Of a stretch of 64,000 nucleotides of DNA, positions 1-64,000 are shown in pieces (the stretch's first letter is position 1; each line of letters begins with the position of its first letter). The notes under the pieces were generated by a model, which saw only the letters and a program-made list of their open reading frames with translations, made no database searches and was not told the origin of the DNA. This stretch comes from Selaginella moellendorffii (Eukaryota > Plantae > Lycopodiophyta), in NCBI RefSeq assembly GCF_000143415.4, contig NW_003314264.1:1318733-1382732 (forward strand), given 5' to 3'. The translations under genes and the position numbers were made by a program.

Positions 1-584
1 CCACCTGAGGGACACACGCTTTGGGCTGTCACTCCAAGCCTCCCTTAGTACCAGGAGTTGGTCTCTGGGACAAGTTCGAAACTTACTAAATATGGAATGG
101 TGCTAGATTGTGAATTTGGACACGGGACAAACACCATTGTGTTCAAGCTGACCTCTACATTCCATAAATATGCCAAATGAGTGAATCTAGACACTTTCCA
201 TAAATAGCATTTGGGACTGAAATGAGACTAACACAAAGGGTGTGATAGCGAGGGTGTTTAGCAGAAACGGTAAGCTATCATCCGGCGATATTGAGGGACT
301 AGTCTCAATATGCGAGGGTTCTTGCCAAGCTAGTGCAAGACAGAGCAAAAGAGAACTAACAAGCCAGGCCAAGTATGCTTGGCTAAATAGACACTTAGGA
401 ATTCCTTCTTTACACTCATCCGGCCAAGTACAAATGCTAAGTCCAGTTTACTAACACTTGGACAAGAGGGGCTAATAAAGGAAACCAGCAGTACTGACCT
501 CCTGCCGTCGTGGCAGTAAGGAAAAAGTGTCTGTAAGGACTAGCCGACAAATATCTTTCGATACCCGAAGTTACATTCGCGACA
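1..584 (-). mobile_element. LTR (family A), 5' part; the rest runs off the window edge
   Basis: Reverse complement of the LTR at 12247-13405. Ends ...GTTACATTCGCGACA at 584 (= TGTCGCGAATG terminus). No PPT next to it, so it is a 5' or solo LTR. Confidence 0.9.
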
Positions 585-1869
585 CTTTTGCCTATCTTAT
601 GGTCAATATAATATTCTCTAAACTGTTCAATTATCATCATTTGCTAGTGGAATGTAATTTGGATCTTAATTGTTTGGAGTGAAACCAAAGCCTAATCTAG
701 GCTGTTTAGTGGTGGAATGCAAACTTAATTTAGAACTTCTTCTTCCTTCTTCCTGTCATCACTAACATCAAGCATTGACAACTTCCTCTTGGTATAGTGC
801 AAGAGTCTCCTTCTTAAGGAGTTCCTACTCCTAAGGGCAATTTATCTTCTTTGCTTTTAAACTCTTGTAAATATTATTATGTTTATTCCTCTATCCCTTA
901 CACCCTTTGCAACAGATTGTTATACTTATAAGTCGCACATCACATGAAATAAAGCTAACTATGTGTGCAATCATAAGTAACCACCCTTTATAATCCCTAC
1001 CAAAGATGTATTGATATAGTTGTTAAAGGACATGAAAATGCCATTTGAATTGTCATCAATGTGTACTACCAAGAAATCATCTATAGTTTGTATGATGTAA
1101 ATAGTCTTTTTTATCATGTTCTCAAATACCTTTAGTAGTCCTTATTTTTTGTTCATCAAGCTAATATTGAGGAACTCCAACATCTCTATCTATTGTTTGA
1201 ATGAAAGTTTTGATTTTGCAATATTATAAATCATGTTATTGAGAGTTTTGTTCACTACAAAAGTAATACATATGTAATTGAGAAAAAAAAATCATGCAAT
1301 AAAAAACTAACATTCGCTAGTAGAAATTTTTGCTATAGTTTATAGCCACTCCTTTGGCCTATGATTGTCTGCAATGTATAATAATTTCTTCAACTTTGAA
1401 AACTTTGTATACTAAATTTTATACTTGATCTATATATGCTCAATTAATAGCTCTTCTTACCTCTTCTTCGGATACAGAAGTTTATATGCATCTTGCTCAA
1501 CCTTCACTAAAGGCTAGGAACCAAAGCAATAAAAATAGGCCTTAAAAGTGAAGGAAGAATATACTTTATACCATACAATAAATATAAAATTGATTGGGTT
1601 GCTAAATCATATTGTATCATTATGTGAGTGCCAAATAAATGTTGTCACAACATCACCACTATAATGTTATTGAATGTCTTCTTCACTCAAGTCCACCAAA
1701 AAGTAGAGTTGCTTGATGATATGGATAAGATTTTCCTTTTGGACAACAAATTGATCAAATTTGCATTCAAATATGACAAATCAAGTTAAAGTGGAGTTGG
1801 AAGTAAAATTTTAGCAAATTTATGTATTGATGTTTTGGTTGGCCAAGATAAGTTTATTGATATCTAGAG

Positions 1870-2940
1870 TGTAGTGCATGTGGTTTTCACTCTTTACCCT
1901 ATGGTGATTTATCATAGGATAATTATGGAGAAAAACCTAAACCCTTGGATACGTGGGCCAAGTGTGGCAAAGTGAAACTTGAATTTCAAGGCTTTGGAGG
2001 TATAGAGCCAAATTCCCGAACACAACTAAAGAGTAAAGAAATTGGAGTATGGAATGACTCTTGAATGTTTAGCCTAATGAGCAAAGGGACAGGAGCACGG
2101 AGTGACATGGAACATTTTTACATCCCAATACCAAGACCAACACTTAAAATAGAGCAAAATAGAGTTTGATGCAATTTCAATATACTAATAACCTAACACA
2201 AGGATATGGGTACTTCATTAGCTAGCATGGTATAGAGCTTGGATTTAAACCTAAACTTGTGTAAGCAACCAAAAAAAATGACTAAGAGACGATTCATGGG
2301 CTTCAAATATAAAAGGAAAGGGTATATGAATAAGAGTGCACCTCCTTTTTTAATTGGTTAAAAGTTTTAGGATACTTAGGGTTAAATGTCTTTGGATTTG
2401 AATAATACTAGGTTGAGTGACCTCAATATAGAATGGTGTTAGATTGCAAATTTAGATATAAAAAGTAAAGAACACCATTGTGTATCTCTACATTGACAAC
2501 ACTATTGAGAATCTTTACATTCCGTAGATATGCCAAACTAATAAATTTAAATACTTTCCATAAATAGCTAAACTGAATAAGACTAATACATATGGAATGA
2601 TAATGAGAATGTCTTGACGAACACAGTAAGCTATCACCTAGCAAGTATTAAGGGATTAAGTTCAATACTGTAGGGGTTCCCAACACTAGTAAGTGCAAGT
2701 AAATAAATAAGTTTCTTTAACTATGTGAAGTATGCTTGATTAATAATACTTAAGAATTCTGTCTTTATGATCTTTTGGCTAACTATACACACGAAGATGT
2801 CAAGTTTCTCAATTAACTTGGGTGAAGACTAATAAAGGGTCTAGCAATACCGACCTTTTGCCGTCATAGTAGTTAAAAAAGAATATCCAAAAAGATTCAC
2901 TAATAAGTAACTTTCAATCCCTGCAGTCACATTTACAACA
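1870..2940 (-). mobile_element. Old, diverged 3' LTR of a family-A-related element
   Basis: Starts TGTAGTGCATGTGGTTTTCAC, ends ...GTCACATTTACAACA, and is followed by the PPT complement CTCTCCCCCC (2941-2950). Confidence 0.85.
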
Positions 2941-4052
2941 CTCTCCCCCCATTAGGGAAAATCAATGTTCTCATCAATGCATATTCTACTTTAGACCACC
3001 GCTAAGGAAAAAACTCTAGAAAAATCTCATAGTGTTTACACTTTGTGAGAAACTCACAAACTTAAATAAGTTAAGGGGGAAACTTTTTTGTCTAACACAA
3101 ATGCACTACCACTTAAACACCTTCCAGTTATTGCTGATAAAGAAATGACTAACAAAGTCAGCCACCCTTGCTATTCTAGATGTCACCTAGTTTACAAAAG
3201 ATGATATGCTCCTACCAGTTGTGGTCCTAATAGATTTGGATGTTACTCCCTTTGGTTAATATATTCACAAGTATTTTTCTTGTCTGTCAATGATTCTTTA
3301 TAAGTTGTTTGATATGCTACCTACAATCTATGATAGTTAAGTTTTATGATTGAGTTTTTCTTATGATATATTTACTATTAAATTTTGATTGGATAGTTCA
3401 TCCTATATCTTTAAACTCTAATAATCTTGGTATTTCCTATAATTATAATTTATTAGATGATAAATTAATTAGAATACTCTTGTGTTTTAATCTAAGACTT
3501 ATTCACTAATAATTGGGTCTCTAAAATATCATTGTTTTTTACTTTGATACTATCCAACTATTGATCTTTAAGTTTAGGTTGATAGACTAACTTCGACGCT
3601 TTGTATATATAGTGAAATCTTTAGTCATGGGATAACTATTATCAATTTGTCACATCACTTATGTCTCTATCAATGTTCCTTATTTCGTTAAAAAGGGCAT
3701 AATCGTGTAAACAACTCTAAACACCTATTTATAGTTGTTTATCTAAACCTTATTGACAGGTTTGGTTTGTTTGTTCAAGAGGGTTAGGGCCTTTGTCTTC
3801 TCTTTCTATATCACCTACAAGTGTGAGACACAAATCCTAGAGCCCCAAAAGTGGAGCCAAAAGGGTCCCATATGGTAGTGGCTGAAGCGGAAGCCAAACG
3901 AGAGTAACACCTTTGGACTAAAAGCTTTGACTTGAAAAGTTGAGAGCAGGAGTGGAACTCCTTATGAAGTGCTCAAGAAATGAGCATGAAGCAAGCAACA
4001 AGTGAGTCTCTAGAAAAGGAACACAAGAGGACCAACACATGACACGTGGGAG

Positions 4053-4370
4053 TCTAAGATGGACCCGAGATGGAGTTCGAGATGGAATTTGAGATGGACC
4101 AAAGATGGAGTCCAAAATAGAGTCTGAGATAGACCTGAGATGGAGTCCGAAATGGATCCAAGATGGAGTCCAAGATGGATTCTGAGATGAACTCGAGATG
4201 GAGTCTGAGATGGACCTGAAATAGAGTCCAAGATGGACTCGAAATAGAGTTTGAGATGGACTTGAGATGGAGTCTAAGATGGAGTCCGAGATGGAAACAA
4301 GACCGAGACTGAGACTGAGTCCGAGACTGCGACTGAGTCTAAGTCCTAGACTGAGTCTAAGTCTGAATAC
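4053..4370 (+). repeat. Minisatellite: 12-bp unit GAGATGGA(G/C)(T/C)C(C/T), grading into 6-bp GAGACT/GAGTCT units
   Basis: About 20 degenerate 12-mers at 4053-4295, followed by 6-mers. Confidence 0.9.
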
Positions 4371-4392
4371 TAATACAGACTGTTGGTCCCCC

Positions 4393-5330
4393 AGGGGGGG
4401 GGGGCTGTAAGGGGTTCCAAAAGTATAGTAGGGAGAGTGTGGGGGTTGAACTTTAGTGGAATTAGTTTAGCTAGGAAGGGCTAATGTAGCCCAAAAAGGC
4501 TATACTCATGTATTGGGTGATGATATAACCATTGGGAAGTCCAAGGTTAGAGTGAATACGAATAGACAAGTGGGGTAGTTTAGTGAAGTGTTCAAAAACC
4601 AGCTCTAACTCCCTCGACAGATCGAATGGTCAATGCTCATAGTCCAAGTGTGGGTGGCACTATTTACTTGGATACCTAGCGTGACTCATAAGAACCTCGC
4701 TTTAGCCACTTGGCTAGGGCACCCAAAGGTAGATGGTGGGAAGAGTACCCACGGGGCTCGTGTAGGGTTGCAATGTTTCGAAATATTGTCCCAGAGTTCT
4801 AGACTGTGGAAAGGAAGAGGACTAATCCACTTATGTGGTGACCAAGGATGCAGTCATATAACAAGAAAGTCCTAGATGTCAATGAGACATAGTGGTTGGG
4901 CCTGTGAGCCTTGACCCAATGATAGTATTGGCAAACATAGCCATGGACGGAAAGAGACTTAGTAGGGACTGAAAAAGGGATATTAGAGAAGGTTGTTCCC
5001 TAGTCTATGAACATCCCAAGGATGCTAAGGAGTGGATTTGGGATGATCACTCATAAACAGATGGCCCAGTCTTTGAGAGATGGGACTGTGATGTAGGTGG
5101 TGTTGGACCATTAGTGTGACAAAAATGAAGGGGCAAAGCCTTAGTGTAACGGGCTGATATGTTGGTGGTACCTTAGGGTGTCAGTTATGGGATTGAACAC
5201 GTGGAGCACTTGGACCAAGTGCAAAGGTTAAGTGGTATAAATGCTATTGTTGGGACTAGCAAGTCCCCAAGTCCGTAATAAAACTTATGGAGGTTGAGAG
5301 TGAAACTCTTCCACGTGGTTGAAGTTGTGG
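4393..5330 (+). mobile_element. PPT and start of a second LTR type (family B)
   Basis: Poly-G tract 4393-4404, then TGTAAGGGGTTCCAAAAGTATAGTAGGG from 4406. The same PPT/terminus occurs inverted at ~22420-22455. Confidence 0.6.
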
Positions 5331-7139
5331 TTAAGTGACTAAAGTAGAATAGAAAAATTAGTTACTTGGCAACAATAAAAAAATAGAATAAATATCATAA
5401 GGGCTAACAAACACCTATTCATATGAACTATTGCACTAGCTAGTTTGAATAATTCTTAATTAACATCACTAAAGAACTCAAGTTGCCTAAGCAAGTGTCA
5501 GTAACATCCTACCAATATCTCAAACCTAAGAGACCAATTCAAAGCAAACCACAAAGAAAGAATATATAATAATGTGCAAAGCCAAAAGCCATAAAAAAAA
5601 TGATTAACCATCACTAAGATTGTCAATCACTTTATCATGAGAGATGCATAATCATCGTTTGAAGAACAATTTACCATCCCAAAGAATAATAAACTATCCA
5701 TCACCAATAATAATCAAGCAAGATCTTTAATAAAGATAATCAATTATTTGAAATGATGATCAATCATCACCAATGATCACTAAATGTAAACACTAATTTA
5801 AACATTGGAACTAATGGGCTAAAATGCCTTTCCCAACTTTTAACAAATGGATTAATAAGCATCAAAAGTTCAAAGAAGCTTATAACTAAGTATCATTTAA
5901 TAATGATTACAAGTCTTATATGAACAAACTTCAATATTGAAGAAGAAATCATAGTACAACCCATAATATCTTCCTCAACACATCCATAAGCTAAACTTTG
6001 TAATGCAAAAGCTAATAAAAAATATATTTGCATCAATCCAAAAGCCAAGCATAACAAAGCTATACATAACAAGTGGTCATCAAACAAATCCCCTATAAAT
6101 CCATCTTCTATAATTAGACATAACTCACTTCATAATAAGAAGAATTATCAATGATCGATATATCCTCAATTCAAAACCAACAAAGATCCAACTCTAATCA
6201 ATTACTGACTCTTTATTTTATAAAGCTAGCATAGTCCATGATTAAATCATTTTTCAAAGAAACATTAAAATTTACCCTCTATTAAAATAATGTCATCTAG
6301 AACACATCTAACAGAATTTGCCACTCAATTCATTTGAATGACAATAAAGTTATTAACTAACTAAATGAACGAATGCCAATGATATAAAAGTATGGCTAAA
6401 CTATCAACACTATCTTCATTGAAACTAATGAAACAAAATGTTAATCTCCAATAAGCCCAACTAATCACCAACCATCTGTATCACTATAGATGGAAAATTA
6501 ACTTCCTTAATATGCTTATGGAGAAACATTTTATTTCACTATAATCTCAATGTCAAGAATGTCAAAGTCAAAGTATCAATTTAACATCATCAACACTAGA
6601 ACAAAGCTAGTAGAAAGCAAGAGCAAATTACCACTCAATACTCTTTTAGCAACTAAGCTAATTAAAGTTAAAGATACTTTATTGTATCTGAGACCAAACC
6701 TTTAATAATATAAATAACATATCATTAGGGAGTAAATCACCACATCCAAAACTCAATACAATCCAACACCATAGACTCAATATAACTAAATAATATTAAT
6801 ATGGATGAATTGATATGCCCACAGGGAAAATCTATACAAGCTCAACAACACGATCCTCTGCAATACCATCTGGTAAACAAGCCCATCATTGCTAAACCAT
6901 GTACTACTTTCTTCCTTGGGATAGAGTAGCTAGAAGAGCTATAATGCATGTTAGCACACATGCACATCCAATGCAGGAAGGAATATAAAGGAGTTTTGTC
7001 AATTGTTTTTGAGATGTTTTGTAAGTAGAGACCATAAGAAACTCATCTACAACTTCAAAACATGTTTAGAAGACTATGCTCAAGGATTTTATTACAAGCA
7101 CCGTACTCAATTTGGATAACTGATAGACTCAACCAAATA

Positions 7140-7783
7140 AAGCTAGCTTGCAAAACTTATTATGATCCTTTATCAATCTCCACCTAAACTAATTGAGAAA
7201 TTGGTGTCTTCATATGTGCACTCAGTCAAAAGAGCACAAGGATGAAATTCCTAAGTGCTATTAGTTAAATATGTTTGACTTAGTTAAAGAAATTCATTCA
7301 TTGACTTGCACTTGCTAGTGTTGGGAACTTTCGCAATATTGAGCTCAGTCTTTTAATATTTGTTAGGTGATATCTTACCATGTTTGCCAAGACACTCTTA
7401 CTATTATTTCCCCATGTGTTAGTTTTGTTCAATCATATTAGCTATCAACACCAAACTCTATTTAGCTCTATATTATGTGCTAGTTTTGGCATTAAGATGC
7501 TAAATGCTTTAGGATTGTTTTAATGTTATTTCATACTTCTGTCCCTTTGCTCTTTGGGTTATATACTCAAGAATCACTCCATGCTCTTATCCTTTAGCTT
7601 GTTGAACTATACATTTAAGAGTTATTCTGTGTTCTAGTTTCCTATGCTCCTTGGCCATATGTTTAGAAATCTGACTCCACTTCTTCATTTAGTGGCTCAA
7701 GGCCCTAAACTTGGGTTCTATCTTACTACCCTTAAAGGTTAAAGTTCACCATAGGGTAAAGGGTGAAAATCATGTATGCTACA
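7140..7783 (+). mobile_element. Internally deleted, diverged family-A-like LTR
   Basis: Similar to two separate parts of LTR 12247-13405. Ends ...GGGTGAAAATCATGTATGCTACA. Confidence 0.75.
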
Positions 7784-10355
7784 CTAGAGCATAGGTAGAG
7801 TGCTAAGCATCTAGGTATGGTTGGGGATTCCCCACTCCCTAACAAGTGGTGAACACTAACATGACACAATTGATAGAGTTTTTGAGAGATGGAGTCATGC
7901 TTTCTTTTTTTCTTTTTGAAGAGATTTTTATTATGCAGGTCTCTAGAAAGAACGATAGTTATTTGAGCACATGGCACAGCAAGATTTGAGCACAACTGTA
8001 GCTAGGAGAGTCAAAATTTCTTCTCTTTTAAATCTTTCTTAAGGGTTTTCTTAGGTGCATTTGCTTTTGAACAAGAATTCTTACGGAATTGGTCATGATT
8101 TTGTGAGCTTGGAAAAAAAAACATAAACCTAAACCCTAAACCCTCTCTCTAACAAGCTATGGCACAATAGCAAATCTGACATACAAAGCAATTTTCTTCT
8201 CTTTATTTTTAGTGTGCAATGTTCCAGTGTGAATTTCTTGCAATGTAGGGAGCAGATTTACATGGAGTGTAGATGCTAGAAAGCTTAGGCTTTGCTCTAT
8301 TTTTTGAGGTGCACCAAGCCTAGAGATTCTTCTAGAAAGCATCCATGAAAAGAGTTTTCTTTTTTGTCTTGCGCATTTCTTTGTCTTTGGGAGAGAGATT
8401 TCTAGCATTGGAGGATTCCTTACTTCTCTTTCTCCTCTTGGAATTCTTGAGTGTTTTCTCAGCATTCTAGCAAGTCTAGTCTCAACAAAATTGGCACATG
8501 GAATTGACAGCAAAAGCCATTTTTCTTCCTCAAAGAGTTAGTGCAAACTTTGGAAGGTGATAATTTGCAATTTGGTGATTGGTTTCTGATGAAATTTGGT
8601 GGAAAAGGTATGCCTAGGTCTGCCCTTTCTTTTGAGAAATAGCACAACTATTTTGGTGGTGTTTTCCATGAGTTTGAACCATTTTCCTCATATACATACA
8701 CTTTCTTGTCACAATCTTTGAGTTCTATGGGTTTACATAGCCAAAGTTTCTTTCTTTCTAGCTGATTTTGCATGTGAGTCTACTAGTTGGTATCATTCTA
8801 AGACATTTATTGAGTAAATCCATCTACCACACATTGAGTTTCCAGAGGAAAAGTAAGATTTTGGGCATTTATAAAGGAATTTTACATTCCCAAGGACTTG
8901 GAGTGGTAATAGCTTCATGGTGTGTAATCTCAAGATCATTTATTTTGATCCTAGGTTGCTGCAGACTAGTCATAAAGACATTGAGTTTCAGAGACATTTC
9001 CTAAGAGTTAGCATTTGTTGGGTAAAGATTATTTTATGCCAATTCAAACCTAACTTTCAAGTGCTTGGAATCCACAATGGTTTGCAACTATTCCTGGAGC
9101 ACATGGGAGATATTTATGCTTGTGAAGAGAGCTAGATTACCAGACAACCCTCTCTAGCAAGGAGGATTCAAACATTCTAGTAGATATCAAGTTGGGGAAT
9201 TCACTTCTTATGGCAACTCCTCCTCAATCTGTGTTGTGCAATGTGGGATAAACTTGCCTTACTTCTCAATAAATAGTGATGTCTCAACAAAAGCGTATTA
9301 TTAAGAGGGGAGCCCCTCAATGGTGGGGAGAACACTCTTTCATGCTTGCTCAAACATCTCTCTTGAGTGAACTCCTTTGAAACCCTAGCAATGGGGAAGA
9401 AGGGGTATATACCCCTCTCTCAGAATATGCCTCACACCCTAGAATATTCTAATAGTGGAATATTCTAGAGAATCTAGCTCAAAGGCTATGCATATCCTAA
9501 TACACAACCACAAGAGATCATGCTAAACTCCATCGTATGTAAAAACCCATGACTAAATTGCTACTGAAAGCTTTAATATAATGCCCAATGTCAACAACTA
9601 CAGAACCAAAGAGAATACAAAGGAGGGAGAAGAAGTTGCAAAGTTCTGGAATCAAAGGAAAACCAAATAGGGAAAACTTGATCATAGAATTAAGAATTCA
9701 ACCCAAGAGAAGTGGAGGAAAGTAGAAAATGATGAAAAAAAGAAGATAAAAGAGCAAAAATCTAAAAGGGAACAAATCACTAACCTAGACTCTACTTATT
9801 GAGGTCTCTAAACCTCTAGAAAGTTTCTCAAACATGGCCTAAATTTATTTCTAAAGTTTCAATTAAAGTGGAAGAATAATGAATGTGTTACCTAATATAG
9901 GATATGTAGTGAAATGGAAAGATTGCAACCATAGTGATGGATGATGAGTGGAATGGTTGACTAACTTGAATAGATTGGTAGTGGACGGGAGCTTGTAATA
10001 TGTTATGATCATCGAAGTTTCTAACAATTTGTATAGTAATTGTTAGAGAAGAAAATGCTTACAACTAGTGGCAATATCTATATAGATCACTACATCTTGT
10101 TGTGTCTGTGTGGGATTAGGAAATAACATTTACCCATTTGTAATGTCTAGCTTTTTGCTACAATTAGGGTGTTTTGGCTAGTTGAAATCAATTTCTAGTG
10201 TTCACTATTTGTCAAGAGAATGGTCCATCGATAGAGTTTTGTAGCACATGTGATCATGGGATAAGATTTGGATATATTGTCACTATGGATCCTTAAAACC
10301 TTGGGGGATAAATAGGGATAAAATAGCTATTAAGAACTCTCACATTAAACAATTG

Positions 10356-11120
10356 TGTAATGCATGTGGTTTTCACCCTTTATCCTATAATGATTTACTA
10401 TAGGATAACCACAAAGCGGAACTTAAACCCTCCATATGCCACATATCACATGCCATGTGCCACATGCCACATGTCCAAAGGACAGTGGAGTGGAACCCGA
10501 GTTTTAGAGCCTTGGGCCATTGAATGAAGGAACAGATAAACTCCTAAGCACGGAGCCAAAGAGCGACAAAACCAAAGCACGAAGCAACTCCTAAGTATAT
10601 AGCTTAAGGAGCAAAGGGACAGGAGCACAGAACAACTTGGAATAATCCTAGAGTGTCCAACATCCCAATGCTAGGACCAGCACATAAAAAGGAGCCAAAT
10701 GGTGTCTAACGCTATTTCAGCATACTAATGGCTTAATACAAAGATATAGATACTCCACCAACTAGCATAGTGTGGAACTTGAGATTAGACCCAAGCCGGA
10801 TGCAGAACAAGAACAGACACACAAACAAGAGCTAGACTATGCCTTAGGTCAATCAGCCATACCCAACCTACCCCCCGGCCCCCCCCTTGAGGAACACACT
10901 TTGGGCTTTCACCCTTAGTATTAGGAGTTAGTCTCTGGGATAAACTCCAAATTTACTAAATATAGAATGTCCCTAGATTGTGAATTTGGACATGGGACGA
11001 ACACCATTGAGTTCAAGACAATTTCTACATTCCATAGATATGCCAAATGAGTAAATCTAGACATTTTCTATAAATAGCATTTGGGACTGGAATGAGGCTA
11101 ACACAAAGGGTATGATAGCA
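10356..11120 (-). mobile_element. Truncated family-A LTR fused by deletion to integrase sequence
   Basis: TGTAATGCATGTGGTTTTCACC terminus at 10356. LTR homology stops at ~11120, where integrase-coding sequence begins. Confidence 0.85.
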
Positions 11121-12246
11121 AGGTTGGAACTCTACATCCCAATGCTTCCAGTTTATATATTTTGTTTGCCTTTGTTGAGCCCATTCCAAGGAATCCCTCA
11201 CTAAATTCCAAATGTTGAGTCTTTCCATTGTGAACGCCTCCAATGCAGATAACTCTCCATGATACTCGACCACGCTGAGTTCCACAAAACCTTCAATAGC
11301 TTGCCCATTGATAACTTCCCATGGACTCACCTCGATATTCGAATATAGTGAGTTGTTATAACACATTTCCGCAAGTCCTAAATGACTTACCCAATCGCTT
11401 TGATCTCTAGAGATATAGCATTGCAATTAATCCTCTAGCTGCCTATTCACCCTTCTGTTTGTCCATCTGTCAGGAAGTGTTAGTGCCATCAAACTTGACT
11501 TAATACCTGGTTGTGCTGAATTTCACATGGGTGCGATATTGTCCAGAAGAGTTCTCCAAAACCTACTGGTGAAGATCTTATCTCGATATGAGATAATCTC
11601 TTTTGACCTTCCCTGCACTCAAACCACTTGTTTGAAGAACAACTTCGCCACCTTCCACATCCATTTCCGTTGTGGTGTGTATAAAATGTGCCATCTTCGA
11701 AAACCAGTCCACCACCACGAATATTGCATCAAACCCCTCACTTGGGGGAGTCCTATGATGAAGTCCATCGTAAAACATTTCTACAGACAATTTGGAATTG
11801 AGAGGCTTTGTAACAAGCCCCCACTAGCCTTAGTCACAGCTTTGACCTGCTGACATGTTGGACATGTCTTTACATAGTCTTGGATGTCCTTAGTTATGTC
11901 TGGCCAGTAATACTTCCTCTTGAGTAAGCCCATCGTCTTGGGCACTCTACCATGTCTGCAAGAGGTCCATTATGACACCCTTCTAAGGCTACATTCTTTA
12001 GCTCCCCTTGTGGCATATATACCCTTGTTTATTTATAATAGACAAGTATATTGCGTTCTACATAACCTATCGTCTCTTCTTTAGGTGGCTCCCCTCTTTG
12101 GTGAGCCTCCTACGGTTCCTAATTCCTTAGCAACACTTCTTGTGCTAGACCATTGTTCTCATACGTTGTCCGATCATCATCCCAAAAGGTTGTTGTTGTG
12201 CTCGATATCGCCAACTTCAAGCTTATTGTTCAACTTAGAGCATCTG
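11121..12246 (-). mobile_element. Ty3/gypsy pol remnant: end of RNase H and integrase (host element, 3' part)
   Basis: Peptides FDAIFVVVDWFSKMAHFI and DWVSHLGLAEMCYNNS...SPWEV, interrupted by stops and frameshifts. Confidence 0.9.
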
Positions 12247-13405
12247 TGTCGCGAATGTGACTTCAGGTATCGAAAGTTACCTGTCGGCTAGTCCTTACGG
12301 ACACTCTTACCTTACTGCCACGATGGCAGGAGGTCGGTATTGTTGGACCCTTTGTCAGCCCCTCTTGTTCAAGTGTTAGTAAACTGAACTTTGCATCTGT
12401 ACTTGGCCGGATGAGCATAAGGAAGGAGTTCCTAAGTGTCTATTTAGTTGATCATACTCGGCCTGGCTTGTTAGTTCTCTTTTGCTCTGTCTTGCACTGG
12501 CTTGACAAAAACCCTTGCGTATTGAGATTAGTCCCTCAATATTGCTACATGATAGCTTACCGTGTCTACCAAACACCCTCGCTATCATGCCTTTTGTGTT
12601 AGTCTCATTTCGGTCCCAAATGCTATTTATGGAAAGTGTCCAGATTTGCTCATTTGGCATATTTACATAATGTAGAGATCGTCCTGAACACAATGGTGTT
12701 CGTCCCATGTCCAAATTCGCAATCTAAGGACATTCCATATTTGGTAAGTTTCGAGTTTGTCCCAGAGACTAACTCCTGATACTAAGGGAGGCTTGGGGTG
12801 AAAGCCCAAAGCGTGTGTTCCTCAAGGGGGGGGGGGGGGGGGGGGCTGCTATGGGGGGTTCCAAATATATAGTAGGGATAGTGGGTAGGTCAGGCATGGC
12901 CGACCAATCTGAGGCATAATCTAGCTCCCACTTGCGTGCCTGTCTTTGTTCTGCGTCCGGCTTGGGTTTAAGCCCAAGTTCCACACCATGCTAGCTGGTG
13001 GAGTACCCATATCCTCACATTAGGCCACCGGTATGCCGAAATAGCGCCAGACTCTGTTTGGCTCCATTTTGCGTGCTGGTCCTGGCATTGGGATGCTGGT
13101 TGCTCCAGGACTGTTCCAAGTCGCTCCGGGCCCCTGTCCCTTCACTCCTTGAGCTGTATGCTCGGGAGTTGCTCTGTGGTCCGGTTCCATCACTCCTTAG
13201 CTCCACACTTGGGAGTTTAGCACCGTTCCTTCGTTCAGTGGCCCAAGGCCCTGAACTTCGGGTTCCTATGGACACGTGGCATGGACACGTGGCATGTGAC
13301 ACATGGCATCTGTCACGTGGCACAAAGAGGGTTTAAGTTCTGCTTCGTGGTGTTATCCTATAGTAAATCACCATAGGATAAAGGGTCAAAACCATGTGTG
13401 CTACA
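12247..13405 (+). repeat. 5' LTR
   Basis: TGTCGCGAATG...GTGTGCTACA; direct repeat of 18973-20107. Confidence 0.95.
13271..13321 (+). promoter_or_regulatory. Tandem G-box/ABRE-like motifs (CACGTGGC) within the LTR
   Basis: GACACGTGGC-ATG-GACACGTGGC-ATGT-GACACATGGC-ATCT-GTCACGTGGC. Function is not shown. Confidence 0.5.
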
Positions 13406-13407
13406 TT

Positions 13408-13418
13408 TGGTATCAGAG
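13408..13418 (+). other. Primer-binding site complementary to initiator tRNA-Met
   Basis: TGGTATCAGAG, 2 nt after the LTR-terminal CA. Confidence 0.95.
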
Positions 13419-14865
13419 GATAAGTCTCAGCAAGTACTATTCAATGAGATTGGGCAACTAGTCTCATTGCATACGCAGAGATGAAAACGATGATCCGAGT
13501 GGGTACACGTTTGGGTGCTAAGACTTTGCAATTGTTCCTTGGGAATGGATTTGGTTACCTTGTTGTACCTTATGATGTGAGCTTGCTCTTGGGCTCATAG
13601 GATGGATTTGAGGTGTACCATCTTGCACGAGTTTTCGCTTGGGCTCGTGAGTGAGGCACATTAGCAACTCAAGGTTGCACTTTGAGTTGGCAGGATTAAT
13701 GTTAGCCTATTGGTGGTTCCATGAGTTGTTCCATGTACCATGGGTAAAAAATAAACCTTCCCTGGGTTTGCTATGAGTTGCAAATGGGCTAGTCCATAGC
13801 TATTTAGCACGGCACTAATGGATCCTTCCTAGGCATGTTTACAAGTGGATCAATCAAGACTATAGGGATTAGTCTATTGGTTCAAGTAGTCATTGCCATG
13901 CTCTCTCATAAACTTTTCTTGGATTGGACTGAAGGCAGTGCGAATGCAAGCTTGAGGTTTAGTCAAAGATGAGACCGAAAAGAGAGTCGTCAGGGACGAA
14001 AGATCAAATACGTAAATCATCTTCTCTTCTTGGAGAGATGATTTGCAACGAGGTGTGACTCATTGCTTGTGTTCACATTATGCAATCAAGAGTCCCTACC
14101 TTGATGCATGTTGGAAGTGATGGTCTTACAAGTGGTGAGTTATGGGATGGATAGTGGTGAAACACTAAACCATTTTGTCTAGGCTTGCTATTGGAAGACT
14201 TGAGTTGCAATGCTCAATTCTTTTCTGGGGAACCTTGCTATTGCTCCTTGAGTAGCTTGGTGTTGGATTAGTTTTGAGATTGGTCGGAAAGAGAGTGGCA
14301 TGAGCTTGTCTGTGTTGTGAACAAAAGTTAGTGATGTTAGGTGTTGTAAATCTCTATTGATGGGGTGTGGCATTTATGTTGCATTTTGTCGAATCAGGTT
14401 GGCACTTGATATTCACATAAACCTTTGCAGTAGTGATATGGGCATTGCTCATAGTGTTGCTTGATTGATGATCAAGTCATTGTGATTTATATCATATCCA
14501 TGTGATAATGAGCAATGTGTTTACGAAGTTGCTTGGGTAAATGATGATCAACCCCAAAGTGGTTGATGGAGAAGCTAATCTACTTGCACGAAATAGCATT
14601 GTAGTAGCTTTGATTGGATTCTCGGTGATGGTCCATTATGCTAAGCTTAAGTTGGTACTTTGTTCCTTGAGTTTGCCCATTAAGGTGTTGGAAAAGGGTT
14701 GTAGCATTCATTTGCTATAGCTCGTCAGTTGATCCGTTAGCACTTGGAGTAGATTGTTGGATGGAGAAAATGTGTAGTTGAGGCATTGACATCGCTAGCA
14801 CTTGTGTTAGTGGAAGTGGCATTGTTATTTCGAGTGATGAGGAAGTTTTCTTTAGAGCTTGATTT

Positions 14866-15465
14866 TGTAGCGCACGTGGTTTTGACCCTTTATCCTACGG
14901 TGATTTACCATAGGATAACACCACAAAGCGGAACCTAAACCCTCTTTGTGCCACGTGACAGATGCCACGTGTCACATGCCACGTGTCCATAGGAACCCGA
15001 GGTTCAGGGCCTTGGGCCACTGAATGAACGAATGGTGCCAAACTCCCAAGCATAGAGCCAAGGAGTGATAGAACCGAATCACGGAGCAACTCTCGAGCAT
15101 ATAGCCCACAGAGCGAAGGGACAGGGGCCCGGAGCGACTTGGAACAGTCCTGGAGCAACCAGCATCCCAATGCCAGGACTAGCATGCAAAACAGAGCCAA
15201 ACGGAGTCTGGTGCTATTTCGGCACAGAGCAAAAGAGAACTAAAAGCCAAGCCAAGAATGCTCAGCTAGAAACACATAGGAGTTCCTACCTTATGTTCAT
15301 CTGGCTAAGTACAGATGCTAAGCCCAGTTTACTAACACTTGGACAAGAGGGGCCAATGATGGGAACCAGCAGTACCGACCTCCTGCCATCATGGCAGTAA
15401 GGAAAGAGTGTCCGTAAGGATCGGTCGACAAGTATCTTTCGATACCCGAAGTCACATTCGCGACA
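14866..15465 (-). mobile_element. Internally deleted solo LTR of family A with perfect TSD
   Basis: Both LTR termini are present (TGTAGCGCACG...TTCGCGACA). Flanked by GATTT at 14861-14865 and 15466-15470. Deletion junction at ~15224. Confidence 0.93.
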
Positions 15466-18400
15466 GATTTTCCATGTCATTTTTCTTGTTAGTGTTTTGG
15501 TTTCACATTGGATCTTGAAGGTGATTGAAGAAGAGTGTTAGTGTAATGTGGATATCCGAAGATGTGGTCTTCATGATCAAGCCTTGGGTGTTCACTTTGC
15601 ACTTTGTGGATGTCGGTGTTAGATGTCGGTTATATGGGCAAAAATGTTCGATACTTAAGCATATTGTTGGATCATAAGAATTTGTGTTGAGGTGAGCCTA
15701 TGTGAAGTTGTAGGTAGGAGGAAGTTGGTTGAGTCTTGAAGGTTTACAATCCTAGATTGAGAGTCATTCTTTCTCTAGGATGGAAAATTTTCCACAAATT
15801 TTCTTAAACTTTTCCAATGGCGGATCTATTGGTCACTTTGCTCGAAAACCATTCCATTTTCATAAGCCAGTACAAACTAGTGAAAGGGTTGGAGTTGACT
15901 TCAGTTAGCTTAGACCTTGGTAGGTAGTTTGTATGATGCGACTCGAAAGGGGATGCTGACTTTTGGGGCTAAGGCAATTGAGTTGGATAGAGTCTAGAGT
16001 GGTATAGAAAAAGTGGCCGTTGCACTTTTCTAAGAAGGGTGACCCTTGTGCCTTTCTTTTGTAGCATTATGCTTGGTGGCAGGTTGCACTTTGCATTTTG
16101 TTAAGACTCTATGAGAGTAATGAGCTCTCACTGATCTTGACTTGGTCTTGGTGGCCCTACGCCTTGGCTAAGGATGGTGATGTCCAATTTAGTTGTTTGA
16201 GGTTGAGATGTTGGTACCTGTACTATAGCTTTGTCTATGAGGAGGTTGTGTACCGATATGAGTCCATCTCATGGTTTTCACTTTAGTTTCGATTGAGTGT
16301 TGATCGCATAGCTAGCCTCTTCAAGGCATGCTTAGAGCTAATGGCTAAATGTATTAGTGAGCTTCTTGTGGTTGAGTTGGATTCGAGTGGTCATTTAGTT
16401 TGTGCTTGTCTATGAACTTTTATCTCGTACCTGGGGTATCACGTTCATGTTGGACAAGTATATAACTTGATGACAAGAGTTGGTGTTTAGGTCTTGTGAA
16501 GGCAAGTTGAGGAGTGATTGATAGTTGCTTTGCGACTAGTGATTACTTATAGACTTCATCAAGGACTATTGACACTTGCTTTACTCGATGATGATTTAGC
16601 AGTGATGTGCTTGCTTTACTGGATGGTGTTGCGGAGGATCGTGTCATTAGACTTGAGTTTTTTTTTTTTCATGTGGGCATGTCAACTCTACCTCTGTTAA
16701 TATCATTTGGTTGCATTTAGTTCATAGTGTTGGATTTCATTGAGTCTTGGATGTGGTGATTCACTCCTTGAGGAAGTGTTATCTATAACTGAGTTTTGTT
16801 GAAGGATTGGTCTTGGATACTAAGTATAGTATCTTCGACTTTGGTTAGTTTGGTTGCTGGAAAGCTTCGAGTGGTGATTCACTCTTGCTTTCTTCTAGCT
16901 TTGTCCTGGTGTCAATGGCATTAAAGTGATGCCTTGTCATTGACATTGTTGATATTGAGACTTGAGTGAGATGAGATGTTTCTCCACAAAATTGATGTCG
17001 AGTTTCATTAGTCTTGATGAAGATAGTGTTGATGATTTGGCTATGGCTTTGTGTTATTGGCATTCGTGCATTCGCTAGTTAGCAACTGTGTTGATGTTCA
17101 AATGAACTGAGTGGCAAGTTGAGTTAGTTGTGTTCTAGACGAGATTATTTAGTAGGGGTTGAGTTTTAGCTTTTCCTTGAAAAGTGATTTAGTCGTGAAC
17201 TATGCTAACTTTACGAGAGGAAGAATTAGTGTTTGATATTAAACTATTTGAGTCCTTATTGGATTTGAGTTCGGGATATATCGATCGTTGATGATTCTTC
17301 TTGTGCTTGTAAATGGATTTATGGAGGATCGTTTAGTGATCACTTGTTGGGTATAGCTCCATTGTGCTTAGCTTTTGGATTGATGTAGAAATGCTCTTTA
17401 TTAGCTTTAGCATTATAAAGTTTGGCTTATGGATGTGTTGAGGAAGATATTATGGGTTGCACCATGATTTCTTCTTTAGCATTGAAGTTAGCTTCTATGA
17501 GACTTGTGATCATTAGTAGGCAAGATTTGGCTATAGGCTTCTTTGAGCTTTTGGTTCCTTGAGTTTTGTGCTCATAGTTCCATTTGTTAGAAGTTGTTGG
17601 GAAGGCATTTTGGCTCCTAGCTTCGATGTTGAAGTTAGTATTTGCATCTAGCAATCATTGGTGATGATTGACTATCATCTAGGATAGTTAATTATCCTTG
17701 TCAAAAGGTTTTGCTTGATTATTGTTGGTATAGAATGATTTGCCATTCTTCGGGATGGTGGATTACTTCTTAGACGATGATTATGTATCTCTTTATTGAT
17801 GGGATGATTAATGATCTTCTATGATGGTTAATTGTTTTCTTTGATGGCTTATGGCATTTTGCAAAAACCACATATACTTTGTGGTTTGCTCTGGATTGGT
17901 CTCTTGGGTTTGAGACATCAGTAGGATGTTGCTGACACTTGCTTTAGGCAACTCTAGTTCCTTGGTATTGTTGACCGGGATCTATTCAGATTAGCTAGTG
18001 CAATGGTTGATATGAACAAGTGTTTGTTGGTCTTGCAACATTCATTCTGTTCTGTTGATCATTGCTTGAGTTAGTTCTGATAGATTGGGACGTTATTTCC
18101 TTTGGGTGATACATTCACGAGTATTTTGTTTGCCAGTCAATGATACTTTGTGTTCTTTGAGTTATCTTTAGTAAGTTGTTTGGCTTACTGTCTGCTATCT
18201 TCGGTAGTTAAGTTTCATCATTGAGTTTACTTGATGATATACTTGCTATTGAATTTTGTTGGATGGTGAATCCTGTGTTTACCAATTATGATGATCTTGG
18301 TGGTTTCTATACTACAATACTTGTTTATCGGATGATAACTTACTTGGAATACTTTTGTGTTCTAATCTAAGATATATTCACTGACAATTAAATCTCTAAG

Positions 18401-18959
18401 ATATCATTGTCTATGACTTTGATATAGTACATATTTTGATATTTGAGTTTGGGCCAGTATAGGCAGACTGGCTTCGGCACTTCGTATGCATGTTGAAATC
18501 TCTAGTCATGGGGTAGCTACTGTTGACTGGTCACATAACCCACCTCTCTATCGCTGTTCCTTATTCCGTGAAAGGGCGTGACCGTGTAAACAACTCTAAC
18601 TACCTGTTTACAGTAGTCTATCTAAACCTTACCGACAGGTTTGGTTTCTTTGCTCATGAGGGTTGGGGCCTCTAGCTTCTCTCTCTATGTCCTTGCGGGC
18701 AGGGGCGTATCACACTTTTGTAGCTGGGTGACACCCAGAGCACCAAGGGTGGCTGACTCCGTTAGTCATTTCCTTGTCGGTGATGGCCGGAATGAGTCTG
18801 AGTTGGTAGCGCATCCGCGTAAGACAAAGAGGTTGCCCCTTCACTCATTTAAGTTGGTGCATTTCTCACATAGTGTGAGTACCGGGAACTTTTCCTGGAG
18901 TTGTATCCTTGGCAGTATTCTAGACTTGAGTATGCATCGACGAGGATGTCGATCTTCCC

Positions 18960-18972
18960 AAGGGGGGGAGAG
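18960..18972 (+). other. Polypurine tract
   Basis: AAGGGGGGGAGAG immediately before the 3' LTR. Confidence 0.93.
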
Positions 18973-20107
18973 TGTCGCGAATGTGACTTCAGGTATCGAA
19001 AGATACTTGTCAGCCAGTCCTTACGGACACTCTTACCTTACAGCCACAATGGCAGGAGGTCGGTATTGCTGGACCCTTTGTCAGCCCCTCTTGTTCAAGT
19101 GTTGGTAAACTGGACTTTGCATCTGTACTTGGCCGGATGAGCATAAGGAAGGAATTCCTAAGTGTCTATTTAGTTGATCATACTCTGCCCGGCTTGTTAG
19201 TTCTCTTTTGCTCTGTCTTGCACTGGCTTGACAAGAACCCTCGCGTATTGAGATTAGTCCCTCAATATTGCTACATGATAGCTTACCGTGTCTGCCAAAC
19301 ACCCTCCCTATCATGCCCTTTGTGTTAGTCTCATTTCGGTCCCAAATGCTATTTATGGAAAGTGTCCAGATTTGCTCATTTGGCATATCTATGGAATGTA
19401 GAGATCGGCTTGAACACAATGGTGTTCGTCCCATATCCAAATTCGCAATCTAAGGACATTCCATATTTGGTAAGTTTCGAGTTTGTCCTAGAGACTAACT
19501 CTTGATACTAAGGGAGGCTTGGGTGAAAGCCCAAAGCGTGTGTTCCTCAAGGGGGGGGGGGGCTATGGGGGGTTCCAAATGTATAGTAGGGATAGTGGGT
19601 AGGTCGGGCATGGCCGACCAACCTGAGGCATAGTCTAGCTCCTGCTTGCATGCCTGTCTTTGTTCTGCGTCTGACTTGGGTTTAAGCCCAAGTTCCACAC
19701 CATGCTAGCTAGTGGAGTACCCATATCCTCACATTAGACCACCGGTATGCCGAAATAGTGCCAGACTCCATTTGGCTCCGTTTTGCGTGCTGGTCCTGGC
19801 ATTGGGATGCTGGTTGCTCCAGGACTGTTCCAAGTCGCTCCGGGCCCCTGTCCCTTCACTCCTTGAGCTATATGCTTGGGAGTTGCTCTGTGGTCCGGTT
19901 CCATCACTCCTTGGCTCCACACTTGGGAGTTTGGCACCGTTCCTTCGTTCAGTGGCCCAAGGCCCTGAACTTCAGGTTCCTATGGACACATGGCATATGA
20001 CACATGGCATCTGTCACGTGGCACAAAGAGGGTTTAGGTTCCGCTTCGTGGTGTTATCCTATGGTAAAATCACCATAGGATAAAAGGTCAAAACCACGTG
20101 CGCTACA
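18973..20107 (+). repeat. 3' LTR
   Basis: TGTCGCGAATG...GTGCGCTACA. Confidence 0.95.
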
Positions 20108-21850
20108 ATTTGCCACAATGTTGTTCTACCTAAGTTTATACAGAATCTTGCAATCAAACTCAGCTAGAGCATTGGCCCACCGACCTTGTTTTCCTCTTAG
20201 GTCGGGCTATGACAAAAAGTGTTTCGTTGCCACATTATCCATGTAAACTTTGAAGTGCCTCCCAAAGGTAGTGTTGCCACTCCTTGAGTGCCTTGACCAC
20301 TGCAAATAATTCCTTCACATCGGCAGACTAGTTTTGTTGAGCCTTGTCCAACTTCTTTAAAAAGAACACTACTGGATGGTTGTTTTGCTTCAATATTGCG
20401 CCCAATACAAAGTTTGAAGCATCTATTTCTACCTCGAAATCCTTACCAAAGTCTAATAACATCAATACGGGAGCCTTTTTCAACTTCCTTTTGAGGTGGA
20501 CAAATGCCACCTTGTATTCCGCTGTTCATACCATTTTCTCTTTTCCCATTTGGTCCATTGAAGTAGGGCTACTCTCGAATAATGTTTGATAAACTTTTGG
20601 TAGTAATTATATAGCCCCAAAAATGCCCTTACCTCGTGTATATTTGATGGCCATTCCCATTCTTGGATTGTTTGGACCTTCTCAGGGTCCACCTTGAGCT
20701 CGTCCTTGCCCACCACATACCTTTTGTTGAGCAAAGTCACATTTGCTCTCTTTAGCATATAATTAGTGTTCTTTTAGTTTTTCAAACACCTTCACCAAGT
20801 GTTCAGCATGCTCCTCTAGCGTTTCGCTATAGATCAAGATGTCGTCAATGTAGATGACCACGAAATGATCTAGATAGGGTACAAAAATGTGGTTCATTAG
20901 CACTGAGAATGTCACTAGTGCATTGCACAGCCCAAAGGGCATCACTAAAAACTCAAAGCTTCTATATCTTATTTGATAGATTGTCTTCTTGACATCTTCC
21001 TCTAGTAGATCTGGTAGTATTCTTACTTTACATCAATCCTCAAGAAGTATTTTGCCTTTCCCAACTTATCGAATAAGTCTTCAATACTTGGTAAAAGGTA
21101 TTTATTCTTCTTTGTATACTTGTTGAGCAATCAGTAGTCTATACACATGTGCATAAATCCATCTTTTTTTTTCACAAATAACACTAGTGCCCCATATGAT
21201 GACTTGCTCAACCTAACATACCCTTTATCCATCAACTCTTTTAGTTGGTACTTGAGCTCTTCGAGTTCTTTTTTGTCCAAATGATAGGGGGGATGAACCA
21301 CTACCTTAGCACCCTCGACTAGCTCAATTTTATGTTCTATCAGTTATTCGGGTGGTAACCCTGCCAATAACTCTTTCTGCATGGTATTTTGAAATTGGTC
21401 TAACACCCGCTGGATCACTAAAGGTACTTCTTCTGTTCTGGTCTTTTTGTCACTCCTCATTGAGAGTAAGCACAAAAATGCTGCCTTAGTTTTTTTAGTG
21501 AGTTGTTCTCTTGAGGACACCAGATTCAAGCAGGAGTCTTTGGCTTTACATTGCCCTACCTTTAAATCCTAGGCATCCACCTTGGGTCATTCTTCCTAGG
21601 CATTCACCAATACCACAAGGTTTCTACTTTGTCCATGTAGGGCTACCACAAACCGATTGAGCTAATCCATCCCAAAGATCACGTCAAATCCCGCCATGTC
21701 CAATACAGTGAAATCCATATCTACTTTCCATCAAATTTTTCCTTGCCAATTTGCTAGCTTACCTTGTCTATTTGATCACTATGGCCTTGGCCTTAGTTAA
21801 GTTCCCTTACCAAGGTTCCCATCTATTGTACCAGCTCTTACTTGCTCCTA
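20108..21850 (-). mobile_element. Ty3/gypsy pol remnant: protease end, reverse transcriptase, RNase H (host element, 5' part)
   Basis: FDVIFGMD; MPFGLCNA...VVIYIDDILIYS; FEVEIDASNFVLGAILKQ. Many stops. Confidence 0.93.
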
Positions 21851-22455
21851 CTTGGTTTCAGCAACTCACTGCATGGGCAATGGAGCGTTAGCCATCCATC
21901 CACGGATTCCTAAATTCTCTTCCAATCACCCTTCTCAAGTTAGACTGGACTTAAGGTTTTGCTACACTCCCCACAGACACAAGCAGCCAAGCACACCAAG
22001 CCTTTAGGTTCTTAACATCCCTTGGTACAACAAGACTTAATAATAGGACCCTCTAAATCCCAAAGCTTGGGTGCAACACTTGCTTCTGGACATCGGGGGG
22101 AAACACTATGGCTTAACAGCCTAGTATAGTACCCCTACTCCCCCATTTACATCCCAAAGGAAAGGCCCAATCCCCTAGGAAGGGTGAGGACCAATAAATC
22201 GCAAGGGACTCAAGTGGGGCACCACTCCACATGAGTCGGGAGCACCACAGTCAATTTCCCTTCCAAGAGTGGGAGTTGCTCTTTAGCACTTCCTTGGGTG
22301 GCCCCCCTGGCACTACTTGAGTCCCACTTAAAGCCCCTAAGCCCTAGCCTCAACCTCAAGTCAGTTTGGAAGCACCACTGAAGATTTCCTTCAAGACTAG
22401 TTCTTAGACCTCACTATCCCTACTATAGTTTTGGAACCCCTTGCAACCTCCCCCT
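21850..22455 (-). mobile_element. Family-B-like LTR remnant with PPT
   Basis: The minus strand reads AGGGGGAGGT-TGCAAGGGGTTCCAAAACTATAGTAGGG, matching 4393-4433. Confidence 0.55.
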
Positions 22456-25400
22456 AGGAGACACATGCTTTGGAATCTGTTGAGAACCCCATGAGCATTC
22501 CCTTGCAGCATCTCCTATAGAGAACAGCCAATAACGCTATGAAATATGTTGTCATAATAGATTTTTGTTGTGTCTAAATGCTCAACCCAGTCGCATTGGT
22601 CCACCACAACATAGTACCATAGATAATCCTCAACTTGAGCATTTACACATTCAGTCTACCCATCAGTTTGAGGATGATAAGTTATACTAAACTTCAACTT
22701 CATATCGAACAATTGTAACAATATGCCCCAAAACTTTTTTGTATATCTCGAATCTTTATCCAAGATTATCTCTTTGAGAAGACCACAAATCTGTACTACT
22801 TCATGGAAAAAGAGCTTTATTGCTTGCTTCGCATTCACTATTTTCATAGTTGGAATGAAGTGTGCAATTTTTGACAATCAATCCAAAACCACCATCAAAG
22901 TATCATAACCCTTAGACTTCGACAAGCAAGTGATAAAATCAAGTGTCATACTCTAAAATGGCTATACTGGTGCTGGATTGCATTACAACTTTCTAGCCTG
23001 CTTCTCAATTATTTACTTACACTGTTGGCATATAGGGCAATAATGGATATAATTTGCTACATCACTTTCCATACCAGACTAGAAAAATCCCTTTTTCAAT
23101 GAAGAAAAAGTCTTGAATCACCATGTCCCGCTGCCAAAACATCATGATGTTCCCACAGAAACAACTATCACAAATCCTTAGATGAAAGATACAATCTTTC
23201 TTACTTATAGAAAATAAGCCGGTCATAAACTGAGAAGTGAAGCTTTACATTGGCACGACTAGTAACTTTTGCCACTTTGCTACTAGAGTTCTACTTCAAC
23301 AACTCTTCACAATGCAAGATTGCCATTGCCAACGAATCACTTCCATATGAAGCCTGAACGTCCAACCAGTTTGAACTGATTGTAGATATTGCCCGAAATT
23401 AAGCATAATGACTTAACGCATCCAAAACAATATTGTCTTTACTAAGTTTATAGATGATTTTAATATCAAATCTAGTAAACTTCTCTTGCCAACAAGCTTA
23501 CTTCGGTGTAAGCTTTAGCTATGTAGCAAAGTAGTTTAGTGTGTTGTTATCTATATAAACCTTGGTATGTCCACCCAAATAGTGTCTCTAGTGTTCCAAT
23601 GCTAACACTATAGCAAATATTTCTTTCTCATGCGTTGGCCATCTTCATTGGGTTTCATCCAATTTCTTGGAATAAAATACAATGGGATAATTGTGTTGCT
23701 TAGCATAACACTAACCATATTATTGCAATCTTGCTACAATACTGCACGTATAACATAGCCAGATGCATCATAATGCACTTCAAAGGGTTTATCAAAATCT
23801 AAGATCCTAAGAACAGGAACCATAATCAAGATCTCCTTTAACCATACAAAAACACACTAATAAACTGGTGTCTAATGAAACAGTATACTACTCTTTGTTA
23901 ACTCAATCAACAGAAGAGCAATACTTGCAAAATTGCGAATAAACTTGTGACAATTTCCCACCAAACCAACAAAGGAATGAACATCTAATACAATGGTTGG
24001 GACTTCCTAAAACTTCATCACTTCCACCTTCTTTGGATCTACCTCAATTACACCACCACCGACTATATGCCCAAGAAAATTCACACACAATTGTCTAAAA
24101 GCATATTTACTTTCTTTAGTATACAGTTTGTGTTCACGCAACTTTTGAAACACCAACTCCAAGTGTTTCAAATGATCCTCCAATGTTTCACTGAAAACTA
24201 GAATATCGTCAATATATAGAATAACAAATGTGTCCAAATAATCTTTGAATATTCTATCCATCATCTTGTTAAATGTTGTTAGAGCATTATATAACCCAAA
24301 TGGCATGAGAAGGAACTTATAGGATCTGTATTAAGTCTTAAAGGTTGTCTTCTCCACATTCTAATCTGCCACTCGTATCTGATGATACCCAGACCATAAA
24401 TCAAATCATATAAAATACTTAAGCAAGTCATCTTATGGAGCATCGGTCCTTTTTGTTATGAAAAAGGATAGTACCAAAAGGATGTGTATTGATTATCAAG
24501 CACTCAACAAAATCACAATAAAAAACAATTATCCTTTACCTCTCATTGATGACTTGTTTGACCAACTTAAAGGCTAGTCAGATATGACCTTTCCGTGAGT
24601 TTCTTCTTGAGTTTAGAATGTTCAAACAATATAGAGTCTTCATAGGTGGTTAAGAACTTAAAACAATCTCAATCTAATGACTAACCTCATAGCTAGGAGG
24701 TAGTTCTGGTGGCAAATTTTCATTCTATCCTCATTCTCCTCCAACAACTTCAATATTTCCTTTGGTATAGGATCAACCTCATCACCGATTGAATTGAGTC
24801 ACCATCACCCTTAGCTTCCAGTACTACTCCTTAAGCTTGCTAAGTGCCAACTCAATCATTATAAGCATCTTATCCTTAACGATGTGTGCAGGCTGGGCAA
24901 TAGCATACACTTGAACCCAAAAGGTTTGACGTCCCTTAGTTGCTTTTTGAGTGGCTCTTGCAGTCATGAACTTAGCCTTTGAAAAGTGCTTTTACAAATG
25001 GAAGGACACATTAGGACATTCTTTTGACCTCAACGTGATGCAACTTTGTTCAGCACCATAAATCCCTTTTATATATTTATGAAGAAATCCATACCAAACA
25101 CCATCTAAAAATCTGGTATCTTCAACATTACCAAGTTTAATTTTTCTTTCCACTTGGATATTTTTATTAGAACATCACTCACAAATCTTCTAGCTACTTG
25201 CCCACCTTCCGCAAACCGGAAGTGTATTCAATCCTAACAACTTTATTAAGTTTTCGGATATTATGCTGTGCATAGCTCTTATGTCAATTATCACTCAGAT
25301 TTAGTGTCCGTAGACAAAGGTTACCAGATGCATCAACGAATCAATGTTTGCATTGACTATGAGAAAATCTTGAGGAAAGTAACGGAAGTAACTCACCTCC

Positions 25401-25975
25401 TTTTCCTCATAATCTATATTGACCAACTCATCAATCCCTTCAGCTTCACCACCACCATCTTCCCTTATGACATTAATACAAGTCTTTGTCTTATATTTGT
25501 TAAGAAATTCCAAGGACCTATGCCCTATCTTTCCACAATGGAAGCAATAACCCACACTACCTATTCTACTAGGAGCAGGTTTTACAAGTTGCTATAAAGA
25601 AGGAATAAAGGGTTTAGTACCTTAGACAAGAATAAGAACTCTAGGAACAAATAAGGTGATCAGAAATAGTAAGCAAACGCATTAACATAATGCATAAGGT
25701 CCTCTTGCTGCTTTAATTGCCACAACTCCGCATGAAGTTTTAGACTAAGATTGTCCGGTAAGTATTCTTTACGAATATGAGACCACATCTTAGTCCAACT
25801 TTTAATCTGCCCTTTTTCAGCACACACCTAGCGCCACCAAGTTTTAGCATGATTGATGAGAAAGGACTGCATATACACAACTTTCATACGATCATCTATA
25901 TTTGCCCCTAAAATAGTTTTCCATATCGTAGACTCAATCTTCCAAAACCTGATAGTCCCACATACCTCTGAAATT
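22456..25975 (-). mobile_element. Degenerate Ty3/gypsy gag-pol (gag, zinc knuckle, protease, RT, RNase H, integrase)
   Basis: CFHCGKIGH; MPFGLYNA...LYIDDILVFS; SITYHPQTDG. Domain order is RT-RH-INT. Confidence 0.92.
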
Positions 25976-26605
25976 GGGTGGTTTCAAAACTTGATTGATG
26001 ATCAAGTCATTATATTATGTGATAATAATTTTTAATATAATTATAATTATAATACATAGTTAATATAGATCTATGTGATTATGAACAATGTGTTTACAAA
26101 GTTGCTTAATGAAACAATAATCAACCCTAAAGTGGTTGATAGTGAAGTTAGTCTACTTGCAAAAGTAGCATTATAGTAACTTTGACTGGGTTCTTGAAAG
26201 TGATTCAAGTTAATATTAGTATTTATTTCCTTGAGAGTTACCTATTGAAAGTTTGAAAAAAAATTATAGCATTCATTTGCTATAGCTTGTTAGTGGATCT
26301 ATTAACACTTGGAGTAGATTGTTAGATGATGGAAGTGCGTAGTTGGGGTATTGACATTGCTACCACTTGTGTTAGTGAAAGTCATATTGTTATATTAAGT
26401 GATGAGGAATTTTCTTTAAGGTTTGATCTTTTATATCACTTTTTTTGTTAATTTTTTGGCTTCACATTGGATATATGAGTATAATATTTAATGCTTAAGC
26501 ATATTATTGGGTTATAAAAATTTATATTGAGATAAATTTATATGAATTTGTAAGTAAGAGGAAATTGGTTGTCTTGAAATTTGCATTTTGGCTGAGAGTC
26601 ATTCC
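25976..26605 (+). mobile_element. Fragment of family-A internal region (empty-site paralog of the solo-LTR insertion)
   Basis: Aligns to ~14510-14865 joined directly to 15471-15770, without the 600-bp insert. Confidence 0.8.
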
Positions 26606-26609
26606 TTAG

Positions 26610-29100
26610 GCTTACATCCACATTACCTTTAATTCAATCTAAGAAAATTTTATAAAAAAGCACTAAGCCCAAGGTTCCTCTGGACTCCAAGTGTCATGCC
26701 ATTTTCTTTAGCAATGACAAGGACCTAGTCTTCATCACCACATTATAACAAATGAGCAAAGCTCTTGGATCTTCTTCACTGTTTCAAAGACATGTTTCCT
26801 TGGGACTATAGCTAGCTTCTAGGAGTCCCTATGGACACAATGATGGACAGCATAGTGCTTTTTGAGTCAACAAAACTAATCTATCAACAAATGTGGTGTT
26901 TTAGCCTAATAGCTCACTTGGAGGTGAAGTTAGAGATTGAGTGACTTCTAATTTGTGGATGAGATGGCCAGACAATGTTACTACTCTTTCATAGATGGTT
27001 TTTCAGGGTACAACCAAATCTTCATCCATCCTAATTATCGAGATCTTATAGTCTTCTAGACACCTTGGGTTGTCTTTGCTTACAATGTCCTATCATTTGG
27101 CTTATGTGACACTAAACTCTAGTCCACACCTTTCACAACTTGATTGTAGAGGCCTTGAGGGCGTACATGGATGATTTATGCATAGCCTCCAACTCTTTTG
27201 ATGGCCACCTTTTGCACTGGGAGCAGGTTTTTACTTGCTGCCCGCAACACAAGTTTTCTTTGAACTTGGCAAAGTGTTTTGGGGTGATTGAAGGTTGGTT
27301 GCTAAACTTTGATGTCTCATAAGATGGGATGAAGCCCCAAACAGCCAAATTTTAGATCAGCCCTTGCTAACAAACTTGAAGCAGATTCATGGCTTTCTTG
27401 GGCAAATGGTTTGCCATTTCCTCCATAAATATGTTGCACATTCATGGCCTCTGATAGCTCTACTATAACATAATGTTCCATTTGTATGGGGAGCTCAAAA
27501 AAACAGCAATATATCGCTGTGCAATGAACTACTTCACAAAATGGGTTGAGGCAATACCTCTCCAATAGGCATATCAACCATCTACAACAAAGTTTATATA
27601 AAGCAAAATATATATTGCTTGTTGTCTCTCCTTGTTGGATTGGCCTTTACTTTGTCCAGCAACACATTGGAGGTGGAGCATATATGCTAGCAAATGCTAA
27701 CAAACGTGAGCTCCCACACACTCACAACCACTCTCACTTTAAACATTTCATCTAGTGAGGTATCCCTCTTTTCCTTTTTTTCATTTGCTTCTTTTCTTTC
27801 ACTTTACTTTTATAGTTTCTATTGAGGGTGTTTCTCCATTGAACCATGGCTCTTGCCTTGGATTTCAAGCTTAGGCTGCATTGCTATTTGTACGGCAATT
27901 CCTCACTTGGCTCAGACTATGTTCCAAGTTCTTTGGCCTTTACCTTATTATTACTTTACTCCACACATTCCATATAATCTATACTCACAAATACATCACC
28001 AATCACTTTCAGTAACATTGCCCACACTCACTTCAAGTACCCATTTAGGAGTCCAACCCAAATAGCATGAAGTAACAATCTTGGTGGTTGATAACCATAG
28101 ATCTCTTTGGTCCCAATCTGAATTGGCAAATCCCAAATGAACCCCAGGGTTGCATACTCACCCCAATAACCATTGCGCTGATTTGAGCTCCACTAGATGC
28201 TCTAGCTTGAGGTGCTTTACAACCTCATAGTTAAGGACCGATTGATTAGCACCAGAATCTAGCAACACCTCAATCTTTTGGCCACAAATCACTATTTTCA
28301 TATTTGCATGAGGTTGTCCTGGATGATTGTTCTTGAACATGCCAAAAGCACCAATTTTTTCACTTTGATTCTTCTTCCAATCAATCTTAGCTTTACACCA
28401 ATCTTCATCCACTTATTTTGCAAGTAATCTCATGGCCCTCTAGCAATCATTAGTAGTGAGGATTTGTTGGAGCTAAAATTGTACAAGAGATTCTTTTATA
28501 TACTTTGTTATCTCTTAGGTTTCAGTCTTCGGCTCCTTCGGAGGTGGTCTTATCCCTTCTTCCATGGCCTTAGCCTTCTCAACTACAATCCTCTTATTAT
28601 GTTTTTCTAGTCTCCATTGTAGTTCTTGAGTGTGAATCACATACAATTGCAGATCCTCCTCTTCATTGTTGTGCTCAGAATCTAGCTCATCTGTCTCTTC
28701 CAACTCTATATTGCTAGCCTCATTAAGCTCCTCGGTCATGACCATATTAATAGTTGAATTCCTTTGGTTAAGGGGGCAATCCTTAGCCCAATGATCCCCT
28801 TCACTCTTGAAACATTTACCTTGCCTATTGCTTTAGCCTTGATTTGCCACTTTTTCACTAAAGGCCACCATTTAGTGGTCTATTTTGAGTTGGGCTTTTT
28901 ATTTCTTGTGTGAGGGTCGTGGTCAAGCTCTTGACCTCCTTATATAAATTTTCTGCAGCAGTATCTTCCACATTCTTCGACTGGTCCGTAGATTTCACTA
29001 CCTTGTTCACCTTAGGAATCTCTATCTCATAGAAGCATTCTCAAAGTTTGAACTCAATTACTTGTGTTACTACCTATGCATATGACTCCTGTAAGGTGTT
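26610..29100 (-). mobile_element. Scrambled Ty3/gypsy remnants (gag zinc knuckle, protease; RT fragment on the + strand)
   Basis: GKCFKSEGDHWAKDCP (~28775-28822, -); IEVLLDSGANQS (-); AYMDDLCIAS (27140-27322, +). Confidence 0.75.
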
Positions 29101-29159
29101 CTTCATACAATCCCTCAATAGAGTCCTTAATCCCTCAAAAGAACTAACCAAAAAACCAA

Positions 29160-30270
29160 AGAAAATGATTCAAGATATGAATTATAAGGGTTTAAATATA
29201 GAAGGAAAGGGCCCATAAACAACAATGCACCTCTTTTTACAATTAGTTAAAGGTGTTGAGCTACCTGGGGTTGAGCATAAATAGTATTGATCTCAAGAAG
29301 TCCAAATTTATGAATTTACATATGGTATTAAAGGGGTTTTAGACTATTGGTTTGCTAAGAGAATCATATTAAATGTTGAGATTGACATCTAGTAAGTCCA
29401 GTTTGCCAAATTTGTTTCACAAATTCTCGATCTCAACATCTCAACAAATTGTGCTAAACATCGTTTAACACCATTTTGCATGGAAGTGCTAGATATGGGG
29501 AGTTGATGCTCATGGGATTGAGAGTGTACTAGACCTTCATTTTGTAGTGCAACAGACTTGGAGTTGGGCTTAAAATTTAAGTGCACTATATTTGGTATTA
29601 AAAGAATTGTCTCAACGATTCCTATCCAACTTTTGTCATAATTTTTAACTCAAGTTACATACACAAGGAATTTTCTAATTCCAAAGTGAACTATGTAGGA
29701 TTAGTTAGATTGCACCATTCGATAAAAACATTATATGCATGTTTAGTTATTGATAAAGGCATACATACAACTAGTAATATGGTGAAAAGAAATTGTGCTA
29801 ATGATTTTGAAACCTTTAGACCGGCGAATCAAGAGGAGGAAACTCCTACTAGAGATGCTACAGAAGAGGTTGAGGTTGAGTCAAAAGAGGAAAAGCCTAA
29901 TACTGCAGTATTATAATGTTTCTCTCAATCCCACGAGCATCAACTCCTCATATCCAGCACTTCCATGCAAAATGGTGTTAGATGATGTTTAGCACAATTT
30001 CAGCATAGTGCCATAACACAAGGAGAAGGGTACCCCACCAACTAAAGTAGCATGGATTTTGGGTTTAGACCCAAGCCAAATGTAGAATAAGTAACGATAC
30101 AACTTAGCAAAAGCTAAACTAATGTCTTAAATAGTCGGCCATAGAACCAACTTACCTATTATCCCTACTATACATTTGAAACCCCCCACAACCCCCCATG
30201 GCCATTAAAAGGAAACTAGCAATATCAACCTCCTACTGTCATAGTAGTAAGGAAAGAATATCTAAAGCAC
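29160..30270. mobile_element. Mosaic of LTR/TRIM-like remnants in both orientations
   Basis: LTR end plus a degenerate PBS (TTTGGTATTAAAAG, ~29591) on +, and an LTR piece on - at 29930-30200. Homologous to 49606-51291. Confidence 0.65.
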
Positions 30271-30612
30271 GCAAATTGTCTAGCCATAAATGTTGTAATT
30301 CCAATATATAGTGGCTGTAAAACCTGAAAAGCCACTTGTGTGGCTTCAGGTGTGAGCCTCAAGACCAAATAAGAGAAAGTAGCAAACTTGATCTCTGATT
30401 GCAGCAGAAATCTGGAAGGCCATTGCTATAGCAAGTATTCCCAGAATGGTTATAGAAATCAACATCAACCATTACCATGGAAAGATACAGTGAAAAATGA
30501 GTGATAAAAAAGACCTTCACAATGGCAATGGCAATGTGGCTCCCTACTAAGGGTGGGGCCCAAGAAGTCTGTCCAGAACAGAAAGTACAAATTACAGTTT
30601 TTTAATAATTTC

Positions 30613-33435
30613 TCAAATTGCATCTTTAGGAACAAACATTGCCTCAAACAGCCATGAATCAACAAAAGCCAAGATGTTATCTTTACCGATAACACCAAAC
30701 AAGGCTTTTGTGCCCAAATTCTTCTTTTCACTTCTTCTAATAGAAATTTGACTACTGCATGCTTCGTCCCTCAAATAGAGGTTACATAGCTGCTTCTTCA
30801 GATTGACAAAGTCTGTAGAAACCACCAGTTTAATACACCCATTACGAGCTAACTCTCGAAGGGAGTTAGCACCAGCAACTTCAATTGGGGTCAGTGAACT
30901 CTTGTGTTGGAAAAGCTTGTTCAGATCCAAGTTATAAAAAGCATTATTGACAGTACCCTACAATAAAAGAAAAAAGTCAAATTACATCAAAAAGATGACA
31001 TGTTGCTTACCTGGTAAAGCGACTTATTTGTCTCAACTTGCACAAGAACGGGAATAAGGGTCATCGGGTGTTGCTGCTGCAAGGTGGAGCAAGCAGGGTC
31101 AGTCTCTGAAACTTGTCCTTGATCATCTCCATCTCCCTCCGACATGTCTAGGAAAAACAAGGCGTCTGGCCCAAATCCGGATTCTCCTGTCCATAGAACG
31201 GATGGGAAGACGTCCCTCTCCTTGACAGCATTGATGTACTCCTGCAAAGTATATCTTGATGCGTTGACATCATGCACATCCGAGCCTTTACTATGCTCGT
31301 GTCTCATCTGCGCCACTTGTTCACTGTGGATCCTTGGTTTCACAAGCTTCGCTCTTCTGGTGTAGATTTCCGGAATCTCTAGCTTATGTGAAGTGACCGT
31401 GTACACACCATCTTGAAGAAACCTAGAGATCAAATTTGCAGGTTGCATCCCGTCCATTGCTTTTGCAATCATCTCCACTGCAATCATTTCGTATCCGTGC
31501 CCAATTCCGCTATAATCAGTATCAGCTATACTCGATAAGCCTGCTGGTTCGCCAACTGTTAAATAGTGCCACAAAGAATGGAGAACAAGAGGCTCCTCAA
31601 TACGCAGTAGAACGTTCCCTGTGTCTAATCCTCCCTTCGAAGATTCCAAATCTTGCATTTCAAGCGTCCGACGGCCATCCAACCTTGCTAGTCCGTAGTG
31701 AATTAAACTCAAGCTGGGGTTCTTGACGGCAGCATCCAATCCATAGAACTGATGGAAGAGTATAAGACTCAGTTTTTCGAGAGCCAGGGGATGCTTCCGA
31801 AAAAAGTCTTTTACACTTCTGTAGACTGTTCTGTCAAGAAAAGGCGAACTCCGTCCCAAAGTGTTAACTGCCATTGGCCTGTACTCTCTAGTAGAAACCT
31901 CGTTGGCGTATTCGACAAAGTAAGCAGTTGCTTTGCTGAGCGGTAGCTTTTCAGAAATAAACGATTCTAATGCTGAAACGAAAAACCTATACCGCCCCTT
32001 GTATAACTGGAAGACCATGTGAAAATCCACCTGTGATGTATCTTTAAGGATCCGACTAGCATAATCCTTCAGGTCGGCCTCCTCATAAAATCCCCCAAAG
32101 TGACAGAACACTGCCACTGAAAATCTCTGTTTGAGTGTAGCAGAAATATTGCGTGCAACAGAAACCATACTTCCTCCTGTACCAGAATAGTAGATCGTGC
32201 TTGTGCGAAACCCAGCATCGAACAACGCCGGCACAAACACATCCAAAAGAGATCTTGTTCTTGACCCAGCTGTAGGTGAATCAAACCTATTCACCAAGGT
32301 GTCCTGCACCACCTGGCATTCGTCGAGTATAATCGGCCCACTCCAGTCCCTCTTGTGTGTCTCGATCAAACGATCAAATACCCCTTCGATCCCACAGTCA
32401 CTGGATACTAACTCGAGTAGTCTATCACTTAGAACGTAGAAAGGGTCATTATGGAAGGGTAGTAACGCAAATCCAACCTGCTTAAACAACCAGTACTTGG
32501 CCCAAACCTGAGGTGGCATGCTTCCTGCTACCTCCTTCAACTTGTCTAGGATGAAGAATCTGCTGAGAAGAACAGCTTTGAAGCAGCACCGCGTCACGCG
32601 CATCGGAATTGACTGGTCTCCTGGATACAGAACCATTAGCCGACTAACCAGCGCATCCAAGTCTGCAGACCCCTCCGATCCAATCCGTCCCATAGGAACA
32701 CCAACAAAATACAGAGCCAAACGGTCCACTGCAATCTCATACAGTGTTCGAGTTTTTCCAGAGCCGGAAACATCGAAAAGGACCACCAGGCCAGGGCGTG
32801 CTATATCCACTTGATCCAGAATGTATTTGGAGGCCCGAAAAGGCTCCTCGAGGCAATGCCAGAGAAGGCAAGGTTTACGACTGTCAGGAGCTTGGGGAAC
32901 CGTCCCTTTGCAAACGTCTGGATAGCTGGCCTTCAAATCGCTTGGCTCAAGAAGTTCTCCATGTATCTCGTTCCATACATGGTCCAAGATACCTTGCACA
33001 TCTGCTTGATCAAGATCAAACACAATGAACACACAAGTAACGCTTCGTCAGTTCACCAGAGAACATCGTAAATCTTACCACAATCAGTGGTAGGAGCTGA
33101 AGGCGCTGCAAAAAAAAATATTTGTCAGCGATGGAAGAACAAGTCAAGACCAAAATCCAATGCCTACCCTTGAGTAAGATAAGCTTTTCTTCCCTCAGCT
33201 GGCTCTCCTTTAGCCTCAGCTGGTTCTCCTTTTGCCTCAGCTGGTTCTCCCTTTTCCGCCAGTACATCTCCTCCTCAGCATCATTTGTTGCCTTGAGCTG
33301 CTCCTCAGCCTCACATATTTGCTTCTCGACTCCCTCTATTTGCCTTTCAAGGCTGAAAATCGGCCCATCCACCGGCATGGGCTCAGATCCACTGCTAACC
33401 CTAGCTATGATGCAAATCAACAGTTCAGATCTCAT
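30613..33435 (-). CDS. Crinkler/CR-type effector-like protein: coiled-coil header + P-loop NTPase + PD-(D/E)xK nuclease-like domain (~876 aa, 4 predicted exons)
   Basis: Exons 33435-33168, 33105-33079, 33001-31011 and 30957-30613 splice in frame at GT-AG (2631 nt). Walker A DVSGSGKT, Walker B PIILDECQ, SGTG, GRYR, GYE...GPDALFF...LVQVE. Header ENQLRQKENQLRLKESQLREEKLILL. Confidence 0.8.
33193..33255 (-). repeat. Three tandem 21-bp units encoding heptads of the coiled-coil header
   Basis: CCTCAGCTGG(C/T)TCTCC(T/C)TTNN x3. Confidence 0.85.
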
Positions 33436-34119
33436 GTGAATATTCCAGAATCAGACTTCTTAAAGAGTAAATTTCACACTCTTACATTCTGGGAAGCATT
33501 AAAATAATCTTTCACACCAGAAATTTTAATATCTGTCAAATCACAAATTTAGTGATTAGGGTTGATAATTGAAATTCTTTATTTGTTATTTTATTGTTTT
33601 ATTAGCTCAATGTGTTATTTCTTTTTTACCAATCGTGTTATTGATTGAATGGATTAAATGGAAAAACCTGAGGTTAGAGTGGAAGATGAAGTATACCTTG
33701 TGGTGGTTATTCTATAATATCTCGATCCTTTTCAGATTTCTCTTCTATTTTTCAACTGTAGTACTCAAAAACATATCTATTCCAAACTAGACTATGTCCT
33801 ATATAACTTTCTCCTATTAAAAATCTTATTAATGTTTCATATAATTAAATTCTGAAAAAGTACATCAGTGGGATTTTTGTGCATGCATAGTGGTGCAATT
33901 CACATCCCTGCCACTATAGTAGTCCATGTTAAATGCAAACTGGAGGCCGTTGCAGGGCTCCAGCCGACTGTGTACAAAGTACAACATGTCTACCAATTAA
34001 ATGTTATATTTCATCTGAGAGTATGGACCAACATTACATTATCAATGAATTTGTTGGTGGTGCGCGCTTGCATGCCTTCGGTTGAAGTTTCACCATCACT
34101 GAACAAAAGCACAATGGTT

Positions 34120-35087
34120 TCACATAGTCAAGTGAATGCTCCCAAACCTGATCTGGCTTGGGCTTGCACTACTGCTGCTGCGGTAAATCTAACGTGTTCC
34201 TCTCCTCCAGTCCCAATGAGCTACTTCGGAAACGCTATCCACGTCCTTCCTGCAAGGGAAGTTCCGCCATGTCTGAGTAGAGCGGGCAAGAAAGGTAGCG
34301 TTTTGCATGCCCAGCAAGGTTAGGGGTCCTTGCATCGCTCGTTGCCTCTGCACGGCCCCTGCAAGACACCAGGTACATGTACCGCGTAGTGGCATCGTCG
34401 GGCAGCTCCCGGGCCTGGTGACGGACTTCCAGATGAGAGCCGAGAGGAAGCTGCTGGCCGGGCCGAAGCCAAACGGACCTACCCAATTCCCGATGAGCTG
34501 ACGGTGATGGTCTTCTTGCGATAACTGGAAGCTGCGTCAACGATCTGGTACTTCTCGGTGTCCTGTATTGGTGGCTTGGAACAGCTCGGCCTGGAAACAG
34601 CGATTCCCCGGTGGATCGGCGACCAAGCATGGAAGAGACACAGAGTAGCTGTCTGCTACAGTCTCACACACAAGGCAAAGTGTGATTGGCTGGATCCATT
34701 CCCGTTTTTTCGTGCGATGCGAGGAAGTGGCTTTGTGGCTGTGGTGGCAAAGAGTAATGCCACCACAGCCAAAACGAATCATCTTATAGTCGTAGCGGAC
34801 AAAAGGTTTTTGCCTGTAGGTAGGCCAGGTTTGATGCCTGGCAGAGCTTGGACGATTGCTCCATTGAGCAGCAGCTCAACACCCAAGACAAGCAAAGACA
34901 TAGTAGTCCGAGAGGGCGTGAGTGGGGGAGAGCTTGAGCTTGGAAATGGGCTCTGGATCTTTTGGTGATGGCAAGTAGTAGTACACGTAAGACAGGAGAT
35001 CATGTTGGAGAGGGATTTCCAGCAGGGCTGTGGAGTTGGCGACGCAGGTGTGACATTCTAGATGTGAAGCAGGGATATGGAAGCCAT
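34120..35087 (-). pseudogene. BAHD acyltransferase-like pseudogene with inverted 3' part
   Basis: Minus strand: MASISLLHI*NVTPASPTP...LSN and RFGCGGITL. Plus strand: SPPVPMSYFGNAI and TDF. Stops and frameshifts throughout. Confidence 0.65.
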
Positions 35088-35371
35088 GATCACTACTTGG
35101 ATTGATGGAAAACTATCCTCCCTTGATCGAACTCATACAAATGAGATGCATGTTGTGTATAGGCTGAAAACATTATTCGTCAAAATGCACTTGTTGTTAA
35201 TTCTGGTAGGCAATTAATCTCGTTGCATACGCAGAGATGAAAACAATGATCTGAGTGGGTATATGTTTAAAAGACTGCTACTTGATTGTCACAAAATTAG
35301 CACGTCATTGTTTAAGTTTTTCAAGAGAGACACGCCATTATCGTTAAATTTCCAAACAAAAGAAACGCACA

Positions 35372-38300
35372 TTAGCTGGAGACGCTCTTGACGGTTGGAG
35401 CGTAGTATCCAGCCATGGAGCTCCCATTGCTATACGAAACCTGCTGCTGCTGGAGGTGCTGGTCCGAGTAGAGAGGGGATCGTTGTTTAGCCTTGACATG
35501 CCTCGGCGACTGATGTGAGTAACTTGGCAATGCTGCGCTGCCACCTTCGTGAACTAGATATGTCGACACTCCCTGAGGCTTTGGAAGGCCGGTGGAGTCT
35601 TGAAACAGAGCCTGCCCGGGCCTGGAATGCGCGTCCGCGTCGACTGGAAGGTCTTCTAGTGTCTGTGGTCGAGGAAATAAAACTCAAACAAGCTGAAAAG
35701 GAAACATGACAAAACACTTACCACCACCGCTTGCTGCAGCACCCGCAACACTTCCCTGCAATGCTTCCGCCGGCTTGCAATGTCGTCTCTTTCTTGGAGC
35801 ATTTCTTCGAACAAAACCTCCCTGTCGCATAAAAAGTTGAATTGCATCTTTGGAAGAAGTTCTGATTACCTGTACAGTTTCTTAATCAGAAGATTGAGGA
35901 GTTCACGCTTGACATGGCCAACCTACAAACGTGCATGAGGCGAAGAACAGCAAGGTACAAAAAAAAGCTCACCAGGAAATGCATGATTGCCTTGGGTACC
36001 GCATCTTGGATATTTTTCCTCACAATTTCGTAGTAGGACTTGAGCAACAATCGCGTCACTGCAACCTCGACTCTTTCCTGCTCTGTTTGAGCGTCAGTGG
36101 CTCTCAAAATACCTGGCGGCTACATTGGACAGAGTAAACATTCATGCATGAAATATCGAAAACAGTGAGCACACCTCTTTGAGAATGATGGTGGAATATT
36201 TTGTTTCAAGGTCTTGTAATGGCTCGGGAAACGCTTTCACGATTACTGGGTCTTTGCTCTGTGCTTTCTCATGATGTCCGAATATAGAAGATATACCCCA
36301 CGTAGACGAGCTTTCCGTACCTTTGGATGAGACTGAGGATTTTCAAAGTAAGAAGACAAGCAGATTGCCTACCACCTTACCTGAAGGAACCGCAGGCTTG
36401 TCATGTTGAGCCGTGGTCGGACGCGCACTCTGAGTTACTAGTTTAGCTCAAAGCAAACAGTCACAGCAGCAAAAATACCTTAGGAAGCCGATCTGCACCA
36501 GACTCCTTCCACTCCAACGCATCCTGTCAGGATAGACGCTAGAGCAATGCTATTTAATGCTATTTATCAGAATACATGTACCTTAGAACCACGTTGCTGT
36601 TGTAGGGCAGTCTCTACTGCCTTGCTACCACCGATAAAACGTGGATGTGAGGTGTTAATATAATCCATCTGAGAACGAAACCACAATAAATCACCAATTT
36701 TGTACAAACAAAGAAGAAAATACCTCCATGTCAACAAGGTGAGATATCATTGTCTCAGTTGGAGTAAGCCCCTCACGCAAACATGTAGATACAGCCTCTT
36801 CTATTCGCCGTCGCAACACAGGAAACCTTTGCAATTCATTTGTCTCACATCTGTGTGACATCTGGAAGTATTGATCATCAGTACCGGTACAGTAGCACTG
36901 AGCCTTACCTTCACAAGTTCGTCATATATAAAACGAGCACACTGCAGACAAGGATCTAACAATCGCTCAATCTGCCTTCTTACAAGAACTTCGAAAGGAA
37001 CCTGGATAATGGGTCTAGCATCACAAATAATAAAGCGGAAGCTTCACTCACTTCTGGGACAAAGAGAATCATTTTTGGACCCGTGGCATTTTGAATAGCA
37101 GTGCGAATGTCTTCGTCGGTGAGATCATCACAAGGATCAACTTCCTAGTGCAGAATGGTATTAGTGACCAGCCTTGTGCATTAATCTTACCTCTAGACTT
37201 TTAACGAAAATGGATTGAAAAATGTAGTGTATGCGAGCACCACCGGAGAGTTCAGAGGTCGACATTTCCTGATTTTTACCATCAATAACCGACGAAAAAA
37301 CTGTAGAAACGCAGTTAAAAATGATATTTCAACATTACAGAAAATACCATGAAAATATTTTGTAAGAGCATTTAGCAGCATAGCCCCCTGTCCGGACTGG
37401 AAACGAAAATCGATTAGGTAGTGACAAAAAAATTTAAAGCCGGCTTACTTACTTTAGAGTCTGTTGCTTCACCATAGCTTGTAAGCTCTTTCAACAATGC
37501 GACCATTTGCGTGTTGATTCTTGTCTTTAATTCGGGAAGAACAGTCTTGATATGTTGCACTAAAATCTACGAAAGACGTGAGCCTTCAAGTTAACCTTAA
37601 CTGGTTCAAGTTCGTACTTGATTAAGCTTTTTCGCGAGTTGAGGGATGCCACATCTATCCAGAATGCTTTGGTACACCTGAAAAGTAAAGAGTTATTGAT
37701 AACAATGAATATGAATCTCACCGCTCAACTTCGGAAAAAATGCTCTTCCGCAACAAGAGCATCCTTGATCGGTTTGTTGGCATAAATATCCTGCAACCAT
37801 GCTTCATGAGAATTTTCAAACAAAAGAATGGCGAGCGAAAGACCTCTTGACTTCGATTGACCACGCCAACATAGCCTAGACGAAGTGGAATCACCGTTCC
37901 AAGAAGAATACTCCGCGCATCAGTCCCTCGATCCATTATATCTAGCTGCAAACAGAGGTGAATCCGAAAAGTTAAATGAGTACCTACCTTGGTGACGACT
38001 CCAATCGTTCTAGATCCTAACAAGTCATCAAGGAGCATTACTCAAGCCATGAAACACAAGATTGAAAGCATACCATCCGGATCGACAAGTTTGGCCATTT
38101 GGAGCGAGTCTGAGTTTGAAAGATCAGTGTTTGCGGGCGAGACAGCAAGAATGATACACGTCGCATGCTTGATATACGACAGGATCATTGCTCTGATGCG
38201 ACTTTCTATGTCCGAAGGCTGATCACCGACTGGAACTCTCGTCAACCCCGGGAGATCCACCAGCGTGATATTCAAAACATTGGGCGAAAAGATTTTCAGT

Positions 38301-38821
38301 CTGATTTGCTTGTCGGACACTCCTTTCTTGTCACCAAGTTCTCGTTCTGTCTCGGCCTAACAAAACAGAAAAAAGAAAACAAATCTCATGAGCTCGCATC
38401 GCAACGATAAGCTTACCTGGATTTCCTTGCGAATGTGTGAGAAATCCGTGAATCTCCGTCCAGGGAGGTGCAAAAACTCCCCCCACTCCGAGAACTCGCG
38501 GTCGTCCATTTTTCTTTGGACGTGAACAAGCTGCAAAACAAGTGGCCGCCGCGTGCAAATGTCGGGACCCCGAGGAAGAAAATCTCGCCCGACGAGCGCT
38601 TCCATGACGCTGGATTTACCGCTGCTCTGGCTCCCCACCACCGCTACCTGCGGCAGATCCACTGTGGAGGGACTGCCCAGCTGCGCGAAGATATCCTGGA
38701 GCTTGTTCATGATCGGGATCACGGACTGGCCAAGAAATGCTGGAAGCGCGGTGGGATGTGGAGGCGATCCCGAGCATGGCGACCCAGGAGTGGAGCTGGA
38801 GGGAGTGGATCCCTGCGACAT
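35372..38821 (-). CDS. DRP3: Dynamin-related protein 3 (mitochondrial/peroxisomal fission), multi-exon
   Basis: [49 protein letters not shown] region [27 protein letters not shown]-terminal DSTGLPK. Confidence 0.95.
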
Positions 38822-38920
38822 TGTGTCCCTACCTGGAGCCGCGAATCGCGATTGCGAAGAACCCTAGACTGTGACGAGCCGTTGGAACCCTAAATCTTTA
38901 AACTCCAAATGTTGAACCTT

Positions 38921-40504
38921 TTATCCAGTTTTCTTCTGGGAATGATCCAATGAATTTATGACAAGGTTGGAATGTTTTCTAGTGGTGAGAATCAATTCAG
39001 CGTTTGGGCGATCATTGTATTCCACCTGCAAGAAAAAATAAAATCTATCAGCACTTCAACCACAAAATTACAGAGATCTTACTCTGTTCTTCGCATGTTC
39101 TTTGGTTTTCCCTGTAAGAGAGAGAGAAATAAAAATAAAAATGACCACGATTAGTTTTGGAATAGATCGAACGCATGCCTGTTGATATGTGGCGAAGCTC
39201 CACTCTTTTCATGGCCGTGTCAAGGTCAAGCGAAATAAACCTGGAAATTTCGAAGCTTTAAACTCTACGATAAATGGAAAGGCGAATCTTACCATCGTTC
39301 ATCAAACAAGTTCTTTAGTTCTTTCCACTCGCCATCTTCAAGCAAAAGATAATTCCCTTCCACAAGCACAACCTTATGTCTTGATAATTAAAAGAAAAAC
39401 TACAAGGTTAAAGGCGTGCTCGAGTGAACTCATACAGAATAGAAATACTTACTTTGGTGATACCAAAATGTCTTGCTCCACAGGATCGCCAACGCCATGA
39501 TCAAAAGATGGGAAATATGCCCATTGCTGGAACATCCTCACATTGTAAAAAAGAAGAAAAAGAAAAAAAGAAAAAAAAAATCTCAGAAACTTTTTACCTG
39601 ACTCCTCAAAGCTTTCAAACAATCAACCAGACCCGAGGGATTGAATGTCCAGGGAGCTGAAACAAAAAACATTGAGGATTACACAAGAACTTTCAAAAAT
39701 ATTATTATTTTTTCAACTCACCGCCTCTTCGAGCATGGGCTTCCTCTGGATCCTGGCGACGAAAACAAAAGAGTTGGCCCATTAATTTAAAGCAATTTCA
39801 TACCTCCATGGCATCAAGCTGGTGCTTGTAGAGATGAAATCCATCCATGGGAACTGCGATTGCAATCTCGGATACTAGTCCCGGATTCCTCTCCTGATGC
39901 AACTTATTCACTCTGCCAGAGACTTCGTTCGCCAGTGTGGATTTTCCAGCTCCAGGAGGCCCAGCAATTCCAACCAAGTATCTAGAAAAACATTGGCATT
40001 GTCACCCAGAAACCATTTTAATGATCTCCCAGAAACTTTGTTCCCTCCAAAACTTACTTGCTGCCGGGTTTCGCGGAAGAAGCTCCAAACAGCCTGTGAG
40101 CGAGTAGATCATATGTTTCGTGCATGGTACTAAAAATATCACGGATAAGAACCAAGAGGCTTGATTTAGAGTGATTACCTTGCTTGAAGAGTTATTTGCT
40201 CATCCACGGTACTACAGAAGATCTGGAAAATTATCCATAGTCGTCTCAAACATGACAACAATCTGATCAGAGAAAAAGAACCTTTAGAGGCGAAGTTCTC
40301 CTCGTTTTATACTGGATTGGAATTCCCAGCGAGAACCTCGAATTTGGATGATAGACTCGACGAACAAAAGCCTTGGAAGAACACGAGGGATCGGCTGCTC
40401 CATAGCCGAGGAAGCTCCCATGGCTAGAAAAAAATCAAACGAACCAAACGAATAGATCGAATCAAAACGAATGAGGCTTACACCAAAGCCGCCGTTGGCT
40501 CCAT
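38921..40504 (-). CDS. P-loop kinase of the uridine kinase/phosphoribulokinase-like family, with probable organellar transit peptide
   Basis: Spliced exons give LVGIAGPPGAGKSTLA, PMDGFHLY, AHARRGAPWTF, FPSFDHGVGDP, GNYLLL, YNDRPNAELI. The start codon is inferred. Confidence 0.88.
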
Positions 40505-40636
40505 CCCAATGATCAAAGGCGATAAACTTTAGGGTTCTAACGGCGGTTGCCACGTAAGCAGGAGCATATTCTCTGGACAGCACTAGGGTTTAGAGCGAGC
40601 TCTCCTTTAAGCGCTAAATGAGAGAGGAGAATCCAA

Positions 40637-41709
40637 ATGGCCGCTGTTCAGAAGCTCTACGAGGCGTGCAAGATTTCGCTCACCTCCGCCGCCACCGCCA
40701 CCGCCGCGCCATCGCCGCTGGTCGTGAGGAAGATCTGCCACATTCTTGGTAAGGAAATCCTCGTTTTCCCTCGAAATCTCTCCGGGCACTCTCCAAATTC
40801 ACGGCTTTCCTTGCATGCCGCATCGGTCCGAGCAGACGGCATCACTTGCCCCGATGTGGGACTGAGCGAGGAATCGGTGAATCAGCTCAATCGCGGCCTG
40901 GGATTCTTTGGCGGCCAGAGGGGGCGGCACTCGAGCATGGCCGCTCGCTGGGCACCGCCAATCTCTTATCTCCATCTCCACGAGTCCAGCAATTTCTCGG
41001 TGAGTTCCTCGTCTCCTTTTCCTTAGTCGCAAAAGAAAATCGTTTTTTGCTCTCGCGAAGAGAATCAACTGGGATTCTTTCCTTTGCAGTACAGATGGGG
41101 ATTTTTTGTCTGCCAACCTCATCCGCAATTCCTCTCCACGATCATCCGGGAATGACTGTGTTTAGCAGACTCCTCTATGGGACACTACATGTAAGATCTT
41201 ACGACTGGGTCGATAAGCAACCGTGCTCCGATCCATCAAAACGTAAGTTCTCTCTTCTCTCTCTCTTCTCTCTTCTTCTCTTCCAAGTGTTCTAAGGTCG
41301 TTTCTTCCCTTCCTTTTGCAGCTAGACTAGCGAAGCTAGTTCTGGATCAAGTCATGACCGGTCCCTGCGACTCGGTTGTCTTGTATCCCAATTCTGGAGG
41401 CAACATTCACGCCTTCACTGCGATAAACTCGTGCGCCATCCTCGACGTTTTAGCACCGCCATACTGCCCTTCCACCGGTAGGCACTGCACATATTATCGA
41501 GCGTTCCCGTACTCTAGTTTGGCCGGTAAGTCTTCGCAAATTGACCTCTTTCATTGTTTTTCTCAGCTTTTTCGACCTTCGCAGCTGAGATGCACGACGA
41601 TAACAACGATTACGACGACGAAAATTATGTCTACTTGGTCGAATATAAACCCCCGGACGATTTTGTTGTCCAAAATGGCGTGTACACGGGTCCGAAGGTG
41701 AAGCCTTGA
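40637..41709 (+). CDS. PCO: Plant cysteine oxidase (ADO-like cupin)
   Basis: [54 protein letters not shown]-terminal YTGPKV. Confidence 0.95.
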
Positions 41710-41832
41710 AGTAATCCAATGCTTGCTATTGACAGTGGAGCTCGACCGAGTTTTTACAGCAGGGGCGTGTGTATTTGAGACGTATCACTTTGGTTTTTCT
41801 TTCTTTTATGTACAGGATGGCTGAGAGTACCA

Positions 41833-44744
41833 TCAAACTATTGTCCAGTCGCCACTCTCGGTGGAGCACAGCTTCTTCTCTTCGCCTTCAATTGGACTTG
41901 GAGCCTGTTTGTTCTTTCTATCAAACTTGGACTCGAAGAACTTGACGACGCTGCTCACTGCATTGTGGTGATTGCTGCTGGGAGGATGCTGCTGGTGCTG
42001 GTCCTCGTACGAGGTCTGCTTCTTTTGCAGTAACTTCCGGATATCGGCCAAGATGGTCTTGGACTCGGCCTTTCCAGCGAGCTCCTCTGATGGTGCTCGG
42101 ATCGCCCTCTCCATAAGTTCATACACCTTCGCAAAGAATAAGGAAGAGTACTAAGGCTTGTGAAATGAAGGAAATACATCTACCTCGCACAGATCTTCTA
42201 GAGTTCCGGAATCCATATGCCTGTGACATGTGGAGAGTATATAGTCCCGGCATTCCTTAAGACATCGTTGCAGAGGATCCTTCGCAGCTGATGGGTTTGC
42301 TTCAGCTATGGCGAATCCAGCGCTTACCTGTTAAGAGTTTCTACTGCTTACAACAAGGAAAAAAGAAATAGCAGACTCACAGCTGTTGTAAATAATTGCT
42401 CGAAAAAATCACCAGGACTAATCTTTTCTAGCGCCTCCAGGGTGCTCTCACTGGAAGAAAACAGTTAAGCTAACCACAACAACGATGGCAACAGTAATAC
42501 CCTGCTAGTTCTTCGTCGAACAGAGGCGCTTGCATCACGGCTGGAACTGGACGCGCTGACAACCAAAGCTCTTGCCACAAGTTACCTGTTGTTAGAGATG
42601 TATGTTAAGAATTTGCAAATTTTGAGAGCCTCTCGTGATTGAATACCTTCACTTCTCATCCTTGTGCTGAGGGAGCCCCGAAGCGATGGCTCATCGCCCT
42701 TTCCTACCGGATTTTCTTCTGTCCAGTCGAGCGGCGAATACCATCGGACAAAGTCTTCCAGGATACATCCGGGATTAGCAGCCTGCAACAACATCCAATG
42801 CTATATAAAACGTCCTTCGAATTTATCAAAGAAGCTCACCTTGAACGCTTGCATGTCGGAAAACAGCTGCGAGCACCCAGCGCCAAAACTGCAGTAATTC
42901 CATTTACCACGCAGAGAAATAGAAACAAGGAAACAAAAGTGTTATACGTTACCTTCCAGTCCGCAGCACCAGCTCCTCGGTTTCTTTGATCAATTCTTCA
43001 GTCAGAACAGGCCCTTCCTACAGATCACAACAATGAGAAATTCGCAAGGACAGAAAGAACGCATCTAATACCTGTGTGACGGGAGAAAATATTGGCTCGC
43101 CAGTTTCCAACATTATCAGATTTTCCGCTCGTCGATCCACACAATACCTCGGAACCACCTGGCCATCTTTGAGTCTGGCGAAGTGCATATCCGGGTTATC
43201 ACTTCCAGAGTCTGTAGGAAAGCGCTCCTGTGGAGCGTTCAAAGAATCCAAGGCAGCACATCGCCGATGCCTCCTTGCAATGCAGCAATTCAATACTTGT
43301 AATTGTTGAAAGAGAAGGCAGTAATTTAGATCGGGGCTAGAATCCTTTGGCATGCGAGGAATTGGTTGTCCCTCCTCCCAGCGTCGCCTGCACTGTTCCA
43401 AAAATTTCAAGGATCCTCGACATAAAAAGTTAAAAGCATAAGTACCTCTTTCATGACCTCTAGCCAAAACTCTGCCATCTTGTGCTCGACTTTCAGACCA
43501 GCAATAACTTCTGCTAGCTGTGAAACAAAGCTTTCAGGAGGAGCACCGTGTAGCTCCTCGGGAAGCTTGTGCTGGCTAGAGAACTTCTTGAAACTGCCTT
43601 GATGTTGAGTTTCTGCAATGTCTCAAAGAATTATATCGAGCAAAAGTTTAAACAACGGCACTACCTGCGTCAAAAAGCGACCACAATAAAGAATGGTACC
43701 TTCCAGAACTCCGAATTTGCGTTTTGGTCCTTTTATCCTTTTCCCGTAAAGAGATCTTCTTTAGTCCCGAGACAAGAGATGACCAGTCACTAGGGTCTTT
43801 ATCCGTGATCTCGGACAAAGCCAAGTCCTTGCAAGTTTCGAAACACCTTCCAACTCTAAAATTCGGACAGAGATCAAATTCCTTCGGGAAAGAAAAAGAA
43901 AAAAGCACGTACTCGGTTGCAGAAGCGAGACGTCTCACAAGAATAGATGGAGGTATAGCAGCCACAGTGACGGCCTTCTTATATGCCTCCTCCTCAGCCG
44001 GATCCTTTGTGGGACTCTGCGGAAAAGCAAACATCTCATGTAAGCTCTCGTAAGCAGCATCTCCCATGTCGAGAACCTCTCTGGCAATGCTAGCAACGGG
44101 ATGTACGGTCTCGTTCGAATATAAACCCCGTTTAACTCGCCTGACAGCTGCAAAGTACCGCCTCCAAAATTCCTTCTCCTTCATCGCTTTGGGAACAAAG
44201 TGAAAACGCAGACCCTGAAGGTCTTTGTCTAGCTGACAGTTGAAAAGATTTTAATTCCTCGGTAAGATGAAAAGAACAGTTCCAGTACCTCCAAGATACG
44301 CATCGCAGCTTCCATGTCAACTTGCATTCCCCCATCCGGTTCGCAGTAAAGAAAATCCGAGCTCTGCGAGAACAGCTAAGACACCTGCACCAGAGATGAA
44401 AGAACCTCCACGTACCTTGGAAACTTCCAGGATTCTTCTGCGGCATTCCTCTTCGAGACCCTTTTCCAGCTCCGTTTTCCCGACCCAAGGAAGCTCTCCC
44501 GGCTCATCTAAAACATAAAAAATAAACTCTCTCCAAACCTTCGAATGAAAAACAAACAAAGTCACACAACCTTGTGCGTGAGAAGAAAACTCCGATACAA
44601 AATCCGCCTTGATTTCAGTCAGCACGCGCTCCGCCTTGGCCGCAGCATTCTGGAAAGCTGGGCAAACGATCGATCGATCCAAAGAAAAGCAAAGAAAATG
44701 GAATGATCACCTGTTTTGGCCTTGGACACGAATTTGGACTCCAT
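41833..44744 (-). CDS. Rab3 GTPase-activating protein catalytic subunit
   Basis: N-terminus MESKFVSKAKT...AAAKAERV, PDLNYCLLFQQLQVLNCCI, AFKAANPGCILEDFVRWYSP, C-terminal DWTIV. Multi-exon. Confidence 0.92.
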
Positions 44745-45545
44745 CCAAGCGATCGCCCGCCTACATTGCAGCTGAGGCGATCGATCCAATCCCCGTCCGG
44801 CGCGCCGATCCACCCCCGAGAGAGAGAAACCACAAAACACCAAACCCTAGCCTCTATTTCTCCGTTTTACAAAGTCAATAAAAAAAACGGAATATGCTTT
44901 GGAGCATAAGTTTTAGCATATTCTCGCAATAACCCAAATAGTGTCACGCGTTCTTCTCAATGTTTCCTTGACGGCTCAATCATATGAATGGCGTGTCAAG
45001 CAAATCAACATTATATTTATTTATCAATGCGATTCTCCCTCGATTATATCTTCCTCGATCCTTTCACTTTCAATCACCTGGATCAGGGCGGTGCTACATG
45101 TCCAAAAATCCGAGGAGCGATCCAAGAGTGCGTGTTCTTTTTCCTAATCTTCAATTCTCTGGTGATAAATCTCCCACCACCCTTTCCAGCATCATAGCAC
45201 TGCATGCGCGTTATGTGGTTTACGTGGCATTTGATCCAGTCAAGAAAATCGATCCGGGCAAAGTCCGTCCCAAATGTTTTTTGATCCTTTGGAAATGGAA
45301 TATCAGTGAAAAAACTTTATGTGTTTACAGGTGTTAAAAAACTGGCGAGTTGTTTGCGTGTATAAATGTGGCACCGTGGCTTGATCCCGGACCTATCGCA
45401 GCGCTTTCCTCGATCTAGCAATCTCCCCCTTCCTCCTCTTCGTCTTTATCGTAGAATTCTTGCCCACTCTATCCTTTTGATCGTCATCATCATCGTCAAT
45501 CACCTGAAAGCAACGAAAAAATCTCGCAAAAAGGATTAGCTAGAA

Positions 45546-46579
45546 ATGCCTCTCCAGGACACTTTCCCAAATTCTCTAGACCTGGAGCAAGGTGACAACG
45601 CCATCATTGCGGTCGGCGGCGACAAAATCCAAAGCCGCCCAAGAAGCTTGGAACTCTTGAAAAAGGTTTGGTGATGATCATCATCGCAAAAACTTTATAA
45701 ACTGGGGCAATTAACGATGTGTTCCTTGGATTCGTTCGTGAAGGTCTTGGCGGAGTTCTTGGGCTCTCTCGTGCTCCTCCTCGGCTGCGCGGGCACCGCG
45801 ATCCTGGCGAGCAAGCCATCCAACGGCTTTGGGATACATGGAATCTCGGCCGGGGCCGCATTGACGGTCATGATCGTCATCTTCTCCACTGGACACATCT
45901 CCGGTGCCCATGTCAATCCAGCCGTCTCTCTCGCCTTTGCCTCGCTCGGCCGATTCCCATGGATACAGGTTCGAAGCTCCTGTCCCGTTTCTATCTAATC
46001 GCTAAACTCTGTTTCTTCTCTTGTTCTATTTGAAAGGTTCCACTCTACTCTGGAGCGCAGTTCCTGGGATCTGTGTGTGCCTCTTTCCTGCTCAACGCGT
46101 TATTCCAGGGAGATCCAAACATCCATGCCGGGGTGACCGTCCCCTCCAACACCGAGTGGCAATCCTTCGCGGTGGAGCTCGTCATATCTGCCATCTTGAT
46201 GTTTGTTGTTACAGCAGTGGCGACGGATCCACATGCAATTGGAGACTCGGCAGCGGTGGCAGTGGCCGCTACAGTCTATCTCAACAATCTCCTTGCCAGG
46301 TTTCTAGTTCTCTTCGATCTTCCTCTTCTTGCTTGATTAGCAAAGTTGGTAGTTCTTTTATCCAGCATTCTAGGAAGAGAGATTCACCCTTTTCTTTGCT
46401 AGTTGACAAGTTTGGTGGTATTGTTTAGTGCAATCTCTGGAGCTTCCATGAATCCCATTCGGACATTTGGTCCGGCTCTTGCTGCTGGAGAATACAGAGG
46501 ATTGTGGGTGTACTTCTTTGGGCCGATTTTGGGAACTCAACTGGGAGCTGGATTCTACACTTTGATCCGCTCCAGCTGA
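45546..46579 (+). CDS. NIP: NOD26-like intrinsic protein (NIP aquaporin), 4 exons
   Basis: [50 protein letters not shown]. Confidence 0.93.
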
Positions 46580-47262
46580 TTGTCAGCCAAGAAAGTTCTA
46601 TCAAAAAACCTACACCATGTAAATCGTTATACAAATTTGAAAAATTCCAGTTTTGTGACCTCGAAAGAGCACAAGTAGAATAGAAAGACATTGACACGAG
46701 ATTTGGTGATTATTCCCGTGGCTCTGGCTCGGTTGAAATCACAGAAATCTTTGGTGTGGAACCCGCGATCCAGCAACTGGCTGGAAAATGGTCGGTCCAA
46801 TATGATTCGCAAATTATAATGAACTTTTCCCTTTGGAAAGACTTTTTTCTCGCTTGGCCGAAACGAATTTTCCTATACAAGACAATGGCTACGAATCGAG
46901 CTTGCTCTGTACAATTCACGAATCAATTCGTGCAGTGCTGAGAAAGCTTGCGTATGAAAACATGTTTCAGGAGAGATTGACATTGATCGAAACGCATCTT
47001 GGGTATTGAAAAGTTGCTAGGGTGTGAACGTTCGTCGGCCAGATTGATCCATGGATGGATGGAGGCTGGAATCTAAACTTTCTCTCATTGTGGGGTACGA
47101 AACTTTACCCCTTCTTTCGGTCCACTTGCAAGGACATTGCTGGATTCATGGAGACATAGCCTAGCTAGTGCTTTAAGCGCTTGCAGATTGAATTTTTGCA
47201 GGATCAAACCCATTGGTTGTAATTAGAGGAATATTTATTATCTCCACCGCCCAACGCTTAGC

Positions 47263-48535
47263 AATGGCAGATGCTGTTCAAGAGAGTGTGGCACCACTGG
47301 TGGGTATGGGAGATCATAGCAAGGTCGACCTCCCTGGTGGAGCTACTTTGCAAGCAATGCAAGAACTATCTTGTGGAGGTAACGCAAGACATCATGAGGA
47401 CGACATCGAGACATGGATGAAAGCTTGAGGGCGGCCCTCCCCAGCAACCAGGCAGATGAGGCTCTGCTCAATCTCAAACATTGTAGCCAGGGCTTCAATC
47501 GCAGCATTGACCAGGGCGGCTAAGCATGCGGTAATCCAGATGCTTGTTTGCGAGAAAGTGCCCTGGGGTCTGTCATCAGTGATCAGTGTTCGCAACCAAA
47601 GGCTGAGGCATGAGGCATCGCAACACCAGGCCATACTTGTGGGACAGAAGAAGTGGATCGATTGGCACCGCAGACTTACGTTGTGATGCGGTGGATGGTT
47701 CTACTGCTCACACAATTCAAAGTTACAGGGAGAGTACCCGAGTTTCTACGAGGAGAAGAGAGGTTCTTAAGCTTCCAACATCCTCGGCATTACCTCGAAT
47801 GAGCCAGGTCAGTTCTCATGTTTCCATGGAGGCCTAATTTTATCCTATGCTGATTTCTGCCTAGACAATGACAGTATCAAGGTCAGCATCAGTACTTTTT
47901 GCTGGCTGATACCACGCTATGTGAAGCCATTGCGGGAATTCGACACCTGTTGCTGCATACATCACGATCAAATGGACCTCATGCACAGTGGTTTGATGAG
48001 ACTAAGAAGTTCTTGCAAGGAGGCCCATAGAGCACCTTGTTTATGCCCGTGTGGCCAGTGGACAGGGAATGGCTGCTCTGCTAATGTACAACATTGGGGA
48101 GAGCGTCTTTTGTCCGAAGCTAGCCGGAGTCCTCGTGGTACTACGTGTGGGCGGGCACGAGTACACATCCATGCAGCATGTTTGAGTGCAATGATAGGAA
48201 TATTCTGTCCAAACATCCAACTTTAACATGGTCTTGGAGGCACGAAACAATACAGGGAGTGAATTTCTGCTTGCGTTCAAGTCTGGGCTTGCATGTTACA
48301 TTCCACATGCTTCACAGGTGGTTATTTGGATATTAATCATATGAAGAAAGTAGGGAATGTATATAGCACTTTATACATGAGAAATATACATAGAGTTCTA
48401 CTTCAATGTATTGGAGGCAGCATACAGCCACTGCTTACTCGACCATCTGCAGCAAAAAGAATTGAAAGCATTCCAAATACCTGGCCACGGGAGCACTTGC
48501 CAAATAGACTTAATGGAGAGAGCCAGACCAGTTAG
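47263..48535 (+). pseudogene. Degenerate coding-like segment of unknown family
   Basis: GC-balanced, protein-like reading frames broken by stops (e.g. 47213-47428 continuing into 47456-47686). No confident motif. Confidence 0.3.
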
Positions 48536-49437
48536 TTTTCTTGCCCCGTGAAAAGATCTATAAGTACTATATATATAGTCATATGAGTAAAATATATTTT
48601 GTAACAGGATATACATCATTCGATACAATATATTTTATTTATAAAAAAAAAATTGGTGAATACTCTTAGTAGAAAGTTTTTAGGAGTGGAATATTTTGCT
48701 GTGCTCCAAGCTATTTTTATAAGATACTTGGAAAATAATCTAGTCACACTCATGTTTATACATATGAATATATAAAAGGTGTTTAAATCCTGTAAATAAA
48801 TGTTTAAGATTCAAGTCTAGTTGGATTGCAAATATTAGGCAGACTCTAGTAAATAGAGAGAGAAAAACATTCATTTGCCCCAAAAATCTTTATATTTCTT
48901 TAATTCAAGTATTGGTTTAATAGTTAGTGGATATATTGAAAATATACTTGGATATTCTAGGATCTTTTACCATTAGCATCTTGTGTTTAAACATGCTCAT
49001 AATTATAAATTTTCAATGTCCTAATTTAACCAATTGCATATACATAGTTAGTGGCCTAATAATATATGCTCATGTGGAGGATGCAATACCTCATTGAATG
49101 ACCTTTTTTCACACAACACTGGTTTATGAATACCTCCTTTTCATCTTGGGTTTTGGACACATAAAATCACTAGGTGACAAAGGTTGAAGCATTGGTGGCT
49201 TCAAGGATCAAGTCACAGCAATGGACTTCTTAGAGGTGGCAGACAAATTTTCTAGGGAGACAAGGTGGTGATGGATTTCCAAGGATATGGGTGGGGCATA
49301 GGAAAAATGCCAACATTGAGATTCTATATTAGCAATAGAGTGTGTGGTATGTTTAATAAGCTGCTAGAGAGACATATGAGAAAAGTTAGAAGGAAAAGGA
49401 AGGAGGCCTCTCTCTAGTTTGCAGATGTGGAAACGGT

Positions 49438-51291
49438 AGAAATATATTTAATAAAACTAACTCTAGTATATATCCAACTTCAAGAAGATTTGTTAAATAT
49501 GCAAGAGGTTGTGTATTACTCCTATCTATCATACATCCAAGGATTGAAGAAGCATTAAAGGCTTGATCAACATTTGATATAGTTACATAAATAACATTGC
49601 TAAATTGTAGCACATCTAAATTTAGAGCTAAACTCCAAGTCTGTTATACTATTAAATGGGGTCTGATGCATAGTTAATATCCCTTATGAGCACCAGTTCC
49701 CTATATCCAGCTCATGTATATAAAATGGTGTCAGATGGTATTTAGTATAATTTCAGCATACTGGTGGCATAATATGAAGAGGAAGGTACCCCAACTAAAG
49801 CAGCATAGACCTTGGGCTTAAACCTAAGTTGGACATAAAACAAGGAGTAACATAATTTTGTAAAAACAAAATTAATATTTCAAGTGGTCAACTATGCAAT
49901 CTAACCAATCCTACACAAGTTGTTTTAGATTTACTAGAAAAGTCTTTATGTATACAATTAGAGTCAAAAACTCCAACAAAAAATGAATAAAAATCACTGA
50001 AACAATTCTTTTGATACCAAGTGTAGCACATTTAAATTTGGAGCCAAACTCTAAACCCATTACACTATGAAATGAGGGTTTGGGTATGCATTTAATATCC
50101 CTTATAAATATTAACTCTTTGTATCTAGGTTCTACATGCAAAATGGTGTCAGACGGTGTTTGGCACAATTTTGCAATACCAATAATCTAACACAAGGAGG
50201 AAAATACCCTATTGAGCGACATAACCTAACAAAAAATTAATGTCTCAAGTGGTTAGCCATGCAATCCAATCATTATCCCTATTATACATTTGGAACCTCC
50301 CAAATGTATTAATTAGTAACACACTTATGACCAATTATCTTATATGTTTTCAAACTAATATGCATAACTGTTAGAAATATATTTAATAAAATAATGAAAA
50401 ACTTACTCTAGTATATATCCAACTTTAAGGAGATTTGTTAAATAGTATATTGTTTCTATCTATTACACATCCAAGGATTGGAGAAACATTAAAGGCTTGA
50501 TCAACATATGATATAGCTATATAAATAACATTGCCAAATTGTAGTGCACCTAAATTTAGAGTTAAACTCCAAGTTTTTTGCATTATTAAATAAGGGTCTA
50601 GTACATACTCAATATCCTTTATAAGCACTAACTCCCTATATTCAACTCTTACATATAAAATAATGTTATATAATGTCTAGCATAATTTCAGCATACTAAT
50701 GGTATAATATGAGGAGGAGGTACCCTATTGACTAGAGTAGCATAGACCTTGGGTTTAGACCCAAATCAAATGCAAAACAAAAAGCAATATAGCCTAGCAG
50801 AAGCCAAATTAATGTCTCAAGTGGTCGGCTATGCAATATAACTAATCCCACATGAGTTGCTTTGGATCTACTAGAAAAGTTTCTATGTATGCAACTATAG
50901 TTAAAAACTCCAACAAAAAATGAATAGGAATCATTGAGACAATTCCTTTGATACCAAATGTAACACACTTAAATTTAAAGCCAAATTTTAAGCCCATTGC
51001 ACTATGAAATAAAGATTCAAGTATGCACTTAATATCCTTTATGAACACTAGCTCCCCATATCTAGCTCTTATATACAAAATAGTGTCAGATAGTAATTAA
51101 CACAATTTCGGCATACATATGGCTTAAAGCGAGAAGGAAAATACCCCACCGACTAAACAACATAGAGCTTGGGCTTAAACCCAAGCTAGACATAGAACAA
51201 AAAGTGATATAACCTAGTAGAAAATTAATATCTCGAGTGGTTAGCTATACAACCTAACCACTATTTCTACTATACATTAAAACCCCTTGCG
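49438..51291 (-). mobile_element. Tandem duplication (~935-bp period) of a degenerate TRIM-like element with its flank
   Basis: Short LTR ends TGTAGCAC-like at 49606, 50022, 50540 and 50959. PBS complements TTTGATACCA at ~50010 and ~50947. Internal region ~100 bp. Confidence 0.7.
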
Positions 51292-52944
51292 ATATTTGAG
51301 GAATTAGTTTTAATATCAAGTGGGTTCTCAACACTAACAAGTGCAAGTTAACAATATAAAATTCTCATCACTATGCTAAGTATACTTGATTTAATGACAA
51401 CTTATCATTCTTTAGTGCCCTTTTGGTTTTAGTTTCTCAATTAGCTTGGGAAGAGATTATAAGAGGAACCAACAATATCAACCTCTTGCTATTATAGCAG
51501 TAAGGAGAGAGTATTTATAAAGATTGGCTAATAAGTATCTTTTGATACTCGAAGTTATATTTGCAACACAAATGAAAATAATAAATCTAAATATAGTGAT
51601 AGATAAATAATATTAAGGCTAGAGTCACTTCTTACATAAAGATTGTGTAAATTTTTGAATTTAGACTTTTTAGGAGGTCATATAACCTAGTACTACTCAA
51701 ATTTAAAGATACTTTATTTTATATATCTAATGATCTTTAACCAATTAAAAAATTTATAGCTTTAGTAGACAACCTCTCTTTAGTTGCTTACAACTTAGAT
51801 CTTGTAAAATGCAATAAATATTTTCTATTGTTTTGTGTTTCTGCAGTTTCTTATTTCCTCAATATAGTGGTAGTGGTGTTGAAGACATAATAATAATCAC
51901 CACAATAAGAGATAGATTGTTATTTCTAGAATTATAAGTTTATTTTCGTGATTCTTTAATTTTCACCAAAGGAATATATAGAGAATGTCATAAACTATAT
52001 AATGGTAAATGTTTTATAGAATTACTAAGAAAAATATTTTTGATTATAAACATCACAATCAAAGAGATAAATGACAAGTTTTTAAAAGGCCTCATATCTA
52101 GATGTTCAGCTTTTATAATCTCCACTTGCAAACACATTGATTGATCATTTAGTAAAGCTAAACCCCTTTATAATTATGAACTAAAAAGGCAAATTCCTCA
52201 TTAATAAATGGCAGCCTCTTGGAAAAAAAACCCAAAACTCTGAATAAGCAATCCAAATTACTAACTTAAACAATCTGTTCCAAAAAAAACCTATACTCAT
52301 AAATTTACTTGAGAACAAGATAAACACTTTAACTCATAAGTTTGCCCTAGTCTAACCTCATAAAATCAAATTATATTGAGATGATGATATTATTAATAAA
52401 ATACAAAAATAAAGAAGAAAAAGTTTGAACACTCTTAAGTATAAAGTCATCAAACTATTTTAGAGTCTTTATAAGTCTTGAATTTAAATCCTATGAGAGA
52501 AATACATAACATCATCCTCTTATGTGGTGTAGGATTAAACTTAAATGAATATCCTTGATGGAAATTTGCAACTCAAAAGGTGAGAAGCACACTTTCAAGT
52601 ACAATCACTAAGAAAATACCTAAGCTAGTCAATTAAACACTAAAGTTTATGATATAAATGAAAGATTGTAAATGAGACTAAAAGGTGTGGTGATTTCCCT
52701 CCACCATATTGATGGGACTAAAAGGTGGTGATTTTCCTTCCACAAAATTGATTAAAAAAATTATAAAATTGATGTAGTGGCAAGATGTCAACTCTTCTTT
52801 TGTCGAAAAAATCCTTGACAAATAAGACAAAATAATGAATATCACATGCTTGCATGATATATAATAAGATAATTGTTTTGATGCTATTTTCTATGTCTAA
52901 TAGTTGATCATCATGAAATTTTTACAGGCTGCAATGCACCAGAA

Positions 52945-53050
52945 ACCAACTATAACACTTGTCAATCCCAGAAGATCCACTAGCGTGATATTCAAAACAT
53001 TCAGCAAAAAGATTTTCAGTCTCATTTACTTGTTGGAAACTTCTTTCTTG
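52945..53050 (-). pseudogene. Isolated ~105-bp copy of a DRP3 exon segment
   Basis: Ungapped similarity to 38225-38330 (e.g. AGATCCAC.AGCGTGATATTCAAAACATT). Confidence 0.85.
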
Positions 53051-53161
53051 AAAAGCATTCTTTCACGTGCACACCACCTTGTTGCCGCAACTTAGAATAG
53101 ATAACAGTCTTCCCAGAGGGGAAAAGAAAAATGGAGTTTATGTTTAACTTTTAATCATTAC

Positions 53162-55410
53162 TCAAATGGCATCTTTATGAACAAACATCCAGCCATGAAT
53201 CAACAAAGCCATTATTATGCCGGGATCCACTTTCATCTTCTTTTCACCTCTTCTAATAGAAACTTGACTGCTGTATGCTTCCTCCCTCAAATAGAGGTTA
53301 CACCAGAATGACAAAGTCTGTAGAAACCCAGAGTTTAATACACCCATTACGAGATAACTCTCGTTAGCACCAGCTACTTGAATGTACTCTTGTGTTGGGA
53401 AAACTTGTTCAGATCCAAGTAAAAAGCACTACCCTACAATAAAAGGAAAACTTCAAATTACATTACCTGGTAAAGTGTCTTACTTGTCTTAACTTGCACA
53501 AGAACGGGAATAAGGGTCATCGGGTGTTGCTGCTGCGAAGCAGTGTCAGTCTCTGAGACTTAACCACAATCTCCCTAGGAACTCTCACCTGACATATCTA
53601 AGAAAAACAGGCGTCTGACCCAAATCCGGTGTTGACAGCATGCACATTCGAGCCTTGTGTCTCATCTGCGCCATCTGTTCACTGTGGATCCTTGGTTTCA
53701 CAATCTTGGCTGGAATCTCTAACTCATGTGAAGTGACCGTGTACACATCATCTTGAAGAAACCTAGAGATCAAATTTGCAGGTTGCATCCCATCCATTGC
53801 TTTTGCAATCATCTCCACTGCAATCATTTCGTATCCGTCCCCAATTCCGCTGCTTCTTGACTGGGCGTTATAACCGTAAGCAGTCCTGATGGTTCGCCAA
53901 CTTCTAAATAGTGCCACAAAAAATGGAGAACAAGAGGCTCCTCAATACGCAGTAGCACTTTTGCTGTGTCTGACCCTTCCGTCAAAGAATCCAAATCTTG
54001 CACTTCAAGCGTCCCATAGGCATGCAACCTTGCAAGTCCGTATTGAATCAAACCCTCTTGACATGCTTCCTAAAAAAGTCCTACACACTTTTGTAGGAAA
54101 TGGCGAACTCCGTCCCAAAGTGTTAACTGCCATTGGCCTGTACTCTCGTATTCAACAAAGTAAGCAGTTGCTTTGCTGCGGTAACTTTTCAGAAATAAAC
54201 GATTTTAATTGCAGTGTTTATGCGACGCTCAAACAGAGTGTGCGAAACCCAGCCATCAAACAACGCTAAAAACCCATCCAAAAGAGATCTTGTTATTGAC
54301 AGGTGAATCAAACCTATTAACCAAGTTGTCCTGCACCACCTGGCATTCGTCGTCCGTCTTAATCAAACGATCAAATACCTCCTCGATCCCACAGTCACTG
54401 GATATTAACTCAAGTAGTTTAACATTTAGAACGCCATCTCTCCCCACACGGTCAGCTCGGGGATACAATAGCTCACTTAGTTCTGCCAGGAAGTGAAATC
54501 CAACCTACTTAAACAACCAGTATTTGGCCCAAACCTGAAGTGGCATGCTTCTTGTTAGGGACAAATGCATATCACCCCCCTCTTTTACGTAACTACCCTT
54601 TTGCCACGCCCACTCCTCACTGAATTGTGCTTTCTACCCTCCTGTGCTACCTCCTTCAACTTGTCTAGGATGAAGAATCTGCTGAGGAGAACAGCTTTGA
54701 AGCAGCACCATGTCACGTGCATCGGAATTGACTGGTTTCCTGGATACAGAACCATTAGCGGCATCTAAGCCTGCGGAGCCCTCCATTCCAATCCGTCCCA
54801 TAGGAACAAGATACAGAGCCGAACGGTCCACTGCAATCTGAGTCTTTCCAGGGCCAGAAACATCGAAAAGTACCACCAGGCCAGGGTGTGTTATGTCCAC
54901 TTGATCCAGAATGTATGTGGAGGCAGGCAATGCCAGAGAAGGCAAGGTTTAGGACTGTCAGGAGCTTGGAAAACCGTCCCTTTTGCAAACGTCTGGATAG
55001 CTGGCTTTAAAATCACTCGGCTTAGCAAGTACTTGATCTGCTCTATGTATTTGGTTCCATACTTGTCCAAGAGAGCTTGCACATCTCGATGGACGGCATT
55101 GTAGCGATCCAGCAGCAGCGTCAACAAGATCAAACAATTAAGCTTTGAACGAGCACATAGAAGGCAAGGAGACCAATGAACACACAAGTAACCAGATCCA
55201 CAAGGAAGCACACGTAAGTAAAGGGCAAGGGCAGTAGGCGTTGCAAAAACAAAATTTGTCAGAACAAGCCAAGACCAAACCTTTGAGTAGGATAAGCTTT
55301 TCTTCCCTCAGCCGGCCCTCCTTCTTCCTCAGCTGGTCCTCTTTTTTCTGCCAATACTGCTGCTCCTCAACCTCACATATTTGCCTCTATTTGCCTTTCG
55401 ATCGAATATT
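53162..55410 (-). pseudogene. Decayed paralog of the CR-type NTPase-nuclease gene
   Basis: Collinear DNA similarity to 30613-33450 including introns. Many deletions, frameshifts and small insertions. Peptides GYEMIAVEMIAKAMDGMQPANLISRFLQD and DECQVVQD. Confidence 0.92.
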
Positions 55411-55748
55411 TCAGAATCAGAGTTTAAAGTAACCCTTTTTATTATTAAAATTAATAAGAATATAAGTAGCAATACCATTTGGAACGTGTTTTAATGTAAG
55501 CCACTTCAAATATTGATTGTAAGCATATAATATTCTAGAAACGTAATAGTCACCCCTAAAAATCTCTTTTCTTTAGTAAAACACGAACGCAACATTAGAA
55601 AGTTTTAGTTAATAACAACTCAAACTGAGCTTTACTTGAGCTTAAGAAATAAAAAGTAAACTCAAAACTAATCTAAACTTAATGTTATTGAGTAAGCAAA
55701 CCGAAATGAAACATAGCACAGAATATACTTTTATGCCGTTTACTAACT

Positions 55749-56845
55749 CTAGCGCCGGCACACCATTCCCCTGCTTCCGTCCCCGCTGTGACACTCCATT
55801 GACGGCAAAGCCATCCCTGCCTTGCTCTTCATCTCAATCACATCCTCGCCGGCACCGAGCTGTGCTGCGGATTCCTGGAACCGCGACACCTCGCAATCGG
55901 AGTTGAAGAGCGATGACACCGCGAATCGCTTCTCCCCGCCCATGACGGGCATGGCGACGCCGATCTTCACCCGGCTCCGGAACCCCGCCGCGTACGTCTG
56001 GCCGAGCACCCCGTGCACGTCGCGCGACAGATCCCCAAACTTGAAATTCACCTCGAGGTGCGCGAAGCAATCGTCGGCCGTGATGTCGTAGCGGTGGACG
56101 CGCGATTCCTCCGCGGTGATGGGCACCACCCTCACCACCGCGCGGAAGCTCCCGGGCCTCTCCACCGCGATGGCATTGGCGAGCGCAATGCGCGAGATCT
56201 TGAGGTCCCCAGCAGAGGGGAACTCCACCGCCGAGCCCTGCCCCGCCGGGACGAGGACGGGGCTCTCGTCCAGCGCTATGGAGATGTGATCCACGGAATC
56301 GTCCCAGATCGAGGCCCTCTTGGCGCCCACGTAGAGCTTGTGGCTGCCAAACATGATCCCGAGCGCCTGGACCCAGGTGAAATCGCGCGTGGATCCGGCC
56401 CTGTTCTTGCCGATGAAGTGCGCATTGATGTGGAGATCTCTGTCCGAGACCAGGCAGAAATCCTTGTCCTTCTTGCCGTGGAAGTAGAACATTATCCCGT
56501 CGCCGCCGATGAATCGTGGGTCCTGGCACACCGCTCCCGGCTTGTCACACGCTGGATCATCTCAATCGAATCGAATGGGCCACACAGACGAGAGAAACGA
56601 GATCAGATTCGCGACAGCAGCAGAGAGAGGGACTCGTGAGGGTTAGAAGACCCACCGCAAATCGGCTTGCAAAACTTGCAATCGACCTGGCACGCCTTGG
56701 GGCATCCCGCGGGGCATTTGTGGACGACGCCATAGCAGGCCTTGAAGAAGGGATCCGAGCAGCTCGCGGACCAGGCGCGAGCGCCATGGATCGAGCAAAA
56801 CAACAGCGCGATCGCCACACCCAGCACCACTGCCGCTCTCGCCAT
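55749..56845 (-). CDS. Root-cap / LEA-related secreted protein (2 exons)
   Basis: Signal peptide, Cys-rich CPAGCPKACQVDC, CQDPRFIGGDGIMFYFHGKKDKDFCLVSD, VHGVLGQTY, C-terminal GMVCRR. Confidence 0.95.
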
Positions 56846-57389
56846 TTCTCTCGCAAATCCAAAGCCAACTGCCCCAAATTTACGCGCGAAACAGAGCCCT
56901 AGCCCTAATTCTAAGCTATCTCCGTTAGTGGGCTCTGTGCTGCCTACCTGACAAAAGGAGTGTATATTATGAATGTGAGGGGTCGGTGGAGCGTCATATG
57001 AGCTTCTTTACAGAGGCCACTGTCAGTGCCAGGACATGGTTGGAAAGAGTAGAAATATTTTGTATTAATTTTTCTATCGTATTGCATGTACACAACACGA
57101 CCAGATTGTACGCTTTTGTATCCACGCTAATGTTGTATTCGATATGTTCTTTTGCCTGGGTAGATACGCTCCTGGGCTACGGATTCCGTATTTCGCGGTG
57201 TCCTTGCGCGGTCGTCGCAGATCAACGCTAAAGAGCAGAGCTGGGGTTCGATTCTCGATATGGTGGTCAAGGTTAGTAAACGGGTATTGGTCAAATTTGG
57301 TCAAAGGAAACGTGGCCGTCCATTTGGAGGAGGATTTGGTCTTCTTTTCGGACAGGAGTCCAAGCTTTCTAGGCATTTTTCCAGCAGCA

Positions 57390-58704
57390 ATGAGGAGCAA
57401 ATTCTTTGCCGGTGTCGCGAGGAGGGCATTTGGATCGGCTAGATCGACGCGGCCTCTTCCTCTCAAAGGTACAATCGATCTAGATCTGGAATGGAGGTTT
57501 TTAGATCTGATAGATCTGGGAGGGGTAATGCTTTCGTGCTGCGAGTGGAATGCGGGATCTGGAGAGCTGTGCCTGAGCTTTTTGGCCAGATTTCTGGCTA
57601 GGTTAGCTCGATTTGCTTCACAGTAGCGTCTCACACGGAATTATTGTTTATCTTCGTGTAAAGAACTTACGATCGTTTTTTTACTTGCCTTTAAAGATGG
57701 GAGAGCTTTTGGAAGTGCCGCGATTTGCAAAGGAGTTCCTCAGTCCGTGCTAAGTTTTGCTGCTCGTGCTACTCACGAGAGCACGGCAAGCGCGAAATGG
57801 ATTTTAGCTGCGGCTGCTCTTCCAGCTGCTGGTAAGATCTAGAGGAACTTTATCCTGGCAAGAATTGTTTTCTTTGAGACAATCTATAGTTCTCACTTCT
57901 TCCTTTTTGTAAGCAGTGCTGGGATCCGCGGTTTCAACTGTGCACGCCGCAGAGGTATTTGTGTTTTTTTCACTAGTTCGGGAAAGGAGCTTACAATGTT
58001 TGCTTTCGATTTTTTCTTTGTTTTTCATTGACAGATTGAGCGAACTTTTATTGCTATCAAGCCGGACGGAGTACAAAGGGGTCTGGTAATTTATTTTTTT
58101 TCTTTGAAGAACTTTGAAAAAGCTGCTTTTCAGTTTGATCAACTTTATCGTCGTTTTTCACTTCTTTTTTCTTTTGTTTTCACCAGATTTCCGAGATAAT
58201 TTCTCGTTTCGAGAGGAAGGGCTACAAGCTGGTGGCAATCAAAATCCTGACTCCTACCAAGGAGTTCGCTATGCTCCACTACGACGATCTTAAGGAGCGT
58301 CCATTTTTCAATGGACTCTGCGATTTCCTGAGCTCGGGTCCAGTAGTTGCCATGGTGAGCTTTTCGGCTTTTATTTTTATTGACCGCAACTATTCTTCCA
58401 GGTATGGGAAGGTCAAGGAGTGGTAAAATACGGAAGGAAACTCATTGGAGCTACAAGTCCACACAACTCGGAGCCTGGAACAATTCGCGGTGATCTGGCG
58501 ATCTCTGTTGGAAGGTAGTGAGCTCTTTTATTAATTTTTTTCTCTTCTAGAGTTGACTTCTTCACTCAAACTATTACCATCAGGAACATCATTCACGGAA
58601 GCGACGGGCCGGAAACCGCAAAGAACGAGATAAACTTGTGGTTTAAACCGGAGGAACTGGTCGACTACGGCCTTGATTCCGAGAAGTGGCTGTACGAGCC
58701 ATAA
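57390..58704 (+). CDS. NDPK3: Nucleoside diphosphate kinase III (organellar), multi-exon
   Basis: Transit-peptide exons, [58 protein letters not shown]. Confidence 0.93.
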
Positions 58705-59396
58705 AACGCCGCGAAGAAACTTGGGATCGAGAGACGAGAAAACTGGAGACGCCGTCCCAGAGAAAGCGAAAGAAGGAGAAGAAGAAGAGAACCAAGAAGT
58801 TCTAGCTGGAATCTCCAAGCAGAGACATTTTTGATAAAACCAACACAAAATAATTCACAAAGGAAAGCTCTGCCGGCTTTCATGATCCATGCTCGTCGTG
58901 CCTTTTTCCACAGATGCAGCTGAAAAGTTCAGTCTTTCTCCAGAAACGCAAGCGAGCAAATCAAATCAAGTGCGAGACGTATTTCATGTGTAGTGCTCCT
59001 GGAGTGAAGGCTTTTGACCCGTCATTCTTTCCCTCCCACCTCGTGCTCTTTAGAGTTTTGTCAAGCTTGGATGTCGCTCTCTCTCTTTCGTTTTCTCGAT
59101 CGAGGACCCGGGCCCGAGAAGTTTGCTGTGGTTTTGCTGCGTTTAGAAAACGTGGAATCCTGGTGGCCGTCACTCGCGGGAAAGGAAAAAGGAACGTTTT
59201 TTTTGTTCCCTTTTTTCTGGCTCAGGGGATCAAGAAAAAATGGGTAGTCGGCGACAAGCACTTCCATGTCGTGATTCACTCGAACTAGCAGAAAGTTATT
59301 TGATTCTTGGGCTCTAGAATCATTCCTCCAGCGCTTGCATGCCTCCGGATTCATTGCCTCTATTCTTCCATTCATTCATTCATTTTTTCTGGAGCG

Positions 59397-59486
59397 ATGT
59401 CGACGGATTTGGAGACGGGTGGTCTCGCTGGATCGGATCAAAGCCACCCAAAATCGAGCACAACGCGATGGGTAAAATCGGTGAGT

Positions 59487-59521
<35 letters not shown>

Positions 59522-62007
59522 CTCTTGTTCTATGCATATTCATTCTTTGTACCTACTTGAATTTTGGCAGTGGAAAACGATTACGCTGGCGTACCAGACG
59601 CTGGGAGTTGTGTATGGCGATCTGGGAACTTCGCCTCTATACGTCTACCCCACCATGAATTTCAAGTCGCCGCAGGGCGAGGATTTTCTGGGAACTTTCA
59701 GCATCATCTTCTGGACGCTCACGCTCATCGGCCTCGCAAAGTACGTCTTCATTGTTCTCCATGCGGACGATCACGGCGAAGGTTTTTTTTTTCGCAACTT
59801 TCTTTCCTTGTTCTTGGAAAGCTCTTTAAAGTTTGATCGTTTCTCTTGGAACCGTATAGGGGGAACGTTTGCGCTCTACTCGCTCCTTTGCCAGCATTTG
59901 AAGACGACGATCAAGGGCCACAAGTATGGACGAATGCTGTCGGATTCCAAGCTCTCGCACTTTAGCAAGACCAACGAGGCCGAGAGCCCGACCGCCTTTG
60001 CACGCTTCATTGAGAGGCGAAAGTCCGCTCAGAGGCTCTTGCTCTTCGTTGCCATGCTCGGGACTTGCATGCTCATTGGCGATGGAATTCTTACTCCTGC
60101 CGTCTCGGGTATGGTTCTTATGTTTAGCTTTTTCAAACTCTCAAGTTTATGTTCTACAGTGTTGTCAGCCATGGCTGGAATCGCTACAGCCACACCGAAA
60201 ATAAACCAATGTGAGTCCAGTCGTTGCTTTGTCTTTGCATTGCTTGTTTTGGATTCTGCTCTCTCGCTTTCTGATTTGATACCTTTTTTTTTTGTCTACA
60301 GCTACTGTGGTTTGGCTCTCAGCTGCTGTTCTCGTCGCCTTGTTCTTGTTCCAGAGATTTGGAACAAAGTGCGTCAGTTTTGTCTTCTCTCCTATCATGG
60401 CCATTTGGCTCGTCACCACCCCTTTGATCGGGCTCTACAACATTGCCATCCATTACCCCCAGATCTACAAAGCTCTCTCCCCTCACTACATCGTCACCTT
60501 CTTTCAGAGAAATGGGAAGGATGGCTGGCTCGCTCTTGGTGGAACCGTGCTTTGTATAACAGGTTCGTCTTTCAGTATCTTCTTCCAACGCTCCAAGTTT
60601 TCTTCGTCTTGTAGGCGCCGAGGCAATGTTTGCAGACCTTGGACACTTCACAAAGTCCTCCATCCAAGTAAGCTTTGCGAAAGTTTTATATCATCGTATC
60701 GATGATAACGATTGATTTTGTCTCCCAAGGTTGCTTTCGCGTTTATGATCTATCCCTCGGTGCTGCTAACTTACGCCGGACAATCGGCATACCTGGTGAG
60801 ACATCCAGGCGACCACCGAGAGGCATTCTACAAGTTTCTTCCTCGTTCCATATACTGGCCGATGTTCGTGGTGTCGACGCTGGCGGCTATAGTCGCCAGC
60901 CAGGGACTCATCTCGGCAGCGTTCTCCATCATCAAGCAATCCATAGCTCTCGACTATTTCCCTCCGGTGACCATGGTTCACACCTCTCAAGACAAGGAAG
61001 GCCAGGTTTACTCTCCCCAAGTTAACTATTGTCTCATGGTTCTCTGCCTGGCCGTGCTTTTTGGATTCCAAGGTGGTCCAGAGATTGGCAATGCTTTTGG
61101 TACGCAAACCTTCTGGTTTTTCTTTCATCCAACACAAGATTCTCTTCCAGGTGTGGCAGTCATTTGGGTGATGCTAATCACATCCTCACTCATAACGCTG
61201 GTGATGCTTATCATCTGGAGAACTCCAGTGATCCTAGCGCTCGTCTACATCACAGTCTACGGGACCTTGGAAGGAGTGTATCTCTCGTCAGTGCTCACGA
61301 AGCTCCGCGAGGGTGGCTGGTTTCCTTTCGGCATTGCCGTCATCCTGGCCTTGGCGATGTTTAGTTGGCACCACGGCCGCGAGAAAATCTCCGACTACGA
61401 GATGATCAACAAGGTGACCGTGGACAGCGTCGACGAGCTCTTCTCTCGAGCGGCCAAGCAGCGAGTTCCGGGGCTGTGCCTCTTCTACACGGACCTCGTC
61501 CATGGCGTCCCCCCGATCATGAGACACTATGTAAATAACGTTCGCTCGCTCCACCAGGTGATCATCTTCACCACCATCCGCTACGTTCCCGTCAGGACGG
61601 TTCTCCCGGACGAAAGATTCATCCTGGAGCGATGCGGCTACGCGGGGGTGTACCGCTGCGTGGCCCAGTATGGCTACATGGACGTGCTGGAAGGGGAGGA
61701 GTTTGTGAGCGACGTGATCGAGGCTCTGGCGATCTTCGTGGCTTCTCGGGAAGATCACGAAGAACTCGATAGCGATGGCGATGGCGCTGCTCTTGTAAGT
61801 GATCTGTGGCGAGCAAAGGCCGCCGGCGCTGTTCACGTCATGGCAAAGGCTGATTTCCGGATGAGCGAGGAGAGGAGCGGCTGGTTCGAGCGGCTGGTTC
61901 TAGACGGCATCTACAGATTCCTAAGGAATAACTGCCAGATGCCCGTGGCGGCGCTCAAGATCGCCCCCCAGAATGTAATTGAGATTGGAATGATGTACGA
62001 GATTTAA
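59397..62007 (+). CDS. KUP/HAK/KT potassium transporter
   Basis: LAYQTLGVVYGDLGTSPLYV, ADDHGEGGTFALYSL, GDGILTPA, GAEAMFADLGHF, C-terminal EIGMMYEI. Confidence 0.96.
59489..59516 (+). repeat. (AG)14 microsatellite in the first intron of the K+ transporter
   Basis: Read directly from the sequence. Confidence 0.95.
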
Positions 62008-62384
62008 AAATGGAATCTTGGTCGGTTTTACTTGAGTTGACTGGAAGGGACTGTGACCGTGGACTAAAGTTGACTGGGACTGTGACTGGGAGATTCTCTG
62101 ACGTGACTTGTTGGAGGGAGCACTAGAGGGGATGCAAATCTTTTGATGCCGCGTTAGTGGAGTGCTGAATCGATGCCACTAGCGCCATTTATCGTCAAGC
62201 ACATGAATCTTAAGCTCAGCGCTCTCTAGCAAATGATAAGAGGACAGCAACTTTACGATTTCCTTTGGAATTTCTTAGAGTATCGCTAGCAGTGCCACTA
62301 GCACCAATGGAGGATTGCCGGTTCAAGGCCAGGACGGTCGCCATCTGTGCGAATATACGGCGAGAGGGTATAAAAGATGGAACG

Positions 62385-64000
62385 ATGAGCGGGGAGAAAA
62401 AATTCTGTGCGTTTCGAGTGTGTTTTCGTGGGGTTGTGTATTAGTTTTAATGGCTCCAAACCCACAGGAGGGAGCCTCATTTGTCAGCCTTGCGCTATGG
62501 CATTGGATGCAACCATTGATTAACCTTGCGAACAAAAGGCCTCTAGAGGTAAGTTTGTCTGAATCACATTAACTCAAGCTAACATTGCTGTGACCAGATG
62601 GATGATTTATATGATCTTTGCAAAGAGGAGACCACTGTTTTCAGCGACAAGCGCTGGAACAAAGCCAGGGAGAAGAACAAGAAAGGGTCTGTATGGAGAG
62701 TGATGCTCTGGTTTCAAGGAAGAAAACTTTTGTGTTATGCTATGACCACCAGGATTCTGTGGCTTGCTTGTGGAATCTTACAGGTAAATGCCATGTTAAA
62801 TTTCTTCTACAATCTTGTTTTATCTGTGTCACAGGTCTACGCGGTCAAAGCTTTGGTACTGACCGTTGAACACCCGTCTTCCATGAGATGGTGGAAAGGG
62901 TTTGTACTGCTGCTCGCGGCGGTCGTGTTTCCACTCTTGCAAATGCTGTGTCAAAGCTATCTCTCGGTCGCGTTTATAAGGCTTGGCGTGCAAATTCGAG
63001 CAGCGGTGTGCATGGCCGTGTTTAACAAGGTTGAAATTTGACTGAAAGTGTTGACTGGTCCTTTGACTCAAGTTGACTGAATGGTGCAGATCCTTGTCAT
63101 GAATGCGGTGTCGCTCAGCCACACAAGCAATGGCCAGCTTCTCAACATTATCGGGAATGACATGCAAAAGCTCATGGACTTTTTGAATGCCTTTCCCTTC
63201 GGTAATCATAAATGTCATAGAAACTCTTGTACTAATCTCTAGTGTCTGTGTAGTTGCTGTGCTGATCATCGATGTGCTGGTTATCACTGGTGTTGCGGCG
63301 TATGAGATTGGGATCTCAGCAATTCCTGGGATACTGATAATTCTCCTGGCACAATTCTTTCAAGTTAAGTTCCTCTGAGATTCTCTAAGCTAAAAAGCTT
63401 TTGTCTTTTAGATTGGACTTGGGAGGAGGATCAAGAGCCTCAGGAGGAGAGCACTGGTGTTCATCGATGCCAGAGTCCGAATGGTCGGGGACGTGGTGAC
63501 GGGAATTAGAGTGATCAAATACAATGGTTGGGTTGTGCCATTCTTGAAGCAAATAGCCATCACTCGGGCCCGGGAGCTAAGCTGGATAGCAAAAGCATCT
63601 TTTATGCGGGGAGTGGCCACGGCTGTCGGGGTGAGATATATTATTATACTATTTTTCAAGATTCAAACTATTTTTTCTTTATAGGATGCTTACGTACCAT
63701 TAGCTTGTTTGGCCACCTTTGGCGTCTATGTTTTGCTCCACGGGGGGAATCTAAACGCAAAAAGTACATTTACAGTTTTGCCCTTCTTGGGAGTCTTGTA
63801 TAAATCAGCCGGCTCAGCAAGACCAGGTATGTAAATATCGTTTCAACTTCACATAACAAAGTTGATGCTAGGGTTCTTAATATTTGGAGAAGCAATGATA
63901 GGCATGGATCGTGTACAGAGATTTCTTAATATCCATGTTGAGAACACCAAAGTAATTCAGACAACTTTTTTCAATGCGCCAATTACAATATAATGTATAA
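62385..64000 (+). CDS. ABCC/MRP-type ABC transporter, 5' part (continues past the window end)
   Basis: ASFVSLALWHWMQPL...RPLEMDDLY, GVQIRAAVCMAVFNK, GQLLNIIGND, DARVRMVGDVVTGIRVIKYNGW, RAREL. The start is inferred; TATAAAA at 62369. Confidence 0.88.

Follow-up and report, generated by a model that had tools for sequence, protein, structure and literature searches.

An intact, transcribed Selaginella moellendorffii gene of the Crinkler/CR family with glutamate at a near-universal lysine position of its predicted nuclease fold

CR proteins that combine an NTPase, an HTH and a restriction-endonuclease (REase) C-terminus were described by Zhang et al. 2016, according to the summary of that work in Amaro et al. 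2017 (PMC5289972). The same summary has CR proteins in land plants as already published, relays a transposon origin of the CR modules that Zhang et al. propose in their title and summary, and presents the oomycete Crinklers PsCRN63 and PsCRN115 as an opposing pair. The N-terminus of CR members is variable and can be a Crinkler Ubl, SAM, CBM20, zf-CCCH or coiled-coil segment, and in Avs proteins a nuclease effector is fused to an NTPase switch. Here we analyze a 64,000-nucleotide stretch of the Selaginella moellendorffii genome (the window) and show that it carries an intact, spliced and transcribed gene, previously annotated as "uncharacterized", whose core aligns with this family.

Four minus-strand GT..AG exons (Table 1) join into a CDS of 2631 nt that encodes 876 aa without an internal stop, and the spliced translation is 100% identical across 876/876 residues to XP_002963600.2 (P0085), named in RefSeq "uncharacterized protein LOC9643429" and placed on scaffold GL377568.1 (4.3 Mb); the uninterrupted four-exon ORF of ~876 aa read from the letters by the initial annotation is thus borne out. 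Stranded RNA-seq together with a spliced contig also show all three GT-AG junctions that it had singled out for checking, though most of the reads are paralog-derived: the majority of those placed on the gene carry alleles of L003, a paralog with QVK where LOC9643429 has QVE, and expression of the LOC9643429 copy is therefore low or uncertain. The 2305-nt X1 contig, in turn, covers exon 3 as a window-type sequence bearing 3 differences and continues across the splice junction into exon 4. Outside exon 1, LOC9643429 transcripts are indistinguishable from those of an inverted twin copy. No RNA reads lie upstream of about 33391, which leaves the RefSeq ATG at 33435 without read support; its equivalent in the twin is out of frame, and the MASGSEP start with which close paralogs begin, without a hydrophobic leader, has been lost in LOC9643429. 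On account of these three observations, Met20 is the likelier start codon.

Table 1. Positions within the window of the exons, predicted domains and related features of LOC9643429
Feature	Position	Strand	Details
Exon 1	33168..33435	-	E/K/Q-rich coiled coil with three 7-aa QLR repeats; ATG 33435 (RefSeq model); donor junction 33168|33105 in RNA
Alternative start Met20	33378-33376	-	Inside exon 1; likelier start
Exon 2	33079..33105	-	27-nt micro-exon, linker APSAPTTDC; junctions 33105/33168 and 33001/33079 in X23, X24, X1
Exon 3	31011..33001	-	1991 nt; NTPase, winged helix and most of the predicted REase-fold domain
Exon 4 with stop codon	30613..30957	-	C-terminal part of the predicted REase-fold domain; junction 30956/31010 in RNA
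AAA+/STAND-like P-loop NTPase (aa ~100-470)	31887..32999	-	K181 codon 32756-32754; D325-E326 codons 32324-32319; then SGTG, GRYRF
Helical and winged-helix region (aa ~466-590)	31527..31901	-	E568-P569 (EPLV) codons 31595-31590; VIA wH matches
Predicted REase fold, PD-(D/E)xK Mrr-like (aa ~597-876)	30616..31508	-	E603 31490-31488; D711 31166-31164; Q753 31040-31038; E755 31034-31032
Second, decayed paralog	53165..55400	-	Frameshifts and stops; tblastn segments in several frames, fragmented ORFs

The domain order of the encoded protein is coiled coil, AAA+/STAND-like P-loop NTPase, winged helix and Mrr-like REase fold. At the N-terminus, aa ~25-90 consist to 52% of E/K/Q/R and hold the repeats listed in Table 1. 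Every NTPase and C-terminal motif quoted at the outset could be located in the translated protein: Walker A DVSGSGKTR at aa 175-183, Walker B ILDECQ at aa 323, SGTG at aa 371 and GRYRF at aa 434, then E603 (GYE), G-P-D711 and Q753-V-E755. The protein has the features of the AAA+/STAND class: an ASCE core that bears Walker A, Walker B and, further downstream, Arg motifs, with helical and winged-helix domains after it. The AlphaFold model of the NTPase (pLDDT 90.5) matches Avs5, Orc1/Cdc6, NRC2 and TnsC in VIA searches at Z 10-12, with similar Foldseek matches, and the winged helix matches 3h92 (Z 5.2), WRR4A 386-506 and the wH domains of ORC and Rio2; the glutamate of its EPLV motif is invariant in 44/44 aligned sequences.

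The C-terminal model (pLDDT 74.7, pTM 0.74) shows a secondary-structure order in agreement with an αβββαβ core. Foldseek searches of this model against the PDB yielded no match at E ≤ 0.001, with MspJI and HamA scoring best (E 0.05-0.6), and the REase assignment therefore needed an exhaustive VIA search. About 30 of the top 50 matches in that wide search were PD-(D/E)xK nucleases at Z 4-6.8, the top REase-fold matches being PaqCI (Z 6.8), MspJI (6.6), AF1548 (6.5) and FokI (6.3), with Can2, HamA and Cap4 also present. We thus predict an αβββαβ REase core in the C-terminus with moderate confidence, the fold matches staying below Z 7 and the Foldseek E values above 0.01. The initial annotation had expected such a fold at ~aa 590-800, the fold search places it at about aa 597-870, and the NTPase-plus-nuclease-fold architecture as a whole is upheld by the AlphaFold models with their VIA and Foldseek matches. 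An Atlas search found Mrr_cat and Crinkler clusters. Sequence-level searches returned far less: Pfam assigned no family to the exon translations or to P0085, with no NB-ARC, NACHT or AAA family above cutoff, and gave noise only for all 44 C-terminal segments, while searches of PDB sequences gave noise with the single sequence, the Walker A stretch only with the NTPase profile and nothing with the C-terminal profile.

The link to Crinkler-headed proteins comes from both halves of the core. By phmmer, the NTPase matches Rhizophagus P0023 (E 1.6e-21), which carries the Pfam Crinkler domain PF20147 (37.5 bits vs a cutoff of 24.6), and the family profile reaches Linnemannia P0094 (E 1.1e-68), which carries PF20147 as well (E 8.6e-28). 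With P0094 left out of the C-terminal profile A2, hhalign still aligned that profile to P0094 462-844 at a probability of 99.7% (E 6e-26, 351 columns), with the EP, GxxWE, GPD and QxK motifs lining up. Judged from these alignments, the LOC9643429 core (NTPase and C-terminal module) is homologous, and not just similar, to the module of Crinkler-headed proteins. Its NTPase, winged-helix and REase-fold modules are collinear with those of the Crinkler-headed CR proteins of Rhizophagus irregularis and Linnemannia hyalina, with GSGKT, hhhDE-Q, SGTG, GRxRF, EP, GxxFE, GPD and QxK as common motifs, and identity between the LOC9643429 protein and fungal relatives is ~29%. Unlike those proteins, LOC9643429 is plant-encoded, has no Ubl or LxLFLAK header and no sign of secretion, and carries Glu at the QxK lysine; in Pfam searches, neither P0085 nor the exon translations gave a PF20147 match, even at E values as high as 1. 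The proposed Crinkler/CR assignment consequently stands for the NTPase/winged helix/REase core and does not extend to the N-terminus, which is a coiled coil without the Crinkler Ubl domain. A profile search of a 5.8-billion-protein set with the full-length alignment as query added just one further protein.

Beyond the CR family, Orc1/Cdc6, Avs4/Avs5, the NLRs NRC2 and ZAR1, TnsC and MuB also place helical and winged-helix domains after a P-loop core, with 170-250 residues matched; VIA Z scores do not separate the ORC, STAND, NLR and transposition-ATPase groups. In contrast to these STAND/AAA+ proteins, LOC9643429 has no LRR, TPR or WD40 sensor and no partner transposase. A plant NLR can be rejected, as Pfam finds neither NB-ARC nor LRR, the C-terminus has a nuclease fold, and NLR structures do not outscore ORC or TnsC. 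A Tn7-like module of TnsC plus TnsA does not describe the locus either, the likeness to TnsC/MuB being structural and confined to the NTPase, with no flanking repeats and no transposase domain. The predicted αβββαβ core is, for its part, common to Mrr-like, type IIS and type IV REases (PaqCI, MspJI, FokI, AspBHI), to HamA, Can2 and Cap4, and to the N-terminal domain of Avs4: Glu sits on helix 1, Asp opens a strand and Q-x-K lies on the one after it (VIA Z 4.4-6.8 over 105-136 residues). Sequence similarity to these restriction and defence nucleases is, however, not detectable, the strands bearing GPD and QxK are separated by a large acidic insert, and LOC9643429 is without the Lys.

The C-terminal signature of the family reads GxxFE…GPD…QxK. 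Across an alignment of 44 sequences that spans fungi, amoebae, diatoms and plants, E164 is kept in 38, D272 in 42 and Q314 in 42, and position 316 is K in 39, R in 4 and E in a single sequence, that of LOC9643429, where it corresponds to E755. The initial annotation had flagged the oddity of a QxE/K motif and the option of a pseudo-nuclease, and the glutamate in the K/R column is confirmed as 1 of 44. The catalytic signature E…(P)D…(D/E/Q)xK is accordingly incomplete, with E603, D711 and Q753 kept and Glu at 755. Close paralogs have QVK at the same site; the twin gene shares the Glu, and its codon is also found in the X1 transcript contig. Because Glu replaces a near-universal Lys/Arg, nuclease activity of this copy is doubtful, and on the alignment the LOC9643429 protein is most likely nuclease-impaired. 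If so, it would be a regulatory or non-catalytic variant, or a copy heading to decay, with its ATPase motifs intact. It is important to note that Glu at the "Lys" position is not always fatal in PD-(D/E)xK enzymes: BamHI has E-x-E, and BglII has E-x-Q with a neutral residue in place of the Lys.

The twin lies 34 kb away and is identical over exons 2-4, at 100% across about 2.8 kb, which therefore indicates gene conversion or very recent duplication. The 11 differences between the two copies all fall in exon 1 and give a dN/dS of 0.83, too few changes to show constraint since the K-to-E substitution. Against close paralogs, dN/dS is 0.40-0.47 (0.3-0.5 when the three core domains are taken one by one), and the values against QVK paralogs match the one between two QVK paralogs; the ratio of ~1 across paralogs that the initial annotation had named as counting against its reading was not found. 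Dozens of family copies and fragments, both tandem and inverted, occur in S. moellendorffii (no locus is on record for P0093). The second paralog in the window, 70-84% identical in DNA to intact copies, appears in the annotation solely as two fragments, SELMODRAFT_404915 and 404919. The suggestion that decayed flanks around an intact gene point to selection or recent activity was not sustained: nearby genes on the same contig are ordinary plant genes (Root_cap, PCO/ADO, dynamin, KUP), and the twin identity points elsewhere. No terminal repeats flank the unit, the only pair around the gene being an unrelated MITE-like one downstream.

In light of these results, we read LOC9643429 as a CR-family gene of the architecture given above and of a lycophyte and fern clade, in which an NTPase-gated nuclease would act in conflict or defence and of which this copy is transcribed, spliced and likely nuclease-impaired, and we give this reading a probability of about 0.62. 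In such a mechanism, the NTPase would bind and hydrolyze nucleotide, probably also oligomerizing, and thereby gate a DNA-directed nuclease, which the winged helix would place on nucleic acid; the module would serve genetic conflict or defence. Whether LOC9643429 functions as such a module or is a selfish relic is something that we infer rather than observe. A mobile element spreading a 3.3-kb gene unit as its cargo or enzyme, without serving the host, would fit the many tandem and inverted copies and fragments, the restriction of their homology to the gene and a few hundred bp, an NTPase likeness to TnsC and MuB (Z 9.9-11.0) about equal to that for ORC/STAND, and the transposon origin proposed for CR modules (Zhang et al. 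2016, relayed in PMC5289972). We nonetheless hold it to be improbable, given that the unit has no terminal inverted or direct repeats, that homology boundaries vary between copies and fade gradually, that transposase and integrase domains are missing, and that the paralogs have spliceosomal introns in common and a dN/dS of ~0.4. The reading that the gene came recently by horizontal transfer from fungi, arbuscular mycorrhizal or other, or that fungal DNA contaminates the assembly, is far more remote still and was rejected. Its one attraction is that the nearest named non-plant relatives are from the Glomeromycota (Rhizophagus, Cetraspora), which are root symbionts; against it, the gene has plant genes as neighbours on a scaffold of several megabases, its introns recur in paralogs, and fungal proteins reach only about 29% identity. 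Moreover, LOC9643429 belongs to a lycophyte and fern clade of Selaginella and Adiantum (SH-aLRT 99) that stands apart from the Glomeromycota clade, and this well-supported grouping argues against recent transfer from fungi.

The remaining alternatives concern the copy itself. It may be a young and functionless one, a pseudogene in waiting whose ORF is intact through recent duplication or conversion with the twin, which is transcribed by inertia and whose lost start and Lys are the first lesions. The K-to-E change at a position kept basic in 43/44, the loss of the ancestral MASGSEP ATG with the out-of-frame upstream ATG of the twin, the minority standing of window-type alleles among the RNA reads at a good number of diagnostic sites, the decayed paralog 20 kb off with many annotated family fragments elsewhere in the genome, and the exon 1-only divergence of the twins (dN/dS 0.83 on 11 changes) all lend it some weight. 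Yet the 857-876-codon ORF has neither stop nor frameshift, every splice site is intact, the NTPase motifs and E603, D711 and Q753 are all kept, dN/dS of ~0.4 against QVK paralogs equals that of a QVK-QVK pair, and an independent study contains a spliced window-type transcript, so that we regard this reading as unlikely while taking it seriously. Conversely, the protein could be a fully active NTP-gated nuclease despite its Q-x-E, working in plant defence or cell death like the QVK paralogs. Intact remaining catalytic-site residues, a whole NTPase, a transcribed and spliced gene and the acidic or neutral substitutes of BamHI and BglII are compatible with this, but the chance appears small when K/R is retained in 43/44 sequences across fungi, amoebae, diatoms and plants and when both usual features are missing from Q-x-E, since its first position is already Q instead of D/E and the Lys is replaced. 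A further reading, for which the odds are long, is that the Glu-for-Lys twins may be a catalytically dead partner that co-assembles with active QVK paralogs via coiled coil and NTPase and restrains or redirects their nuclease. Such a brake would resemble bacterial Avs-type systems in its construction, and the opposing pair PsCRN63/PsCRN115 would offer a parallel.

What this work chiefly yields at present is that a RefSeq protein named "uncharacterized" can be given its domains with confidence, and for studying nuclease activity the LOC9643429 copy is probably not the best choice within the family. Were the dead-partner arrangement true, the twins would represent an inbuilt brake on a module for cell death or immunity that lycophytes and ferns base on a nuclease. 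If plant CR proteins are indeed NTP-gated nucleases, QVK/QVE paralog pairs in one genome would offer a ready comparison of active and inactive forms, and early vascular plants would have retained a module for immunity or conflict that resembles bacterial STAND-nuclease defence and is known elsewhere from the effectors of pathogens.

Three long minus-strand reading frames, evident from the ORF listing and the sequence, are joined via canonical introns (GT..AG at 3/3 in a scripted exon join) into a 2631-nt coding sequence of 876 codons with a single terminal stop, and at no residue does the spliced product differ from P0085 (XP_002963600.2). The intact spliced gene described in the initial annotation is thereby confirmed; it is already annotated, as uncharacterised, and an older GenBank model (EFJ35471.1, 857 aa) starts at Met20.

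Features of the window and position of the twin gene
Feature	Position	Strand	Remarks
Window gene, exons 1 to 4	33435-33168, 33105-33079, 33001-31011, 30957-30613	-	scripted exon join
Coiled-coil block, 7-residue QLR repeats	33186-33286	-	exon 1
Inverted repeat pair	29446-29524 / 29922-30000		79 nt, 94% complementary, 397 nt between
Dispersed repeats	3822-5360, 12050-12883, 18971-19597, 20108-22473		66-88% identity
Dynamin-family gene	38357-38821	-	exon-sized ORF, Pfam
PCO/ADO cysteine oxidase gene	40846-41295	+	exon-sized ORF, Pfam
Root_cap protein gene	55749-56531	-	exon-sized ORF, Pfam
KUP/HAK K+ transporter gene	59307-62007	+	exon-sized ORF, Pfam
Second family copy, decayed	~53165-55400	-	several frames, frameshifts and stops
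Twin gene P0087 (SELMODRAFT_438404)	L002:10001-12766 (scaffold GL377568.1)	inverted vs window gene	~6 kb before window start

The window is genuine plant DNA. Its first 6546 bases match the end of locus L002 exactly, which puts it at ~1,318,733-1,382,732 of scaffold GL377568.1 (4.34 Mb). The earlier description of both sides as decayed is only partly right, as ordinary plant genes lie nearby by Pfam, and the argument for selection drawn from an intact gene amid decay is not supported. The decayed second copy is annotated in GenBank as fragments only (SELMODRAFT_404915 / 404919; P0019, P0017). The inverted repeat pair resembles a small MITE ~600 bp downstream of the window gene and does not flank it, and the dispersed repeats, present around paralog loci L001 and L002 as well, presumably represent transposable-element families.

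In domain order and homology the window protein is of the 'NTPase + HTH + REase' type. A 55-sequence alignment reveals conserved NTP-binding and nuclease-type residues, with GSGKT(R), hhhDE-Q, SGTG, GRxRF and EP(L)V nearly invariant, then GxxFE, GPD and QxK. The NTPase segment (P0085 90-470; AlphaFold2 with the family alignment, pLDDT 90.5) best matches Avs5 (Z 12.1), Orc1/Cdc6 (11.2-11.4), NRC2 (11.1) and TnsC (10.8-11.0), followed by ZAR1 (10.3), Avs4 (10.1) and MuB (9.9); Foldseek agrees on these groups, AAA+ initiator/STAND-type and transposition ATPases, and since their scores are tied we call the domain AAA+/STAND-like and nothing narrower. For the C-terminal segment (440-876; pLDDT 74.7, pTM 0.74) Foldseek returned no match at E ≤ 0.001, its top rows being MspJI, HamA, Cap4 and FokI. 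In an exhaustive VIA search, REase-fold nucleases make up most of the top 50, all on model residues ~158-430, close to where the initial annotation had expected a PD-(D/E)xK fold: PaqCI (Z 6.8), MspJI (6.6), AF1548 (6.5), FokI (6.3) and Can2 (5.9), with BspD6I, AspBHI, NucS, LlaBIII, HamA, CdiA-CT, Cap4, the Avs4 N-domain, NucC and McrC also listed. Winged-helix domains match model residues ~26-150 (3h92, Z 5.2; the WRR4A winged helix, ORC and Rio2). The signature Glu lies at a helix start, the Asp at a strand start and Q-x-K on the following strand; because the VIA list is consistent and these positions fit, the predicted restriction-endonuclease fold appears reasonably safe, though individual Z scores are moderate.

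A word-indexed search returned S. moellendorffii proteins only (P0001 and P0002 at 90-91% identity, then subfamilies at 30-41%). An exhaustive search of 1.84 billion representatives retrieved 68 proteins at E ≤ 0.001, the named members coming from Selaginella, two ferns (Adiantum capillus-veneris, A. nelumboides), the fungi Rhizophagus and Cetraspora (Glomeromycota), Rhizophlyctis (chytrid) and Hysterangium (basidiomycete), the Amoebozoa Endostelium and Soliformovum, and the diatom Nitzschia. Assignment of the core to the Crinkler/CR family is supported by matches to Crinkler-headed proteins. The Rhizophagus proteins P0023/P0081, which match the window protein at E 1.6e-21, carry the Pfam Crinkler N-terminal domain above gathering score, and the family profile matches P0094 of Linnemannia hyalina (E 1.1e-68). 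Residues 5-109 of P0094 form a full Crinkler domain (E 8.6e-28), and its C-terminus aligns with our C-terminal profile over 351 columns at 99.7% probability, with EP, GxxWE, GPD and QxK in register. One of the neighbours in a language-model Atlas search was a 'Crinkler family protein' cluster, and an Atlas shape search returned Mrr_cat and Crinkler-domain clusters. Further members bear SAM, CBM20 or CCCH zinc-finger N-termini, so that the N-terminus is the variable part and the rest the conserved core; the N-terminal 'header' proposed earlier was not borne out. Amaro et al. (2017, PMC5289972), citing Zhang et al. 2016, give the window protein's NTPase + HTH + REase architecture as the commonest Crinkler/CR C-terminus and extend CR proteins to land plants, and a Rhizophagus study describes secreted Crinklers with REase, NTPase and HhH domains, per predictions of Zhang et al. 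2016. The P0038 cluster (S. moellendorffii LOC112348765-112348771) is a further distant Selaginella subfamily; its locus numbers run consecutively on one scaffold, which points to a tandem array. The fern protein P0033 (A. nelumboides, 901 aa) has a CCCH zinc finger and clusters with the Glomeromycota-type clade and not the plant clade; it may belong to a separate lineage, stem from an old transfer or be fungal contamination.

Transcription was followed over 30300-34000 at ≥97% likeness in two stranded RNA-seq runs from 2026 (X23, X24) and in Logan contigs of two older runs. All stranded pairs share one orientation, fitting minus-strand RNA, and the three predicted junctions (30956/31010, 33001/33079 and 33105/33168) were all found, each showing CT..AC when read on the plus strand. 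Most raw reads carry alleles of paralog L003 (P0091 type) and hence cross-map; window-type alleles account for ~5-50% at diagnostic sites, and in each run ~100 reads reach ≥99% likeness to the window gene. In the 2305-nt X1 contig exon 4 is spliced to exon 3; it has just 3 differences in the 1993 nt of exon 3, none of them at 31034, and is window-type there, Glu755 codon included, which indicates that a transcript of the window copy or its twin is made and spliced. The apparent abundance of that transcript is below that of the paralogs with QVK in the nuclease signature. The ATG at 33435 is unsupported, because no reads in X23, X24 or the Logan contigs lie upstream of ~33391 and those spanning it run on into the paralogs' ATGGCGTC start; the corresponding ATG is out of frame in the twin, and the ancestral start codon is lost in the window copy.

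Among 44 aligned sequences the Lys column of QxK holds K in 39, R in 4 and E in the window protein alone. Close paralogs P0001, P0002, P0090, P0091 and P0093 have QVK, and P0085, P0086 and P0087 have QVE, while E603, D711, Q753 and the ATPase motifs are intact in the window copy. The inverted twin P0087, 34 kb away and just upstream of the window, is 100% identical from ~33390 to 30590 (~2.8 kb; all introns, exons 2-4); the two differ solely in the exon-1 coiled-coil repeat block (14 mismatches and 34 gap columns) and in flanks whose identity declines gradually. The pattern suggests that the inverted copies have undergone gene conversion or arose by a very recent duplication.

By analogy with related families, the REase domain would be the effector and the winged helix would bind nucleic acid, with the NTPase as a nucleotide-dependent switch or assembly module. 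This agrees with Zhang et al., who, according to the summary in Amaro et al. 2017 (PMC5289972), ascribe toxicity to the REase and its regulation to the NTPase. The function proposed in the initial annotation is not supported by the present results. We think the nuclease of the window copy is impaired, as predicted from its Q-x-E, leaving either a non-catalytic variant or a gene beginning to decay. BamHI-type E-x-E sites occur among active enzymes, and an active nuclease is accordingly possible despite the substitution. A pseudogene in waiting is a rival reading; dN/dS of the window gene against L001 and L003 is 0.40-0.44 (L001 vs L003, 0.47; Nei-Gojobori), rather than the ~1 named earlier as telling against function, with 0.28-0.51 in the NTPase, winged-helix and REase parts. 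Constraint is thus moderate, and the coiled coil, at ~1 or more between paralogs, evolves freely and fast and changes in length.

A selfish mobile unit is opposed by homology edges that vary from copy to copy and by the finding of no flanking repeats defining a unit around the window gene. Against recent horizontal transfer or contamination stand the plant neighbours and an unrooted, quick-search IQ-TREE phylogeny of the NTPase domain (50 rows, 18 without taxon label; rows with <250 residues in the region excluded), where 14 Selaginella representatives, A. capillus-veneris and one unlabelled transcript form one clade (SH-aLRT 99), separate from that of the Glomeromycota. The window protein is probably a nuclease-impaired addition to the CR family, and the tree fits presence of that family in early vascular plants with later expansion in Selaginella, rather than recent transfer.
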